Of a stretch of 58,360 bases of DNA, positions 1 through 58,360 are shown piece after piece. Below the pieces are notes generated by a model, which saw only the letters and a list, made by a program, of their open reading frames with translations, had not been told where the DNA came from and made no database searches. Positions within the stretch are counted from its first letter, which is position 1; each line of letters opens with the position of its first letter. A program made the translations under genes and the position numbers. The DNA lies in sequence record SRR22947725_830; one strand, given 5' to 3'.

Positions 1-207
1 ATGACCAATTTCTCTAGATATGAATCTATTCGTAAGTTTGTTCTTATTCATGAGGAATGGACAGTTGATGCAGGTGAATTAACACCAAAGATGTCAATTA
101 AGCGTAAAGTGGTTACAACAAAACATAAAGATGAGATTGATGATATGTATGATGCTAAAAAAGCGCTAACAAAATCATCTGATGATATCGATCATTTAGG
201 CGGATAG
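1..207 (+). CDS. Long-chain fatty acid-CoA ligase (AMP-binding), C-terminal fragment truncated by the window edge
   Basis: 'YESIRKFVLIHEEWTVDAGELTPKMSIKRKVV' matches the characteristic ELTPTxKxKR C-terminus of FAA1/FadD15-type ligases. Confidence 0.8.
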   Translation: MTNFSRYESIRKFVLIHEEWTVDAGELTPKMSIKRKVVTTKHKDEIDDMYDAKKALTKSSDDIDHLGG

Positions 208-214
208 TCGTCTT

Positions 215-1135
215 TTGTTCAACAGGTTTTTTCTATCTTTTATAGTTTTATCGATTTTTCTTATCGGTTGGACTTTACCTAGAAATAATAATCCTTATAT
301 CGTTATATTGGGCATAGCTCAAGACGGCGGTGCCCCTCATGCTGCCTGTACAAAAGAATGTTGTATTAACAAATGGGATAATCCAAAACTCCACAATCAA
401 GTATCAAGTATCGGTATTGTTGATCCTTTAACGAATGAGATTTGGATGATTGATGCTACGCCAGACTTCTCTTTACAATTAAATACATTAACAATGGAGC
501 AAAAAGGGGTATTTAAGGGCGTTTTCTTAACCCATGCTCACATTGGTCACTATACAGGTTTAATTCATTTAGGGCGAGAAGTTATGGGTGCAAAAGAGAT
601 TCCAGTATATGCGATGCCAAAAATGGAAAATTTTTTAAGCAATAACGGCCCTTGGAGTCAGCTTGTTGATTTAAATAATATAGATATTAAAAGTCTTAAA
701 AATAATACTACAGTAAAACTAAATAGCAATCTAAGTATTACACCATTTCTTGTTCCTCACCGTGATGAATTCTCTGAAACGGTTGGTTATAAAATTGAAG
801 GTCCAAATAAATCATTAATTTTTATACCTGATATAGATAAATGGGAAAAATGGACTAAAAATATTCAAGAAGTAGTAGAGGAAAATGATTATAGTTTATT
901 GGACGGAACGTTTTTTGATATCAATGAATTACCGGGAAGAGATATGTCAAAAATTCCTCATCCATTTATTGTCGAATCTATGGAAGTATTAAGCGATGTT
1001 GATAGCAAATCTAGCGTGCATTTTATTCATTTAAATCATACAAACCCAGCATTAGATAGTTATTCAACTGCTACTAAAACGATAAAAAATAACGGTTTCA
1101 ATATTGCTAGGAGAAATCAAAAATTTCATCTTTAA
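215..1135 (+). CDS. PqqB-like metallo-beta-lactamase-fold hydrolase with N-terminal hydrophobic segment
   Basis: LGIAQDGGAPH..C..CC, IDATPD, THAHIGHYTG, VPHRDE, DGTF, HLNHTNP motifs; TTG start; no other pqq genes nearby. Confidence 0.8.
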   Translation: MFNRFFLSFIVLSIFLIGWTLPRNNNPYIVILGIAQDGGAPHAACTKECCINKWDNPKLHNQVSSIGIVDPLTNEIWMIDATPDFSLQLNTLTMEQKGVFKGVFLTHAHIGHYTGLIHLGREVMGAKEIPVYAMPKMENFLSNNGPWSQLVDLNNIDIKSLKNNTTVKLNSNLSITPFLVPHRDEFSETVGYKIEGPNKSLIFIPDIDKWEKWTKNIQEVVEENDYSLLDGTFFDINELPGRDMSKIPHPFIVESMEVLSDVDSKSSVHFIHLNHTNPALDSYSTATKTIKNNGFNIARRNQKFHL

Positions 1136-1152
1136 AGTTGTATCTATTTCTA

Positions 1153-1181
1153 TGCAACTTTTATCTAAAATAAATGTCTAA
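1153..1181 (+). promoter_or_regulatory. Putative ECF-sigma promoter (TGCAAC-N16-TGTCTAA)
   Basis: Resembles the AAC...CGT/TCTAA ECF architecture; lies 50 bp upstream of the DUF5916 gene. Confidence 0.4.
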
Positions 1182-1230
1182 ATAGTAGTTCTGTATTAGT
1201 AATATTTTCACTATTATTGTAGGCATTATT

Positions 1231-3456
1231 ATGAAAAAACAATTTATTATTTGCTTCTTATTGACAACTTTATTTAGTCAATCTTTTAAAGATCTTTCCG
1301 AAAGACCGGTATATAAACCCTTTAAGATGAGTTCATCTATTACTTTTGATGGAAAAGTTGATTTGATGGAGTGGAGCAATGCTCAGGTAGCAACTAATTT
1401 TATTGGCTCAGGCACATTTCAAGGCGAAGAAGCTTTATTAAAAACCGAAGCTAGATTGATGTATGATAATACCAATCTCTATATATCATTTAAAGCTTTT
1501 GTCGACAAAGATGAGTTGCGCTACAGTATTACTAAAAGAGATAATCTTGATGATAAAGATGATAGAGTTTGGATTAATATAGATGCCTTTGACGATGAAT
1601 CATTGACTTACGGTATTGGTGTTAGCGCTGGCGGAGCTCAAATAGATGGTAGAGCAACTTATGGATTTGATCAATCATTAGACCTTGTTTACGATACTAA
1701 GGTTCAAATTTTTGATAATAGGTATGAGGTTGAAATGGTTATTCCATTTTCTAGCTTAAGGTATTCTGTAGCTGATGTCCAGACCTGGAGAATTGATTTT
1801 GGAAGAGGTTTTACATTATCTGATGAATTAACAAGGTATGTATACTGGACTTCTAGATTGGGTGGCATAGCATGTCAGACCTGTCAATTAGGCTTTCTTG
1901 AAAATATAGAACCACCAAAACAAGCTAGAGGAGATATTGAATACATTCCATCTGTTGTTGCGGGAGTTTCTGATGATTTTACAACTAATACCTCATCTTC
2001 ATCTGATGAAGTATCATTATTTATGAAGTATCCTATTTCTTCTGTCGATTTACTTGAAATTGCATTAAATCCTGATTTTAGTCAAATAGAGTCAGATGAT
2101 ATAAAAAATGATGTCAATTCGGTTAACGCACTGTATTTTGAAGAAAAAAGACCTTTCTTCAGTCAAGGTGCAGAGCTATTTAAATTTTCACCACAACGAG
2201 GTTTTATAAACCTATTTTATTCAAGAACCATTAATGATCCATCTATTGCAGCAAAATACACTGGAAAAATTGGCAAAACGTCATACGGCGTTATTAGTGC
2301 TCGCGATGAATCATCCTTGCTATTAGTGCCTTTTGAAGAAACTAGCACAGTAGTATCAATGGGAAAAAGTACTTCGAATATTATTCGAGCCAAAAGAATG
2401 ATTGGTGGTAATGGCGGATCGATAGGTGCTATTTTGACCAATAGAGTTTTTGATGATGCTGGAGATATGACAACAGGAGGTTTAGACGTTCATTATCATC
2501 CTGGAAATAATTACCATATAACTTTACATGCAACAGCATCAATTCATAATGAATCTGATAATTTTGAATATACATATGAGCCTACTACAGATGATAGTGA
2601 TATGACATTTGACAGTGGAAGATATACTAAGAATTTTGATGGAGAAAAAGTTACTGGGAATGCACTTGGCTTAAGTGTTAATAAAAGAACAAGAACTGAT
2701 AATTTTGGGGTTGTTCTCAGGTTGCGCTCTCCAGGCTTTAGAACAAGTAATGGTTTTGAAACAAACAATGCTACTAAATGGTTAAAAGCTAGTCGTGGAA
2801 AAACCGTTTATTATGACACTAATCCCATTTTACTTAAAACAGATTATGACATTTCAGCTATTTATAAAACGAATTACTCAGGGCTTATTAAAAAACAAGA
2901 ATTATCATTCGCAACTGGTTCAGATTTAAGAAATGGAGATTCTTTTAAAGTTAGCGCAGAGTTTGAAAAAGAAAATTTTAGAGGATATCAATTTGATAAT
3001 CTTTATGAGTTTGAGGTTGGTTATCGAAACCAAATCAATGCAAAGCTTATGCACTATAGTGAATTGCAATCCAGGGAAATTATTATTAGAAACATAGATT
3101 TACCTAAAAATTCAAATTTTTATCAGGTTAAAAGTTATGTTGAATACAAAATATCAGATAAATCTAATTTTAGTATCGGTATTTCATATGAAAAGGCTGA
3201 GGACAATTATGATGGAATTTTACTAAGAGCTGGTATAAATAATTCATTTAATTCAAAGTTAACTATGAGAACAAAAATTCAATACAATGACTTTTCTAAT
3301 TCTTGGTTTATTGAGCCAATGATAACCTATCAGCCAAATGCTTTTAGTGCCCTATATTTTGGAGTCAATGATTTGTTAGAAACGGAAGATAGTATGTTTT
3401 CAAGTTTAACTGAAAGCAAAAGACAATTATTTATTAAATTTCAATACTTATTTTAG
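1231..3456 (+). CDS. Secreted/outer-membrane protein: CBM9-like N-terminal domain plus DUF5916
   Basis: Signal peptide; 'DGKVD..EW..A', 'TEARLMYD..NLY', 'EMVIPFSSLRY', 'NPDFSQIESD', 'FEEKRPFF', 'FYSRTI'; beta-barrel-like C-terminus ending FIKFQYLF. Confidence 0.8.
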   Translation: MKKQFIICFLLTTLFSQSFKDLSERPVYKPFKMSSSITFDGKVDLMEWSNAQVATNFIGSGTFQGEEALLKTEARLMYDNTNLYISFKAFVDKDELRYSITKRDNLDDKDDRVWINIDAFDDESLTYGIGVSAGGAQIDGRATYGFDQSLDLVYDTKVQIFDNRYEVEMVIPFSSLRYSVADVQTWRIDFGRGFTLSDELTRYVYWTSRLGGIACQTCQLGFLENIEPPKQARGDIEYIPSVVAGVSDDFTTNTSSSSDEVSLFMKYPISSVDLLEIALNPDFSQIESDDIKNDVNSVNALYFEEKRPFFSQGAELFKFSPQRGFINLFYSRTINDPSIAAKYTGKIGKTSYGVISARDESSLLLVPFEETSTVVSMGKSTSNIIRAKRMIGGNGGSIGAILTNRVFDDAGDMTTGGLDVHYHPGNNYHITLHATASIHNESDNFEYTYEPTTDDSDMTFDSGRYTKNFDGEKVTGNALGLSVNKRTRTDNFGVVLRLRSPGFRTSNGFETNNATKWLKASRGKTVYYDTNPILLKTDYDISAIYKTNYSGLIKKQELSFATGSDLRNGDSFKVSAEFEKENFRGYQFDNLYEFEVGYRNQINAKLMHYSELQSREIIIRNIDLPKNSNFYQVKSYVEYKISDKSNFSIGISYEKAEDNYDGILLRAGINNSFNSKLTMRTKIQYNDFSNSWFIEPMITYQPNAFSALYFGVNDLLETEDSMFSSLTESKRQLFIKFQYLF

Positions 3457-3605
3457 GAGATTAAACATGAAGAAGATTATTTTAATATTACTTTCACTAG
3501 TTATTAATGGGTGTGTATCCCTTTCATTATTTTAGGATGATAAAAGTAAATAGAATTATACTAGTAGCAGCATTATTATTTATGAATGGCTGTGTATCCC
3601 TTTCA
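3448..3605 (+). repeat. Diverged 79-bp tandem duplication (RBS plus lipoprotein signal peptide)
   Basis: TTATTTTAGGA at 3448 and 3527, and AATGG(G/C)TGTGTATCCCTTTCA at 3506 and 3585; both pairs are exactly 79 bp apart. Confidence 0.85.
3467..3535 (+). CDS. 22-aa mini-ORF MKKIILILLSLVINGCVSLSLF (lipoprotein signal peptide only; micro-lipoprotein or gene remnant)
   Basis: Read by hand; AGGAGA Shine-Dalgarno 6 nt upstream of ATG 3467; lipobox-like INGC; absent from the ORF track. Confidence 0.5.
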   Translation: MKKIILILLSLVINGCVSLSLF

Positions 3606-4007
3606 GTTGGAGAGAAGCTATCGGAGCGTATTAATAATAAGCCTGATAAAGTCAGTAAATCTGATATGAGCATATATGCATCGGATGCCTCAACGATGAT
3701 GGCTATTAATCATATCTTGCCCGCAAAGATGGGTCAATTCGAAATGATGAACAAAACAATTATTTTTCCAGCCTTTAAACGAAACGATATAGATGTATAT
3801 AATAGTTTGCAATTTTTAACACCAGAAGGAGAGAATGAAGATGGTACATATACTTTCGTTTATGTAGCTAATCCATACCTTCAAGATAAGAATTATGACA
3901 TTTTAGACATCCTTATAGCAGAATATGGAAGATCGAGAGCTGAAGAGTATTTTGATATCTGGTTAAGTTGCTTTGCTTACGAACAAGAAGTAATGTCCTT
4001 TAGGTGA
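3537..4007 (+). CDS. Hypothetical lipoprotein
   Basis: Start moved to ATG 3537 (MIKVNRIILVAALLFMNGC = signal peptide plus lipobox). Confidence 0.65.
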   Translation: MIKVNRIILVAALLFMNGCVSLSVGEKLSERINNKPDKVSKSDMSIYASDASTMMAINHILPAKMGQFEMMNKTIIFPAFKRNDIDVYNSLQFLTPEGENEDGTYTFVYVANPYLQDKNYDILDILIAEYGRSRAEEYFDIWLSCFAYEQEVMSFR

Positions 4008-4065
4008 TAAAGTATACTATAATAAATCATACCTTTTTGAACTATTCTATATTAAATTTTCTTCG

Positions 4066-4737
4066 ATGAAAACATTGAAAACTTTTTTTACCATATTTCT
4101 TGGCATGCAGCTACTTATTGGTCAAAATGTTGAAATTGAGCCAGACTCTCACACTCCTGGTAGTGATAATTATTCAGAGAGAAGTAGGGCTATGCTTAAA
4201 TCTGAATCCTTAGTGAACATTTATTCTAATATAGCCGTTGCAGATGTATATGTATGGAATTTACCTTGGGCATCTTCAGAAAGAATTTTTCCAGCACAAA
4301 TCGCTTTACCTACAGACAATCAACGCTACGTAATAAGTTTATATTCTCAAGCTGAGTATCAGGCAATAACAATAGACCTTCAAAATTTTGATTTTGATTA
4401 TAGAGATGTTGAAGAGTTTGAATTGCTCCAGGATGAATTATCAAGAATGGAACTCGCAACAAAATTGGTCCGTCCAATACCAGGGACTGACTCATCTATA
4501 TTTTTAACGCATTGCTCAAGCGATGATTTAGATTGTGAGCAAGGAATGAATTGGTTAGATCAGTTTTATGCACAATATTATGATTCAAAACAGGAACAAA
4601 ATCTTGCTTCAGATTTAAATGGAGAAGATTTGACGGAAGATGAAAAATTATTAGTTAGACGTCATCGTATGGGCGTATTTAGTATGATTGGTTTATTTTC
4701 AATGGCAGTGTTCATGATAGATAGCAATATTCAGTGA
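4066..4737 (+). CDS. Hypothetical exported protein with C-terminal membrane anchor
   Basis: N-terminal signal peptide, acidic body, hydrophobic C-terminal GVFSMIGLFSMAVFMI; GTGA overlap with thrS. Confidence 0.6.
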   Translation: MKTLKTFFTIFLGMQLLIGQNVEIEPDSHTPGSDNYSERSRAMLKSESLVNIYSNIAVADVYVWNLPWASSERIFPAQIALPTDNQRYVISLYSQAEYQAITIDLQNFDFDYRDVEEFELLQDELSRMELATKLVRPIPGTDSSIFLTHCSSDDLDCEQGMNWLDQFYAQYYDSKQEQNLASDLNGEDLTEDEKLLVRRHRMGVFSMIGLFSMAVFMIDSNIQ

Positions 4738-6674
4738 CAAATATCTCTATTAACATTGTTGGTCTAGGTACAGAAACTTATCCAAGCGGAACAACACCGC
4801 TACAAATACTTTCTTCTGCTAAAGGCGTATCAAAAGAAACAATAATCTGCAAAGTAGATAAAGTTCTTACGGACTTAAGCGTACAATTAAACAGTGACTG
4901 TACAGTTCAATTTCTTGATGGTAAAAGCAAGGATGGACACAATGTATTGTTACACAGTACCGCTCACTTAATGGCTCAAGCAGTGAAAAGACTTTATCCT
5001 AAAACAAAGGTAACTATTGGACCTTTTTTAGAAAATAGATTCTACTATGATTTTGACGTAGAAACTCCTTTCACCGAACAAGACTTACTAAAGATTGAAG
5101 AAGAGATGTTAAAAATATCTAATGAAAACATTGATATTATTCACGAAGAAAAGACTAGAGAAGAAGCATTAAGTTTTTTTAAGAATATTGGAGAACATTA
5201 TAAAATAGAAATTATTAATGACCTAGATGATTCTGAAATTTTGAAAGTGTATTCTCAGGGAGATTTCACTGATTTATGCAGAGGTCCTCATGTCCAATCT
5301 ACTGGCATGATGCAGCATTTTAAACTATTGTCATCTTCTGCGGCTTACTGGAGAGGGGATGAAAATAATCAAACATTACAGCGCGTATATGGCACGTCTT
5401 TTACTAGCGCAAAAGATTTAAAAAAATACTTACTTATGCTAGAAGAACAAAAGAAAAGAGACCATCGTAAAATTGGAAAAGAATTAGATTTATATTTTCA
5501 TGATGAAGAAGTAGGTCCTGGCTTGCCTTTATGGACCCCAAATGGTGCAGTTATCATTGATCAATTAGAAGCTCTTGCAAAAGAAAAAGAAGATTTAGGT
5601 GGTTACAAAAGAGTTAGAACGCCACATCTTACTAAAGGAACTCTATATGAAAAATCTGGACACTTAGATCATTATATGTCAAGCATGTATCCAGCTATGG
5701 ATGTAGATGGTACGGATTACTATATGAAACCAATGAACTGTCCTCATCATCATAAAATATATGCAAATAGTCCTAAAAGTTATCGTGATTTACCATATCG
5801 TCTTTCAGAGTATGGAACTTGTTATCGATATGAAAAATCGGGGGAGTTATTTGGTTTAATGCGTGTGAGAAGTATGCAAATGAATGACGCTCACATCTAT
5901 TGTACTGAAGATCAATTTAAAGAAGAGTTCATTGCGGTGTGCAACTTGTATATGGAATATTTTAAAATATTTGGTATAGAAAAATATGAAATGAGATTAA
6001 GTCTACACGACCCTAAAGATTTAGGAAAAAAGTACATTAATAATCCAAAACTTTGGAAAAAGACAGAGGACGATGTAAGAGATGCTTTGATGGATGCTGG
6101 ATTAAAGTTTACTGAATCTGTAGGCGATGCCGCATTTTATGGTCCAAAGATTGATGTTCAAGTTTGGAGTGCAATAGGTAAAGAGTTCAGTCTAGCCACT
6201 AATCAAGTAGATTTTGCGGTTCCTGAGCGTTTTAAGCTTACATATAAAGATTTAGACGGTAAGTCAAAAACTCCATTATGTATACATAGAGCTCCACTAG
6301 GAACGCATGAAAGATTTATTGGATTCCTTATCGAGCATTTTGGTGGAAATTTTCCATTATGGATTGCGCCTAGACAAGTAACTATCCTTCCCGTATCTGA
6401 TAAGTACAATGACTATGCACATACCGTATGTGAGTCATTAAAAACAAGCGGAGTTAGAGCTGATGTTGATAGTCGCTCAGAAAAAATTGGTTCAAAAATT
6501 AGAGATGCAGAGATGCAAAAAGTAAATATCATGGTAATTGTTGGAGAAAAAGAAGTAGAAAACAGTACTCTTACCATAAGAAGAAGATTTATTAAACAAC
6601 AACAAACTATTTCATTGAAAGATTTCTCTGCAGAAATTTTAGATGAAATAAATGACAGGAGAGTTCCGAATTAA
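4734..6674 (+). CDS. thrS: Threonine-tRNA ligase
   Basis: TGS domain, HSTAHLMAQAV, DLCRGPH, RDHRKIG, KPMNCP, AFYGPKID, IHRA motifs. Confidence 0.99.
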   Translation: MTNISINIVGLGTETYPSGTTPLQILSSAKGVSKETIICKVDKVLTDLSVQLNSDCTVQFLDGKSKDGHNVLLHSTAHLMAQAVKRLYPKTKVTIGPFLENRFYYDFDVETPFTEQDLLKIEEEMLKISNENIDIIHEEKTREEALSFFKNIGEHYKIEIINDLDDSEILKVYSQGDFTDLCRGPHVQSTGMMQHFKLLSSSAAYWRGDENNQTLQRVYGTSFTSAKDLKKYLLMLEEQKKRDHRKIGKELDLYFHDEEVGPGLPLWTPNGAVIIDQLEALAKEKEDLGGYKRVRTPHLTKGTLYEKSGHLDHYMSSMYPAMDVDGTDYYMKPMNCPHHHKIYANSPKSYRDLPYRLSEYGTCYRYEKSGELFGLMRVRSMQMNDAHIYCTEDQFKEEFIAVCNLYMEYFKIFGIEKYEMRLSLHDPKDLGKKYINNPKLWKKTEDDVRDALMDAGLKFTESVGDAAFYGPKIDVQVWSAIGKEFSLATNQVDFAVPERFKLTYKDLDGKSKTPLCIHRAPLGTHERFIGFLIEHFGGNFPLWIAPRQVTILPVSDKYNDYAHTVCESLKTSGVRADVDSRSEKIGSKIRDAEMQKVNIMVIVGEKEVENSTLTIRRRFIKQQQTISLKDFSAEILDEINDRRVPN

Positions 6675-7179
6675 AAAACAAAGAATAAGAGTAAATAACC
6701 GAATTTATGCAGATAAAGTAAGACTTATAGGGCATGATAAAGAACAAATAGGTGTAGTAACAGTTCCAGAGGCCTTAAATAGAGCGGAAGATGTAGGTCT
6801 TGATTTAGTTGAGATATCACCAAATGCAAAGCCGCCAGTATGTAAAATTATGGACTTCGGCAAATTTAAATACGAAGAAAAGAAAAAGGCTCAACAGAGT
6901 AGAAAAAACCACCAAGTTATAAAAGTTAAAGAACTGAGAATGAGACCAAACATTGGAGATCATGATTTAGAAAATAAATTAAAGATGGGTAAAAAGTTTT
7001 TAGAAGCTGGTTATAAATTAAAAATTACTTTAATGTATAGAGGAAGAGAAATGTCGCGTCAAGATTTAGGCCAAGATTTATTAACGCGTGTTTTGTCGTC
7101 ATTAAGTGAGCATGCACAAATGGAAAAAGATTCTCCTTTGATGGGACGAAAGAAATCTATAATATTAGCCCCGAAATAG
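6670..7179 (+). CDS. infC: Translation initiation factor IF-3 (probable ATT start at 6670)
   Basis: RVNNRI..VRLI, DLVEISPNAKPPVCKIMDFGKFKYE; AGGAG at 6657-6661 is 8 nt upstream of an in-frame ATT. Confidence 0.97.
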   Translation: MKKQRIRVNNRIYADKVRLIGHDKEQIGVVTVPEALNRAEDVGLDLVEISPNAKPPVCKIMDFGKFKYEEKKKAQQSRKNHQVIKVKELRMRPNIGDHDLENKLKMGKKFLEAGYKLKITLMYRGREMSRQDLGQDLLTRVLSSLSEHAQMEKDSPLMGRKKSIILAPK

Positions 7180-7187
7180 GAAATATT

Positions 7188-7385
7188 ATGCCAAAGATGA
7201 AAACAAGAAAAAGTGTGTCAAAAAGATTTAAGGTTACTGCCTCAGGTAAACTGAAACGTAACAAGGCTGGTCATTCACATATGTTAATACGTAGAGATAG
7301 AGATCAGAAGCGTTCAGCTAAAAAAGCCACAGTAGTAGCACCTTCTTTTGAGAAGCGCATGAAAAAAATGATGGGGAAAGTATAA
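7188..7385 (+). CDS. rpmI: 50S ribosomal protein L35
   Basis: MPKMKTRKSVSKRFKVTASGK; synteny infC-rpmI-rplT. Confidence 0.98.
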   Translation: MPKMKTRKSVSKRFKVTASGKLKRNKAGHSHMLIRRDRDQKRSAKKATVVAPSFEKRMKKMMGKV

Positions 7386-7388
7386 GTT

Positions 7389-7739
7389 ATGCCAAGGTCC
7401 AATAGTTCAGTACCAAGACATAGAAGACATCGCAAGACTGTTAAGTTAGCGAAAGGATATTTCGGAGCAAGAAGCCGTAATTATAAAGCTGCAAAAGATG
7501 CAGTGGTAAAAGCTGGTTTATATGCTTACAGAGATAGAAGGCAGAAAAAACGTCAATTTAGACGTCTATGGATAGTACGTATTAATGCCGCATCAAGATT
7601 AAATGGTTTATCATATTCAAATTTTGTACATTTATTGAAGGAGAAGGGTGTCGATTTAGACAGAAAGGTTTTAGCTCATTTAGCAGTTAATAATCCATCT
7701 GTGTTTGAAGACCTTGTAAAATATTTAAAGAAAAAATAA
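7389..7739 (+). CDS. rplT: 50S ribosomal protein L20
   Basis: [40 protein letters not shown]. Confidence 0.99.
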
Positions 7740-7749
7740 AAAATTAAAG

Positions 7750-8739
7750 ATGTCATTAGATAACACTATCAAAGAAATTAAGGCATCTTTCCAATCAGAA
7801 TTATCCAACTGCAACACATCTACTGACCTCGAAAATATCCGTATTACTTATCTTGGAAGAAAGGGTAAGCTTACTACCTTATTTGAAGAGTTCACAAAAC
7901 TTCCCGGTTCTGAAAAACCTAAATACGGAAAAACGCTTAACATATTAAAGACCGACCTTACAAGTGCATTTGATAAAAAATTAAAAGAAATAAATCCTAA
8001 TAGTCATAAATCAAATGATAGTTCAGAAGATTTTTCACTACCCGGGTATAACCTACCCGAGGGTAGCTTGCATCCATTGGAACAAGTTACTAGTGAAATA
8101 AAGGCAATATTTCAATCTATTGGTTTTTCGGTAGCCTATGGACCTGAAATTGATGATGATTATCATAATTTTGAAGCATTAAACGTACCGAAGCATCACC
8201 CTGCTAGAGACATGCAGGATACATTCTTTGTTGACCCTAATACAGTTTTAAGAACTCACACTTCAAATGTTCAAATTCACTTGATGGAAAATCAAGATCC
8301 ACCACTACGTCATATTTGCTGTGGTAGAGTATTTAGAAACGAAGCAGTAAGTTATAAGAGTTTTTGCTTATTCAATCAGGTAGAGGGGTTGGTAATTAAT
8401 GAAACTTCTTCATTCGCTGAAATGAAAGGAACATTAGAGTATTTTGTAAAAGAAATGTTTGGTGAGGGTACTAAGATGCGTTTTAGACCAAGTTACTTTC
8501 CATTTACCGAACCAAGCGCGGAAGTAGACATATGGAATGATAAACTTAATCAGTGGATGGAAATTTTAGGATGTGGTATGGTAAATCCAAATGTCCTTAC
8601 AAATGTAGGTTATGATAATAAAAAATATCAAGGATTTGCTTTTGGAATGGGTATAGAGCGAATCGCTATGATTAAATATGGAATTAAAGATATTCGTCTT
8701 TTCTATCAGAACGATAAACGATTTTTGGAGCAATTTTAA
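7750..8739 (+). CDS. pheS: Phenylalanine-tRNA ligase alpha subunit
   Basis: GSLHP, NFEALNVPKHHPARDMQDTF, LRTHTS, FRPSYFPFTEPSAE, GFAFGMGIER. Confidence 0.99.
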   Translation: MSLDNTIKEIKASFQSELSNCNTSTDLENIRITYLGRKGKLTTLFEEFTKLPGSEKPKYGKTLNILKTDLTSAFDKKLKEINPNSHKSNDSSEDFSLPGYNLPEGSLHPLEQVTSEIKAIFQSIGFSVAYGPEIDDDYHNFEALNVPKHHPARDMQDTFFVDPNTVLRTHTSNVQIHLMENQDPPLRHICCGRVFRNEAVSYKSFCLFNQVEGLVINETSSFAEMKGTLEYFVKEMFGEGTKMRFRPSYFPFTEPSAEVDIWNDKLNQWMEILGCGMVNPNVLTNVGYDNKKYQGFAFGMGIERIAMIKYGIKDIRLFYQNDKRFLEQF

Positions 8740-11117
8740 TGAAGGTTTCACTATCATGGCTTAAACGCTTTGTTGATTTTGATTATTCGACATCTGAACT
8801 TGCAGACAAATTAACTATGCGAGGATTTGAATCCGAAGTAGCAACAGATTTCAGTTCATTAGATCATATTGTTGTTGGAGAAGTAAAATCTGCCGAAAAA
8901 CACCCCGATGCAGATAAGTTGAAGGTTTGTATGGTTTCAGATGGAAAGCAAACATATAACGTTGTTTGTGGAGCTCCTAATGTAGATAAAGATCAAAAGA
9001 TAGTGTTTGCAAAAGTAGGCGCTGTATTGCCTGGAGATTTTAAGATTGGGAAAGCTAAGATTAGAGGTGTTGAAAGTTTCGGAATGATTTGCTCAGAAAG
9101 AGAGCTAGGTATATCTGAAGAGCATGAAGGTATCATGGTTTTAGATGACTCTTGTAAGGTAGGCGCAAAAATCGAAACAATCCTAGGTGAAGCTTATAAT
9201 GCTATTGATATAGAGATAACCCCAGATAAAGCGTTTGCATTGAGCCATCGTGGAATTGCTAGAGAAATAGCTGCCATGACTGAATCAAAGATTAAAACTC
9301 CCATGGAAGTAGTTAAAGCTACATCTAAAGGAAAGGATATCGTCAAGGTTGTTTTGGATAAAAAAGGTGGATGTACTAGATATATAGCTGGTACAATGAC
9401 AAACCTGACAGTTGGACCGTCTCCAAAATGGTTAGCAGATTATTTAAAGTCTGTCGGTCAAAAAAGTATTAACAATCTGGTTGATATATCAAACTTCATG
9501 TTGCTAGAGATTGGTCATCCTACACACGTTTTTGATTTAAAAAAGCTTTCAAAACCTGCAATAGAAGTAAAGTGGGCAAAGAAAGATGAAAAATTTCATG
9601 CATTAGACGAAGAAACTTACAAATTAGACACCGATCATCTTATCATTACAGACTCTGTAAATACTATAGCACTAGCTGGTATCATAGGAGGTAAAGATAG
9701 CGCCGTGTCTGATTCGACTACAGATGTATTAATTGAAAGTGCTTATTTTGATCCCGTTGTTATTAGGAGGGGCTCTAAAAAACTTAATTTACTATCTGAA
9801 GCATCAAGACGTTTTGAAAGAGGCGCTGACCCAGAAGCTACTTTAGAAGCATTTTATATGATAGTAGGTCTAATGACTGAGGTTGCAGGAGGTAGTTTAG
9901 AGTCTATTGTAGCAGATGAATCTACTATCGACTTAACATTGCACAAAGTTTCCCTTTCAGAGGCCAAACTATTAAAGTATATAGGGCATAAAATTGATTT
10001 CAAGTCCGTTAGCTTTATACTAGATGGGCTTCATATTGAAAATAAGAAAACAAAAGCAGGTTGGGATTGTATTATTCCATCATTTAGACATGACGTAAAA
10101 CATGAAACTGATTTAATTGAGGAGGTCTTGCGTTGTTATGGCTATGAAAATATTCAATCTTCTTATAGTTTTTCATCTCAAATGCAATATGCAAATGATG
10201 CAGAACAACCGTTGTTCGAGCTAAAACAATATTTATCTTCCTTAGGGTTTAATCAGTGCTACAATAACTCATTACAAGACCTAGAAGAGGTAAAATCATT
10301 TGGTATTAATCCTGTATCTGTTATGAATCCATCGTCAGAAAGAATGAATACTCTTCGTACAACCCTGCATCACGGATTATTCGAAAACTTAGATTTTAAT
10401 TTTAAAAATGGCTCATCTAATAATCTAATCTATGAGTATGGAACCGTATTTGAAAAAAAGGGAGATACATTAAAAGATATAGAACAGGTTAGTAACTTTT
10501 CTTGTCTTGTACATGGAAATTTTTATGATAAGAATGTTCATTTTAACTCAATAGAAAATAACTTTTTCTTATTAAAAGGTGTTGCATCAAACGCATTTGC
10601 AACCCTAACTAAAGCTAAAGTTAAATTCATTGAGGATAAGCATGCATATTGTGATGTATTTTATCGCATCGTAGATGGAAAAAAGAATACTGTCGGATCT
10701 ATAGGTGTTGTATCTGACTCATTTCTAGATAAGTTAGATATTTCACATAAAACAAATGTTTCTATACTCGATATTAATACTTCTTTATTTATTGAGCATT
10801 TTAACCACAACATTAAGGTTCAAGATGTTGTATTGTATCCGATAGTCAATAGAGACCTTAATTTTAAATTTGACAGCAACACCAATCTAGGTAAAGTTTG
10901 TGCCGCAATAAAATCTGTAAATCAGTCTATAATGCAAGATGTATTCCCTGTAGATATATATAAATCAAAAAAGGAAGATGGTAAGAAGAATGTGTTGTTT
11001 AAGCTGTCATTTCAGAGTGTTAAAAAAACACTTGAAGATAACGATGTAAATGCAGTTATTGCAGAAATTATAAGTGTGGTAACAAAGAAATTTAATGCTA
11101 AATTAAGAGATAATTAA
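8739..11117 (+). CDS. pheT: Phenylalanine-tRNA ligase beta subunit
   Basis: HPDADKL, VVCGAPN, GMICSERELG, RRFERGAD, DLIEEV, C-terminal FDX-ACB domain. Confidence 0.99.
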   Translation: MKVSLSWLKRFVDFDYSTSELADKLTMRGFESEVATDFSSLDHIVVGEVKSAEKHPDADKLKVCMVSDGKQTYNVVCGAPNVDKDQKIVFAKVGAVLPGDFKIGKAKIRGVESFGMICSERELGISEEHEGIMVLDDSCKVGAKIETILGEAYNAIDIEITPDKAFALSHRGIAREIAAMTESKIKTPMEVVKATSKGKDIVKVVLDKKGGCTRYIAGTMTNLTVGPSPKWLADYLKSVGQKSINNLVDISNFMLLEIGHPTHVFDLKKLSKPAIEVKWAKKDEKFHALDEETYKLDTDHLIITDSVNTIALAGIIGGKDSAVSDSTTDVLIESAYFDPVVIRRGSKKLNLLSEASRRFERGADPEATLEAFYMIVGLMTEVAGGSLESIVADESTIDLTLHKVSLSEAKLLKYIGHKIDFKSVSFILDGLHIENKKTKAGWDCIIPSFRHDVKHETDLIEEVLRCYGYENIQSSYSFSSQMQYANDAEQPLFELKQYLSSLGFNQCYNNSLQDLEEVKSFGINPVSVMNPSSERMNTLRTTLHHGLFENLDFNFKNGSSNNLIYEYGTVFEKKGDTLKDIEQVSNFSCLVHGNFYDKNVHFNSIENNFFLLKGVASNAFATLTKAKVKFIEDKHAYCDVFYRIVDGKKNTVGSIGVVSDSFLDKLDISHKTNVSILDINTSLFIEHFNHNIKVQDVVLYPIVNRDLNFKFDSNTNLGKVCAAIKSVNQSIMQDVFPVDIYKSKKEDGKKNVLFKLSFQSVKKTLEDNDVNAVIAEIISVVTKKFNAKLRDN

Positions 11118-11130
11118 CAGGAAGATATTT

Positions 11131-11424
11131 ATGGAAAATTCAGATAAAAAAGTTGTTAAAGTTAGAATTTTTGGTCAAGAATACTCTATTCGCGCCACTG
11201 TTAACGAAGCTCATATTAGAGAGTGTGCAGCTTTAGTTGACGAAAAAATGGCTGAAATTCAAAGAACAGCTCCATCATCTTTAAATGCGTCCAAGATAGC
11301 AATCTTAGCTGCAATGAACATCTCTGATGAGTTAATGAGCGCTCAAAGAGGAGAATACTCTTTTAAGGGTGAGGTAGAGTCAAAGATTAAATCTTTGGTT
11401 GAACGTATTGAAGAGATAGTTTAA
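11131..11424 (+). CDS. zapA: Cell division protein ZapA
   Basis: VKVRIFGQEY..., VDEKM, AILAAMNISDE; follows pheT. Confidence 0.9.
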   Translation: MENSDKKVVKVRIFGQEYSIRATVNEAHIRECAALVDEKMAEIQRTAPSSLNASKIAILAAMNISDELMSAQRGEYSFKGEVESKIKSLVERIEEIV

Positions 11425-11447
11425 AAAATAATAGTTGGGGGAGTCAA

Positions 11448-12320
11448 ATGTTTGATACAAAAATTTTATCAGGTATAGAGGCAAGTCATGCGTTATATGA
11501 TAGTTTACATGATCGTATTTCCTCGTTAAAAGATAAGGGTATAACACCTGGCCTAGCAGCTATTTTAGTAGGCGAGGATCCTGCATCACAAATTTATGTT
11601 AGAAATAAGACAAAACGCTTTGATGCTTTAGGATTAAAATCTGAGCTTCACCGTTTAGATAAATCTGTTTCTCAGGAAGAGTTACTCGATTTAATTGCAA
11701 AAATAAATTCAGATGACAGCTTTCATGGTATTTTAGTCCAATTACCTTTACCAAAACACATAGATAGCGATAAGGTGATTCATGCGATTCATCCAACAAA
11801 GGATGTGGATGGGTTTCATCCAGAGAATGCTGGTTTATTATCGATAGGACGACCACGATTTATTCCATGTACTCCCAAGGGAATTATGTTCATGCTAAAG
11901 CACTTTAAAGTAGACTTAAATGGAAAGCATGTAGTTGTAGTGGGTCGTAGTAATATTGTTGGAAGACCTGTTTCTGTGCTCTCGAGCTTAAAATCTTTAG
12001 GGAATGCAACTGTAACAATCTGTCATAGCGGTACGTCAGACTTAAAATACTTTACGAATCAAGCAGATGTTGTAGTAGCTGCAATGGGTTCACCTGAATT
12101 TTTAGATGCATCTTATATTAAAGAAGGCGCTTGTCTTGTTGATGTCGGTATTAATCGCATTGAACGCGATGGAAAATCTGTTATTGTTGGGGATGTAGAT
12201 CAGCCAAGCGTAACAGGAAAAGCAAGCTCTCTTACTCCTGTACCAAAAGGAGTAGGTCCAATGACCATTGCTATGTTAGTAGAAAATACCATATTGTCTG
12301 CGGAATTGTTATTAAATTAG
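11448..12320 (+). CDS. folD: Bifunctional methylenetetrahydrofolate dehydrogenase/cyclohydrolase
   Basis: PASQIYVRNK, GILVQLPLP, KDVDGFHP, PCTP, GRSNIVGRP, TPVPKGVGPMT. Confidence 0.98.
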   Translation: MFDTKILSGIEASHALYDSLHDRISSLKDKGITPGLAAILVGEDPASQIYVRNKTKRFDALGLKSELHRLDKSVSQEELLDLIAKINSDDSFHGILVQLPLPKHIDSDKVIHAIHPTKDVDGFHPENAGLLSIGRPRFIPCTPKGIMFMLKHFKVDLNGKHVVVVGRSNIVGRPVSVLSSLKSLGNATVTICHSGTSDLKYFTNQADVVVAAMGSPEFLDASYIKEGACLVDVGINRIERDGKSVIVGDVDQPSVTGKASSLTPVPKGVGPMTIAMLVENTILSAELLLN

Positions 12321-12327
12321 GCCAATT

Positions 12328-14133
12328 ATGACAAGATATATTAGACTATTATCCATTATTATAATGCTCCAATTTTTTGGAATTAATGCCTGCGCTGGTT
12401 CGAAAGTTGATCAAGATGAAATTAAAAAAGCCAATCAGTTCTTTGAGTCTGTCTTTCAAGATAGGGTGTTAGATAGCCCTGAGTTTCAGTCAAGATTAGG
12501 CTATAAGTCTAATTATGATAAATGGGATGATATAACCTATAAAAGAAGTAGAAAAAATGCGCGACAAGCTATTTTTGATTTAGATTATTTAAATGAAAAT
12601 ATCAATATTGAAGAGTTGGATAGTAAAACGGCAATAAGTTATCGTCTAATGGAAAAATCATTAGAACGAAGAATAGATTCGGATGATTATCTGTTTCGTC
12701 AATATATGGTTACTCATAGAGGAGGAAAACATTCTTCCATACCATCATTTTTAATCAATTACCATGCAATTGAAGACGAAAGAGATATCCAAGATTACTT
12801 AGGAAGATTACGCAATATTGAACCACTAATTGAAGATTTGATTGAAGAGATGTCATTAAGAGAGGAAGTGGGAACAATCGCACCTATGTTTGTTTACCCT
12901 AAAGCAATTGCTGTGTCCAAAAACATCATATCTGGGTATCCTTTTGAAGAGGCAAAAAAACAAAATGTTATTTATGAAGATTTAGTTAAAAAAATTGATG
13001 CTACAGACTTAGCGGATGCTATCAAGCTTCGCTACAAAAGTGAAGCGGAAGCGATCTTAGTTACTACTGTTAATTATGCTTATAGAAGTTTTATTGATTT
13101 TTTAACCGCACAACAATTAAAAGCTACAAATAATGACGGCGTATGGAAGTATCCAAATGGCGCTGAATATTATCAACACACATTAGATCAGTATACTACG
13201 CTAGGACTCACCGCTGAAGAGATACATCAAATTGGTTTAGATGAGGTAGCTCGTATTCATGAAGAAATTTATGCTATTATGGAGACCGTTGCTTTTGAAG
13301 GAACCTTACAAGAATTTTTTGATTTTATGAGGACTGACCCTCAGTTTTATTATCCGCAGAGCCCAGAAGGACGACAGATGTATTTAGATCAGGTAAATGT
13401 GGTTGTTGATACCTTATCTGCTCGTATAGAAGAATTATTCTATGGACTCCCAAGTATTCCTCTCGTGGTTAAACCTGTTGAAGCTTACAGAGAGGCTTCT
13501 GCAGGAATAGCATTTTATAGCAGAGGCCAAGCCGATGGAAGTCGTCCTGGTATCTATTATGCTAATTTGTATAATATGCAGGATATGCCAATTTATAAGC
13601 TAGAAAATCTAGCGTACCATGAAGCAATCCCTGGGCATCATATGCAGATTGCAATTCAACTCGAAGTAGAAGGGATGCCAAGTTTTAGAAAATATGGTGG
13701 GTATAGCGTGTATTCTGAAGGATGGGCATTATACTCAGAGACACTACCAAAAGAAATTGGTCTATATAAAGATCCGTATTCAGATTTTGGTCGTTTATCT
13801 GGTGAACTATGGAGAGCATGTCGCTTAGTAGTTGATACTGGGATTCATCATTATCGATGGACAAGAGAAGAAGGTATTGATTACTATATGAACAACACAG
13901 CAAACCCTGAGGGTGATTGTGTTGGAATGGTAGAACGTCATATAGTATGGCCAGGTCAAGCTGTTTCCTATAAAATAGGGATGTTAAAAATACAAGAATT
14001 GCGTGCTTACGCTGAATCTACACTTGGTGATAACTTCTCTCTTCAAGCATTTCATGATATTGTTTTAAAAAATGGAGCAGTTCCTATGGATATTCTTCAA
14101 GATATTGTGGTTCAGTGGGTTGAAAATCAGTAG
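12328..14133 (+). CDS. DUF885 family lipoprotein (putative metallopeptidase)
   Basis: Lipobox INAC; YHEAIPGHHMQ, YSEGWALYSE, RACRLVVDTGIH, PGQAVSYKIG. Confidence 0.92.
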   Translation: MTRYIRLLSIIIMLQFFGINACAGSKVDQDEIKKANQFFESVFQDRVLDSPEFQSRLGYKSNYDKWDDITYKRSRKNARQAIFDLDYLNENINIEELDSKTAISYRLMEKSLERRIDSDDYLFRQYMVTHRGGKHSSIPSFLINYHAIEDERDIQDYLGRLRNIEPLIEDLIEEMSLREEVGTIAPMFVYPKAIAVSKNIISGYPFEEAKKQNVIYEDLVKKIDATDLADAIKLRYKSEAEAILVTTVNYAYRSFIDFLTAQQLKATNNDGVWKYPNGAEYYQHTLDQYTTLGLTAEEIHQIGLDEVARIHEEIYAIMETVAFEGTLQEFFDFMRTDPQFYYPQSPEGRQMYLDQVNVVVDTLSARIEELFYGLPSIPLVVKPVEAYREASAGIAFYSRGQADGSRPGIYYANLYNMQDMPIYKLENLAYHEAIPGHHMQIAIQLEVEGMPSFRKYGGYSVYSEGWALYSETLPKEIGLYKDPYSDFGRLSGELWRACRLVVDTGIHHYRWTREEGIDYYMNNTANPEGDCVGMVERHIVWPGQAVSYKIGMLKIQELRAYAESTLGDNFSLQAFHDIVLKNGAVPMDILQDIVVQWVENQ

Positions 14134-14138
14134 ATAGT

Positions 14139-14447
14139 ATGCTTATTATAAAAACAACTTCTGATAGTCATAAGGCTATGAAAGATATCACTAACGCACT
14201 CTTAAACAATCGATACGCTGCATGTGTTAATATTATTCCCCGTATGCGCTCAAAATATGTTCTAGATGGGCGTATTGTTGAGTCCAGGGAGGTAATGTTG
14301 CTTATTAAGACGTCTCAAGCTTTAGAGGCGAACGTATATGAGACAATTAAGGAACTGCACAATTATGATACTCCGGAGATTTCTACTATTAAAACAAGTA
14401 ATGTAGATGAAGATTATGCTAACTGGCTTGAAAGCGCTTTAAAATGA
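14139..14447 (+). CDS. cutA: Divalent-cation tolerance protein CutA
   Basis: AACVNIIP, E..LLIKT, LHNYDTPEI, Y..WL. Confidence 0.92.
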   Translation: MLIIKTTSDSHKAMKDITNALLNNRYAACVNIIPRMRSKYVLDGRIVESREVMLLIKTSQALEANVYETIKELHNYDTPEISTIKTSNVDEDYANWLESALK

Positions 14448-15547
14448 GTTTTAATTCTATTTCCGAGGGTAAGATTTTAAAATATTTAGCCTTATTTTTT
14501 ACTGTATTAATGCTAGCAACCGCTGCAATTGTATTAACAATCAAGTCTCCTGGTAGTATTAAAGAGCAATTATATGATCGTGCTGTTGAACCCTTACTTG
14601 TTATACCACCTAACCAGCCTGATGTATTGCGTATTGTTTATACAGGTGTAAGCACTCCACTTACACCGCATATTGCACAACAAAGTGTTGTAATATCAAT
14701 CAATAATAAAAATTATGTTTTTGATTCGGGTTCACGCTCAACAGCGAATTTCATTTCTCAGGGAACCTTAGAAGCAGCCTTTATTGAAGCAGTCTTTATA
14801 ACTCATACTCATTCTGACCATATTGGAAGTTTAGGCGAGCTAGTCTTAGCATCTTGGGGGCGTGGAAGAACAAGTTCAATGCCTGTTTATGGCGCTGGCG
14901 AATTAACACAAAATGTTGTGGATGGATTTAATTTGGCTTATAAGCCAGATAGAAATCATCGTGTTAATCATCATGGAGAAGGTTTTTTTGATGCAGAGAA
15001 TGGATTATTGGTAGCAAAAATATTTGATGCACCCACAAGTGAGACGTCCGTATTTAAAGATAATAATATAGAAGTTTTTGCGTTTAGTGTACCTCATGGA
15101 CCAATTCACGGAGCAGTAGGTTACCGTATTGTAGCGGGCAACCGCTCTGTTATTATTTCAGGTGATACTGACCTTATGGACGATTACAGTTTTGCTAATG
15201 GAGTAGATGTATTGATTCACGAAGCAATCCTAGAGCAGGAAAGTGCTGAAATTAGTCGTGCAGCCTATCGTGTTGGTAATGATCGTATGGGGGTAGTGTT
15301 CCATGATATTCAGAATTATCATGCTAATCTAGTAGATTATGATGACCAGCCAGGGTTATTAAGTCGTCTAGAAGGAATTGATATCGGCATGTTAGCCTTA
15401 ATTCATATTATCCCGGACAAAGATGAACTAATAACTAAAAGAGTATTAAGACGTTTTAAATCAGAGTCTTCTCATGAAGTAACAGTGGTAGAAGATAATA
15501 TGGTAATGGAATTGCCCTTAAATTCCGATAAGATTTTTATAAAATGA
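14444..15547 (+). CDS. Membrane-anchored MBL-fold hydrolase, RNase Z/arylsulfatase (AtsA)-like
   Basis: FDSGS, THTHSDH, VPHGP..AVGYR, SGDT, DVLIHEA. Confidence 0.8.
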   Translation: MSFNSISEGKILKYLALFFTVLMLATAAIVLTIKSPGSIKEQLYDRAVEPLLVIPPNQPDVLRIVYTGVSTPLTPHIAQQSVVISINNKNYVFDSGSRSTANFISQGTLEAAFIEAVFITHTHSDHIGSLGELVLASWGRGRTSSMPVYGAGELTQNVVDGFNLAYKPDRNHRVNHHGEGFFDAENGLLVAKIFDAPTSETSVFKDNNIEVFAFSVPHGPIHGAVGYRIVAGNRSVIISGDTDLMDDYSFANGVDVLIHEAILEQESAEISRAAYRVGNDRMGVVFHDIQNYHANLVDYDDQPGLLSRLEGIDIGMLALIHIIPDKDELITKRVLRRFKSESSHEVTVVEDNMVMELPLNSDKIFIK

Positions 15548-16209
15548 GTATTATAGACAGCCTGAAATGGCGTTATGCCACGAAAAAATTTGATACCGAT
15601 AAAAAAGTGAGTGATGCTGATATTGCTACACTCAAAGAAGCGGTTCAGTTAACACCGTCTTCATATGGATTTCAGCTATATAAGGTGCTTGTTGTTACCG
15701 ATCAAAAAACAAAAGATAAGCTCTACAAAGAGTCTTATTATCAATCCCAAATTCGTGATTGCTCCCACCTATTTATATTTTGCAGTTATAAGAATGTAGA
15801 ATCTAAACATATTGATGAATTTATCGATTTGATGGAGCAAGCAAGGCAAGCAGATGATGAGCGCGGATACATTGATAAAGTGAAGTCTAAAGCAAAGATT
15901 ATGCTGTATGGAACCATTGCAAAGGCAGATATCGGCCGACGCGATAAAGCAGAAGCGCTTCATTGGATGCAAAAACAGTGTTATTTAGCTGTATCACAAC
16001 TCATGGTAGCTTGTGCAGATATGCGCATTGACTCCTGTCCTTTTGAAGGATTTAGTACGGAGGCATATGATAAAATTTTAGACTTAGGCGACAAAAATCT
16101 AACCTCAACGGTATTATTGCCGGTTGGGTATCGTACTGAAGATGACCGTCACCAATATCGTACCAAAGTTCGTAAACCTATAGATAGACTTTTCGAGGAG
16201 AAAAAATGA
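15544..16209 (+). CDS. NAD(P)H-dependent nitroreductase (NfsB-like)
   Basis: WRYATKKFD, PSSYGFQ, DSCPFEGF, VGYR, KVRKP. Confidence 0.93.
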   Translation: MSIIDSLKWRYATKKFDTDKKVSDADIATLKEAVQLTPSSYGFQLYKVLVVTDQKTKDKLYKESYYQSQIRDCSHLFIFCSYKNVESKHIDEFIDLMEQARQADDERGYIDKVKSKAKIMLYGTIAKADIGRRDKAEALHWMQKQCYLAVSQLMVACADMRIDSCPFEGFSTEAYDKILDLGDKNLTSTVLLPVGYRTEDDRHQYRTKVRKPIDRLFEEKK

Positions 16210-17075
16210 GTACAAAAGTAGCAGCTATTGCAATAGTAATTTCACTTATAATTTCGACACTATTAATCAATGCAGGTAGTCAAGGAAGTATCATGGTGAA
16301 CGGATGGCCTTTATTTGCTATTTGTGCTCCAATAGGCTTCTTATTGCATTGGACATTTTTTATTCCATCTTACATACTCAAAACAGATCATTACTTTGAT
16401 TTAATTGGTTCAACATCTTATGTGGCTACAGCTATAACTGCAGCAATGCTTAGTCCATCACTTGATATGAGAGGTTTAATTATTTGCAGTATGGTTATTA
16501 TTTGGGCTACTCGCTTAGGATTATTCTTATTCACTCGAATTAAAAAAGATGGAAAAGATGTGCGATTAGATGTGATTAAAACAAAATTTATTCGTTTTTT
16601 AAATCTATGGACTCTAGGTGGTCTTTGGGTCTTAGTAACGATGGGCGCAGGTCTTGCTGCTATCACGTCAAAAACCTCATTAGATATCGGTGTAATAGGC
16701 TATATAGGCATTGGATTATGGATATTCGGTTTTATTATTGAAGTCATGGCTGATAGTCAAAAAAGACAGTTTAGAAAAGATCCAGGCAATAAAGGTCGCT
16801 TTATTACAACTGGGGTATGGGCATGGTCTCAACACCCAAATTATTTTGGTGAAATTACTTTATGGGTTGGTGTTGCTTTGCTAGCTTTTCCAGTACTATC
16901 TGGATGGCAGTTAGCTACGTTAATATCGCCTGTATTTGTTTATTTATTACTTACGAAGGTAAGTGGAATAAACTTATTAGATGATATAGCAAAAGAAAGA
17001 TGGGGGACTGATGCTGAATATTTAGCATATACAGAACGCACTTCAAAACTTTTCTTACTACCACCAAAAAAGTAG
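16206..17075 (+). CDS. DUF1295 family membrane protein (steroid 5-alpha-reductase-like)
   Basis: WATRLG.FLF.RI, ADSQK..F, WAWSQHPNYFGE, SGI. Confidence 0.9.
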   Translation: MSTKVAAIAIVISLIISTLLINAGSQGSIMVNGWPLFAICAPIGFLLHWTFFIPSYILKTDHYFDLIGSTSYVATAITAAMLSPSLDMRGLIICSMVIIWATRLGLFLFTRIKKDGKDVRLDVIKTKFIRFLNLWTLGGLWVLVTMGAGLAAITSKTSLDIGVIGYIGIGLWIFGFIIEVMADSQKRQFRKDPGNKGRFITTGVWAWSQHPNYFGEITLWVGVALLAFPVLSGWQLATLISPVFVYLLLTKVSGINLLDDIAKERWGTDAEYLAYTERTSKLFLLPPKK

Positions 17076-17078
17076 CTA

Positions 17079-17420
17079 TTATTTAATATAGTCTGAAGCC
17101 CAATCGTTCAGCATATCAAATACCGGAACAAGCGTTTTGCCTTTCTTGGTCAGCGAGTATTCAACTCTAGGCGGTATTTCAGCAAAAATCTTTCTAGAAA
17201 TAATACCATTCTTCTCAAGATCTCTTAAATCTCTTGTTAGCATATTCTTACTAATACCATCTATCCCTCTATGTAAAATACCAAATCGATTAATATTTTG
17301 CGCAATTCTCATAATAATAATTGGTCTCCATTTACCACCAATCATCTTCATAGAGTAGGTGATAGGGCATGAGTCAACAGTGCATCCACATATATCTTCA
17401 AAACATTGTGTTTCTTTCAT
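17079..17420 (-). CDS. HxlR-family winged-helix regulator with Cys-rich N-terminus
   Basis: CPI...IGGKWR, RFG.L, IS..MLT..LRDLE, PPRVEYSLT.KG. Confidence 0.93.
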   Translation of the reverse strand: MKETQCFEDICGCTVDSCPITYSMKMIGGKWRPIIIMRIAQNINRFGILHRGIDGISKNMLTRDLRDLEKNGIISRKIFAEIPPRVEYSLTKKGKTLVPVFDMLNDWASDYIK

Positions 17421-17435
17421 GATAGTCCTCTTTAT

Positions 17436-17464
17436 GTTACTATATTAAAAAATAGTGCCTACTT
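17436..17464. promoter_or_regulatory. Probable HxlR operator in the divergent intergenic region
   Basis: GTTACTAT-N8-ATAGTGCCTACTT, containing the ACTAT/ATAGT inverted repeat; resembles sites seen beside HxlR/HypR genes. Confidence 0.4.
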
Positions 17465-17523
17465 GTGGAATTTAATATTAGGTGATAAACTTTCATATCA
17501 TTTTTTTGAAAGGAAAAATAAAT

Positions 17524-17832
17524 ATGAAAAATAAACCATATGCTGTAAAGTTAGAAAAAGGCAAAACCTACGCCTGGTGCCAATGTGCGGGCTCTAAAAA
17601 TCAACCATTTTGTGACGGTAGTCATGAAAAGATAAATGAAAAAGAAAATAATCTTATTGAATCCTTGGTTGATGTCAATATGCTTACTAGTAAAGGTGAA
17701 GGTCAAAGGTTAATTGCTAAAGATGAGAAGCCGATGATTATAAAAGCAGAAAAGGATGCAGAGGTTAATTTGTGTGGATGTAAACAATCCGACAATGCTC
17801 CTTATTGCAACGAAAGACATTTAAGTATATAA
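17524..17832 (+). CDS. CDGSH iron-sulfur domain protein (two motifs; second is CNERH variant; extended linker)
   Basis: WCQCAGSKNQPFCDGSH and LCGCKQSDNAPYCNERH; ATG 17524 follows an AAAGGA RBS. Confidence 0.88.
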   Translation: MKNKPYAVKLEKGKTYAWCQCAGSKNQPFCDGSHEKINEKENNLIESLVDVNMLTSKGEGQRLIAKDEKPMIIKAEKDAEVNLCGCKQSDNAPYCNERHLSI

Positions 17833-17847
17833 AAGAAAGGAAATACA

Positions 17848-18075
17848 ATGAGTAATAAAAATGAACCAAATGTAGTAGCACTTAAAAAAGACAATAATTA
17901 TGCATGGTGTGCATGTTCAGAGTCTAGCAATCAACCATTTTGCGATGGAAGTCATACAAAGACAGATATGAAGCCTATAGTATTTAAAGCGGAAGATAGT
18001 AAAGAAGCATACTTATGTGGTTGCAAAGAATCTAAAAATGCACCATATTGTGATGGATCGCATTTAAGTATATAA
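17848..18075 (+). CDS. CDGSH iron-sulfur domain protein (MiNT/CISD3-like, two motifs)
   Basis: WCACSESSNQPFCDGSH and LCGCKESKNAPYCDGSH. Confidence 0.93.
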   Translation: MSNKNEPNVVALKKDNNYAWCACSESSNQPFCDGSHTKTDMKPIVFKAEDSKEAYLCGCKESKNAPYCDGSHLSI

Positions 18076-18085
18076 GGAAAAAGTT

Positions 18086-18463
18086 ATGAATAGATTATTA
18101 GATACAGATTTAACCCATTACAGGGCAGGAGTGATGTTTTTCATGCGTATCCTTCTTGCGTTTATTTTTATTAAAGCTGGGATGGGAAAGTGGCCAATTG
18201 TTGACGGTGAAGGCATATCAAGAGCTTTACCATTATTCTTGGTTTACTTGGTTGTGCTTTTTGAGTTTGTTGGTGGTTTATTTATGTTATTAGGCATGAA
18301 ATACGACATCTTAACGAAGCTTGGGGCAGCGATGATTGCAATTGTTATGGTGGGTGCAGCTTATATGCATTATGCTGTTTGGGGAGATCCATTCGGTTCC
18401 AAGAATGTAATGTATCCTATTGCCTTATTATTAATTTCTTTAATTTTCGTTACAGATGAATAA
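18086..18463 (+). CDS. DoxX family membrane protein
   Basis: RILLAFIFIKAGMGK, EFVGG...LG, M.GA...H; four hydrophobic segments. Confidence 0.85.
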   Translation: MNRLLDTDLTHYRAGVMFFMRILLAFIFIKAGMGKWPIVDGEGISRALPLFLVYLVVLFEFVGGLFMLLGMKYDILTKLGAAMIAIVMVGAAYMHYAVWGDPFGSKNVMYPIALLLISLIFVTDE

Positions 18464-18875
18464 AGTAAAATCCCTAATTCTGGCTATACTAGTTTCCTTT
18501 GGTGTCTTTTTTGCGACCTTTTTTTATTATCAAGTAAAAGAGCGAGATATTACAGAAGCCATCGTTATTAAAAATAGTAATCCAACCTTTACCAAAGATA
18601 CAATTACTAGAGCAGATTTTAACGATGCAGGCGTAACTATTTTTACCGCTACGTGGTGCGGATACTGCAAAGGAGCTAAGATGCTTCTAAATCAAGAAAA
18701 TATTAGCTACACCGAAGTAGATGTTGATGAATATAGTATTTCAAAACTAAAGCTCAAGGAAGTGGGGATTGAAGACTTTTTTGTGCCACAAATCTTTGTA
18801 GATGGCGTTCCTATTGGTGGCTTTTCAGATTTGAAAAAAATATTTGGAAGTAGTATGCCCGTTCCAGAAGTTTAA
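18456..18875 (+). CDS. Membrane-anchored glutaredoxin
   Basis: N-terminal TM; WCGYC..AK.LL, VPQIFVDG..IGGFSDL. Confidence 0.88.
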   Translation: MNKVKSLILAILVSFGVFFATFFYYQVKERDITEAIVIKNSNPTFTKDTITRADFNDAGVTIFTATWCGYCKGAKMLLNQENISYTEVDVDEYSISKLKLKEVGIEDFFVPQIFVDGVPIGGFSDLKKIFGSSMPVPEV

Positions 18876-18892
18876 ATATATTTCAACCTCAT

Positions 18893-19657
18893 ATGTCATT
18901 GAAATATAATATCAGTCCTAAATACTCTTTTCTTAAAGAAGCAATTCTTGACGTCAAAAAGAATTTTCGTTCAACAGGAGAATCGATTAAATCAGGGCGT
19001 AATCATTTAAAAATTATCGATTTAGATAATAAAAAATTCGTGGTTAAATCCTTTAAAAAACCAACTGCTATCAAGAGGTATACTTACGGTAATATTTTTC
19101 CATCCAAAGCAAAGCGCTCATTTGATTATGCCAATATTCTGATTTCAAAAGGAATTCATACACCAGAACCCGTAGCGTATATAGAGCACTATACAGGATT
19201 ACAATTTCAAGAAAGCTTCTATATCTCTGAATACTATTCATCTGATTATGATTTAAGCGTCTTATTTACAGAAAGAGGTGATAATAAGACTCCATTTAAA
19301 GACAGTGAAACCCTTTGGACAGCTTTTGTGAAGTTTACCTTGGAATTGCATCATCAGGGGATAGATCACTTGGATTATACCCGTAGAAATGTCTTAATTA
19401 CACAACAGGGTAATGAGTATAGTTTTTCGATTGTTGATTTAAATAGAATTGATTTTAAATCGCTTTCTTTGCGCGACAGAATGAAATCTTTATCTCGAAT
19501 AACTTCCGATAGCGATCTTGTCAAGATGATAGCTAAATACTATAGCGCCGAATCTGATTATGATTATGATAAATGCTTATACTTATTACAGTATTTTGTG
19601 CGAGAGCATCAAAGGTATTGGGATACGAAAAGACAATTAAAACGTATGTTTAAATAA
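18893..19657 (+). CDS. Lipopolysaccharide kinase (Kdo/WaaP/InaA family)
   Basis: GRN..K, VKSFKKP, SKAKRSF, TPEPVAY, LH..GI.H.D....N, VDLNR. Confidence 0.85.
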   Translation: MSLKYNISPKYSFLKEAILDVKKNFRSTGESIKSGRNHLKIIDLDNKKFVVKSFKKPTAIKRYTYGNIFPSKAKRSFDYANILISKGIHTPEPVAYIEHYTGLQFQESFYISEYYSSDYDLSVLFTERGDNKTPFKDSETLWTAFVKFTLELHHQGIDHLDYTRRNVLITQQGNEYSFSIVDLNRIDFKSLSLRDRMKSLSRITSDSDLVKMIAKYYSAESDYDYDKCLYLLQYFVREHQRYWDTKRQLKRMFK

Positions 19658-19687
19658 GAAAGGCGCTTTCGACCAAGCGCCTTTCTT
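19656..19687. terminator. Bidirectional intrinsic terminator
   Basis: Perfect 13-bp stem AAGAAAGGCGCTT-TCGACC-AAGCGCCTTTCTT between convergent genes. Confidence 0.85.
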
Positions 19688-19719
19688 GTTTGAAGGTAAC
19701 ACTGAGAAAATCTTAATGC

Positions 19720-20313
19720 TTAATCATTACTCATAATTTTTGAATCATCATATGTTCCATTCTTCTTGGCTGCTGCAATGGCGTCAGGGAAGAGATGTTC
19801 ATAAGATACTTTCACTTCTTCGTTATCACGATACGTGACAATTTCTTCAACGTCCGCTAAGGACTCTTTTTGTTCTAGCTCTAGATTGCCTTCGTTATTA
19901 TTGACAATAACGACTTCTCCTACAACTGTCTTAATTTCATAAAAATAATCGGTAGTATATCGTTCCCCATACCATTCAAAGGTTTGGCCAGGGCCTAACT
20001 GTGTTCGTGCATTAGCAAATGCTTCCCTGAAACTGATATCTCCATTCTTAGCTAACATATTTTTATTATCCCATTCATCTACAATCATATCAGATTCGTC
20101 TTCAAATGCAATCACTGACACTTCTAGTGGTTGGGGGGTACTAACGTCTTCAGTGACCTGTTCTGCTACGTCTGCGATAACGACTTTTGCAACATCTTGA
20201 TCAAAGGCTGTGTTAGAGGTTAATATTACTTCTTCTGTTTCATTCATGATGAAAAGAAGCGATCCGATGCAGAGTGTTACTCCGCCAAGGACAAACTTTT
20301 CAATATTATTCAT
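19720..20313 (-). CDS. Hypothetical acidic membrane-anchored protein with an SFxEAFxxAR...FEW.G..YTT module
   Basis: N-terminal hydrophobic helix; GGAG RBS upstream; compact aromatic motif within acidic linkers. Confidence 0.65.
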   Translation of the reverse strand: MNNIEKFVLGGVTLCIGSLLFIMNETEEVILTSNTAFDQDVAKVVIADVAEQVTEDVSTPQPLEVSVIAFEDESDMIVDEWDNKNMLAKNGDISFREAFANARTQLGPGQTFEWYGERYTTDYFYEIKTVVGEVVIVNNNEGNLELEQKESLADVEEIVTYRDNEEVKVSYEHLFPDAIAAAKKNGTYDDSKIMSND

Positions 20314-20362
20314 TTATTGTAACTCCGTTGTTTGTGCCTCTTGATTTCGCTTTCATATTCTA

Positions 20363-20390
20363 TATACATTTAATTTTCATTTTTGTTTCA
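20363..20390 (-). promoter_or_regulatory. Putative ECF-sigma (SigW-like) promoter TGAAAC-N16-TGTATA
   Basis: One mismatch to TGAAAC-N16-CGTA; 50 bp upstream of the 20313 start. Confidence 0.45.
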
Positions 20391-20410
20391 AATTTTTTAT
20401 AACTTTTGAT

Positions 20411-21406
20411 ATGGAAAAAGTATTTGTAAGCGGCGGATCAGGGTTTATATCTCTACATTTAATCTCAAAACTCATTCAAGAAGGGTATCAAGTTCGAACA
20501 TCATTACGTTCGTTAGACCGTAAACAAGAAGTCATTGATGCCGTAGAAAAAGAAGTATCTACAAAGGGAATGCTTGAATTCTGTGAACTTGATTTATTAA
20601 AAGATGAAGGGTGGGATGAAGCAGTTGCTGGATGTGACTTTGTACAACATATTGCCTCACCAATTCCTACTACTAATTCTAATGATTATGATGTTGTAGT
20701 AAAACCTGCTGTAAATGGCATTAAACGATGCCTTAACGCTGCGTTAAAGAATAATATCAAACGCTTTGTCATGACATCATCCGTTGCATCCGTAGGAGGG
20801 TCAAATCACAAAAATGAATATGATGATACCGATTGGACTGATTTAACCATGGATGTAGGGCCGTATCAAACCAGTAAAACCAAAGCAGAGCAATATTTAT
20901 GGGACTTTATGAAAGAACATGAAGGGAAGACGGACATGGAAGCAGTAGCTATTAATCCTTCGATGGTCTTTGGTAATTCGTTATCAGATGATATTGGTGC
21001 TTCTAATATTCTTGTGAAGCGTTTAATTGATGGATCGATGCCATTCACCTTAAATATTTGTATTAATATCGTTCATATAAAAGATGTAGCCGACTTACAC
21101 TTTGAAGCCATGATTAATGATAAAGCTCCCGGTAAACGCTTTATCGCATCTAATAATCATATGTTCTTTCCTGAAATTGCTAAAGTGCTCAATGATAATG
21201 GGTTTAAAGCACCCAAAAGAAATTTACCAACCCTCTTAGCTAGAATATTAGGAAGGTTTGATAAGCAACTATCGTTTTTCTTAAAAGATATAGACATTCT
21301 TCGTATTTATCATTCCAATAACGCACGAGATATCTTAGGGTTCAAGTTTAGAAGTTCTGAATCTGCAATTGTTGATGCTGCTAAGCAAATTAATACATTG
21401 CTTTAA
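20411..21406 (+). CDS. NAD-dependent epimerase/dehydratase, aldehyde/dihydroflavonol-reductase-like extended SDR
   Basis: VSGGSGFI, HIASP, TSS, YQTSK (YxxxK), INPSMV. Confidence 0.9.
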   Translation: MEKVFVSGGSGFISLHLISKLIQEGYQVRTSLRSLDRKQEVIDAVEKEVSTKGMLEFCELDLLKDEGWDEAVAGCDFVQHIASPIPTTNSNDYDVVVKPAVNGIKRCLNAALKNNIKRFVMTSSVASVGGSNHKNEYDDTDWTDLTMDVGPYQTSKTKAEQYLWDFMKEHEGKTDMEAVAINPSMVFGNSLSDDIGASNILVKRLIDGSMPFTLNICINIVHIKDVADLHFEAMINDKAPGKRFIASNNHMFFPEIAKVLNDNGFKAPKRNLPTLLARILGRFDKQLSFFLKDIDILRIYHSNNARDILGFKFRSSESAIVDAAKQINTLL

Positions 21407-21428
21407 TAGTTTTTTGTAAATTTGATTT

Positions 21429-22880
21429 ATGCAGAATTCATTTGAGCATTTTAAAAATTTAATTAAAGACGATCTTGAAAATTTATATGTAGATAATTAC
21501 CGCATCGACGCAGAAGAGTTAAAAAGTACAAAAAATCCAAATATTTTCTATGTCAGTGGCAGATTAAATACGTACAAGCAATTATTTCTAAGATGTTCAC
21601 AAAAGTCAAATTTTAATAGATTTAATAAATATCAGATTTGGGAGAATGAACACGAAGGAGAGTGGAGAACATTCATAAAATTTGAACTATTTGATATTAA
21701 TTCATTTTTTGAGGGTTATGATAAAACAATGGATGAAATTCACTCTTATAATCAGGAACATTATCCATCCGTTAAGGAAGATATACTCAAGCCGTCAAAA
21801 CGACTCTTTGAAATGATAAAATTTCTTGGAATTAAAGATAAATTTCGAAGTAATAGATTTGCAGAAATCTTATCTCAAAAAACTCATATAAGTCATTTTG
21901 CATATAAATATATAAAGCACATCAATGACCAACCAAGGGATATTATTGAAGAGCTGATAGGTGAATACAAATTACGATCAAAACGAAGTCAGTATTATAA
22001 AGTAAAGAAAAGGAAACAAATTACTGCTTCAGATATCTCTGAATATATTTTTTGCCCAGCAAGTTTTTCAATCAAGAACACATTTGAAGTTCCTCCAAGC
22101 AAACAAATGAAAAGCGGAACAATAATGCATGAAAAAAAATATTTGGATAAGTTTATTTTTAATTTAATAAATAAAAGATCAAATTATTCATTTATCCCGG
22201 ATTCTTATTACAGCGAACTACAACAAAGTGAAGATCTTGATGAAGCTAAATTTGGAAAACTCAAAGAAAAGTATCAAAAAAATAATAGAAAACTATTTAA
22301 CGAAATATCTAATGGTATGTATTCAAATATATTAAAATCTAAAATAGTTTTCAGGGGGCATCGTGATGGTGACTCAAACCTTAAATCAAAGAAGAGTAAC
22401 TTACATGAACTTATTAAGTTTAGTAAAATATTTTCTACCAAGGATAATTCGGTGGTGGGGGTTCCAGATTATATTTTTAAGCAGCAGGATGGTAAAAAGT
22501 TTATTGTTGAAGAAAAACATACTTGGCAAGAGAATGTAAATAATGCTTTTGATAATCATGAAATGCAAGTTTTAGGTTATATGAATATGATAGAGCATAA
22601 TATAAAAAAAATAATTCCTGGCTATTTAATTTATTTTACATGGGGTTACTATAAAGGAAAAATATCTTCAAATAAAGTTAAACTATTTAAGGTAGAACCT
22701 ACATTAGATAAACAAAAAAAGTTAAAAAATACAATTGATAGCTTGAAGAGTTTTATCAAAACAGGTAAGGTAAAGTTTTCAAAGAGATCTATCGATAAAT
22801 GCATTGGCTGTACATCAAGAGTTTTTTGCGATCATGTTAATGGAGATGTAGAACAAGTTACTTTCCCATACAATTCTTAA
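21429..22880 (+). CDS. Solo Cas4-like PD-(D/E)xK nuclease with four-Cys Fe-S motif and long N-terminal extension
   Basis: ITASDISEYIFCP, G..MHE, GVPD, VEEK, QVLGY (QxxxY), C-terminal CIGCTSRVFC. Confidence 0.8.
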   Translation: MQNSFEHFKNLIKDDLENLYVDNYRIDAEELKSTKNPNIFYVSGRLNTYKQLFLRCSQKSNFNRFNKYQIWENEHEGEWRTFIKFELFDINSFFEGYDKTMDEIHSYNQEHYPSVKEDILKPSKRLFEMIKFLGIKDKFRSNRFAEILSQKTHISHFAYKYIKHINDQPRDIIEELIGEYKLRSKRSQYYKVKKRKQITASDISEYIFCPASFSIKNTFEVPPSKQMKSGTIMHEKKYLDKFIFNLINKRSNYSFIPDSYYSELQQSEDLDEAKFGKLKEKYQKNNRKLFNEISNGMYSNILKSKIVFRGHRDGDSNLKSKKSNLHELIKFSKIFSTKDNSVVGVPDYIFKQQDGKKFIVEEKHTWQENVNNAFDNHEMQVLGYMNMIEHNIKKIIPGYLIYFTWGYYKGKISSNKVKLFKVEPTLDKQKKLKNTIDSLKSFIKTGKVKFSKRSIDKCIGCTSRVFCDHVNGDVEQVTFPYNS

Positions 22881-22898
22881 AACAAAATTTATCCAATG

Positions 22899-23047
22899 TT
22901 TTATGCAAGGCATGGCTTGCAAAAAGGCCTATTTTGTGAGCCAAAGAATTTCTCGACATAAAATATTAAATATTTAAAAATCAATGGCTTGCAAAAACGC
23001 ATAAAATGCAAGCTATTGTCTGCAATGCATATAAAATGAAAGCCAAA
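22899..23047. repeat. Cluster of direct and inverted copies of a TGGCTTGCA-core motif
   Basis: ATGGCTTGCAAAAA(G/C)GC at 22912 and 22984; inverted variants at 22899-22913, 23001-23017 and 23031-23047. Confidence 0.7.
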
Positions 23048-23096
23048 CACATTAAAAATAACATTATAACTAGTTCTAATATTATTATATTTAATT

Positions 23097-23939
23097 GTGA
23101 AACCGTTTATAAAGTGGGCAGGAGGCAAGTATAGACTTGCAGATAAGCTAATTACATTGATTCCCTCATCTTTTAATCACTCAAAAAATACTTATATTGA
23201 ACCAATGGTAGGTTCTGGTGGCTTCTTTTTTAAATATGCACCAAAACAGTCCTATTTGTCGGATATAAATCAAAACCTTATAATTACCTACAATATCATT
23301 AAAAATGATGTGAACACACTAATTTCAAGCTTAAAAGAACATCAAGAACTACATAATAAAGAATATTTTTATGACCAGCGTAAAAAATTTAATGAATTAA
23401 TAACAAGCAGTGGATCTGATATAGATATCGCTTCTTTGTTTATTTATCTAAATCGTACATGCTTTAATGGGCTTTATAGAGAGAATTCAAAAGGTGAGTT
23501 TAATGTACCGATAGGTAGTTATAAAAATCCTCTAATATGTGACGAAATGAATCTTCTATCTGTACACAAAATTTTGCAAAATATTATTATTCAATGCCAT
23601 GGATATGAACATGTAAATCCCAAGGAAGGAGACTTCGTTTATTTTGATCCTCCATATATACCGTTAGATAAAACTTCATTTACAAAATACTCTAGTGATG
23701 ACTTTGGTGAAAAAGATCATAGAAATTTAGCAGATTTTTGTTGTAAACTTAGTGAGAATGGAATTTTTTTCATGATATCAAATTCAAATACTGTATTGAC
23801 TAAAGAAATTTATGCTCAATTCAATCTTAAAGAAATTCAAGTAATGCGTACTATTGCTGGGTCACAGTCTAAAAGAGGAATGGCAAATGAACTGATAATT
23901 ACCAACTATAAAAAGTTTGCTCAAAAGGAACTGTTTTAA
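23097..23939 (+). CDS. Dam/D12-class N6-adenine DNA methyltransferase
   Basis: KWAGGK, EPMVGSGG (motif I), YLNRTCFNGLYRENSKGEFNVP.G, YFDPPY, ISNS, ELIITNY; GTG start. Confidence 0.95.
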   Translation: MKPFIKWAGGKYRLADKLITLIPSSFNHSKNTYIEPMVGSGGFFFKYAPKQSYLSDINQNLIITYNIIKNDVNTLISSLKEHQELHNKEYFYDQRKKFNELITSSGSDIDIASLFIYLNRTCFNGLYRENSKGEFNVPIGSYKNPLICDEMNLLSVHKILQNIIIQCHGYEHVNPKEGDFVYFDPPYIPLDKTSFTKYSSDDFGEKDHRNLADFCCKLSENGIFFMISNSNTVLTKEIYAQFNLKEIQVMRTIAGSQSKRGMANELIITNYKKFAQKELF

Positions 23940-26452
23940 TGTCACCTAACGCCGCAATTAAAGATTTGACTAATATATACAAGCCTTCAAGACAAACGGC
24001 GGTTATAAATAATGAAATTTCAATTAGAAAAAATGAAAATTCAAATCCAGAAACCGCTGATTGGAAGAAATTTGAAAATGAATTTTGGATTGAGATAGAA
24101 AAATTTAGAACCGAAATATCTTTTATAACCTGTGAAAAGACAATCCCAGGTACATCTGCAGAAAAAAGTAGATATATATGGGGCGAAGGATCTCAAAGAA
24201 ACCAGCAAATTGACTGTCTTTTCATTAGAAAAAATATTGCTTTTTATTGTGGAGTTACTAAAAGGAATGATCAAATAACAGCAAAGATTGAAGAATTTAA
24301 AAGAGAGAGGGATAGGGTAAAAAGAGCCGGAATTAAAGATTACTTATCTGCTAATCATGCTCCCTCAAATCAGGAAATAGACCAGATCATATTTATCTTT
24401 GTTTCTCATAAAAATCTTACTAGCGGTATGAAAGATCTACTAGAAAACTATAATATACCTTACCTAGAAAAAAGACATTTATCGTATTTGAAGTCTATCC
24501 ATAAAGCCTACGGTAAACATCACAGATTAGCTTTTAATAATTTTGTTCAAGATATTTTAAGGTCAAAAGTAGTTGCAGGAAATAACATTCAATTACCCGC
24601 AATACAATATAAATATCGCACACTTAGTAGAGGTAATGGTCACTGTTACTCATTTATTGTACATCCATCGGATATTTTAGATTTATGCTCTGTTATACAT
24701 AGAAAAAGTAATTTTGATCTTGATAAATCTTATCAAAGATTCGTTGAAAAGAGTAGATTGGACAGTATTTTAAATTTTGTTGATTCGAACAAGCAATTTG
24801 CAAACAATATTATTCTTCAATCAGATGAAATTCAAGCATCGAATTTTTCTCCAGCAACTTCAACTTCAGAGTCTGAAAATCATAAATTAATTAATGATCC
24901 TAACAAAGATTACAAAGTTGGTATTCTAAAACTACCTACATTTGTTGGAACCATGAGTATTATCGATGGTCAGCACAGATTGTTTGGCTACGATGGTTCA
25001 GTCAGTAAAAATAAACATTTTGTAAACGTTGTTTTATTTGATAAAACGTTAGGTGAAACTGAACAAATGAAGTTATTTATGGATATAAACGACACCCAAA
25101 AAGCCTTAAACAAAAACCTCAAATGGGAGCTTTATGAAAACACGCTTGAAGCAAGTACTGATCGGTATAAGATTTCAAAATTTATGAATAAAATAACTCG
25201 AGATCTAAATTTTGAACTTTATAAAAAAATGACACTTGGAATTCCTTTGGAAGAAGATAAAGAAAAGAATGTTTCCCTCACAATAGCTGGATTTTGCGAT
25301 GAACTATATGTAACAAAACCTTATAATAATAATGAACGGTTATTTAGTTATTTATCGTCAAAGTTTAATAATGATAATACAAAAATTGAAAAAGTTATTA
25401 ATGGTTTTTTAAAAACCTTTAAAGATAAATGCAATACTGATTGGGTTTTAAATAGTAACGGAATAATCCTTAATGGTTCTGTTTTTAGATCCTTGATGAT
25501 TATTATGAGGGAAGTATTAGATTTTTGGACTTCCAACGGAACTTTTAGTCAAAAAACTTCAGATCTTGATAATATAAATTTAAATTTTGAAGAAGTTCTT
25601 GAGAATCTTTATGAATGGATAAACAATTTAGAGCAATATCAGAAAACTAAATTTAAAGATGAAAATAAAGGTGGCAGCGCAGTTAAAAATATCGCAATTT
25701 TTTTTGCTGATAAAATAAAAGATAAAAACGGTCAATCTGATTTTGCAATTCACTTACGTTCACTTGGAGGTAAAAATGTTGAACTAGTCGATCACTTATT
25801 AAATATTTTAAATAATTGCGGTGAAACAGAAGATCTAGAAGCAAAGTTAAGTATTTATGGACTTAGTCCTGATATTTCCAATAGAAAGCAAACAGCTGAA
25901 AAACAATTAAAAGGTTGTAATGCATTTTATAATCATATTGGTGGAAGAATTATTGTTGGTATAGAAGATCGTGGGAATGGAATGCCACCTGGAGAAAATC
26001 AATTTATTATAAAAGGGTGTGATGATGAAATTCGTGGTAATACCAGTACTGGAAATTTTGAAGAATATGAAGATAAAATTATTTCTTTAGTTAAAAAACA
26101 CTCAAATAATAAAATAATAGCAAAAGTAAAAAAAATAAGATATTTAGATAAGAATGTTGTTATTATAAATATAAAGCATAAACAAAATATTAATGCTGTT
26201 GGTGACTTCCAGAAAATGTTTTATCAACATATTAGAGAACTAAAGGAGATGAATCCCAAGCCAAGCTATGGAAGGAATTCACATCAGTCAGAAATGATGA
26301 ATACGGATAATCAAGCTCAATTTTTAAGAGATAGAAATGATTCATTAGAGAATCTAGAGTTTCTTTCTTTAAGTAAATATTTGGAAGTTATGGAAAGTAG
26401 GAATTTTAAGCCCTATCAGATGCAACAACATGATTTCAGATTAAAGATTTAG
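23939..26452 (+). CDS. DGQHR (DndB/ParB-like) domain protein with degenerate N-terminal REase-like region and C-terminal Schlafen/AlbA_2-like domain
   Basis: FENEFW...QQIDCLF (N-term); YQR..EKSRL..I, FANNII, IIDGQHRLFGY, LF.DIN.TQK (centre); GETEDLEAK...AFYNHIGGRIIVGIED...IKG (C-term); TAATG coupling to the MTase. Confidence 0.85.
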   Translation: MSPNAAIKDLTNIYKPSRQTAVINNEISIRKNENSNPETADWKKFENEFWIEIEKFRTEISFITCEKTIPGTSAEKSRYIWGEGSQRNQQIDCLFIRKNIAFYCGVTKRNDQITAKIEEFKRERDRVKRAGIKDYLSANHAPSNQEIDQIIFIFVSHKNLTSGMKDLLENYNIPYLEKRHLSYLKSIHKAYGKHHRLAFNNFVQDILRSKVVAGNNIQLPAIQYKYRTLSRGNGHCYSFIVHPSDILDLCSVIHRKSNFDLDKSYQRFVEKSRLDSILNFVDSNKQFANNIILQSDEIQASNFSPATSTSESENHKLINDPNKDYKVGILKLPTFVGTMSIIDGQHRLFGYDGSVSKNKHFVNVVLFDKTLGETEQMKLFMDINDTQKALNKNLKWELYENTLEASTDRYKISKFMNKITRDLNFELYKKMTLGIPLEEDKEKNVSLTIAGFCDELYVTKPYNNNERLFSYLSSKFNNDNTKIEKVINGFLKTFKDKCNTDWVLNSNGIILNGSVFRSLMIIMREVLDFWTSNGTFSQKTSDLDNINLNFEEVLENLYEWINNLEQYQKTKFKDENKGGSAVKNIAIFFADKIKDKNGQSDFAIHLRSLGGKNVELVDHLLNILNNCGETEDLEAKLSIYGLSPDISNRKQTAEKQLKGCNAFYNHIGGRIIVGIEDRGNGMPPGENQFIIKGCDDEIRGNTSTGNFEEYEDKIISLVKKHSNNKIIAKVKKIRYLDKNVVIINIKHKQNINAVGDFQKMFYQHIRELKEMNPKPSYGRNSHQSEMMNTDNQAQFLRDRNDSLENLEFLSLSKYLEVMESRNFKPYQMQQHDFRLKI

Positions 26453-26455
26453 TAT

Positions 26456-26483
26456 TTTACGTATAATATATATTATGTATAAT
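26456..26483 (+). other. dif: dif site (XerC/XerD chromosome dimer resolution site)
   Basis: TTTACGTATAA-TATATA-TTATGTATAAT, an 11-6-11 layout versus E. coli GGTGCGCATAA-TGTATA-TTATGTTAAAT; close to the global gene-orientation switch. Confidence 0.85.
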
Positions 26484-26492
26484 TGGGGGAAT

Positions 26493-27155
26493 ATGAGAAA
26501 TACACTAGGTAAAAATACAAGGAGACTACTACTCTCCTATATCGGACTACTCACTTTAGCAGCATTCTTTTATGGTGGTGGAAACTATATTGAAAAACAA
26601 ACACCCTACTATAACTTTTTTACAAATTTTATAAGTGACTTAGGTCGTACAACTAGCCATTCTGGTGCTGATAACACCATATCTATTGTTTTATTTTCAA
26701 TGGGAATGTTAACTCAAATCATTGCTTCATTTTATTATCTTTTTAATGCTGCAGAGTATTTTTCAAAAGATAAACCTAAAATAAGTATTGTAGCTAAAAT
26801 TTCAGCTGCACTTGGATCTATTAGTTTGCTTGGAGTTGTTTTTACGCCGGCTGATGTACCATCGCTATATTCCCTTCATATTTTCTTCGCAAATTCAGTG
26901 TTTAACTGCGCTTTGCTGACTTTAGGTATATATGCATACCTTTTTTACTCAAAAGGCTTAAAAAACGTTACATATGCTCTTTTTACTTGTTCTTTAATTG
27001 TTGCCGGATATATAGTCTTTCTTGAGATTGGTCCAGCGCCTTGGAAGTCAATTGAATCCTTAACGATGCATGCAACCTATCAAAAAGTAGCAGTTTTAAG
27101 TCTCGTTGGAACTATTTGGGTTATGTCTAAGGGAACAGACTTACTTGAAACTTAG
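26493..27155 (+). CDS. Multi-pass membrane protein (DUF998-like), paralog 1
   Basis: Y.GG...YNFFTNFISDLGRT, ~6 TM; start moved to ATG 26493 (GGGGGA RBS) because the track's ATG lies inside dif. Confidence 0.7.
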   Translation: MRNTLGKNTRRLLLSYIGLLTLAAFFYGGGNYIEKQTPYYNFFTNFISDLGRTTSHSGADNTISIVLFSMGMLTQIIASFYYLFNAAEYFSKDKPKISIVAKISAALGSISLLGVVFTPADVPSLYSLHIFFANSVFNCALLTLGIYAYLFYSKGLKNVTYALFTCSLIVAGYIVFLEIGPAPWKSIESLTMHATYQKVAVLSLVGTIWVMSKGTDLLET

Positions 27156-27199
27156 ATATATTTTTTTTGAAATTTTATTTCTTTGTGTATATTAGCCGC

Positions 27200-27865
27200 A
27201 TGAGTTCTATAACAAGCAAAACCAGGCAATACCTTATTTTTTATACCATTTGTATTTTTGCTGCTATGCCATTCTATCAGGGTGGTCATCTTCTGGATTC
27301 AACTACAGATAACTATAATTTTTTTAGAAATTTTATAAGTGATTTAGGTAGAACAATTAGTCTTTCTGGTGAGAGAAATTTAACGTCATTTGTTATTTTC
27401 TCAACTGGTACTTTGGTCTTACTTGGATCGCTAGCCAGATTTCTTTTTTTAGGTATTTCTCAGTTTAAAACAAACTTTGGATTACTTACTTTTATCGCAA
27501 GAATTACAGCAATATATAGCTGCATTGGTGTTCTTGGTGTAGTTATTACACCTGTCAATGTTCCCGCTCTTTATGCTCTTCATCTTTTTTTTGCAATATC
27601 TATGACTTGTGCTATAGGAATCACACTTGGTTTATACTCATACTTTTTCTACAGAGAAAACTATATCGACTATAGTATTTTAATACTGATTTCTGCCCTG
27701 TCAGTTGTCAAATATCTTGCTTTTATTGAATATGGTCCATCAGCTAGAGAGTCTTTGATAGGTTTAACGTTACATGCTTCCTTTCAAAAGTATATAATTC
27801 TAATGATGGTAATAACCTTCTTCTATATGACAAAAGGTATTGATTTACTTAACGACGAAGTTTAA
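27200..27865 (+). CDS. Multi-pass membrane protein (DUF998-like), paralog 2
   Basis: YQGG...YNFFRNFISDLGRT, TP..VP.LY.LH.FFA, GP....S...LT.HA..QK shared with the upstream gene. Confidence 0.7.
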   Translation: MSSITSKTRQYLIFYTICIFAAMPFYQGGHLLDSTTDNYNFFRNFISDLGRTISLSGERNLTSFVIFSTGTLVLLGSLARFLFLGISQFKTNFGLLTFIARITAIYSCIGVLGVVITPVNVPALYALHLFFAISMTCAIGITLGLYSYFFYRENYIDYSILILISALSVVKYLAFIEYGPSARESLIGLTLHASFQKYIILMMVITFFYMTKGIDLLNDEV

Positions 27866-30286
27866 TAATCTATTTGGAACATATATAGTCTTAACAATAG
27901 ATCCTTCTGACGTATAGTTTTGTACTTTTTCAAGCTCTAATGCGACATTAACAGCTGTTTCTTCGTCTGAGTCGACATCTAGGCTTATATTACCTCTTAA
28001 CTTACCATTTACCTGCACTGCAATGTTCACTTCATCTGTTTGCGTTAAAACCTCATTGAATTCAGGCCAAGGTGTGTCAGAAATTGATTCATTATTACCT
28101 AATAACAACCAAAACTCCTCTGCGAGATGCGGTATGAATGGTGCAGATATTTTAACTAGGTCTGTAATTAATTCGGTTGAAATTTTGTCACATTTCTGTA
28201 AATGATTGCAATAAATCATCAACTGAGAGACAGCCGTATTGAAATGTAGGTTTTCAATATCATTTCCTACTTTTTTTATTGTAGTATGATGCAGGTGTAA
28301 TGTTTCTTTATCTGCGGTGTGATCTGCTCCTATCTTTTTGGACAAACCTCCCTCTTCTTCTACTATAATAAACCATAATTTGTTAACAAACCTATAACAC
28401 CCTTGCAATCCTTTTGTATTCCATGGTTTTGATTTGTTTAATGGGCCCATAAACATTTCATAAAGCCTCATGGAGTCAGCACCATACTCCTCTATAATAT
28501 CTTCAGGATTAATAACATTTCCCTTTGACTTGCTCATCTTAGATCCGTCATCACCAAGAATCATTCCTTGGTTATATAGTTTTTTAAATGGTTCTTTTGT
28601 CGACAAGAGACCTAAATCAAATAATACATGATGCCAGAATCGAGCATATAACAAATGTAGAACTGCATGCTCCTGCCCTCCAATATATAAATCAACAGGC
28701 ATCCAATAATCTTCATTCTTTTTTGACCAAGCTTCGGTATGATTAGATGGGTCTGTAAACCTTAGATAATACCAACAAGAACCTGCCCACTGAGGCATAG
28801 TATTTGTTTCTCTAAGTCCAATAATATTATTAGATGCATCTTTTACTTCAACCCAATTATCAATCGTTGAAAGCGGTGATTTTCCATCATCTGATGGCTT
28901 ATAATTCTCTACTTCAGGTAGTTTAATTGGTAGCTCTGCTTCACTGACAGTTGTGATACCATCTTCCGTATGAATAATAGGAAATGGTTCACCCCAGTAT
29001 CGTTGTCTTGAAAATAGCCAATCTCTAAGCTTATAGTTTACTGTGCCAGAACCCAATCCATTTTTTTCAATAAATTCTATCGCTTTTTCAATCCCTGCAT
29101 CTACACTAAGATCGTTGAGCGACAATGTATCTTCGTGTTCCGAGTTAACTAGTAAAGCACTACCCTTACCAGTGAAAGCTGATTTTGCTATATCTCCACC
29201 CTGAACAACTTGCTTTATAGGTAAATTGTATTTTGTTGCAAACTCCCAATCTCTATCGTCATGAGCAGGAACAGCCATAATTGCGCCAGTACCATAACTA
29301 ATTAAGACATAATCAGCTACCCATATTTCCATTTTTTCACCACTAAAAGGGTTTATTGCATAAGATCCGGTAAATATTCCTGTTTTATTTTTATTAACCT
29401 CTGTTCTGTCAAAATCTGATTTCTTTTGAGTTTCTTCAATATATTGCTCTAATTTTCCGGATTGCTCTTCAGTAACTATTTTTTTTGCTAATATATGCTC
29501 CGGTGCAAGAACCATGTATGTAGCACCGAAAAGAGTGTCAGGTCTTGTTGTATAAACTTCAATTTTTTCATTCGGATATCCATCAATAGAAAAGCTTACT
29601 TCTACCCCCTCTGACCTACCAATCCAATTCTTCTGGAGCTCTTTAATATTTTCAGGCCAATCTAAATCGTCAAGACCATCTAATAGAGACTCTGCATATT
29701 TTGTAATTTTCAAAATCCATTGCTTCATAGGAGTTCGAACAACCGGATGACCTCCTATTTCAGACTTTCCATCGACAACTTCTTCATTGGCAAGTACAGT
29801 ACGCAGCTCAGGACACCAGTTAACAGCTACTTCTTCTTCGTAGGCTAAGCCTTTATTATATAATTGTAGAAATATCCACTGCGTCCACTTATAATAGTTC
29901 GGATCTGTTGTATTTATTTCTTTTGACCAGTCATAAGAGAATCCTAGCTGATTAATTTGACGCTTAAAATTACTAATGTTTTCTGCTGTAGTGATTTTAG
30001 GGTGAGTACCTGTTTTTATAGCATATTGTTCTGCTGGTAATCCAAAAGCATCCCAACCCATAGGGTGAAGAACATTAAAACCTTTCATCCTCTTATATCG
30101 CGCAACAATATCTGTTGCTACATACCCAAGAGCATGTCCTACATGAAGACCTGAACCAGAAGGATAAGGAAACATATCGAGAACATAATATTTTGGCTTT
30201 TCACTATCTGTGCCAGTCTTAAATGTTTCATTTTCTGACCAATATTTCTGCCACTTAGGTTCAATAGCTTTGTGATTATAGGCCAA
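27845..30286 (-). CDS. leuS: Leucine-tRNA ligase
   Basis: MFPYPSGSGLHVGH, GWDAFGLPAE, TTRPDT, GTGAIMAVPAHD, SRQRYWG, KMSKS; TTG start. Confidence 0.99.
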   Translation of the reverse strand: MAYNHKAIEPKWQKYWSENETFKTGTDSEKPKYYVLDMFPYPSGSGLHVGHALGYVATDIVARYKRMKGFNVLHPMGWDAFGLPAEQYAIKTGTHPKITTAENISNFKRQINQLGFSYDWSKEINTTDPNYYKWTQWIFLQLYNKGLAYEEEVAVNWCPELRTVLANEEVVDGKSEIGGHPVVRTPMKQWILKITKYAESLLDGLDDLDWPENIKELQKNWIGRSEGVEVSFSIDGYPNEKIEVYTTRPDTLFGATYMVLAPEHILAKKIVTEEQSGKLEQYIEETQKKSDFDRTEVNKNKTGIFTGSYAINPFSGEKMEIWVADYVLISYGTGAIMAVPAHDDRDWEFATKYNLPIKQVVQGGDIAKSAFTGKGSALLVNSEHEDTLSLNDLSVDAGIEKAIEFIEKNGLGSGTVNYKLRDWLFSRQRYWGEPFPIIHTEDGITTVSEAELPIKLPEVENYKPSDDGKSPLSTIDNWVEVKDASNNIIGLRETNTMPQWAGSCWYYLRFTDPSNHTEAWSKKNEDYWMPVDLYIGGQEHAVLHLLYARFWHHVLFDLGLLSTKEPFKKLYNQGMILGDDGSKMSKSKGNVINPEDIIEEYGADSMRLYEMFMGPLNKSKPWNTKGLQGCYRFVNKLWFIIVEEEGGLSKKIGADHTADKETLHLHHTTIKKVGNDIENLHFNTAVSQLMIYCNHLQKCDKISTELITDLVKISAPFIPHLAEEFWLLLGNNESISDTPWPEFNEVLTQTDEVNIAVQVNGKLRGNISLDVDSDEETAVNVALELEKVQNYTSEGSIVKTIYVPNRLLNFVVK

Positions 30287-30289
30287 AGC

Positions 30290-30817
30290 TTAATAAAAGT
30301 TCTTAATTTGCTTCATCCAATCTAAGATAATTGCATTTACATCGATTGGCTGATCTGAACTTCCTCCATACCCCATACTCATAGAAGAGTTAGTAGAATT
30401 ACCAAAGGCATTGGTCATTGGTCCGTCAAAATCATCGTCTTGAAGTATGGAATTGGCCATAAACTTTGCAACAACTTTTGTAGTTTTCGGATTTCTAAAA
30501 ATAATATGTGAGGTTTTTGGATCTGCTGTTGATCCGTAATATGGATCAAAATTGAAATCTTCGAAGACAACTTCTACTGCTAATTGACCATCTGTATCCG
30601 GTGGAAGAATCTCAAAACCCATTTTTACTAATTCTGACTGAATAGATTGAATATGTTCTATCATGAAAGGATCTTGAATATGGTCGTTAATAAATTCTTC
30701 AATTTTATTAGTCTCACTCAGTTTTACCTTTTTTCTCCTAAACTGACCATTCAAATCAGTAGTAAATACAATTAATAGTAAAATTGATAATAAATAAACA
30801 CTCTTTTGCAATCTCAT
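30290..30817 (-). CDS. Hypothetical exported protein
   Basis: AGGAG RBS, signal peptide, 175-aa ORF co-oriented between msrA and leuS. Confidence 0.6.
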   Translation of the reverse strand: MRLQKSVYLLSILLLIVFTTDLNGQFRRKKVKLSETNKIEEFINDHIQDPFMIEHIQSIQSELVKMGFEILPPDTDGQLAVEVVFEDFNFDPYYGSTADPKTSHIIFRNPKTTKVVAKFMANSILQDDDFDGPMTNAFGNSTNSSMSMGYGGSSDQPIDVNAIILDWMKQIKNFY

Positions 30818-30832
30818 TTTATTCTCCTGGTT

Positions 30833-31369
30833 TTATATTGCGCAACCAACAATTCCTCTTTTTTTATAATAATCCTGATGATAATCTTCTGCGTCATAGA
30901 AGTCACTTAAAGGTGCTACCTCTGTAACAACTCTTGATCGAAACTTACCAGATTCATTTACCTGGCTAATTTTTACTTCAACTAATGTTTTTTCTTCTTC
31001 ATTCTTATAAAAAACTGCTGAACGATATTGAGACCCTATATCAGGACCTTGTCTATCCATAGTAGTTGGATCATGTAAGTCAAAAAAAGTATCTAATAAT
31101 TGCTCATAAGAAATTACGCTTTCGTCATAAACAACTTGAACCGCTTCCGCATGATCTGTTATACCTGTACATACTAGCTCATATGAAGGGTTTTTTACTT
31201 TACCCCCAGTATAACCCACGCTAGTAGATTTAACACCTTCTAACTGTTGAAATGTAGATTCTACACCCCAAAAGCATCCAGCTGCAAAAAACGCTTCTTT
31301 TTGATTTGTATTTTCTTCTGCCATAATAGTGCTAAAAAAACTAAGCAAAAATAAGCAAAGTTTATACAA
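30833..31369 (-). CDS. msrA: Peptide-methionine (S)-S-oxide reductase (start TTG 31369 with signal peptide, or ATG 31324)
   Basis: AAGCFWGVE, VGYTGG, HAEAV, HDPT, QYRSAVF, AEDYHQDY. Confidence 0.95.
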   Translation of the reverse strand: MYKLCLFLLSFFSTIMAEENTNQKEAFFAAGCFWGVESTFQQLEGVKSTSVGYTGGKVKNPSYELVCTGITDHAEAVQVVYDESVISYEQLLDTFFDLHDPTTMDRQGPDIGSQYRSAVFYKNEEEKTLVEVKISQVNESGKFRSRVVTEVAPLSDFYDAEDYHQDYYKKRGIVGCAI

Positions 31370-31373
31370 ACTT

Positions 31374-31517
31374 CTATTTACTGTGATCATAATACATCCA
31401 TGCTCCAATTAAACTCATAGGTATAGATATAATCCCACCAATAACAGGGACTAAAAAAGAAGCTAAAAATATTCCAATTCCTACAACAATAGAGTTTAAA
31501 AATCGTTTAATTCTCAT
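31374..31517 (-). CDS. 47-aa two-TM small membrane protein
   Basis: MRIKRFLNSIVVGIGIFLASFLVPVIGGIISIPMSLIGAWMYYDHSK fills the gap between terminator and msrA. Confidence 0.5.
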   Translation of the reverse strand: MRIKRFLNSIVVGIGIFLASFLVPVIGGIISIPMSLIGAWMYYDHSK

Positions 31518-31550
31518 ATAATAAGTTAACACTATTTTTATCATGTTAAT

Positions 31551-31590
31551 AAAAAAAAAGCCTCTCAATAATTATATATTAAAAGGCTTT
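31551..31590 (-). terminator. Intrinsic terminator
   Basis: Minus strand AAAGCCTTTTAATA-TATAAT-TATTGAGAGGCTTT (14-bp stem with two G-U pairs) followed by a T run. Confidence 0.8.
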
Positions 31591-31623
31591 CTAGTTGGCT
31601 ACCAAATTAAAGAATTATTTTTC

Positions 31624-32850
31624 CTATGAAGCAAGCTCGTAATTATCTGGTTTTAACAAGAATATGATTACTGCCAAGGCTATAATTGAGTGCGCTAAAA
31701 TTAAATACGTAAAACTAGTAAAAAATCCAAAATATAAGAATGCTAAAACACCGATAAGCCTTAACACTTCCACCTTACTAGCATATGTCTTTCCATCTAG
31801 CATAAAAGAGTTTGAGATTGCTAAAGTTATCACAAGCGCTGCAACAGATAACATCTCTGTGTAAGCAAACTTATTCATATTAAAGAGCATTATAACTGTT
31901 AATGCATTAATCATTGCAAACTGAAAAAATCCAAATATTTTTTGTCGATTACTAATTTGTGGGTCATACTTTTCAAAGCTATTTAAATCATTTTTTCTAA
32001 GGGGATATTTTACTTTTACATCTTCTGGTCTCCATCCAGGAGGAGAAAACCAAACATAAAACTTATCATTAAGATTTTTTGTTCGATAAGAATCTAAAAA
32101 CATTTGATAGAAAACTTCAATGTTTGCCCAAAAAGGATTAAACGACTTTAAAGGTTTTACAGTGCCATACACTGGTTTTAAATCTTTTCTTTCGTCAATA
32201 AATGTTCCAAAAATTCGATCCCATAGAATGAATACACCACCATAATTTGCATCTAAATAGTCATCATTTTGAGCATGATGAACTCTATGATTAGAGGGAG
32301 TAATCAATATATATTCAAGAAAACCTAACCTACCAACATGTTCTGTGTGAACCCAGAACTGATAAACTAGATTAACTCCAGCAACACTAACATATACTTC
32401 TGGAGGAACTCCGATAATAAACATTGGTAAAAAGAACACCCATTTCCATAAAAAACCACTACTTGTCTGTCTTAAAGCAGTTGCTAAATTAAAATCTTCT
32501 CCATGATGATGCACGACATGTGTTGCCCAAAAAACTTTTACTTCATGATGTATTCGGTGCATCCAATAATAACAAATATCATAAAGAATAAAAGCAAATA
32601 TCCAAACCCATACATCTTCTAAGTTTAATAGTTTTAAATTATAATATTCAGCAACGTATTTATAAACTACATACTGAAAACCCAATCCTAATAACGGAAC
32701 AAATCGACTGATCAGACCTAAAGACAAGCTCGTCAAAGCATCATTTAACCTATAATTGTTTTTACCCTTGATAACACCGTATGAAAATTCGATAAGGATT
32801 AATAATAAAAAGAATGGAATTGCGTAAGTAAGAATTATTGAGGAATCCAT
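31624..32850 (-). CDS. Sterol desaturase / alkylglycerol monooxygenase-like fatty-acid hydroxylase family protein
   Basis: His boxes YYWMHRIHH, WATHVVHH, QFWVHTE, PSNHRVHH; NYGG..ILWDRIFGT. Confidence 0.9.
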   Translation of the reverse strand: MDSSIILTYAIPFFLLLILIEFSYGVIKGKNNYRLNDALTSLSLGLISRFVPLLGLGFQYVVYKYVAEYYNLKLLNLEDVWVWIFAFILYDICYYWMHRIHHEVKVFWATHVVHHHGEDFNLATALRQTSSGFLWKWVFFLPMFIIGVPPEVYVSVAGVNLVYQFWVHTEHVGRLGFLEYILITPSNHRVHHAQNDDYLDANYGGVFILWDRIFGTFIDERKDLKPVYGTVKPLKSFNPFWANIEVFYQMFLDSYRTKNLNDKFYVWFSPPGWRPEDVKVKYPLRKNDLNSFEKYDPQISNRQKIFGFFQFAMINALTVIMLFNMNKFAYTEMLSVAALVITLAISNSFMLDGKTYASKVEVLRLIGVLAFLYFGFFTSFTYLILAHSIIALAVIIFLLKPDNYELAS

Positions 32851-32854
32851 ATAT

Positions 32855-33205
32855 CTAATGCCTATTTAGTTCATTCAATATACTTTTTAGTTCATTGCGA
32901 ATCTCTACAAGCACAGAAATATCTTTATTACTCATTTTAGGCGAATCAGATTTAGTAGTATGGCCACTTTTCAATTCCTCTATTGCGCCTTTAATAGTAA
33001 ATTTTTTGTCATAAAGTAATTTCTTAATCTCAAGTATCACATTAATGTCATTCTTTTTATAGGTTCTATTACCTGCTTTATTTTTGGATGGTTTTAAAGA
33101 TGGAAATTCTGACTCCCAATATCTTAAAACATAAGGTTTAAGGCTAGTCAGTTCACTTACTTCTTTAATACTATAATATAGCTTTGTTGTAGATTCAAGC
33201 ATCAC
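32855..33205 (-). CDS. MerR-family transcriptional regulator
   Basis: KLYYSIKEVS, VLRYWESEFP.LKP.K...NR.Y, FTIKGA. Confidence 0.9.
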   Translation of the reverse strand: MMLESTTKLYYSIKEVSELTSLKPYVLRYWESEFPSLKPSKNKAGNRTYKKNDINVILEIKKLLYDKKFTIKGAIEELKSGHTTKSDSPKMSNKDISVLVEIRNELKSILNELNRH

Positions 33206-33266
33206 TTTAGGTTATTATTTTTTTAAGAAAAAAACAAGCGATTAAAGTTGTTTTTAATGCTAGTAT

Positions 33267-34367
33267 TTAAAGAATATTAGTTGGACTAGAATATTTTAGA
33301 TCGTGAGCATCTGCAACTTCTTGATTAACAAGATGTCCTTGATGAGTATTTAATGCCATTAGTAGGTTTGTATTAGATTTTAGTCCTTCTACCCCATCAT
33401 TTGCTAATCTGGCTATAAATGGCCTTGTAGACTCATTTAATGCATTTGTAGCTGTAAATGGAACTGCTGATGGAATATTTCTAACACAGTAATGAATTAT
33501 ATCATCAACTTCATATGTAGGATCGCTGTGAGAAGTAACTTTTGAGGTTTCAAAACATCCCCCCTGATCTATCGCAACATCAGATAAGATACTTTTAGGC
33601 TGCATCAAGGAAAGCATTTCTCTACTTATTACAGTTGGGGGCTTAGCTCCGGGTGTTAATACAGCACCAATTACGATGTCTGCTATTGGTAATAGCCCTT
33701 CTATAAGCTCTTTTGAAGAGGTACCTATGTTAACTGCAGGATATTGCGTTTTGATACTTCTAAGCAATTCATTGTTGATATCTAAGATTGTTGTATTAGC
33801 TCCAAGACCAAGACTCATTTGCATAGCATTTACTCCAACAATACCAGCTCCGATAATTAACACATTTGCAGGATCGGAAAGCGAAGTACCTGATATTAGC
33901 TTTCCCTTACCACCTTTACTCTTTTTAAGTAATTCTATAGCATCTAGCAATGATAATCTTCCAGCAATTTCACTCATAGGTTTCAACATTGGAGTTTCAT
34001 TATTTATTACTACTGTCTCATACGCAAGCGATGTGACATTACACTCGAGAAGTTTTTTAGTTAAATCTTTTGAGGAACTAAGATGGAGATATGTAAATAG
34101 CATTTTATCTCTCATCATCTCTACTTCTTCATTCAAAGGCTCTTTAACTTTTACTATTAAGTCAGAATTTGTAAAAACTTCAGATGGGGTATCGACTATA
34201 GTACAACCAAGTTTTTCGTAGTCTTGATCTGTATAGCCGCTACCATCTCCAGCATTTTTTTGAATAAATAATTGGTGTGAACTTTCGATTAAAAGCTTTG
34301 CTGTCTCAGGATTAATCGATACACGATACTCCTGAGAAATAATCTCTTTAGGAACGCCAATTTTCAT
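33267..34367 (-). CDS. ald: Alanine dehydrogenase
   Basis: IGVPKEI..EYRV, KVKEP, FTYLHL, PMSEIAGR, GAGIVG, DVAIDQGGCFETS. Confidence 0.93.
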   Translation of the reverse strand: MKIGVPKEIISQEYRVSINPETAKLLIESSHQLFIQKNAGDGSGYTDQDYEKLGCTIVDTPSEVFTNSDLIVKVKEPLNEEVEMMRDKMLFTYLHLSSSKDLTKKLLECNVTSLAYETVVINNETPMLKPMSEIAGRLSLLDAIELLKKSKGGKGKLISGTSLSDPANVLIIGAGIVGVNAMQMSLGLGANTTILDINNELLRSIKTQYPAVNIGTSSKELIEGLLPIADIVIGAVLTPGAKPPTVISREMLSLMQPKSILSDVAIDQGGCFETSKVTSHSDPTYEVDDIIHYCVRNIPSAVPFTATNALNESTRPFIARLANDGVEGLKSNTNLLMALNTHQGHLVNQEVADAHDLKYSSPTNIL

Positions 34368-34402
34368 ATTGAACTTTATTATTTAAGGTTAAATATCTTT
34401 AA

Positions 34403-36478
34403 TTATTCAGGTTTATCCATTAGCAATTTCATGCTAAAGTTTAAACGACCCTGCTTATCAATTTCAAATAATTTGATTTTTACAGCATCTCCTACTGATA
34501 ATACATCACTCACTTTATTAACTCTTTCCCAAGCTAATTGTGATATATGTACTAAACCTTCACGTCCTGGAGCAAATTCTACAAAAGCACCGAATTCCAT
34601 TAGCTTTGTAACTTTACCATCAAAAACAGTACCGACTTTCGGATCTTCAGTAACTGCTTTAACTTGAGCTATAGCATTATCTAGTGCTGCTTTATCTGCC
34701 GCTGATACACTAACAGTTCCATCATCTTCAATATTGATAACACATTCAGCTCTTTCTTGAATAGCTTTAATGTTTTTTCCACCTGGACCAATAAGAGCTC
34801 CAATTTTTTCTTTATCAATTTTAAATGATTCAATCTGAGGTGCATATTGAGACAATGCATTTGGAGTACTTATTGCTTTATTCATCTCATCAAGAATATG
34901 CAATCTACCTTTATTTGCTTGCTCTAATGCCATAGATAAAATTTCCATTGGTAATCCAGGAACTTTTAAATCTAATTGAATAGCGCTAATTCCATCCTTA
35001 GTTCCAGCAACTTTGAAGTCCATGTCTCCATAAAAATCTTCAGTTCCCAAGATATCACTTAATACTGCATGATTTTCACCGTCGGTGATTAATCCCATTG
35101 CAATACCAGCAACATGCTCTTTAATAGGCACTCCAGCGTTCATCATAGCTAAAGAGCCACCACAAACTGATGCCATGGAAGAAGATCCATTTGATTCTGT
35201 AATTTCTGATACAACGCGAATTGTATAAGGAAACTCTTCAGATGAAGGTAGTATAGGTTTTAGCGATCTTTCAGCTAAATGGCCATGACCAATCTCTCTT
35301 CTATTTGTAAAACCAATTCTTCCAGTTTCTCCCACACAATAAGGAGGGAAATTGTAGTGTAGCATGAATGATTTCTTGTAATCACTTGCCATTGAATCGA
35401 TAATTTGTTCATCTCTAGCATTACCTAAAGTAAGCGCAGCAATTGCTTGCGTTTCACCTCGAGTAAATAATGCAGATCCATGAACGCGAGGTAATAATGA
35501 TGGAACAATACTAATTGGTCTAATATCATCTAATCCTCTACCATCAACTCTCACTTTTTTCTCTAAGGCAGTTTTTCTAACTGCATTTTTAAACATAGTT
35601 TTAACATACTCTTTAACTTCAGAATACATTTTTTCATCTTCTTCATGTGGGGTCGAAGCTTCTTTTACAATTTCGTTGTATGCAACATCCATTGCTTGTT
35701 TAGAATCCATATCAAGTAATTTTTCTATTTGATCTGCAAATGAATCTTCAAGAGATTTAATTACTTCGTCAGTTATTACTGTATTGTCAACAATCTCATA
35801 AGAATTATCAAAATGTTCTGAAAATTCCATTTGAAGATCTACAATATCATTAATACCATCCATTGCAATATCCAATGCTTCTAAAATTGTTTTTTCAGGA
35901 ACAAAGTTAGAACCACCTTCAATCATACAAATTTTATCTTTTTTACCGGTTACCATCAAATCTAAATCGGATGATTCCATTTGTTCTAGCGTAGGATTTA
36001 AAACATATTCTCCATCAACTAATCCAACTTTAACAGAAGCTATTGGACCGTCAAATGGTACTGGTGATAATAACAATGCCGCAGAAGCACCAATCGCTGC
36101 TACTACATCAGGTGTATTTACACCGTCATAAGACATTGTGGTTAACATAATCTGTAGTTCGTTTCTATAATTCTTAGGAATTAAAGGTCTAATTGGACGA
36201 TCCGTTAAACGTGAAGTCAAAACTTCAGCATCTGTTGGTTTCGCCTCTCTCTTAAAGAAACCTCCGGGTATTTTTCCACCCGCATAATGTTTTTCTCTAT
36301 ATTCAACCTGCATTGGAAGAAAGTTTATACCTTCTCTCGGTTCAGATGAACAACAAACTGCTGCAAGCATTGCAGTATCTCCATACGAAATAAATACGGA
36401 TCCACCCGCTTGTCTTGCTATTTGGCCTGATTCAATTTTTAATAGTCGGCCTGCTATATTCTTTTCTACTTTTATCAT
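34403..36478 (-). CDS. pnp: Polyribonucleotide nucleotidyltransferase
   Basis: KIPGGFFKRE, RLTDRPIRP, FTRGETQ, RREIGHG, SNGSSSMAS, GDMDFKVAG; KH and S1 domains. Confidence 0.99.
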   Translation of the reverse strand: MIKVEKNIAGRLLKIESGQIARQAGGSVFISYGDTAMLAAVCCSSEPREGINFLPMQVEYREKHYAGGKIPGGFFKREAKPTDAEVLTSRLTDRPIRPLIPKNYRNELQIMLTTMSYDGVNTPDVVAAIGASAALLLSPVPFDGPIASVKVGLVDGEYVLNPTLEQMESSDLDLMVTGKKDKICMIEGGSNFVPEKTILEALDIAMDGINDIVDLQMEFSEHFDNSYEIVDNTVITDEVIKSLEDSFADQIEKLLDMDSKQAMDVAYNEIVKEASTPHEEDEKMYSEVKEYVKTMFKNAVRKTALEKKVRVDGRGLDDIRPISIVPSLLPRVHGSALFTRGETQAIAALTLGNARDEQIIDSMASDYKKSFMLHYNFPPYCVGETGRIGFTNRREIGHGHLAERSLKPILPSSEEFPYTIRVVSEITESNGSSSMASVCGGSLAMMNAGVPIKEHVAGIAMGLITDGENHAVLSDILGTEDFYGDMDFKVAGTKDGISAIQLDLKVPGLPMEILSMALEQANKGRLHILDEMNKAISTPNALSQYAPQIESFKIDKEKIGALIGPGGKNIKAIQERAECVINIEDDGTVSVSAADKAALDNAIAQVKAVTEDPKVGTVFDGKVTKLMEFGAFVEFAPGREGLVHISQLAWERVNKVSDVLSVGDAVKIKLFEIDKQGRLNFSMKLLMDKPE

Positions 36479-36488
36479 ATTTTCTTCT

Positions 36489-36758
36489 TTATAATCCTCT
36501 TATTGATAGCTTCGTGATTAATGTATCATAGCTATCTAGTTTAGTTTTTCTTAAATACTTCAATTGTTTTCTTCTTTGTGATACGAGCTTAACTAAACCA
36601 TGTCTTGAATGAACATCTTTCTTATGTAACTTTACATGTTCAGTCAATGATCTAATACGATCTGTAAGAAGTGCAATTTGCGCTTCACTACTACCAACGT
36701 TACTAGCATCAAGACCTGCGTCTTGGATAATCTTACTTGTTTCTTTACTATACTTCAT
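36489..36758 (-). CDS. rpsO: 30S ribosomal protein S15
   Basis: GSSEAQIALLT, HKKDVHSRHGL..LV.QRR. Confidence 0.97.
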   Translation of the reverse strand: MKYSKETSKIIQDAGLDASNVGSSEAQIALLTDRIRSLTEHVKLHKKDVHSRHGLVKLVSQRRKQLKYLRKTKLDSYDTLITKLSIRGL

Positions 36759-37698
36759 ATTTCTCCTTAAAAGAATCTATCAATTTAATACATACTTCCT
36801 TATCGTCTTCAATCTGCTTGATTAAGTAATCTCTACTTTCAAACTTTTTTTCATTTCGAATCTTGTGTAAAAATTCGATATAAAAACTTTCATCGTATAA
36901 GTCGCTGAATTTATCAGATAAAATGTGAACTTCCATAACAAATTTTTTTTCATTAAATGTTGGTCTATATCCAATATTTGTCATTCCAAAGTAGTATTCT
37001 CCGTCTATAAACACTCTTGAAAGGTACACTCCACCTTCGGGAATCATCTGATATTTACTTAGGGGAATAAAATTTGCAGTAGGATAATTCATGGATTTTC
37101 CCCTATTTGATCCATGCACAGTTACTACATTAAAGCCATAAAATCTTCCTAATAATGATGGAACTTGATCTAATAGTCCATCATAAATCAATCCTCTAGT
37201 TAGTGTACTTGAAATTGGTTTTCCATTTAACATTCTTATTTCAGGAGTGTGTAGTTCAATTTCATTTTTGTGGCAAAAATCAGTTAAAAATGCTAAATCT
37301 CCCTTTTTATTAAAACCAAAGTAATGATTCTCTCCAACAGAAATTAACTTAGGGTTAAACAACTTCTTAATTACATTGTCTGAAAAATCTTCTGCAGACA
37401 TTCGGGAAAAATTTAAAGTAAAAGGAATAACTAAAACTTTATCAAGACCCATCTCTTCAATCACTGCAAGCTTTGAATCGATATCTTGTAAATTCATTGG
37501 CTTACTACTTTTCGACAAAATATATGCTGGGTTTGGATCAAATGTTATCAAACAAGAAGGAATATTCTCATTTTTACCTACTGATATAATGTGCTTCAAT
37601 ACGTCTTGATGGCCTAGATGAATACCATCATAATTACCTACAGTTACTACAGAAGAGTCCAATGTCTTCATATCATCAATTGATCTTATAATTTCCAT
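36748..37698 (-). CDS. ribF: Bifunctional riboflavin kinase/FAD synthetase
   Basis: GNYDGIHLGH, ISST, YPTAN, NIGYRPTF, EVH, IRNEKKF. Confidence 0.97.
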   Translation of the reverse strand: MEIIRSIDDMKTLDSSVVTVGNYDGIHLGHQDVLKHIISVGKNENIPSCLITFDPNPAYILSKSSKPMNLQDIDSKLAVIEEMGLDKVLVIPFTLNFSRMSAEDFSDNVIKKLFNPKLISVGENHYFGFNKKGDLAFLTDFCHKNEIELHTPEIRMLNGKPISSTLTRGLIYDGLLDQVPSLLGRFYGFNVVTVHGSNRGKSMNYPTANFIPLSKYQMIPEGGVYLSRVFIDGEYYFGMTNIGYRPTFNEKKFVMEVHILSDKFSDLYDESFYIEFLHKIRNEKKFESRDYLIKQIEDDKEVCIKLIDSFKEKYEV

Positions 37699-38327
37699 TG
37701 TTCCTCAAATTTTTCTACTGTGAGTGAATCATCCAATGAAAATGTTCCTACTGTTGTTCGAGTTAATTTTATTAAATGACCAATTGTACCGATTTTTTTT
37801 GCTATATCTTCTGCTAACACTCTAATATAAGTTCCAGATGAACACTCTACTTGTATTTCTAATGTATTGCTATCAATTAGAATACATTTTAAATACTTGA
37901 TCTCTATCTGTTTGGGGTTTCTTTTTACTGAAATATTTTTTCTAGCTAACTTGTAAAGCCTAACACCATTTACTTTTCTTGCTGAATACATTGGAGTTTC
38001 CTGCATCTGAACACCTAAAAATGATTCAGATATTTTTTCAAAGTTAATACTATCAAAATTTGGAACTTCTTTATCTTCTATCACTGTACCTGTAAGATCT
38101 TTTGTATCAGTTTTTTCCCCTAATCTAACTATACCCTTATATGTCTTGTCGTATTGTATTATATCTGACAGCTTTTTAGTTGATTTTCCAACACCTAATA
38201 CTAGAACACCATCAGCGAATGGGTCTAATGTACCAGAGTGCCCTACTTTTTCACGAGTAATTCTCTTAACTTGCTTCACAATGCTAAAAGAAGAAAAATC
38301 TTTAGGCTTATAAATATTATATATCAT
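37686..38327 (-). CDS. truB: tRNA pseudouridine(55) synthase (short form, no C-terminal PUA domain)
   Basis: KVGHSGTLDPFADGVL, PMYSARK, CSSGTYIR. Confidence 0.97.
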   Translation of the reverse strand: MIYNIYKPKDFSSFSIVKQVKRITREKVGHSGTLDPFADGVLVLGVGKSTKKLSDIIQYDKTYKGIVRLGEKTDTKDLTGTVIEDKEVPNFDSINFEKISESFLGVQMQETPMYSARKVNGVRLYKLARKNISVKRNPKQIEIKYLKCILIDSNTLEIQVECSSGTYIRVLAEDIAKKIGTIGHLIKLTRTTVGTFSLDDSLTVEKFEEQWKL

Positions 38328-38329
38328 AA

Positions 38330-38677
38330 CTAGTCAATTTTTTTCATTAATTCATTTATTTTCTGAAATTGCTCAAAAGAGTCGTCATAAATAAATCTTA
38401 ATGTAGGTGTTGACCTTAATTTCAGAGATGTTGATAAATACTTCCTAAATGTGGGAACTAGTAAATTTAATTCTTTATTGATAATCTTTAAGTCCTTGGT
38501 GGGATTTATAATACTATAAAATAAATTTGCGTGCTTTAAATCTGAAGTCATTTTAACGTCTGAAAAAGTTAAAAAACCATATTTTCTCAAATCTAAATCT
38601 TTAGATAAAATTTGATTAATAGTTTTTAAAACTTGTTGTTCAACGCGCTCTGATCTTGAAAATGGTTTAGTATTCAA
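38330..38677 (-). CDS. rbfA: Ribosome-binding factor A
   Basis: R.ERV, V.MTSDL..A, LRSTPTLRF.YD.S; synteny. Confidence 0.93.
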   Translation of the reverse strand: MNTKPFSRSERVEQQVLKTINQILSKDLDLRKYGFLTFSDVKMTSDLKHANLFYSIINPTKDLKIINKELNLLVPTFRKYLSTSLKLRSTPTLRFIYDDSFEQFQKINELMKKID

Positions 38678-38679
38678 CT

Positions 38680-41025
38680 TTATGATAGTTTTCTTTTAAT
38701 CTCATTTATTTTATATGCTACAATTCTATCTCCAGGAAAGTATTTCTTAACACCTTCAACAGCAATTCCACACTCCAAACCAGAATCAACGCTATTGACA
38801 TCATCTTTAAAACGCTTCAATGATACTAGCTTTCCTTTTGATATTAATTCTTCGTCTTCTCTTATAAGCCTAACGAAACAGTCTCTAGTGATTTTTCCAC
38901 TTTCAACTTGCGAACCAGCAATAAAACCAATTTTTGGAATCTTGAATGATTCCTTAACAACAGCTTCTCCAAGCACCTCTTCTACCAGATCTGGTCTTAA
39001 TAGACCTTCAACAGCTAATTTTACATCTTCAACAACCTGATAAATGATATTATATGCTCTAATTTCAACATTACTTTGATTAGCTAATAATCTTGTATTA
39101 GACGGTATTTGAACACCAAAACCTATTACAACAGCTTTAGATGCTTGAGCTAATAATACATCGGAGTCACTTACATTACCGACTCCTCTATGTACAATAT
39201 CAACTCCAACTTCTTCATTGTTAATTTTTTCTAAACTCTGTATTAGAGCTTCAATAGACCCATCAGAATCTGCCTTTATAATAATATTCAAATTATTAAC
39301 ATCACCTTCTTTAATCTGAGCAGATATACTATCTAACGAGGTTTTTTGAACCATTTGTAAGTCAATCTCTCTTTTAATTCTTTGTCTTTCGTTTGCAATC
39401 TTTTTCAGATCTGATTCATTGCTTACTTCTGCAAAAATATCTCCAGATTGAGGAACTTGATCAAATCCAAGGATTTGCACTGCATCTGAAGGTTCGGCTG
39501 TTTTAATACGTTCACCTCTTTCATTCATGATTGCACGAACTTTTCCTGGATAATTATTACAAATAAATGGGGTTCCTATTCTTAAAGTACCTTTTTGAAT
39601 TAAAACAGTTGCTATAGCACCTAAACCTTTATCTAATTTAGAATCAATTACTGTTCCCTTACATTCAATCTTAGCATTTGCTTTCAGATCTAACACTTCA
39701 GCCTCTAATAGAATTGCTTCCATCAATGCATCAATACCTTCACCTGTAATAGCAGAAGTGTGTACGGATTGAATTTTACCGCCCCAATCTTCAACTAATA
39801 CGTCTTTTTCAGACAATTCTCTTTTAACAGTGTCTGGATCAGATCCAGGCTTATCAATTTTATTTATAGCAACAACAATTGGTACTTCTGCTGCCTTAGA
39901 ATGGTTAATAGCTTCTAAAGTTTGAGGCATAACACTGTCATCTGCAGCAACAACAAGAATTACAATGTCAGTAGATTGTGCTCCCCTTGCTCTCATTGCT
40001 GTAAAAGCTTCGTGTCCAGGAGTATCTAAGAATGTAATTTTATTACCATTATGATCAACTTGATACGCTCCAACTCTCTGAGTTATACCACCAGATTCAC
40101 CTGCTGCTACTTTTGTTTCTCTTATATAATCTAATATGGATGTTTTACCATGATCAACATGGCCCATGATTGTTACAACGGGTGCACGACTGGTTGCATC
40201 TGCTAATTCCTTTTCTGTATGAGCCATAACAAACAAATCATCTACTACTTCTTCATACTTACTTAACTCTACATCATATTCGCCAGCAATTAACTCAATT
40301 ATATCCCATTCTAATCGTTGATTTACCGTAGCTAAAACTCCTATCTGTAAGCATTTTCCAATGACTTCACTGGTACTTACATCTAAAACTTTTGCTATCT
40401 CATCAATACTAGCATATTCTGCCAACTCTATTGATCTAGGACTATCGTTTAAGTCTCCTTCAGAATCTTTCTTAGCTTTTTTATAAGATTTCTTTTTTGG
40501 ACTTGAATCCATTGATGCTAAAGTCTTTTTTAATCTTTTTACAGCAGAAGTATCTTTTTTAATTGCTTCCTTATCTTTCTTTATCTCTTTTTTATCTAGA
40601 GATGAAGAAGGTTCTCTTAATGTAATTTTTCTTAATTTTTTCTTAGGTTTTTTAACTTCAGAAACCTGTTCTGGTTTTGTATCTGATGTCTTTACTTCTT
40701 CTTGCTGTTCTTTGATTCTGGCTTTTTTTACTTTGTCTTGTTCTCTTTGATCTTGAACTGACATGATTTTGAATTTTTTAACAGATTTTGTCTCCATAAC
40801 TACCTTAGAGTCATGTATTTCTTTTCTAACCTGCTCTTTCCTATCTCTTTCCGCAGACTGTCTATCTTTTGCAAACTCAGTATATACAACTTGCTGAGTT
40901 TTGCCGTCAATTGGTGACATGTGACTTGTAACAGATATTCCTTTTGATTTTAGAAAATCAACAATATCATTATGAGATATGTTCAGCTCTTTTGCAAGCT
41001 GAAAAATTCTAATAGAATCAGTCAT
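38680..41025 (-). CDS. infB: Translation initiation factor IF-2
   Basis: [31 protein letters not shown]. Confidence 0.99.
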
Positions 41026-41028
41026 GTA

Positions 41029-42486
41029 TTATTTTTCCTCTTCAGCTTGTTCTTCAGTAGGAGCTTCTTCAGCTACAACTTCTTCAACTTGTTCTTCAGC
41101 AGGAATTTCTTCTACTGCAACTTCTTCTTCAATGGCAGTTTCTTCAACTTGTTCTTCAGTAGCAACTTCTTCGGCTACAACTTCTTCAACTTGCTCTTCA
41201 GTAGGAGCTTCTTCTAACACGACTTCTTCTGGTTCATCATTTCTACTAATAAAAGTATTTACAACAGCACTTATGGAGTTAATTTCATCTCCAGTAAGAT
41301 CTAGTTCATCGACAAGAACAAACTTTTTTGTTCCTAAATAGTCTGCGACACTATTAATATCAGCGCCAGCTAATTTCTTCAATACACCTTTTTTAATACC
41401 TTTAAAAGTGTCAAGATTGGTTTTCTGATTTACTAGGACTTCGTCATATTCTTCTTTAGTGTACGCGTCGATTGTAAAGCCTGTTAATTTAGAAGCTAAA
41501 TTAATATTTACACCACTTCTTCCAACAGCATTTTCTAAACCACCTTCATCAAAAATTGCAACACAATAGTTCCTATCATCGTCTATATATAAATCAATAG
41601 GTTTAGCTGGTGATAAAGCTCTAGTAATAAATACTTCAGATTTATCTGTATAATTCACAATATCTATTTTCTCATTGTTTAATTCTCTAACAACAGATTG
41701 AATACGACTTCCTCTCATACCTACACAGGCACCAACCGCATCAATTCTCTTGTCAATAGAATGAACAATAATCTTACTTCTTTCTCCAGGCTTTCTAGCA
41801 ATTCCTTTAATCTCAATAATACCATCTTCAATTTCAGGAACTTCCATTTCAAATAATTTGTATAGAAATAAGTCATCACTTCTTGATATTAAAATGTCTG
41901 GACCTTTTGGAGTAACCTCAACTGCTTTTACAAGCGCTCTAATCGTATCTCCTCTTCTAAATCTCTCTGAAAAAATTTGCTCATTTCGAGGCATTCTAAG
42001 TTCAGTTTGTTCAATATTTACAAAGGTATTTTCTCTATGTACTTGATGAACAGTACCAATAATCACTTCACCTATTCTTTGGACATAGTCTTCGTATATA
42101 TACTGCTGTTGAACTTCACGCGTTCTTTTATTTAAGAACTGTCTAGCATTAGCAACCAATCTTCTTCCAAAGTTTGCTGGATCAACGACTTCTACAAAAG
42201 TATCTCCTAGTTTTAAATCTACAAGCTCTGGTTCAAGCTCTAGAGCTCTTTCAAGAGTGATATCGAAGTGGTCATCATCTACTTCTTCCACAATAGTTTT
42301 TTCTACATAAATTTCAATTTCACCTTTATCTAGATTTACAATTACACTACAATTGTCAGATTCGCCTTTTTCTTTATCAATAATAAATAAAAAAAGCTGT
42401 TCAATAATTGTTCCTAATTCAGAACGCTCAATATTTTTTTCTCTCGCTAATTCAATAAAAATTTCAATTAAATCTCTGTTTACCAT
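41029..42486 (-). CDS. nusA: Transcription termination factor NusA with acidic repetitive C-terminal tail
   Basis: FGR, S1 domain, FEMEVPEI, AR.PG.RSK, GACVGMRGSR, AVGRSG.N. Confidence 0.98.
   Translation of the reverse strand: MVNRDLIEIFIELAREKNIERSELGTIIEQLFLFIIDKEKGESDNCSVIVNLDKGEIEIYVEKTIVEEVDDDHFDITLERALELEPELVDLKLGDTFVEVVDPANFGRRLVANARQFLNKRTREVQQQYIYEDYVQRIGEVIIGTVHQVHRENTFVNIEQTELRMPRNEQIFSERFRRGDTIRALVKAVEVTPKGPDILISRSDDLFLYKLFEMEVPEIEDGIIEIKGIARKPGERSKIIVHSIDKRIDAVGACVGMRGSRIQSVVRELNNEKIDIVNYTDKSEVFITRALSPAKPIDLYIDDDRNYCVAIFDEGGLENAVGRSGVNINLASKLTGFTIDAYTKEEYDEVLVNQKTNLDTFKGIKKGVLKKLAGADINSVADYLGTKKFVLVDELDLTGDEINSISAVVNTFISRNDEPEEVVLEEAPTEEQVEEVVAEEVATEEQVEETAIEEEVAVEEIPAEEQVEEVVAEEAPTEEQAEEEK
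41032..41225 (-). repeat. ~42-bp (14-aa) imperfect tandem repeats encoding the NusA acidic tail
   Basis: EEAPTEEQVEEVVA / EEVATEEQVEETAI / (EEEVAV) / EEIPAEEQVEEVVA / EEAPTEEQAEEEK. Confidence 0.85.
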
Positions 42487-42520
42487 AGTAACCTTTCAAA
42501 TATTATAGTTTTTTTATTAT

Positions 42521-42546
42521 AACAAAAATGGGCCGTGGCCCATTCA
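42521..42546 (-). promoter_or_regulatory. rimP-leader-like terminator hairpin upstream of nusA
   Basis: Minus strand GAATGGGCC-AC-GGCCCATTTTTGTT: GC-rich TGGGC/GCCCA stem plus U tract, ~40 nt before the nusA ATG. Confidence 0.7.
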
Positions 42547-42591
42547 AATACTGCGTAAATATATTTATTAAAAACCGTTTAAACAAGAAAC

Positions 42592-43245
42592 TTAGTTTAA
42601 AGTTAGCGCTGTTCCGTACACTTCCTCAAATAGCTCAATATATTGACTATTTTCTGTATCTAAACTATTTAAAATTTCTAAAGCTTTAACCTTATTGTTA
42701 TCTGCTACTAAGCGCTTTGCTTTCAATATTGAAATATATGTTTTCTCGTTTTCAGATAACGCGTTTTTTGCTGCATTATCAAAAAATCTCATAGCCTTTT
42801 TTGTATCAGAATCAAGCTGTCCCAACATAATATATGCTTCAGTTTTTAATGTAGAATATTCTAGTTTAGAAGCAGATTCAGATAATAACATCATTGCTTT
42901 ATCATTATTACCATTTATAAAAGCAGTTCTACCTAGATAAAATTTTGCATGAGTTGCTGCTGATGTTCTTTCATAGTCTTCTACTACTGACTCTAATTGT
43001 AAAACAGCATTATCAAAGTCTCCTCTTTCAAAATAAATCATTGCACTGCTTAGTGCAGTATCTGCCGGTGAAGAAGTTTGAGGTCTTGAAACGTCCCACG
43101 CAGACCATGTTACAGAAGCAACCAGTAGAAAAAGAAAAACAGGATTCAATACAATCATATCCAATTTACTATATTCTTTTTTTTCTTTATAGCTCACCGA
43201 AATTGGGTTGCTTATCATTTCTTTTACTTTGTTTGCTAGTGACAT
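42592..43245 (-). CDS. Membrane-anchored tetratricopeptide-repeat protein (YfgM-like)
   Basis: Single TM then TPR-like helices (A..YFERGDFDNA, AKFYLG); start moved to ATG 43245. Confidence 0.7.
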   Translation of the reverse strand: MSLANKVKEMISNPISVSYKEKKEYSKLDMIVLNPVFLFLLVASVTWSAWDVSRPQTSSPADTALSSAMIYFERGDFDNAVLQLESVVEDYERTSAATHAKFYLGRTAFINGNNDKAMMLLSESASKLEYSTLKTEAYIMLGQLDSDTKKAMRFFDNAAKNALSENEKTYISILKAKRLVADNNKVKALEILNSLDTENSQYIELFEEVYGTALTLN

Positions 43246-43249
43246 ATGT

Positions 43250-44287
43250 TTATTTCCAATAATTAAATAGTTTATATAGTTTTGGTCTAAATTTCGTGGA
43301 TAATTTAGCACTAGAAACTTTTTTATCTATATCTTTTCTTAGTTTTCTTTGTTCTTCAACATCTAGCGCATTAAAGTCCCTGCAGTTGACTGAGCAACAC
43401 CTATCGTACTTTGTTGCGCAATTTTCACACTGAATAAATAAAATATGACAAGCATCATTGTTACAGTTAACATGTTGATCACATGTTTTTTGGCATTGAT
43501 GACATTTTCCAATGATATCATCAGTAATTTTTTCACCTAACCTGTCATCAAAAACAAAATTCTTTCCAATAAATTCTGATGGAATATTTTCTTTTTTAAC
43601 ATCATGAGCATATTGGATAATTCCACCATCTAACTGATAGACGTCCTTGAATCCTTTTTTTATCAAATAGGCGCTTGCTTTTTCACAACGAATTCCACCC
43701 GTACAATACAAATGAACTTTTTTATCTTTACTATCCGATATTAACTCTGCTACTTCTGGTAATAATTCTTGAGATCGATGAATATCTGGTGTAATCGCAT
43801 TTTTAAATCTTCCAACTTCACTTTCATAATAATTACGCATATCTACTACGACAGAACCTTCTTCGTTGATTGATTCATTAAATTCTTTAGCTGACAAATG
43901 TTGGCCAACATGATTCATATTGTAACAATCTTTGTCTACTCCATAAGCTACGATTTCATTTTTTACTAAAATTTTTAGCTTTATAAAAGAACTTCCCTCT
44001 TGAACTGCTTTTTTTAGTGTTATGCTATTCAACAATATTTCTGAGTTAATATAGTCTTCAAACATGCTCCATTTATCCTCAGGGACGCTTATCTGAGCAT
44101 TAATACCTTCATCGGCAACATAAACCCTGCCTAAAATATTTAAGTTTGAAAATTTCTCATATAGATGATTGCGAAAAATTTCAGGGTTTTTAATATTGAT
44201 ATATCTATAAAAAGAGCATGTAATACGTTGAAACGCTTCCTGCTCTAAATCTTTTTTTAATTCAAATTTTGACTTTTTATTGAACAT
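43250..44287 (-). CDS. trhO: Rhodanese-domain tRNA uridine(34) hydroxylase (UPF0176/YceA)
   Basis: SFYRY, GRVYVADEGINAQ, DMRNYYESEVGRF, YCTGGIRCEK, GGIIQY, FVFDDR, Cys-rich C-terminus. Confidence 0.92.
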   Translation of the reverse strand: MFNKKSKFELKKDLEQEAFQRITCSFYRYINIKNPEIFRNHLYEKFSNLNILGRVYVADEGINAQISVPEDKWSMFEDYINSEILLNSITLKKAVQEGSSFIKLKILVKNEIVAYGVDKDCYNMNHVGQHLSAKEFNESINEEGSVVVDMRNYYESEVGRFKNAITPDIHRSQELLPEVAELISDSKDKKVHLYCTGGIRCEKASAYLIKKGFKDVYQLDGGIIQYAHDVKKENIPSEFIGKNFVFDDRLGEKITDDIIGKCHQCQKTCDQHVNCNNDACHILFIQCENCATKYDRCCSVNCRDFNALDVEEQRKLRKDIDKKVSSAKLSTKFRPKLYKLFNYWK

Positions 44288-44303
44288 ACATTAATGTTAA
44301 TAG

Positions 44304-44338
44304 AAAAAGAGCCTATTAACAATCATTAATAGGCTCTT
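44304..44338 (-). terminator. Intrinsic terminator
   Basis: AAGAGCCTATTAA-6 nt-TTAATAGGCTCTT perfect 13-bp stem with a T run on the minus strand. Confidence 0.85.
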
Positions 44339-44365
44339 GATTTTTAAGTACTTTTTAAAAATTGA

Positions 44366-45115
44366 TTAATTTGTTGTACTTAGCTCTGGTCTAAATCTCC
44401 AAGTTTCACTCCAAATCCATGACCATCCGTTTCTTACCTTAGTATCTAAATCTGAATCCTCAGAATACATTTGAGCTAAAACAGTAGCAAACTCTGCTTG
44501 CGCAGGAGCTAAAACTTCAGACATTGTCATATGTGGTGTTGAGTATGAATATACTGAGATATTTCCACCTAAAGTTTTTGTCATTGCAACCCATGGGCGA
44601 GCACTATCTGATTGTATTGCTATTTCATTAAATCTTGAAAAAACAGCTTCCGTATTTGCATTACCACCCTGCTGAACACCATAATAATATATAGTAATAA
44701 AGTTTGGTTGTTCGCCATTTATATCAGCACCTTCTACCGTTGGAATATTTCTACTAAGATCAGGTCTTAATGTCCAAAATTCCATACCTCCAACTTGCTC
44801 AATCATACTATTATTCCATTTATCATAAGCTACTGGCGCATGATTACTCAGCGCATCATAAACACTATCTACCATATCTAAAGGTGTGGGCCATTGCGCA
44901 GCTGCAACTCTTACATACTTACCTGCATTAGGTCCATTTACGATCGAAAATGTATTTACAGCGCCTTGACCTGTATGTGCTTTGTTATGATGGATCATTG
45001 CTTTCTCAAAATCTGCTGCTTTTATGCCATCTTTGATACCAAGAACAGTTTGCATATGGTATGCCTGTCCAAAAGCTAAAGAGCAAAAAATAGTCATTAA
45101 TATTATTTTTTTCAT
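44366..45115 (-). CDS. Hypothetical secreted protein with two internally repeated alpha/beta units
   Basis: GAGG RBS, signal peptide ending AFG-Q; EFWTLRPDLS and ETWRFRPELS close the two halves. Confidence 0.7.
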   Translation of the reverse strand: MKKIILMTIFCSLAFGQAYHMQTVLGIKDGIKAADFEKAMIHHNKAHTGQGAVNTFSIVNGPNAGKYVRVAAAQWPTPLDMVDSVYDALSNHAPVAYDKWNNSMIEQVGGMEFWTLRPDLSRNIPTVEGADINGEQPNFITIYYYGVQQGGNANTEAVFSRFNEIAIQSDSARPWVAMTKTLGGNISVYSYSTPHMTMSEVLAPAQAEFATVLAQMYSEDSDLDTKVRNGWSWIWSETWRFRPELSTTN

Positions 45116-45200
45116 GTTAACCTCATTATTTTTTTATTTTTATTAATTTAGTAATTGAATGTTAGTATAACATTAGAATTATTATTTTATTACATAAAAT

Positions 45201-45239
45201 AAATAACGCCCGACAGGAAGGTTTCGTCGAGCGTTATTT
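45201..45239 (-). terminator. Intrinsic terminator of the TonB receptor gene
   Basis: Minus strand AAATAACGCTCGAC-loop-GTCGGGCGTTATTT followed by ATTTT. Confidence 0.8.
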
Positions 45240-45285
45240 CCTCTATTTTAAGGTATAATTGAAAGCAACTAAGTAGAAGACAACC

Positions 45286-47661
45286 TTAAAAATTATAGTT
45301 CACTCCAACAGAAATAGATCTTGGCATTGTAGGACGAGCACCATACGGTCTTCGTGCTACAACAGCATCTTTATCTAATAGATTTTTAATACCTATAGAT
45401 AAAGTAATATTATTTTGAAGTGAATGCTTTACGCCTAAATCAATTAGAGTAAGAGCATCAGTAGAATTTGCGTCATCTAAACGACCAGACCCTGCTGTTG
45501 TTCTTGCTGCTGAATTGTGTTTCAGGCCAATGTTAACAGAGGTTTTATCCATGTTAACACCTAAGTTTAAAGATACCATTGTTTCTGGTATGTAAGGAAG
45601 TTCATCCCCTCGAGATACATCACCCCAAAAACCATCAAATGATTCTCTAAACTCAGTATTAGTTTTTGTGTATGCAATTTCAATTGGTAATTGAATAGAT
45701 CCATTATCCATTAGCATACGTCTTAAATATAATTCTAATCCAGATACATCCACAGCACCACCATTATACAGTTCGTTTGAACCAGTACCACCTGTTGCTG
45801 CAGTATCTGCACCAAGAAGATTGTCATATTTGTTCATGAAGAATGTTAACTCTAACCCATTCAGACCTTCATAAGTTCTTACTGTCCATTCATGATTCCA
45901 ACTTTCTTCTGATTTTACTTCTTGAGTAACACCATCAACTACCTTAGTACCACCTGGTCCATGAGGAGCAAATCCTTTATGAATACCATATCCAAGTGTA
46001 GTTCCATCTTCAAGTGCATATTCTACTGATATACCAGGAACAATCACATCAAATGTATCTTCTTTAATTGATGCATCTCCTGCACGAGTTGGGTCTGTTT
46101 TACCCCAGTCTTCTCTTTTAACAGTGATTTTTTCATATCTTAATCCACCAGTTACAATGAAATTGCCTGAAGTCATTCTATCTTCAACATAAAGTGAAGT
46201 TGCTTCAGCAGAATCGATTCTATTTGAGTCGGTACCAGGAGTTGCTGCTGTAGTCATATTTAACTTACCACCAACCATTTGGTATCTATCTTCCCATTGA
46301 AAACGATCCATTTCATCTGCGTGAATACGTAAACCAGCTTGTATATCATGATTTTCAATGCTCCAGTTTAATACTGCTTGAACACCACTTGATAAATATT
46401 CACGATTATTGTTTTTAATTCTATATGCGTCGGCATCACTATCCATTGCATCCATTAATGCGAAAGCAGTTGCGTTGCCTGCTGGGTCTGCAATTAGACC
46501 AAGACTTGAACCGTCAACTTTATTTAGTTTATACCAATTTCTTGCAAACTCATTATTGTAAGCACTAACTGCCATAGTTAAATTATTTGATAATTTACCT
46601 GCGTATGATAGTACAAATTGAGAATGATCTGCATCCATCTCATCTAATTGAGACGCACGATATCTTCTTAATGGATTTGCAGCATAATCATCATCAGATA
46701 ATCCAAGATATGTTTCATCTGAGATTTCATCTGTCATAGAAACTTTCATTTCTACTGCGTGATTAACGCTCATTGTATAACGAACTTTAGCCATTACATC
46801 AGTTTTAGCATAACCAGTGTTTCCCCCGCCATCTAACTCTTTAAATCCGTCTGTCATATCATTGTATACTTCAAATAAATATCCCCATTGACCCATTGTA
46901 TTCCCTGATTTAACATGTAATACTGTTTTACCAAAGCTTCCAGCCATAAAGTCAACACTATTAAGTGATGATGAAGGAATTGCAGTTGAAATATAATTTA
47001 ATGATCCACCTGTAGTGAAAGGTCCATGCTTAATTTGAGTAGAACCTTTACGTACTTCAAGTCCTTGCATACGCCCCATTGTTGGAGAATAATATGCGGC
47101 TGGTGATGCATATGGAGCTGGTGCGATAATAATACCATCTTCCATTACATTAAGCTTTTCCATACGTTCTAAACCTGTACCACGAATCCCAATATTAGGT
47201 CTTAATCCAAGACCATCTTCTTCCTGTACATATACTCCAGGAATACGAGATACAACACGGTGAATGTCTGTATGATTAAATTGTTTTAATTCTGATTCTG
47301 AAACAACAGAACTTGGTCTGACAGATCTTAAAAACATGCCTGAAGTAATACTAGCAGCATCTGCTAATACGTCAACAGCATCTAATGCTACAGGTCTATT
47401 AGAAAGTTCTACAGATACGCTTCCACCACTAACAGTTATGCTTTTATCTGCGAAACCAATTGCTGAAAATGTTGCTGTTGTAGGTACTGTTGCTGTAAAT
47501 GCAAAGCTACCATCACTACCACTTGTTGTACCAAAACCGTTTGAAAGAACGATATTAACATCAGCTACAGGATTGTTGTCTCCATCTGTTACAACACCGG
47601 AAACAGTAGTCTGAGCAAAAATCAAACTAAAAAATCCTAATATTATTGCTATGTTTTTCAT
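45286..47661 (-). CDS. TonB-dependent receptor, FecA (ferric-citrate)-like, with N-terminal CarboxypepD_reg-like domain
   Basis: Plug PGVYVQEEDGLGLRPNIGIRG, EVRKG...GP.T.GG..N, ELPYIP, NLLD..., C-terminal YNF. Confidence 0.92.
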   Translation of the reverse strand: MKNIAIILGFFSLIFAQTTVSGVVTDGDNNPVADVNIVLSNGFGTTSGSDGSFAFTATVPTTATFSAIGFADKSITVSGGSVSVELSNRPVALDAVDVLADAASITSGMFLRSVRPSSVVSESELKQFNHTDIHRVVSRIPGVYVQEEDGLGLRPNIGIRGTGLERMEKLNVMEDGIIIAPAPYASPAAYYSPTMGRMQGLEVRKGSTQIKHGPFTTGGSLNYISTAIPSSSLNSVDFMAGSFGKTVLHVKSGNTMGQWGYLFEVYNDMTDGFKELDGGGNTGYAKTDVMAKVRYTMSVNHAVEMKVSMTDEISDETYLGLSDDDYAANPLRRYRASQLDEMDADHSQFVLSYAGKLSNNLTMAVSAYNNEFARNWYKLNKVDGSSLGLIADPAGNATAFALMDAMDSDADAYRIKNNNREYLSSGVQAVLNWSIENHDIQAGLRIHADEMDRFQWEDRYQMVGGKLNMTTAATPGTDSNRIDSAEATSLYVEDRMTSGNFIVTGGLRYEKITVKREDWGKTDPTRAGDASIKEDTFDVIVPGISVEYALEDGTTLGYGIHKGFAPHGPGGTKVVDGVTQEVKSEESWNHEWTVRTYEGLNGLELTFFMNKYDNLLGADTAATGGTGSNELYNGGAVDVSGLELYLRRMLMDNGSIQLPIEIAYTKTNTEFRESFDGFWGDVSRGDELPYIPETMVSLNLGVNMDKTSVNIGLKHNSAARTTAGSGRLDDANSTDALTLIDLGVKHSLQNNITLSIGIKNLLDKDAVVARRPYGARPTMPRSISVGVNYNF

Positions 47662-47677
47662 AATTCCCCTTTTATGT

Positions 47678-47749
47678 TATTGAGATTATGTCGCAATATT
47701 ATAGTAGAAAAATTCTAAATGCAAGTAGTATTGAGATTTAATCTCAATA
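47678..47749 (-). promoter_or_regulatory. Sigma70-like promoter (TTGCAT-N17-TAATAT) flanked by two Fur-like palindromic operators
   Basis: Perfect 10-1-10 palindrome TATTGAGATT-T-AATCTCAATA at 47729-47749 and variant TATTGAGATT-A-TGTCGCAATA at 47678-47698. Confidence 0.75.
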
Positions 47750-47753
47750 AATG

Positions 47754-48806
47754 CTATTTATTGAGGATAGAACCAATAAAAATATTTGTTTGACGGGGGT
47801 TTTTTGCATTTCTATTTGAAGAAAAAGTAATCTTTCCATTTTCTGATATTACTGGAAACGAATCAAATGTATCATTATTTGTTAATCTTTGAATTTTTAA
47901 AGATTCAATATGAATCATGTACAGTTCAAAATTACTTCCAAAAGCATTGTAATCATCTCTCCAGTCATCCTTGTTAGATGAAAAAATAATATGCTTTCCA
48001 TCTGGATGCCATGACGGAGACCAATTAGTAGCTCCATTATTTGTTAGTCTCTTTTTATTAGACCCATCTCGCTTAGCTACATAAATATCTAACGGTACAG
48101 CATCTATATATCGATTATTTAAATTTACAGACCATTTTTCTTTTTCTTCTTCGTTACTAGGATACCATGCACGCCATACAATACTATTACCATCAGGAGA
48201 ATAAAATGCGCCTCCATCATAACCAAATTCATCCGTAATACGTTTTAGATTTTTGCCATCATAATCCATTTCATAAAGATCTATATCACCTTCACGCATT
48301 GATGTAAAAATCACTTTTCTCTCTGATGGGTGCGTAGTTGTCTCGGCATTATACCCTGGAGCATCTGTTAGCTGTACTGCTGTCATACCATCCCACCTAT
48401 AAATCTCATAATTTCTTAAAGGCCAAATATACTTTCGAGGATTAGGATGTTTATAAATTTCTGGACATTGAGGTCCATCTTTCATTGTTGATGAGAAAAA
48501 AATAAATTCATTATCAAGCGCATAATGCGCACAAGTAAAAGCGCCGTCTTTGACTGGAAAATCTTTTAGGTTTTTACCGTCTACATCTACGATATATAGC
48601 TTATCACAATCATTGTCATCTCGCTTAGACTGAAAAACAATCTGTGACTCATCTTCGTTGAAATACCCTTCTCCGTTATCTCCGGTAAACGTTAATTGCT
48701 GTATATCTGAAATTATGAATGTCTTAGGTTGGTTACATGAGATAAAAAACAGTGAGAAAATTATGAGAGACTTATAATGGTGGTAGCTTTTCTTAAAACT
48801 GTACAT
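47754..48806 (-). CDS. TolB-like PD40/WD40 beta-propeller lipoprotein
   Basis: Lipobox FISC; QLTFTGDNGEGYF, GYDGGAFYSPDG, NWSPSWHPDG..IIFSSN, FDSFP. Confidence 0.85.
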   Translation of the reverse strand: MYSFKKSYHHYKSLIIFSLFFISCNQPKTFIISDIQQLTFTGDNGEGYFNEDESQIVFQSKRDDNDCDKLYIVDVDGKNLKDFPVKDGAFTCAHYALDNEFIFFSSTMKDGPQCPEIYKHPNPRKYIWPLRNYEIYRWDGMTAVQLTDAPGYNAETTTHPSERKVIFTSMREGDIDLYEMDYDGKNLKRITDEFGYDGGAFYSPDGNSIVWRAWYPSNEEEKEKWSVNLNNRYIDAVPLDIYVAKRDGSNKKRLTNNGATNWSPSWHPDGKHIIFSSNKDDWRDDYNAFGSNFELYMIHIESLKIQRLTNNDTFDSFPVISENGKITFSSNRNAKNPRQTNIFIGSILNK

Positions 48807-50025
48807 TTAACACTACTTCTTCTTCACCTCTAAGCACTGTTATTTCAGCTGTAGCGCTAGGTTCAATCATTGAGAATGCTTCCATGTATTTGTAAATATC
48901 TACAATTACCAGATCCTGTATTTTGATAACAATATCTCCATCAAGCATTCCTGCTGTTTTTCCAGGACGATTATCTATTGTACTTTCAATTTTAACACCT
49001 TTTCCATCATAAGAATAGTCTGGAATTACACCTAAGGTAACTTTCATTCTTGAGGGTGTTTGCATTGTTTGCTCTTGCTCGACAGATTTAAATACTAATC
49101 TATCTGAAGTATTAGCAAACTCTTCAACTATTCCTTCAACCATATTAGAAATAGATTTCATTCCATCGTAATTTATTTTGTCAGAATCGTCTGATGGCTT
49201 ATGATAATCTTCGTGCACTCCAGTAAAGAAAAAGAGTACGGGAATATCTTTTTTGTAGAAATTATAATGATCTGATCTGCTAAAAATACCTTCTCCTAAT
49301 TCAATGACATTTACATTATCTTCCATTAAGAACGGATGCAATCTTGAAGAAAAATTTTCTGCAGAAGCGGCACCACCAAGCTGAACATTATTCTCTTCCA
49401 TTCTACCAACCATATCTAAATTCACCATAAGATGCACTTTATCAAGATCAATAGTAGGATTATTTACAAAATGCTTGGAACCTAACAAACCTAATTCTTC
49501 ACCACCGAATGCCATAAAAACTAATGTTCTCTTATGATTGTTTGTTGCGGCAAATTTTTCAAAAAGCTCAATAACCATTGACGTGCCTGAAGCATTATCA
49601 TCAGCGCCATTATTTATCTTTCCGAGAGCATTTGCAGTAGTATCATAGTGCCCACCAATAACTACAAATTCGTCCTTCAATTTTTCGTCATTTCCAACCA
49701 AATAACCAATGACATTATAAGTTAAAACTTTATCTTTCTTCTGTCTACGGTCTTTGAATACATAATGTTCTTGTACTTCGATTTTTCCCTTATTTGGTGC
49801 TGCATCATAAAATCTTTGCTTGATATAACTAACAGCTATTTTATCGCCTTCAGTTCCTGCGCCTCGTCCTTGAAGTTCATCGGAGGATAAAAACTCTATA
49901 TGAGTCTTAAAATCCTCTATTGTTATATCGCTTTTTGTAGGTTTGATCTCTGGAGTAGTAACACTAGGCATATTGCTAGCGCATGATGCTAAAAATAAAA
50001 TAGATAGGTATAGTGTATTTTTCAT
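48793..50025 (-). CDS. M28 family metallopeptidase with C-terminal PDZ domain (lipoprotein)
   Basis: LASC lipobox; GHYD, GADDNASG, GEELGLLGS, NLDMVG, SDH, YH.PSD; LGVIPDY PDZ. Confidence 0.92.
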   Translation of the reverse strand: MKNTLYLSILFLASCASNMPSVTTPEIKPTKSDITIEDFKTHIEFLSSDELQGRGAGTEGDKIAVSYIKQRFYDAAPNKGKIEVQEHYVFKDRRQKKDKVLTYNVIGYLVGNDEKLKDEFVVIGGHYDTTANALGKINNGADDNASGTSMVIELFEKFAATNNHKRTLVFMAFGGEELGLLGSKHFVNNPTIDLDKVHLMVNLDMVGRMEENNVQLGGAASAENFSSRLHPFLMEDNVNVIELGEGIFSRSDHYNFYKKDIPVLFFFTGVHEDYHKPSDDSDKINYDGMKSISNMVEGIVEEFANTSDRLVFKSVEQEQTMQTPSRMKVTLGVIPDYSYDGKGVKIESTIDNRPGKTAGMLDGDIVIKIQDLVIVDIYKYMEAFSMIEPSATAEITVLRGEEEVVLNVQF

Positions 50026-50044
50026 AATTAAAAACTATGACAAA

Positions 50045-50662
50045 TTAGAATAGATATCCAATCAAAAGATAGCTTAAGGCAAATATAGCAGTTAAGATGA
50101 TAATAAAGGTATTGAAGTGCTTGTCCATCATTTTTTTAATTGGATCTCCAAAAAAACGAATTAATAATCCGATAATTACAAAACGACCTCCCCTACCTAA
50201 AATTGAAGCAAGTATGAAAGTTGGAAGATTAATTTGAAAGACCCCAGCTGTTATAGAAAAAACTTTATATGGGATTGGGGTAAATGCTGCTGTAAAAATT
50301 ACAAGAAAATTATGCGCATCATACTGAGTACCTACATTATCAAATACTTCTGTTGTAAACCCTGGAATAACTCTAAAAAAGAAATTAGCAACACCTGTCA
50401 ATTCACCTGAAGGTGTATACCAAAGAAAATAACCAATAATAAAACCAAAAATTCCTCCTAAGACTGAACCTAGGGTGCACATAAAAACATAATACATTGA
50501 ACGCTTAACTTTGCCTAAGCACAAAGCCATTAGTAATGGATCAGCAGGAACAGGGAAAAATGAAGATTCAGCGAAAGCAACAAAGAATAATACTGCTGTG
50601 CCATAAGCACTTTCAGCCCATGATAATACCCATTGATATAAATTTTTTAACGGATTATTCAA
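50045..50662 (-). CDS. YqaA/DedA (VTT domain) membrane protein
   Basis: AESSFFPVPAD, GSVLGG, FTPIPYKVF.I.AG, GRGGRF. Confidence 0.9.
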   Translation of the reverse strand: MNNPLKNLYQWVLSWAESAYGTAVLFFVAFAESSFFPVPADPLLMALCLGKVKRSMYYVFMCTLGSVLGGIFGFIIGYFLWYTPSGELTGVANFFFRVIPGFTTEVFDNVGTQYDAHNFLVIFTAAFTPIPYKVFSITAGVFQINLPTFILASILGRGGRFVIIGLLIRFFGDPIKKMMDKHFNTFIIILTAIFALSYLLIGYLF

Positions 50663-50665
50663 TAT

Positions 50666-53600
50666 TTATCTTAGTCTTAGCATCTTGATAGCTTTAATAA
50701 ACTGACCACCATTTGGATTTGCCGGAGTGTACATTTGACAGAAGTATACCCCAGAACTAACTGTATCACCATTATCATTTGTTCCATCCCAAACTACTGA
50801 TTTATAACCAGAGCCCTGCTCTTCATCTACTAAAGTAGTAACAAGCTGCCCTTTAATATTAAAGACTCTTAAAACAACATACTGAGGTGATGGAACATCA
50901 TATTCTAATGTTGTAAATGTCGTAAATGGATTTGGATAATTTTGCTTTAATTCTAACACATCTGGTATTAAAGCTCTACCATCAATCTTTAAATTACCAA
51001 TAGATCCAGATACTGCTTGTTGAAAAGACTGTCCATCAGTAGATATGACTGACCATGAACCTTCAGAAACATTAACAGTATCAGTTTGTGCTACTAGATC
51101 TTTTAAGGCCCAAGCTATTGAAGTATCTTGAGTCCAAGTATTCATACTTAAAAACTCTAAGTCATCATAACCTATCATACGATATTCAATCGTATCTCCA
51201 TCTACATCAGCAGACTCCTCCCACACAAAACGTAGTGAGTCATTTTGATTTTCTGGAGTAATAAATAAGTATTCATTCGATAAAAATGCGCCAGAACCAT
51301 CAATAGTATTGAATAAATATTCTCCGCTAGCCGTAAAAGATCCGGGTGTATCATTTACTGGCAACACTGTTGCATTAAATGATACTCTAGTAGAATCAAT
51401 ACCTCCATCTGCTGTACCACCATCATCTCGCACGGTAACATATACTACAGAAGATCCATTGCTGTCTGCGCTAGGGGCTAAATCAAGAATGAATTGGCCG
51501 GTAGAAGGATTATTGACCACTAATGATGGAAATATAGCTGTGTTCTCAGCATATGCTGTCACGGTAACATTTTGAGCGTTAACATCGGCTCCGTAATTTA
51601 CTCCGGTGAGCTGTATACCTAAATTAGCATCTTCGTTGATTTGAACATCTGACACTGTATCAATATTTGGTGGTGCATTAATAAATGTTACTGGCTGAAT
51701 TTGGTATTCAGAAGAAAACTGACTTTCTTCGCCTTGGCTATTAACCGCAGATAATTTATAGTAATATGTTTTAGTTGTATCCAAGTTATCATCGATAAAT
51801 CCTGAAGTTGGATAGTTGACTGTTGCAATTAAATTACTAGAAGTTGGAGTAAATAAAGCTTCTTCTGATCTATAAATTCTTACTTGAGAGCTTGTATCGT
51901 CACTAAGAGTCCAATTAAATGAAATTGTTCCATCCTGAGGAATTTCATAAGAAATATTTTCAGGTGCATCTGGTGCAGTATCATCAAATGTAGGATTTAA
52001 AATATATAAACCTTCATCTATACCAGTTACAACAACTGTACCGCTATTGTAATAAGGATAATTACTCCAGGTTCCATCAAATGATGAATTATTATTAGAT
52101 GGATAAACATCAAAATATGCTTCTTCGATTGGATTATTTATATCAGAAATATCAAGAATGCGTAATCCACTAGTATAATGTGACATATAAACATAATTGC
52201 CAATAACATAGTTATTATGGTCAATAGATGGTGTTGGACCAGTATAAGTTGTTTGGAGTGTTGGATTACTTAAATCTTCTACATTCCAAATTAAAGTTCT
52301 GGTATTTCCAAATCCTCCATTATACTCATCAAGCTCATCATTAACGATAAAATATTTATGGTCTTCTGTTAACCATCCTTGGTGGGTATAATAATTGTCA
52401 TAACTACCCAATCCTATTGTTTTAGCTCCACTAGAATCATCAGACTTAGTGCTTAAATCAGCAATCCAAACATTGGTTTCATTAGAACCAAAACAAATTT
52501 CTTTTCCGACGTACTGAGAGTCTGGTCCATTATAAACAACGCACTGTACATCATGAACATACCCTGTATTACTTCTACCAGTTGAGGGATCAGATACACA
52601 AGCTGACTTTGATGGCAGAGTTGGTGTTGAAATATCTACAATATGTAATCCACCTGGACCACAAGTACTAGTACCGATGGCATAAGCAAAGCCTGTATCT
52701 TCATTAATAAAAATGTTATGTGCATTACCGAATTCGGCGTAGTGAGCGGTCTCAGAAAATGTGATGGGCGAACTATTAAAAGTTCGTAATATTGTTAAAT
52801 CAAAAACTTGCATTCCATGTCCACTAGCCTCAGAAACAATAAATGCATGATTATTGTATACTTTAATATCGCGCCATGTAGAATTACTACTATGCGTTGC
52901 TAATCTTCCGATATAAATAGGATTATCTGGTGAAGTAACATCCACAAAAGATGTACCATTACTCATTCCAACAATTGCATACTCTTTATTTGTAACAGAA
53001 TCCGTCCAACCCCATATATCATTTAAACTGGTGGTATTTCCTCCACCAATTTCAGTTTTATCCATGAATGACATCAAATCAATATTATTACATTCATAAG
53101 ACCCTGCAGTGCCTCCAGTACATTCTACTTTACTAGTAATAGATTGAATTGGACCTTTGGTTGATAAATTTTGAAAAGATTGTCTACTGGTTGATAGATT
53201 ATTATACAATACTAGCTCATCAGCATAATATGCATCTGTAATGAGAGCATCATCAATTAAAGCAACATTTCTACCAAAATAATGCGAACTATCGTAATTA
53301 TTGTTTTCAATCACATCATTTAAAATAAATCTGTTATTTAATTCGTTTTTATTATAAACATATAAATCAGACTGATTAAATGTGCTTATTATTAGTTGAT
53401 TATTTAGCTCGCTAAATCGATATCCAAAATAACTATTTTCTATTAAATCTGTTGGTTGAATAGTGTAGAAATTTGTCCAAGGAATGTCATCTGTTTTACT
53501 ATTTGAATCTATATAAGGATAAACAAATACCTTTCCTTGTCCATTGCTATGATTAAGAGCTGATATATATATACTTGAATCTCCAACATAAACAGATTGA

Positions 53601-54400
53601 CCGAAACGCATTTTAAGATTGTTGCTTTGATCTTCTTGCTGCGGAGATATAATGTTAGTGCCAGAAGTAATTCCATTTTTAAACTCAACTAGATGAACAA
53701 AATCTTTTAATGACCCAATAAGGAGTTTGTTATTATTGAAAGACATGGTTACGCCAAACCCAAATTTCTCTGGACCAGCAGCATAACACCCTTCAACATC
53801 ACCTAATTTTCGAACATCTACCTCTTTAAATGGAATTGTTCTTGCATTACTGAAATTTTCAGACTCGGGATTAAAATCATATATAAATACGGTTCCGTCA
53901 TTAAAGAAAGGTGAAGCAATGGCAATATATTTATCATTTAAAGCAACGTTATATCCAAATTTTTGAGACTGACTTGGGTCCGTTGTTGCGTTAGGATTTT
54001 CAAATGTTTTTACAACAATCCATTCACCTGAATAGTCTTTACGATATAAATAAACTACACCATTACCATTATCAGATCCTGGAGCTCCTATAAGAAGATA
54101 ATCATTATGTATTGCCATGCTAAAACCAAAATCATCTCCGGACAACGGATTTGGTGATTTTAACTCTGCGGTTTTTTCCATCGAATCAACACCACTATAC
54201 AATTCATAAATATCTACTGTTCTTGAACTAAGCGATGAAAAAGTTTTAGCGGTAACTAAAAAGTCATCTGATATTGCAATAGGAATATATCTTCCTCTAC
54301 TTAACATTTCAGCAGAATGGCTTTTTGTACCAGCGGATGCAAATATACTATTTATAAGGAGTAATGAAAGTACTAGATATGTTGAGATTTTTCTTAGCAT
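50666..54400 (-). CDS. Choice-of-anchor B family secreted protein with FG-GAP propeller, FN3/Ig domains and FlgD-Ig/T9SS-type C-terminal domain
   Basis: FG..GAP repeats; NDIWGWTD...EYA, WRDIK, AHNI.INE.TG, YTHQGWLT, DELDE, HYTSGLR, GTWS.YPY; QNYPNPF...WDG..D.G..VSSGVYF. Confidence 0.9.
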   Translation of the reverse strand: MLRKISTYLVLSLLLINSIFASAGTKSHSAEMLSRGRYIPIAISDDFLVTAKTFSSLSSRTVDIYELYSGVDSMEKTAELKSPNPLSGDDFGFSMAIHNDYLLIGAPGSDNGNGVVYLYRKDYSGEWIVVKTFENPNATTDPSQSQKFGYNVALNDKYIAIASPFFNDGTVFIYDFNPESENFSNARTIPFKEVDVRKLGDVEGCYAAGPEKFGFGVTMSFNNNKLLIGSLKDFVHLVEFKNGITSGTNIISPQQEDQSNNLKMRFGQSVYVGDSSIYISALNHSNGQGKVFVYPYIDSNSKTDDIPWTNFYTIQPTDLIENSYFGYRFSELNNQLIISTFNQSDLYVYNKNELNNRFILNDVIENNNYDSSHYFGRNVALIDDALITDAYYADELVLYNNLSTSRQSFQNLSTKGPIQSITSKVECTGGTAGSYECNNIDLMSFMDKTEIGGGNTTSLNDIWGWTDSVTNKEYAIVGMSNGTSFVDVTSPDNPIYIGRLATHSSNSTWRDIKVYNNHAFIVSEASGHGMQVFDLTILRTFNSSPITFSETAHYAEFGNAHNIFINEDTGFAYAIGTSTCGPGGLHIVDISTPTLPSKSACVSDPSTGRSNTGYVHDVQCVVYNGPDSQYVGKEICFGSNETNVWIADLSTKSDDSSGAKTIGLGSYDNYYTHQGWLTEDHKYFIVNDELDEYNGGFGNTRTLIWNVEDLSNPTLQTTYTGPTPSIDHNNYVIGNYVYMSHYTSGLRILDISDINNPIEEAYFDVYPSNNNSSFDGTWSNYPYYNSGTVVVTGIDEGLYILNPTFDDTAPDAPENISYEIPQDGTISFNWTLSDDTSSQVRIYRSEEALFTPTSSNLIATVNYPTSGFIDDNLDTTKTYYYKLSAVNSQGEESQFSSEYQIQPVTFINAPPNIDTVSDVQINEDANLGIQLTGVNYGADVNAQNVTVTAYAENTAIFPSLVVNNPSTGQFILDLAPSADSNGSSVVYVTVRDDGGTADGGIDSTRVSFNATVLPVNDTPGSFTASGEYLFNTIDGSGAFLSNEYLFITPENQNDSLRFVWEESADVDGDTIEYRMIGYDDLEFLSMNTWTQDTSIAWALKDLVAQTDTVNVSEGSWSVISTDGQSFQQAVSGSIGNLKIDGRALIPDVLELKQNYPNPFTTFTTLEYDVPSPQYVVLRVFNIKGQLVTTLVDEEQGSGYKSVVWDGTNDNGDTVSSGVYFCQMYTPANPNGGQFIKAIKMLRLR

Positions 54401-54447
54401 AATTATTGATATAAAGTATAAGAAGAAATCTGAAAAATAAGAAGGTG

Positions 54448-55038
54448 TTAATTGTCTATTTCTAAATCAATCTCTTTTGCTTGATCTAAATTATCATCTA
54501 AGAACAATGATTTGTCAATCGCCGTAAAAAATTCTTTAAAGAATTCCATAGAACGCTCTCTCTTACCGCCTCCAAAATTTACTCTCAATGATGATAGGGG
54601 TTCAGTTTCTGAAATAGCTTTTACTGTAAGTGTAGCTGTAAGCTTATAATCCTTTACAACAGTTGTGGTGCCACCACCTCCACCAGAAGATCCTTTGTCA
54701 TCATCTCCATCAGAATTAAATGCCCACCAAATAATAGCAACAAGTGCAAGTGCTTGTAATGCTTTGTCAGCATCCGATTTTTTTTTCTCTTTAGGCTTTT
54801 CTACTTTACTAGCTGTAATTAAACCGAATTCTTCACTAATAGTATCAATTGTAAATCCAAGATCTTGAAACGTTCCAATAGAAGACTGCATTAATGATTT
54901 TGTATCAACAGCGTATTCTCTTGTTTCAACAGCGCGTTGTGCTGCTACAGTTTTTTTCTTTGAAGAGCTAGAAGAACTACAACTAACCAATAAGAAGTTT
55001 GCAGCAATAAATAGTGAAAATATTTGTTTTTTTGACAC
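54448..55038 (-). CDS. Hypothetical lipoprotein (paralog of 55042-55545)
   Basis: LLVSC lipobox; RAVETREY, FQDLGFTID, GLITAS, FFTAIDKSLFLD. Confidence 0.75.
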   Translation of the reverse strand: MSKKQIFSLFIAANFLLVSCSSSSSSKKKTVAAQRAVETREYAVDTKSLMQSSIGTFQDLGFTIDTISEEFGLITASKVEKPKEKKKSDADKALQALALVAIIWWAFNSDGDDDKGSSGGGGGTTTVVKDYKLTATLTVKAISETEPLSSLRVNFGGGKRERSMEFFKEFFTAIDKSLFLDDNLDQAKEIDLEIDN

Positions 55039-55041
55039 TAA

Positions 55042-55545
55042 CTACTCTTCCGTCGCTGTGTCTAAAAAAAGAGATTGATCTAATGCAGCAAAAAAAGATC
55101 TGAAAAATAAGTCGGAGTATCTTTTTCCGCCACTTTCAAAATTTATTCTCAATGATGAAATTAGAGGATCGGAAGAAATTTCTTTAACTGTAATAGTCGC
55201 TGATAGCTTTAATGGCGTAATTACTATATCATCAGAACGATTATCAAACCCAAAAAGTCCTGCTACTATATCGTTCAAGACAGTGCCGTCATTCACTTCA
55301 GTTGTTTGTGTTCCTTGGGTTCTACTCCCAGTAATTAATCCATAATCACTGTTTAGGACATCAATGGTATAACCAAGATCTTGAAAGGCACCTACTGATG
55401 CAGTTATTAATGCTTTAGTATCAACGTTATATTCTCTTGTTTCGATAGCTCGCTTTACAGCGGTAGTACGGTCAGACATACCTGATCCGCATCCTACTAA
55501 TAAAAAGCTAGTGGTTAAAAAAAGAGGGAGAAAGATATTTTTCAT
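55042..55545 (-). CDS. Hypothetical lipoprotein
   Basis: LLVGC lipobox; RAIETREY, FQDLGYTID, GLITGS, FFAALDQSLFLD. Confidence 0.75.
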   Translation of the reverse strand: MKNIFLPLFLTTSFLLVGCGSGMSDRTTAVKRAIETREYNVDTKALITASVGAFQDLGYTIDVLNSDYGLITGSRTQGTQTTEVNDGTVLNDIVAGLFGFDNRSDDIVITPLKLSATITVKEISSDPLISSLRINFESGGKRYSDLFFRSFFAALDQSLFLDTATEE

Positions 55546-55950
55546 TTAGTATTTAATGCTTTGATATTTATAGCTAGAAACCACACCATCTGCATTGAAT
55601 TTAACGATTAATGTTAAATTTTTACTTGTAGTAGAGTTCTTGCTTCGTCCACCACCAAAAATACCAAAAAAGTTTCCACTTGAACCTGCTCCTGCTCCTG
55701 AAATACTAGAAGATTCAGATTCTTGAGACACCTTATCATAAGTCCAAGCTTCCCCGCCACCTTGCGTGCTAGTCACTAGATTTGGAGATCCTAATAAACT
55801 CACTACTTGCGATGAACTCATTCCCTCTGAAAGTTGAGATTGAACTTTACCTAATGTAAAATCATTAGATTCAGCGGATGCAGTTGGCGCATTCATAGCG
55901 CAAGAGAAAACAAAAAGACTTGATAAAGCTAATATTTGAAAATGTTTCAT
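55546..55950 (-). CDS. SmpA/OmlA (BamE/OsmE)-like lipoprotein
   Basis: FVFSC lipobox; GMS..QV..LLGSPN, EAW.YDK, L.VKF..DGVV. Confidence 0.75.
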   Translation of the reverse strand: MKHFQILALSSLFVFSCAMNAPTASAESNDFTLGKVQSQLSEGMSSSQVVSLLGSPNLVTSTQGGGEAWTYDKVSQESESSSISGAGAGSSGNFFGIFGGGRSKNSTTSKNLTLIVKFNADGVVSSYKYQSIKY

Positions 55951-55987
55951 ATTATCTACCTTTATAGTTGTTGTTTGTATATAGTTA

Positions 55988-56016
55988 TATACGTCTTAGT
56001 ATGTAAATATGTTTCC
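55988..56016 (-). promoter_or_regulatory. Putative ECF-sigma promoter GGAAAC-N17-CGTATA
   Basis: AAC...CGT ECF signature ~40 bp upstream of the lipoprotein operon. Confidence 0.5.
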
Positions 56017-56073
56017 ATCAAAATAAATAAAAAAGAATAGAACTACAATAACAACTAATTATAAATATTACTA

Positions 56074-56940
56074 TTAAATAGAGTTTAGAGTGTCTTGATA
56101 AAGACTCATAATAAACTTAGTATTATCACCAACTAATCCATCACCAATGAGGTTACCCTGAATAGATACGACGGGTATAACATCTCGATTCGCTGATGCA
56201 ATAAATGCTTCTTTACATTTTAAGACTTTATCAATCGAAAGATCTGATTCTTCAATACTTAACTGTTGATTTTTTAGAATATCTAATAGAACTAATCGAG
56301 TTACGCTTCTAAGTATTCTTCCATCTGCAGGTGAAGTAAGAATCGTTCCATCATCCATTATACAAAAGAAAGAAAAAGTAGTCCCTTCTAAAACCATATT
56401 ATCGCTAGTATACAGCGCTTCATCATAGTTAGTCCCCCTTACCACTGCATTCTGCGCTTTTAATCCGCCAAAATAGGTGAATGGGGTCTTTAGCTCACCA
56501 TCGGGCCTCTCATACTCAAATAAACCCAGTGAAATTCCCTTTTCATAAGATTTAGATGAATAAAGCTTAGCGGGAGTTATAATAATAAAAAGGTCCACAG
56601 GCATATCTGTAATGAGAGCAGAGCTATCTATTGGGGATGTACCTGCTAGTAAAATCATAATATTACATTCAATCTCATCAAATCTATTTTGATTTAATGT
56701 ATCTTGAACTAATGACCTAATCTCTTCTTTAGATTGTCTTACAATCATATTCATCGATTTGGCATTTCCTAGTACTCTATTTAGATGATGATCTAAAAAT
56801 ACAGGCTTTCCTTTATTTACGGTTTTTAGAAATGTAAATACTTGATACCCTCTAACAATACTTAAGAAGTTGTCTATAATATTTAGATTTACTTCATTGG
56901 TGGGTATAAATTTGTCTCTTGCGTAAGAAATATGTTTCAT
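56074..56940 (-). CDS. Aminotransferase class IV (D-amino-acid/BCAT/ADC-lyase family)
   Basis: RGY.VF, LDHHL.R, catalytic K in ELKTP, LEGTTFSFF, IL.SVTR, EAFIAS, V.PV; likely ATG 56940. Confidence 0.88.
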   Translation of the reverse strand: MKHISYARDKFIPTNEVNLNIIDNFLSIVRGYQVFTFLKTVNKGKPVFLDHHLNRVLGNAKSMNMIVRQSKEEIRSLVQDTLNQNRFDEIECNIMILLAGTSPIDSSALITDMPVDLFIIITPAKLYSSKSYEKGISLGLFEYERPDGELKTPFTYFGGLKAQNAVVRGTNYDEALYTSDNMVLEGTTFSFFCIMDDGTILTSPADGRILRSVTRLVLLDILKNQQLSIEESDLSIDKVLKCKEAFIASANRDVIPVVSIQGNLIGDGLVGDNTKFIMSLYQDTLNSI

Positions 56941-56993
56941 AATTGTCACTTAATTTATCTAAAAATATAATTTATAATGATGTATATTTATAA

Positions 56994-58360
56994 ATGCATT
57001 ATAAAATATTTAACATACTTCTACTATGCTTTATTCTAATTAATTGTTCCAAAAAAGAAGAAGAAATTTTAAGCGCTCCTCAAGAATTTGATAATGAAAT
57101 TAGCGTAGATGATGATTATTATTTTGAGAAAAATATTTATCAAGTTGTAGATAATGTTTATGTGGCAATAGGTTATGGTCTTGCTAACTCTATTTTAATT
57201 GTTGGTGACGGCGGTAATATTATTATCGATGTTACTGAAAGCGACATATTAGCAGCAGAAATTCGAGAAAGATTTGAAGAAATATCTGATCAGCCGATTG
57301 AAGCTATTTTTTATACGCATTCTCATGTAGATCATTGGAGAGGTGCTTTTCCTTTTGTTGATAAAAATACAGAGGTTTATGCACATAAAACTTTCAAAAA
57401 AGGATTTTATGATCAGAATAATTTACTTAAACCTATTTTAACAGAAAGAGGTATGAAGCAATTTGGCTTCTTTCTCCCACAAGAACTACAGCGAGGACAT
57501 GGACTAGGCTTTACACTAGACTTTGACTTTAAACAACCGCCAGTCGTCTATCCTACAGTTTTATTAGATGGTAAAAAAAATATTCTCACAATTGCTGGAG
57601 TTACGCTAGAAGTAGTCCACTCTCCCGGTGAAACTGATGATCAGATCATTATCTACTACGAAGATAAGGAAGTTGTATTCTCTGGCGATAACTACTACAT
57701 GCGCTTTCCAAATCTTTACACCATAAGAGGAACCTCCTATCGCGATACTTATAAATGGTATAAATCTGTGGATGAAATGCGCGCATACAATCCAACATAC
57801 TTGGTTAGCTCTCATGGGCCTTATTTATCAAATAAGAAAGAAGTACAAGAGCGTTTAACTATTTATCGTGATGCCATTCAATATATTCATGACTATGCAA
57901 TTCGTGGGGCAAACAAAGGAAAAACACCAGATGAACTTGTTGATGAGTTCGTATATCCACAATTTTTTAAAGAAAATTTTGATTTACGTGAACAGTATGG
58001 AAAGGTTTCTTGGAGTATCAGAAATGTTTATAATGGGTATCTAGGTTTTTTTGATGGTAAAGCGGTTAATTTGGAACCTTTGTCTACAAAAGACCGAAGT
58101 AAAAAACTATTTAACATCATTGGATCTAAATCTAATCTTATATCTTTGATTAATAAGGCTATTAAAGATGATGAGCTTCAATGGGCGGCTGAATTAGGAC
58201 AGATAGGTGTTATCAACTTTCCAAATGATTCTGAAATGAAAAATCTTTATGCACAATCACTTGAAGAACTATCAGTCAAGGAGACTAATCCTATTGCTAG
58301 AAATTATTATCTATCAGAGGCGTATGAAATTAAAGGAGAAATTACTCCTGACTTAACCTT
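56994..58360 (+). CDS. Alkyl/aryl sulfatase (SdsA1/BDS1-like MBL fold) lipoprotein, truncated by the window end
   Basis: Translated by hand from ATG 56994: LINC lipobox, VAIGYGLANS, IIDVTES, YTHSHVDH, SPGETDD, FPNLYTIRG, SSHGP, YGKVSW, GFFDG; no stop before 58360, so absent from the ORF track. Confidence 0.9.
   Translation, partial: MHYKIFNILLLCFILINCSKKEEEILSAPQEFDNEISVDDDYYFEKNIYQVVDNVYVAIGYGLANSILIVGDGGNIIIDVTESDILAAEIRERFEEISDQPIEAIFYTHSHVDHWRGAFPFVDKNTEVYAHKTFKKGFYDQNNLLKPILTERGMKQFGFFLPQELQRGHGLGFTLDFDFKQPPVVYPTVLLDGKKNILTIAGVTLEVVHSPGETDDQIIIYYEDKEVVFSGDNYYMRFPNLYTIRGTSYRDTYKWYKSVDEMRAYNPTYLVSSHGPYLSNKKEVQERLTIYRDAIQYIHDYAIRGANKGKTPDELVDEFVYPQFFKENFDLREQYGKVSWSIRNVYNGYLGFFDGKAVNLEPLSTKDRSKKLFNIIGSKSNLISLINKAIKDDELQWAAELGQIGVINFPNDSEMKNLYAQSLEELSVKETNPIARNYYLSEAYEIKGEITPDLT

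Follow-up and report, generated by a model that had tools for sequence, protein, structure and literature searches.

The question raised by this locus is whether a protein that joins a restriction-enzyme fold to a Schlafen domain would act on DNA or on RNA, and what would tell it when to act. The window, which is the whole stretch of 58,360 nucleotides that was analysed (sequence record SRR22947725_830), contains an open reading frame for a protein of 837 residues, here called P0001. A sequence-only reading had divided it into an apparently inactivated restriction endonuclease (REase) fold, a DGQHR centre, and a Schlafen/AlbA_2 domain, the last regarded as an added effector on an enzyme built around a DNase. 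The reading frame is real and so are all three domains (Table 1), and the motifs that had been quoted are all present: FENEFW (aa 45-50), QQIDCLF (aa 89-95), and AFYCGVTK (aa 101-108) in the N-terminal domain, YQR (aa 265-267, nt 24731-24739) and DGQHR (aa 343-347, nt 24965-24979) in the centre, and GETEDLEAK (aa 628-636, nt 25820-25846) and AFYNHIGGRIIVGIED (aa 662-677) towards the C-terminus.

Table 1. Features of the methylase–P0001 module, in coordinates of the window
Feature	Position (nt)	Strand	Basis
Dam-family (D12 class) N6-adenine DNA methyltransferase, 280 aa	23097..23939	+	Pfam MethyltransfD12, 205.3 bits
Three-domain protein P0001, 837 aa	23939..26452	+	ORF and profile matches
PD-(D/E)xK (restriction endonuclease) fold domain, aa 1-224	23939..24610	+	Pfam matches of relatives, HMM, AF2, Foldseek
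G105-V106-T107, degenerate catalytic motif (E-C-K in relatives)	24251..24259	+	Alignments
DGQHR (DndB-like, ParB/Srx superfamily) domain, aa 231-527	24629..25519	+	TIGR03187
Schlafen/AlbA_2 domain, about aa 625-790 (Pfam match aa 651-762)	25811..26308	+	PF04326 and alignments
Schlafen catalytic Ex4ExK, E629-x4-E634-x-K636 (E629-TEDL-E634-A-K636)	25823..25846	+	Alignments
D677, candidate third acidic residue	25967..25969	+	Alignment to SLFN14

The three domains of P0001

The restriction fold at the N-terminus is moderately supported, through relatives and modelling. Searched alone, the N-terminal domain of P0001 matches no Pfam family at E<=1, and its profile has no match among PDB sequences. 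Among 48 aligned N-domains of the family, Pfam Hjc is matched by 27, Card1_endonuc by 16 (best E 2.8e-7), and NERD by 8, and an HMM made from 43 HEPN-type N-termini finds the N-terminus of P0001 at 22.6 bits (E 3.2e-9, single target). The AlphaFold2 (AF2) model of aa 1-224 has a predicted helix-strand-strand-strand-helix-strand core (mean pLDDT 72.9, pTM 0.69); aa 1-32 are predicted to be disordered. The best Foldseek matches of this model in the PDB are nearly all PD-(D/E)xK nucleases (Can2 at E 5.4e-3 and probability 0.99, N.BspD6I, NucS, Card1, and FokI), none of them at E<=1e-3. In the ESM Atlas, aa 1-225 gave sub-0.9 leads only, to clusters with NERD in 13% or Mrr_cat_2 in 24% of their members.

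The suggestion that G-V-T-K stands where E-x-K is expected was right. In the 87-sequence alignment, 47 of the 65 HEPN-type members have E in the column of G105 and K in that of T107, while in the window's clade both residues are gone from all members (6/6), the ancestral tetrad E-D-E-x-K reading E-D-G-x-T. P0001 does not therefore carry the complete PD-(D/E)xK catalytic set, E...D...(D/E)xK. A relocated conserved Lys was not found, K108 being limited to P0001-P0003 and unconserved even in the closest clade. The other two acidic residues, E46 (nt 24074-24076) and D92 (nt 24212-24214), are kept in this clade and are invariant in 52/52 aligned sequences, and because P0001 retains them it may still bind metal or nick DNA. 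The identity of relatives to P0001 is similar in the N-domain and in the core (58.8% vs 61.0% for P0004, 47.8% vs 46.7% for P0007); such equal constraint would fit a non-catalytic role, such as DNA reading.

The DGQHR centre matches TIGR03187 at 100 bits (E 1.8e-28, cut-off 58.85). The motifs given for this domain in PMC4619093, a QR pair, DGQHR, and FxxxN, are all present in P0001 (Q266 R267, aa 343-347, and F380...N384) and are invariant in alignments of 17 (A1) and 52 (A3) sequences. The pentapeptide is found in 188 of 190 database relatives, the locus sample being biased to conserved DGQHR because the patterns used to retrieve loci included IIDGQHRL. Against PDB sequences the central domain gave nothing meaningful (best E 0.046, a Rab GTPase).

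At the C-terminus, Pfam SLFN_AlbA_2 (PF04326) is matched at 27.0 bits (E 7.2e-6, gathering score 25.3), with relatives scoring up to 54.3 bits. Thus, of the profile scans that had been proposed as a check, those for DGQHR and AlbA_2 came out above their cut-offs, and PD-(D/E)xK was undetectable in P0001 alone and was reached via its relatives. The Schlafen catalytic signature is intact: P0001 keeps the full Ex4ExK, which is invariant in 17/17 and 5/5 aligned sequences, and Ex4[ED]xK is present in 39/39 Schlafen-type relatives. Section 6 of PMC13056530 gives Ex4(E/D)xK as the prokaryotic Schlafen catalytic motif. Features by which Schlafen domains are recognised in bioRxiv 10.64898/2026.05.29.728809 include the SAFAN 'Schlafen box', a Gly/hydrophobic stretch, and a third acidic residue, and P0001 has a variant box, N-A-F-Y-N (aa 661-665), followed by GGRIIVGIED. 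N665, G669, G674, and D677 are invariant in the Schlafen-domain alignment (A2), and R779, in the last conserved block of the domain, is invariant as well. D677 falls in the column of the second D in the SLFN14 sequence GVDD, a residue that we take to be the catalytic D249. The profile of this domain reaches the PDB chains of SLFN5, SLFN14, SLFN11, SLFN8, and SLFN12 (E 1e-5 to 3e-3); a word-based search with aa 600-837 found three proteins only, all from P0001's own clade.

The coupled methylase and its conservation

The gene immediately 5' of P0001 encodes a Dam-family methylase, which matches NCBIfam TIGR00571 (dam) at 289.7 bits (cut-off 114.85). The stop codon of this gene and the start codon of the 837-residue reading frame share a base in the sequence TAATG, giving translational coupling, and the co-oriented adjoining methylase makes this a gene layout like that of a Type II restriction-modification (R-M) system. 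The sequence-only reading made no mention of this Dam-family methylase gene, on which the system hinges.

No depletion of GATC that would point to the specificity of the methylase was seen, there being 160 sites in the window against 179 expected, and 22 against 12.7 expected in the low-GC island. The module has a GC content of 0.26-0.31, low against the 0.32-0.38 of its flanks. At the syntenic site in a related genome the flanks are ~70% identical, the effector only 33%. No mobility genes were found adjoining the module, and no tRNA genes or Rfam RNAs within the window.

The other neighbours of the 837-residue gene are a Cas4-like nuclease gene and housekeeping genes. The Cas4-like gene was rejected as a third conserved part of the system, as it has a homologue in 0/80 loci and the syntenic locus L001 lacks it; its product has no match among PDB sequences. 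Upstream of the methylase are repeats of ATGGCTTGCAAAAA and TGCAAG/CTTGCA palindromes, which were rejected as a conserved operator, the repeat not being kept at L001.

The linkage to an m6A methylase is conserved. Of 80 related loci, only 55 of which have at least 1 kb on both flanks, 47 carry a homologue of the D12 methylase, and in 40 of these 47 it is on the same strand and within 150 bp. In further loci another methylase is in the same place, this being MT-A70 in L021, L030, L050, and L055; L043 has a D12 methylase, and L066 an N6_N4 methylase 1.1 kb away from the gene. Other methylase families in this way add 5 or 6 loci to the 40/80 with an abutting, co-oriented D12. An adjacent methylase was not found in 27/80 loci, several of which are short DGQHR-only proteins or contig ends. 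L021 and L030, with MT-A70, and L038, with D12, form one tight clade, where the methylase looks to have been replaced by non-orthologous displacement. Since the methylase family varies inside one clade, it would be the mark that matters and not the enzyme family.

The wider family

P0001 belongs to a widespread family of proteins of ~765 aa, built of REase, DGQHR, and HEPN RNase domains. Among 87 full-length members, 65 are HEPN-type, as judged by Pfam matches below the gathering score (best 27.2 vs 27.5) together with the Rx4H motif, which is kept in 61 of the 65. Schlafen is in the exact position of HEPN in the 21 Schlafen-type members, and in 39/195 of a larger set. On an unrooted tree of 195 rows the Schlafen label takes four changes, and HEPN and Schlafen have interchanged at this position at least three times, that many being forced by well-supported branches.

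Because Schlafen occupies the HEPN slot of the family, the effector swap that had been proposed holds as an exchange between HEPN and Schlafen, one RNase for another. It is not borne out that Schlafen was added to a DNase-based enzyme, as the wider family already has a C-terminal RNase.

The REase tetrad has a history of its own. E-D-E-K is intact in 47/65 HEPN-type vs 3/21 Schlafen-type members, a comparison in which the independent transitions relating Schlafen type to REase loss are few (2 to 4). The Schlafen-type P0012, P0013, and L056 have an intact E-D-E-C-K, so that Schlafen can occur beside the full REase motif, and the loss of the REase has come about separately and repeatedly. Judged by state changes on the tree, the family has lost the tetrad at least 15 times, with methylase and RNase motifs retained, and HEPN-type loci with a degenerate tetrad have an abutting Dam-like methylase in 11 of 12 cases. 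As far as the alignments can tell, the tetrad is dispensable. Plasmid and phage collections contained distant DGQHR proteins only (<=27.5% identity); in the case of plasmid pNL1, a 769-aa DGQHR protein has no adjoining methylase annotated in an incomplete gene table.

Proposed mechanism and alternatives

The combination of a methylase, a dead DNase module, and an intact Schlafen domain suggests an R-M-like defence that acts on RNA. In the preferred reading, which has about an even chance of being correct, this is a two-gene module in which the methylase marks self, P0001 senses unmarked DNA, and Schlafen cuts tRNA or other RNA. The Dam-family methylase would put an m6A mark on the host's own DNA, and P0001 would be a single-chain sensor-effector for which the state of methylation is presumably the signal. 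Its catalytically dead restriction fold would bind and read DNA and, in concert with the ParB-like DGQHR domain, presumably a switch that depends on NTP and may hydrolyse it, would recognise DNA without the mark. Recognition would license the Schlafen nuclease, probably a tRNase, and the cutting of tRNA or other RNA would stop translation, through abortive infection or growth arrest, with phage defence the probable outcome. Prokaryotic Schlafen domains are described as phage-triggered tRNases under fused sensors (PMC13056530), tRNA cleavage by a Schlafen-Argonaute as licensed by DNA-target recognition (bioRxiv 10.64898/2026.05.29.728809), and a Schlafen tRNase as activated by cA4 (PMC13462974). 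Extended to the whole family, the proposal becomes tentative and is somewhat more doubtful than probable: adenine methylation would identify self, an interchangeable HEPN/Schlafen cassette cutting tRNA would move restriction to RNA, and a dead restriction fold and ParB-like NTPase would read unmethylated DNA, P0001 being the most extreme case, with its DNase given up altogether.

P0001 might instead be a conventional restriction enzyme that cuts or nicks DNA, by way of the DGQHR/ParB-like domain or of a rearranged N-terminal site made of E46, D92, and another residue, with Schlafen as a back-up or a nucleic-acid binder. The methylase is coupled with the tightness of a Type II R-M system, E46 and D92 occur in all aligned sequences (52/52), and ParB/Srx domains are reported to be ATP-regulated DNA nickases (PMC12839542; PMC4619093). 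Since 47/65 HEPN-type relatives have the full E-D-E-K, DNA cutting was probably part of the ancestral mechanism. For P0001 itself this is considered unlikely, as the E and K of E-x-K are gone in 6/6 of its clade, there is no conserved Lys in a new position (K108 occurs in P0001-P0003 only), and the RNase motifs stay (61/65 Rx4H; 39/39 Ex4[ED]xK) while the tetrad has been lost at least 15 times.

The same architecture and methylase coupling would be seen in a selfish, toxin-antitoxin-like addiction module, where the marked chromosome silences the RNase, and loss of the module dilutes methylation, frees the RNase, and brings about post-segregational killing. The low-GC island fits this, and the contrast of flanks and effector at the syntenic site (~70% vs 33%) could come from the turnover of a selfish or mobile cassette. 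Addiction does not exclude defence, however, and classical R-M systems combine the two. With neither mobility genes beside the module nor tRNA genes or Rfam RNAs in the window, addiction is judged improbable as the explanation. That P0001 is a DndB-like regulator, binding DNA to control the expression or activity of the methylase, with Schlafen/AlbA_2 as a DNA-binding domain instead of a nuclease, is very improbable. Published descriptions of DndB make it a negative regulator of transcription (PMC10853773; PMC4507180), and the repeats and palindromes upstream of the methylase would suit such a role, but the repeat is not kept at L001, P0001 reaches 58 bits with the dnd-type model TIGR04172, where the cut-off is 450, and there are no dnd or dpd genes nearby. 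An Ex4ExK-type motif in 39/39 relatives, with HEPN Rx4H at the same position in others, is hard to square with a mere binder.

Significance and comparison with known systems

Sensor-Schlafen fusions and RNases linked to R-M systems are already known kinds, and P0001 is a variant of these. It is only recently that bacterial Schlafen nucleases were shown to act as tRNases triggered by phage, and few of their many fused sensors have a known ligand. The sensor of P0001 is a recognisable restriction-enzyme relic tied to a methylase, giving a concrete candidate for the trigger in unmethylated DNA; as a parallel, human SLFN11 is reported to bind single-stranded DNA (PMC13462974). The family is a natural series, with the DNase intact or dead, HEPN or Schlafen as RNase, and D12 or MT-A70 as methylase, which could reveal DNA-cutting restriction turning into RNA-cutting abortive infection.

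The closest proteins are those of REase-ParB(DGQHR)-HEPN build, named 'DGQHR domain-containing protein' by NCBI, which share homologous REase-fold and DGQHR domains, the methylase neighbour, the length class, and the C-terminal RNase slot. P0001 differs from them in having Schlafen/AlbA_2 rather than HEPN as its RNase and G-x-T in place of E-x-K. Table 1 of the 2013 HEPN survey (PMC3710099) has a 'ParB (Saro_3948)' fusion of Swt1-like HEPN; no characterisation of the REase-DGQHR-HEPN family was found in the literature, where it is only listed.

The DGQHR domain family is common to P0001 and to DndB and DpdB (TIGR03187; PADLOC DpdB 37.9 bits, weak), but P0001 is much the longer protein and carries two domains of nuclease type. 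DndB proper, of phosphorothioation, was rejected on the TIGR04172 score and the lack of dndACDE neighbours, and DpdB, of 7-deazaguanine DNA modification, for want of dpdA/TGT-like or other dpd neighbours. GmrSD, SspE, and BrxU (DUF262 ParB-like NTPase with HNH DNase) likewise pair a ParB-like nucleotide-dependent sensor with a nuclease to read DNA modification. These enzymes cut DNA, mostly modified DNA, whereas the effector of P0001 is a predicted RNase and its methylase is co-encoded. According to PMC4619093, the DGQQR motif is related to DGQHR.

PMC3710099 describes PrrC-EcoprrI and RloC as anticodon nucleases linked to R-M or to the sensing of DNA damage. As is proposed for P0001, a tRNase, in their case HEPN-type, is coupled to R-M as back-up immunity at the level of RNA. 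PrrC is a separate protein restrained by a Type I enzyme, while P0001 has sensor and RNase in one polypeptide and a degenerate DNase part. In SLFN-pAgo (bioRxiv 10.64898/2026.05.29.728809) and Cash (PMC13462974), as is proposed for P0001, a Schlafen tRNase is licensed by foreign nucleic acid or a second messenger; their sensors are Argonaute/GHKL and Csx15, with no methylase or ParB-like domain. Single-lobe bacterial Schlafen is reported to require oligomerisation (bioRxiv 10.64898/2026.05.29.728809; PMC13462974).

In the case of pSlfn7, or EcoSlfn7, a DUF262 (ParB-like)-Schlafen fusion protects E. coli (PMC13056530, section 6). In the supplement of that paper, the table of 55 architectures makes no use of the words DndB, DGQHR, or ParB, and the DUF262/GmrSD_N domain that marks pSlfn7 was not found in P0001 by Pfam at E<=1. 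Both proteins have a ParB/Srx-superfamily NTPase-like domain N-terminal to a prokaryotic Schlafen with Ex4(E/D)xK, but that of P0001 is of the DGQHR/DndB type, and P0001 has in addition an N-terminal REase fold and a coupled methylase.

The 837-aa protein and its central and C-terminal domains

The motifs by which the sequence-only reading had divided protein P0001 of the window into three domains are all found at the coordinates that it gave, and both the DGQHR and the Schlafen/AlbA_2 domains were directly confirmed by profile searches. TIGR03187 (DGQHR) matches aa 231–527 (100 bits against a cut-off of 58.85, E 1.8e-28). In the accessible text of PMC4619093 the DGQHR domain is marked by three signatures, a QR pair, DGQHR and FxxxN; their counterparts here are YQR, DGQHR and, slightly downstream, FMDIN, and the signatures are invariant among relatives in alignments of 17 and 52 sequences.

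Pfam SLFN_AlbA_2 matches aa 651–762 (27.0 bits against a gathering score of 25.3, E 7.2e-6), and a profile of the domain matched the nuclease lobe of SLFN5, SLFN14, SLFN11, SLFN8 and SLFN12 in the PDB (E 1e-5 to 2.7e-3). The catalytic motif of SLFN11 and the prokaryotic Schlafen nucleases, given as Ex4(E/D)xK in the part of PMC13056530 consulted, is present as Ex4[ED]xK in all 39 of 39 Schlafen-type members, and E629, E634, K636, N665, G669, G674, D677 and R779 are invariant in those aligned. The further Schlafen features listed in the available portion of bioRxiv 10.64898/2026.05.29.728809, a SAFAN box, a glycine/hydrophobic stretch and an acidic triad, have as equivalents in P0001 NAFYN, GGRIIVGIED and the acidic residue D677.

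A restriction endonuclease fold with a degenerate active site

In the alignment of 87 full-length members, the N-terminus carries [FL]E[DN]xxW ... QID ... E-C-K, a textbook restriction endonuclease (REase) motif. A Pfam scan of 48 N-domains matched only PD-(D/E)xK families: Hjc (27), Card1_endonuc (16, best E 2.8e-7), NERD (8), HSDR_N_2 (2), Mrr_cat (1) and one further REase family (1). Among 70 proteins from related loci, the matches in the N-terminal ~200 aa were weak, to Hjc (8), Card1 endonuclease (3, that of L055 being above the cut-off) and NERD (1). The N-domain of P0001 itself matched no Pfam family; despite this, its homology to the family N-domains is significant at the level of sequence, with 22.6 bits and E 3.2e-9, for a single target, against an HMM of 43 HEPN-type N-domains.

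The AlphaFold2 model of aa 1–224 has a pTM of 0.69 and a mean pLDDT of 72.9, with low-confidence stretches at residues 1–32 and 68–78. It places helices at 37–54, which carries E46, and at 113–130, a strand at 149–156, and strands at 93–97 and 100–107, which follow D92 and bear G105/T107. Against the PDB, Foldseek gave no match to this model at E<=1e-3. The top match was Can2 (E 5.4e-3, probability 0.99), the other leading matches were N.BspD6I, Cdn1, NucS/EndoMS, the R.BspD6I small subunit, BstEII, VC1899, Card1, FokI, XisH and MUS81, and almost all of the best matches are PD-(D/E)xK nucleases. Through the Pfam matches of the relatives, the HMM link, the model and Foldseek, the REase fold proposed from sequence is upheld, and we take the PD-(D/E)xK fold of this domain as established, with moderate structural support.

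The proposal that the catalytic motif is degenerate also holds. The four catalytic columns correspond to aa 46, 92, 105 and 107 of P0001, with G105 and T107 in the E and K columns, and the window's clade has E-D-G-T in all six of its members. In the BLAST alignment with the protein of L001, a syntenic locus, E stands opposite G105 and T opposite T107. E-D-E-K is intact in 47/65 HEPN-type members versus 3/21 Schlafen-type members (P0012, P0013 and L056). The intact or degenerate state changes at least 15 times on the DGQHR-core tree, 13 of these among HEPN-type members, so that the DNase site has been lost repeatedly. Within the clade, sequence identity indicates that the dead N-domain is not decaying and is conserved like the core: identity to P0001 is 58.8% in the N-domain versus 61.0% in the core for P0004, and 47.8% versus 46.7% for P0007.

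Exchange of HEPN and Schlafen domains

A word-based search with P0001 found 45 relatives, of which 16 (P0002–P0017) aligned over at least 57% of the query, 15 of these 16 having a precomputed PF04326 match. Searched exhaustively, a set of 1.84 billion representative proteins yielded 741 matches at E<=1e-3; of these, 422 reached E<=1e-10 and just 12 reached E<=1e-30. The 80 related loci come from a pattern-based scan of one genome per species, in which 172 of 261 pattern matches were confirmed as relatives; most of the loci encode proteins of 750–790 aa. Of the 80 locus proteins, all but 10 short ones were scanned with Pfam. Among these 70, DndB was found at E<=0.01 in 69, AlbA_2 passed the cut-off in four (L001, L006, L014 and L056), and a Swt1-like HEPN domain had E<=0.01 in 14, in each case slightly short of the gathering score (best 27.2 versus 27.5).

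With local HMMs, 65 of 87 members have a common HEPN-like C-terminal domain, the class being assigned by Pfam matches below the gathering score and the Rx4H motif, while 21 have AlbA_2 and one has neither; none of the 87 matched both. Of the canonical Rx4H, R is present in 61/65 HEPN-type members and H in 61/65. In the 87-row tree (IQ-TREE quick search, 370 columns), one clade unites 17 of the Schlafen-type members (SH-aLRT 100), and in it the window's E-D-G-T six are nested (99); a second Schlafen-type group has three members (95), and L056 is alone on a long branch. In a FastTree tree of 195 rows, made by adding 108 further full-length representatives, the 39 Schlafen-type rows require four label changes, at least three of them forced by well-supported branches. 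There has therefore been repeated HEPN/Schlafen exchange at the same position, the tree being unrooted and so giving no direction. Of the 17 representatives newly classed as Schlafen-type and tested with Pfam, 16 had AlbA_2 over the cut-off; Pfam also found one further AlbA_2 representative missed by the local HMM.

The C-terminus of 15 full-length relatives falls outside both families (P0069, P0071, P0073, P0083, P0093, P0107, P0112, P0119, P0120, P0127, P0130, P0137, P0144, P0145 and P0166). These have ~400 aa beyond the DGQHR motif with no HEPN or Schlafen HMM or Pfam match, and may harbour effectors of other types or HEPN domains that have diverged strongly. P0015 (785 aa) is nearly identical to P0008 in its DGQHR and Schlafen parts and has an N-terminal calcineurin-like phosphoesterase (Metallophos, 32.4 bits) in place of the REase domain, which may reflect true replacement of the domain or else a chimera of assembly or gene calling.

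The associated methylase and the surrounding genes

The methylase of the window scores 205 bits with Pfam D12 and 289.7 bits with TIGR00571. It has homologues at 47/80 loci, 33 upstream and 14 downstream, and 40 of the 47 are on the same strand and within 150 bp of the effector. A Pfam scan of 78 neighbouring ORFs at loci without such a homologue found MT-A70 methylases abutting the family member at four of them (L021, L030, L050 and L055); L043 has a D12 methylase, and L066 an N6_N4 methylase at a distance of 1.1 kb. L021 and L030 (MT-A70) group with L038 (D12) in a tight clade, and the modification gene appears to have undergone non-orthologous displacement, MT-A70 for Dam-like. Of the HEPN-type loci with a degenerate tetrad, 11/12 have an abutting Dam-like methylase; for the E-D-G-T clade the link was seen in the window only, the contigs of P0002–P0007 lying outside the comparison. 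No GATC depletion was seen that might be a clue to methylase specificity.

Features of the window and of related loci
Feature	Position	Strand	Length	Basis or content
Cas4-like PD-(D/E)xK protein	21429-22880	+	483 aa	PDDEXK_1, TIGR00372 profiles
Repeats and palindromes	22903-23045
Terminator-like hairpin	22914-22929
Dam-family N6-adenine methylase	directly 5' of 837-aa ORF		280 aa	D12, TIGR00571 profiles
P0001	23939-26452	+	837 aa	REase fold, DGQHR, Schlafen/AlbA_2
Membrane protein	26475-27155	+	226 aa	tandem paralogue
Membrane protein	27167-27865	+	232 aa	tandem paralogue
L001 ORF	7654-8026 of locus			aligns to both paralogues
L014 cluster	2000-11440			Elusimicrobiaceae MAG
L058 cluster	3504-12374			second DGQHR protein
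L081 cluster	119642-128847			pNL1 plasmid; second DGQHR protein

Further upstream, 216 bp from the methylase, is the Cas4-like gene. The C-terminal half of its product is Cas4-like (PDDEXK_1 26.3 bits; TIGR00372 cas4 51.8, below the cut-off of 65) and its ends are Cys-rich; the first ~195 aa have no match. There are no CRISPR-cas genes near it, and no homologue was found at any of the 80 related loci. The Cas4-like, methylase and effector genes form a low-GC stretch (0.26–0.31 versus 0.32–0.38 in the flanks) with housekeeping genes on both sides. At L001, a Flavobacteriaceae MAG locus syntenic with the window, the Cas4-like gene is absent; identity to the window is 68–74% in the flanking genes, 58% in the methylase and 33% in the effector.

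The spacer contains ATGGCTTGCAAAAA twice, 72 nt apart, at 90% over 20 nt, together with several TGCAAG/CTTGCA palindromes, of which one overlaps the hairpin. These could be an operator or a terminator, and the repeats are not conserved upstream of the L001 methylase. Neither of the membrane proteins has a family match. By tblastx the L001 ORF aligns to them at 69% and 35% identity; the paralogues are assigned to the core genome and not the island, because this counterpart lies downstream of the module.

Some relatives lie within larger clusters. In L014 a Schlafen-type relative follows a Schlafen group-3 helicase-like gene, a D12 methylase, a DpnII endonuclease, an N6_N4 methylase and a 430-aa unknown, and precedes a 224-aa unknown and a RiboL-PSP-type HEPN protein (27.1 bits, just below the cut-off of 28.4). 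In L058 and L081 the family member is beside a second DGQHR protein and further genes of defence type, a PLD-helicase in the former and radical SAM and ATP-binding proteins in the latter, which suggests larger composite islands.

Proposed mechanism and alternatives

The conserved unit is a methylase with a protein of REase fold, DGQHR and RNase domains. From the sequence comparisons we argue that this protein would read methylation state, because an m6A methylase is kept, even when non-orthologously replaced, whether the REase site is alive or not, and that the RNase would be the indispensable effector, because catalytic motifs are strictly kept in either RNase fold. The dead REase domain and a DGQHR NTP switch would sense unmethylated DNA, after which the Schlafen domain would cleave tRNA or RNA. 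We infer the sensing, NTPase and RNase steps alike, by analogy to the sensor-fused bacterial Schlafen tRNases, and give the proposal as a whole about an even chance.

In the leading alternative, the protein would go on nicking or cutting DNA, through its ParB-like domain or through what is left of the N-terminal site. The first two catalytic columns of the window's clade do read E and D, with G and T in the others, and we consider continued DNA cleavage unlikely. That the methylase and the effector, whose stop and start codons overlap as TAATG, constitute an addiction module is more doubtful again. Least probable is a DndB-like regulator; the dnd-specific model TIGR04172 scores far below its cut-off (58 bits versus 450). 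PADLOC gave only a weak DpdB match (37.9 bits).

Comparison with known systems

Bacterial Schlafen domains are described in the accessible text of PMC13056530 as tRNases turned on by fused sensors; there, RorSlfn5 has a phage tail chaperone as its trigger, and defence of E. coli is recorded for a DUF262-Schlafen fusion. From the available parts of two further sources, cA4 activates Cash (PMC13462974) and target-DNA recognition licenses SLFN-pAgo (bioRxiv 10.64898/2026.05.29.728809). In the portion consulted of the survey in PMC13056530, the 55 architectures include DUF262.pSlfn (109 members), PDDEXK.pSlfn (2) and HEPN.pSlfn (15), and the table has no DndB, DGQHR or ParB entry; family members may be hidden among its 1,020 'unannotated fusions'.

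The REase-DGQHR-Schlafen architecture was not found in the DGQHR literature, as judged by listings and the openings of abstracts, and where DndB and Schlafen were mentioned together in the literature searched they were separate topics. The HEPN version of the fusion is entered as 'ParB (Saro_3948)' in Table 1 of the 2013 HEPN survey (PMC3710099, in the part available), and Saro_3948 was mentioned nowhere else in the literature searched. The P0001-type system does not, therefore, form a new category: the REase-ParB-HEPN fusion was already listed in that survey, and P0001 is its Schlafen counterpart.
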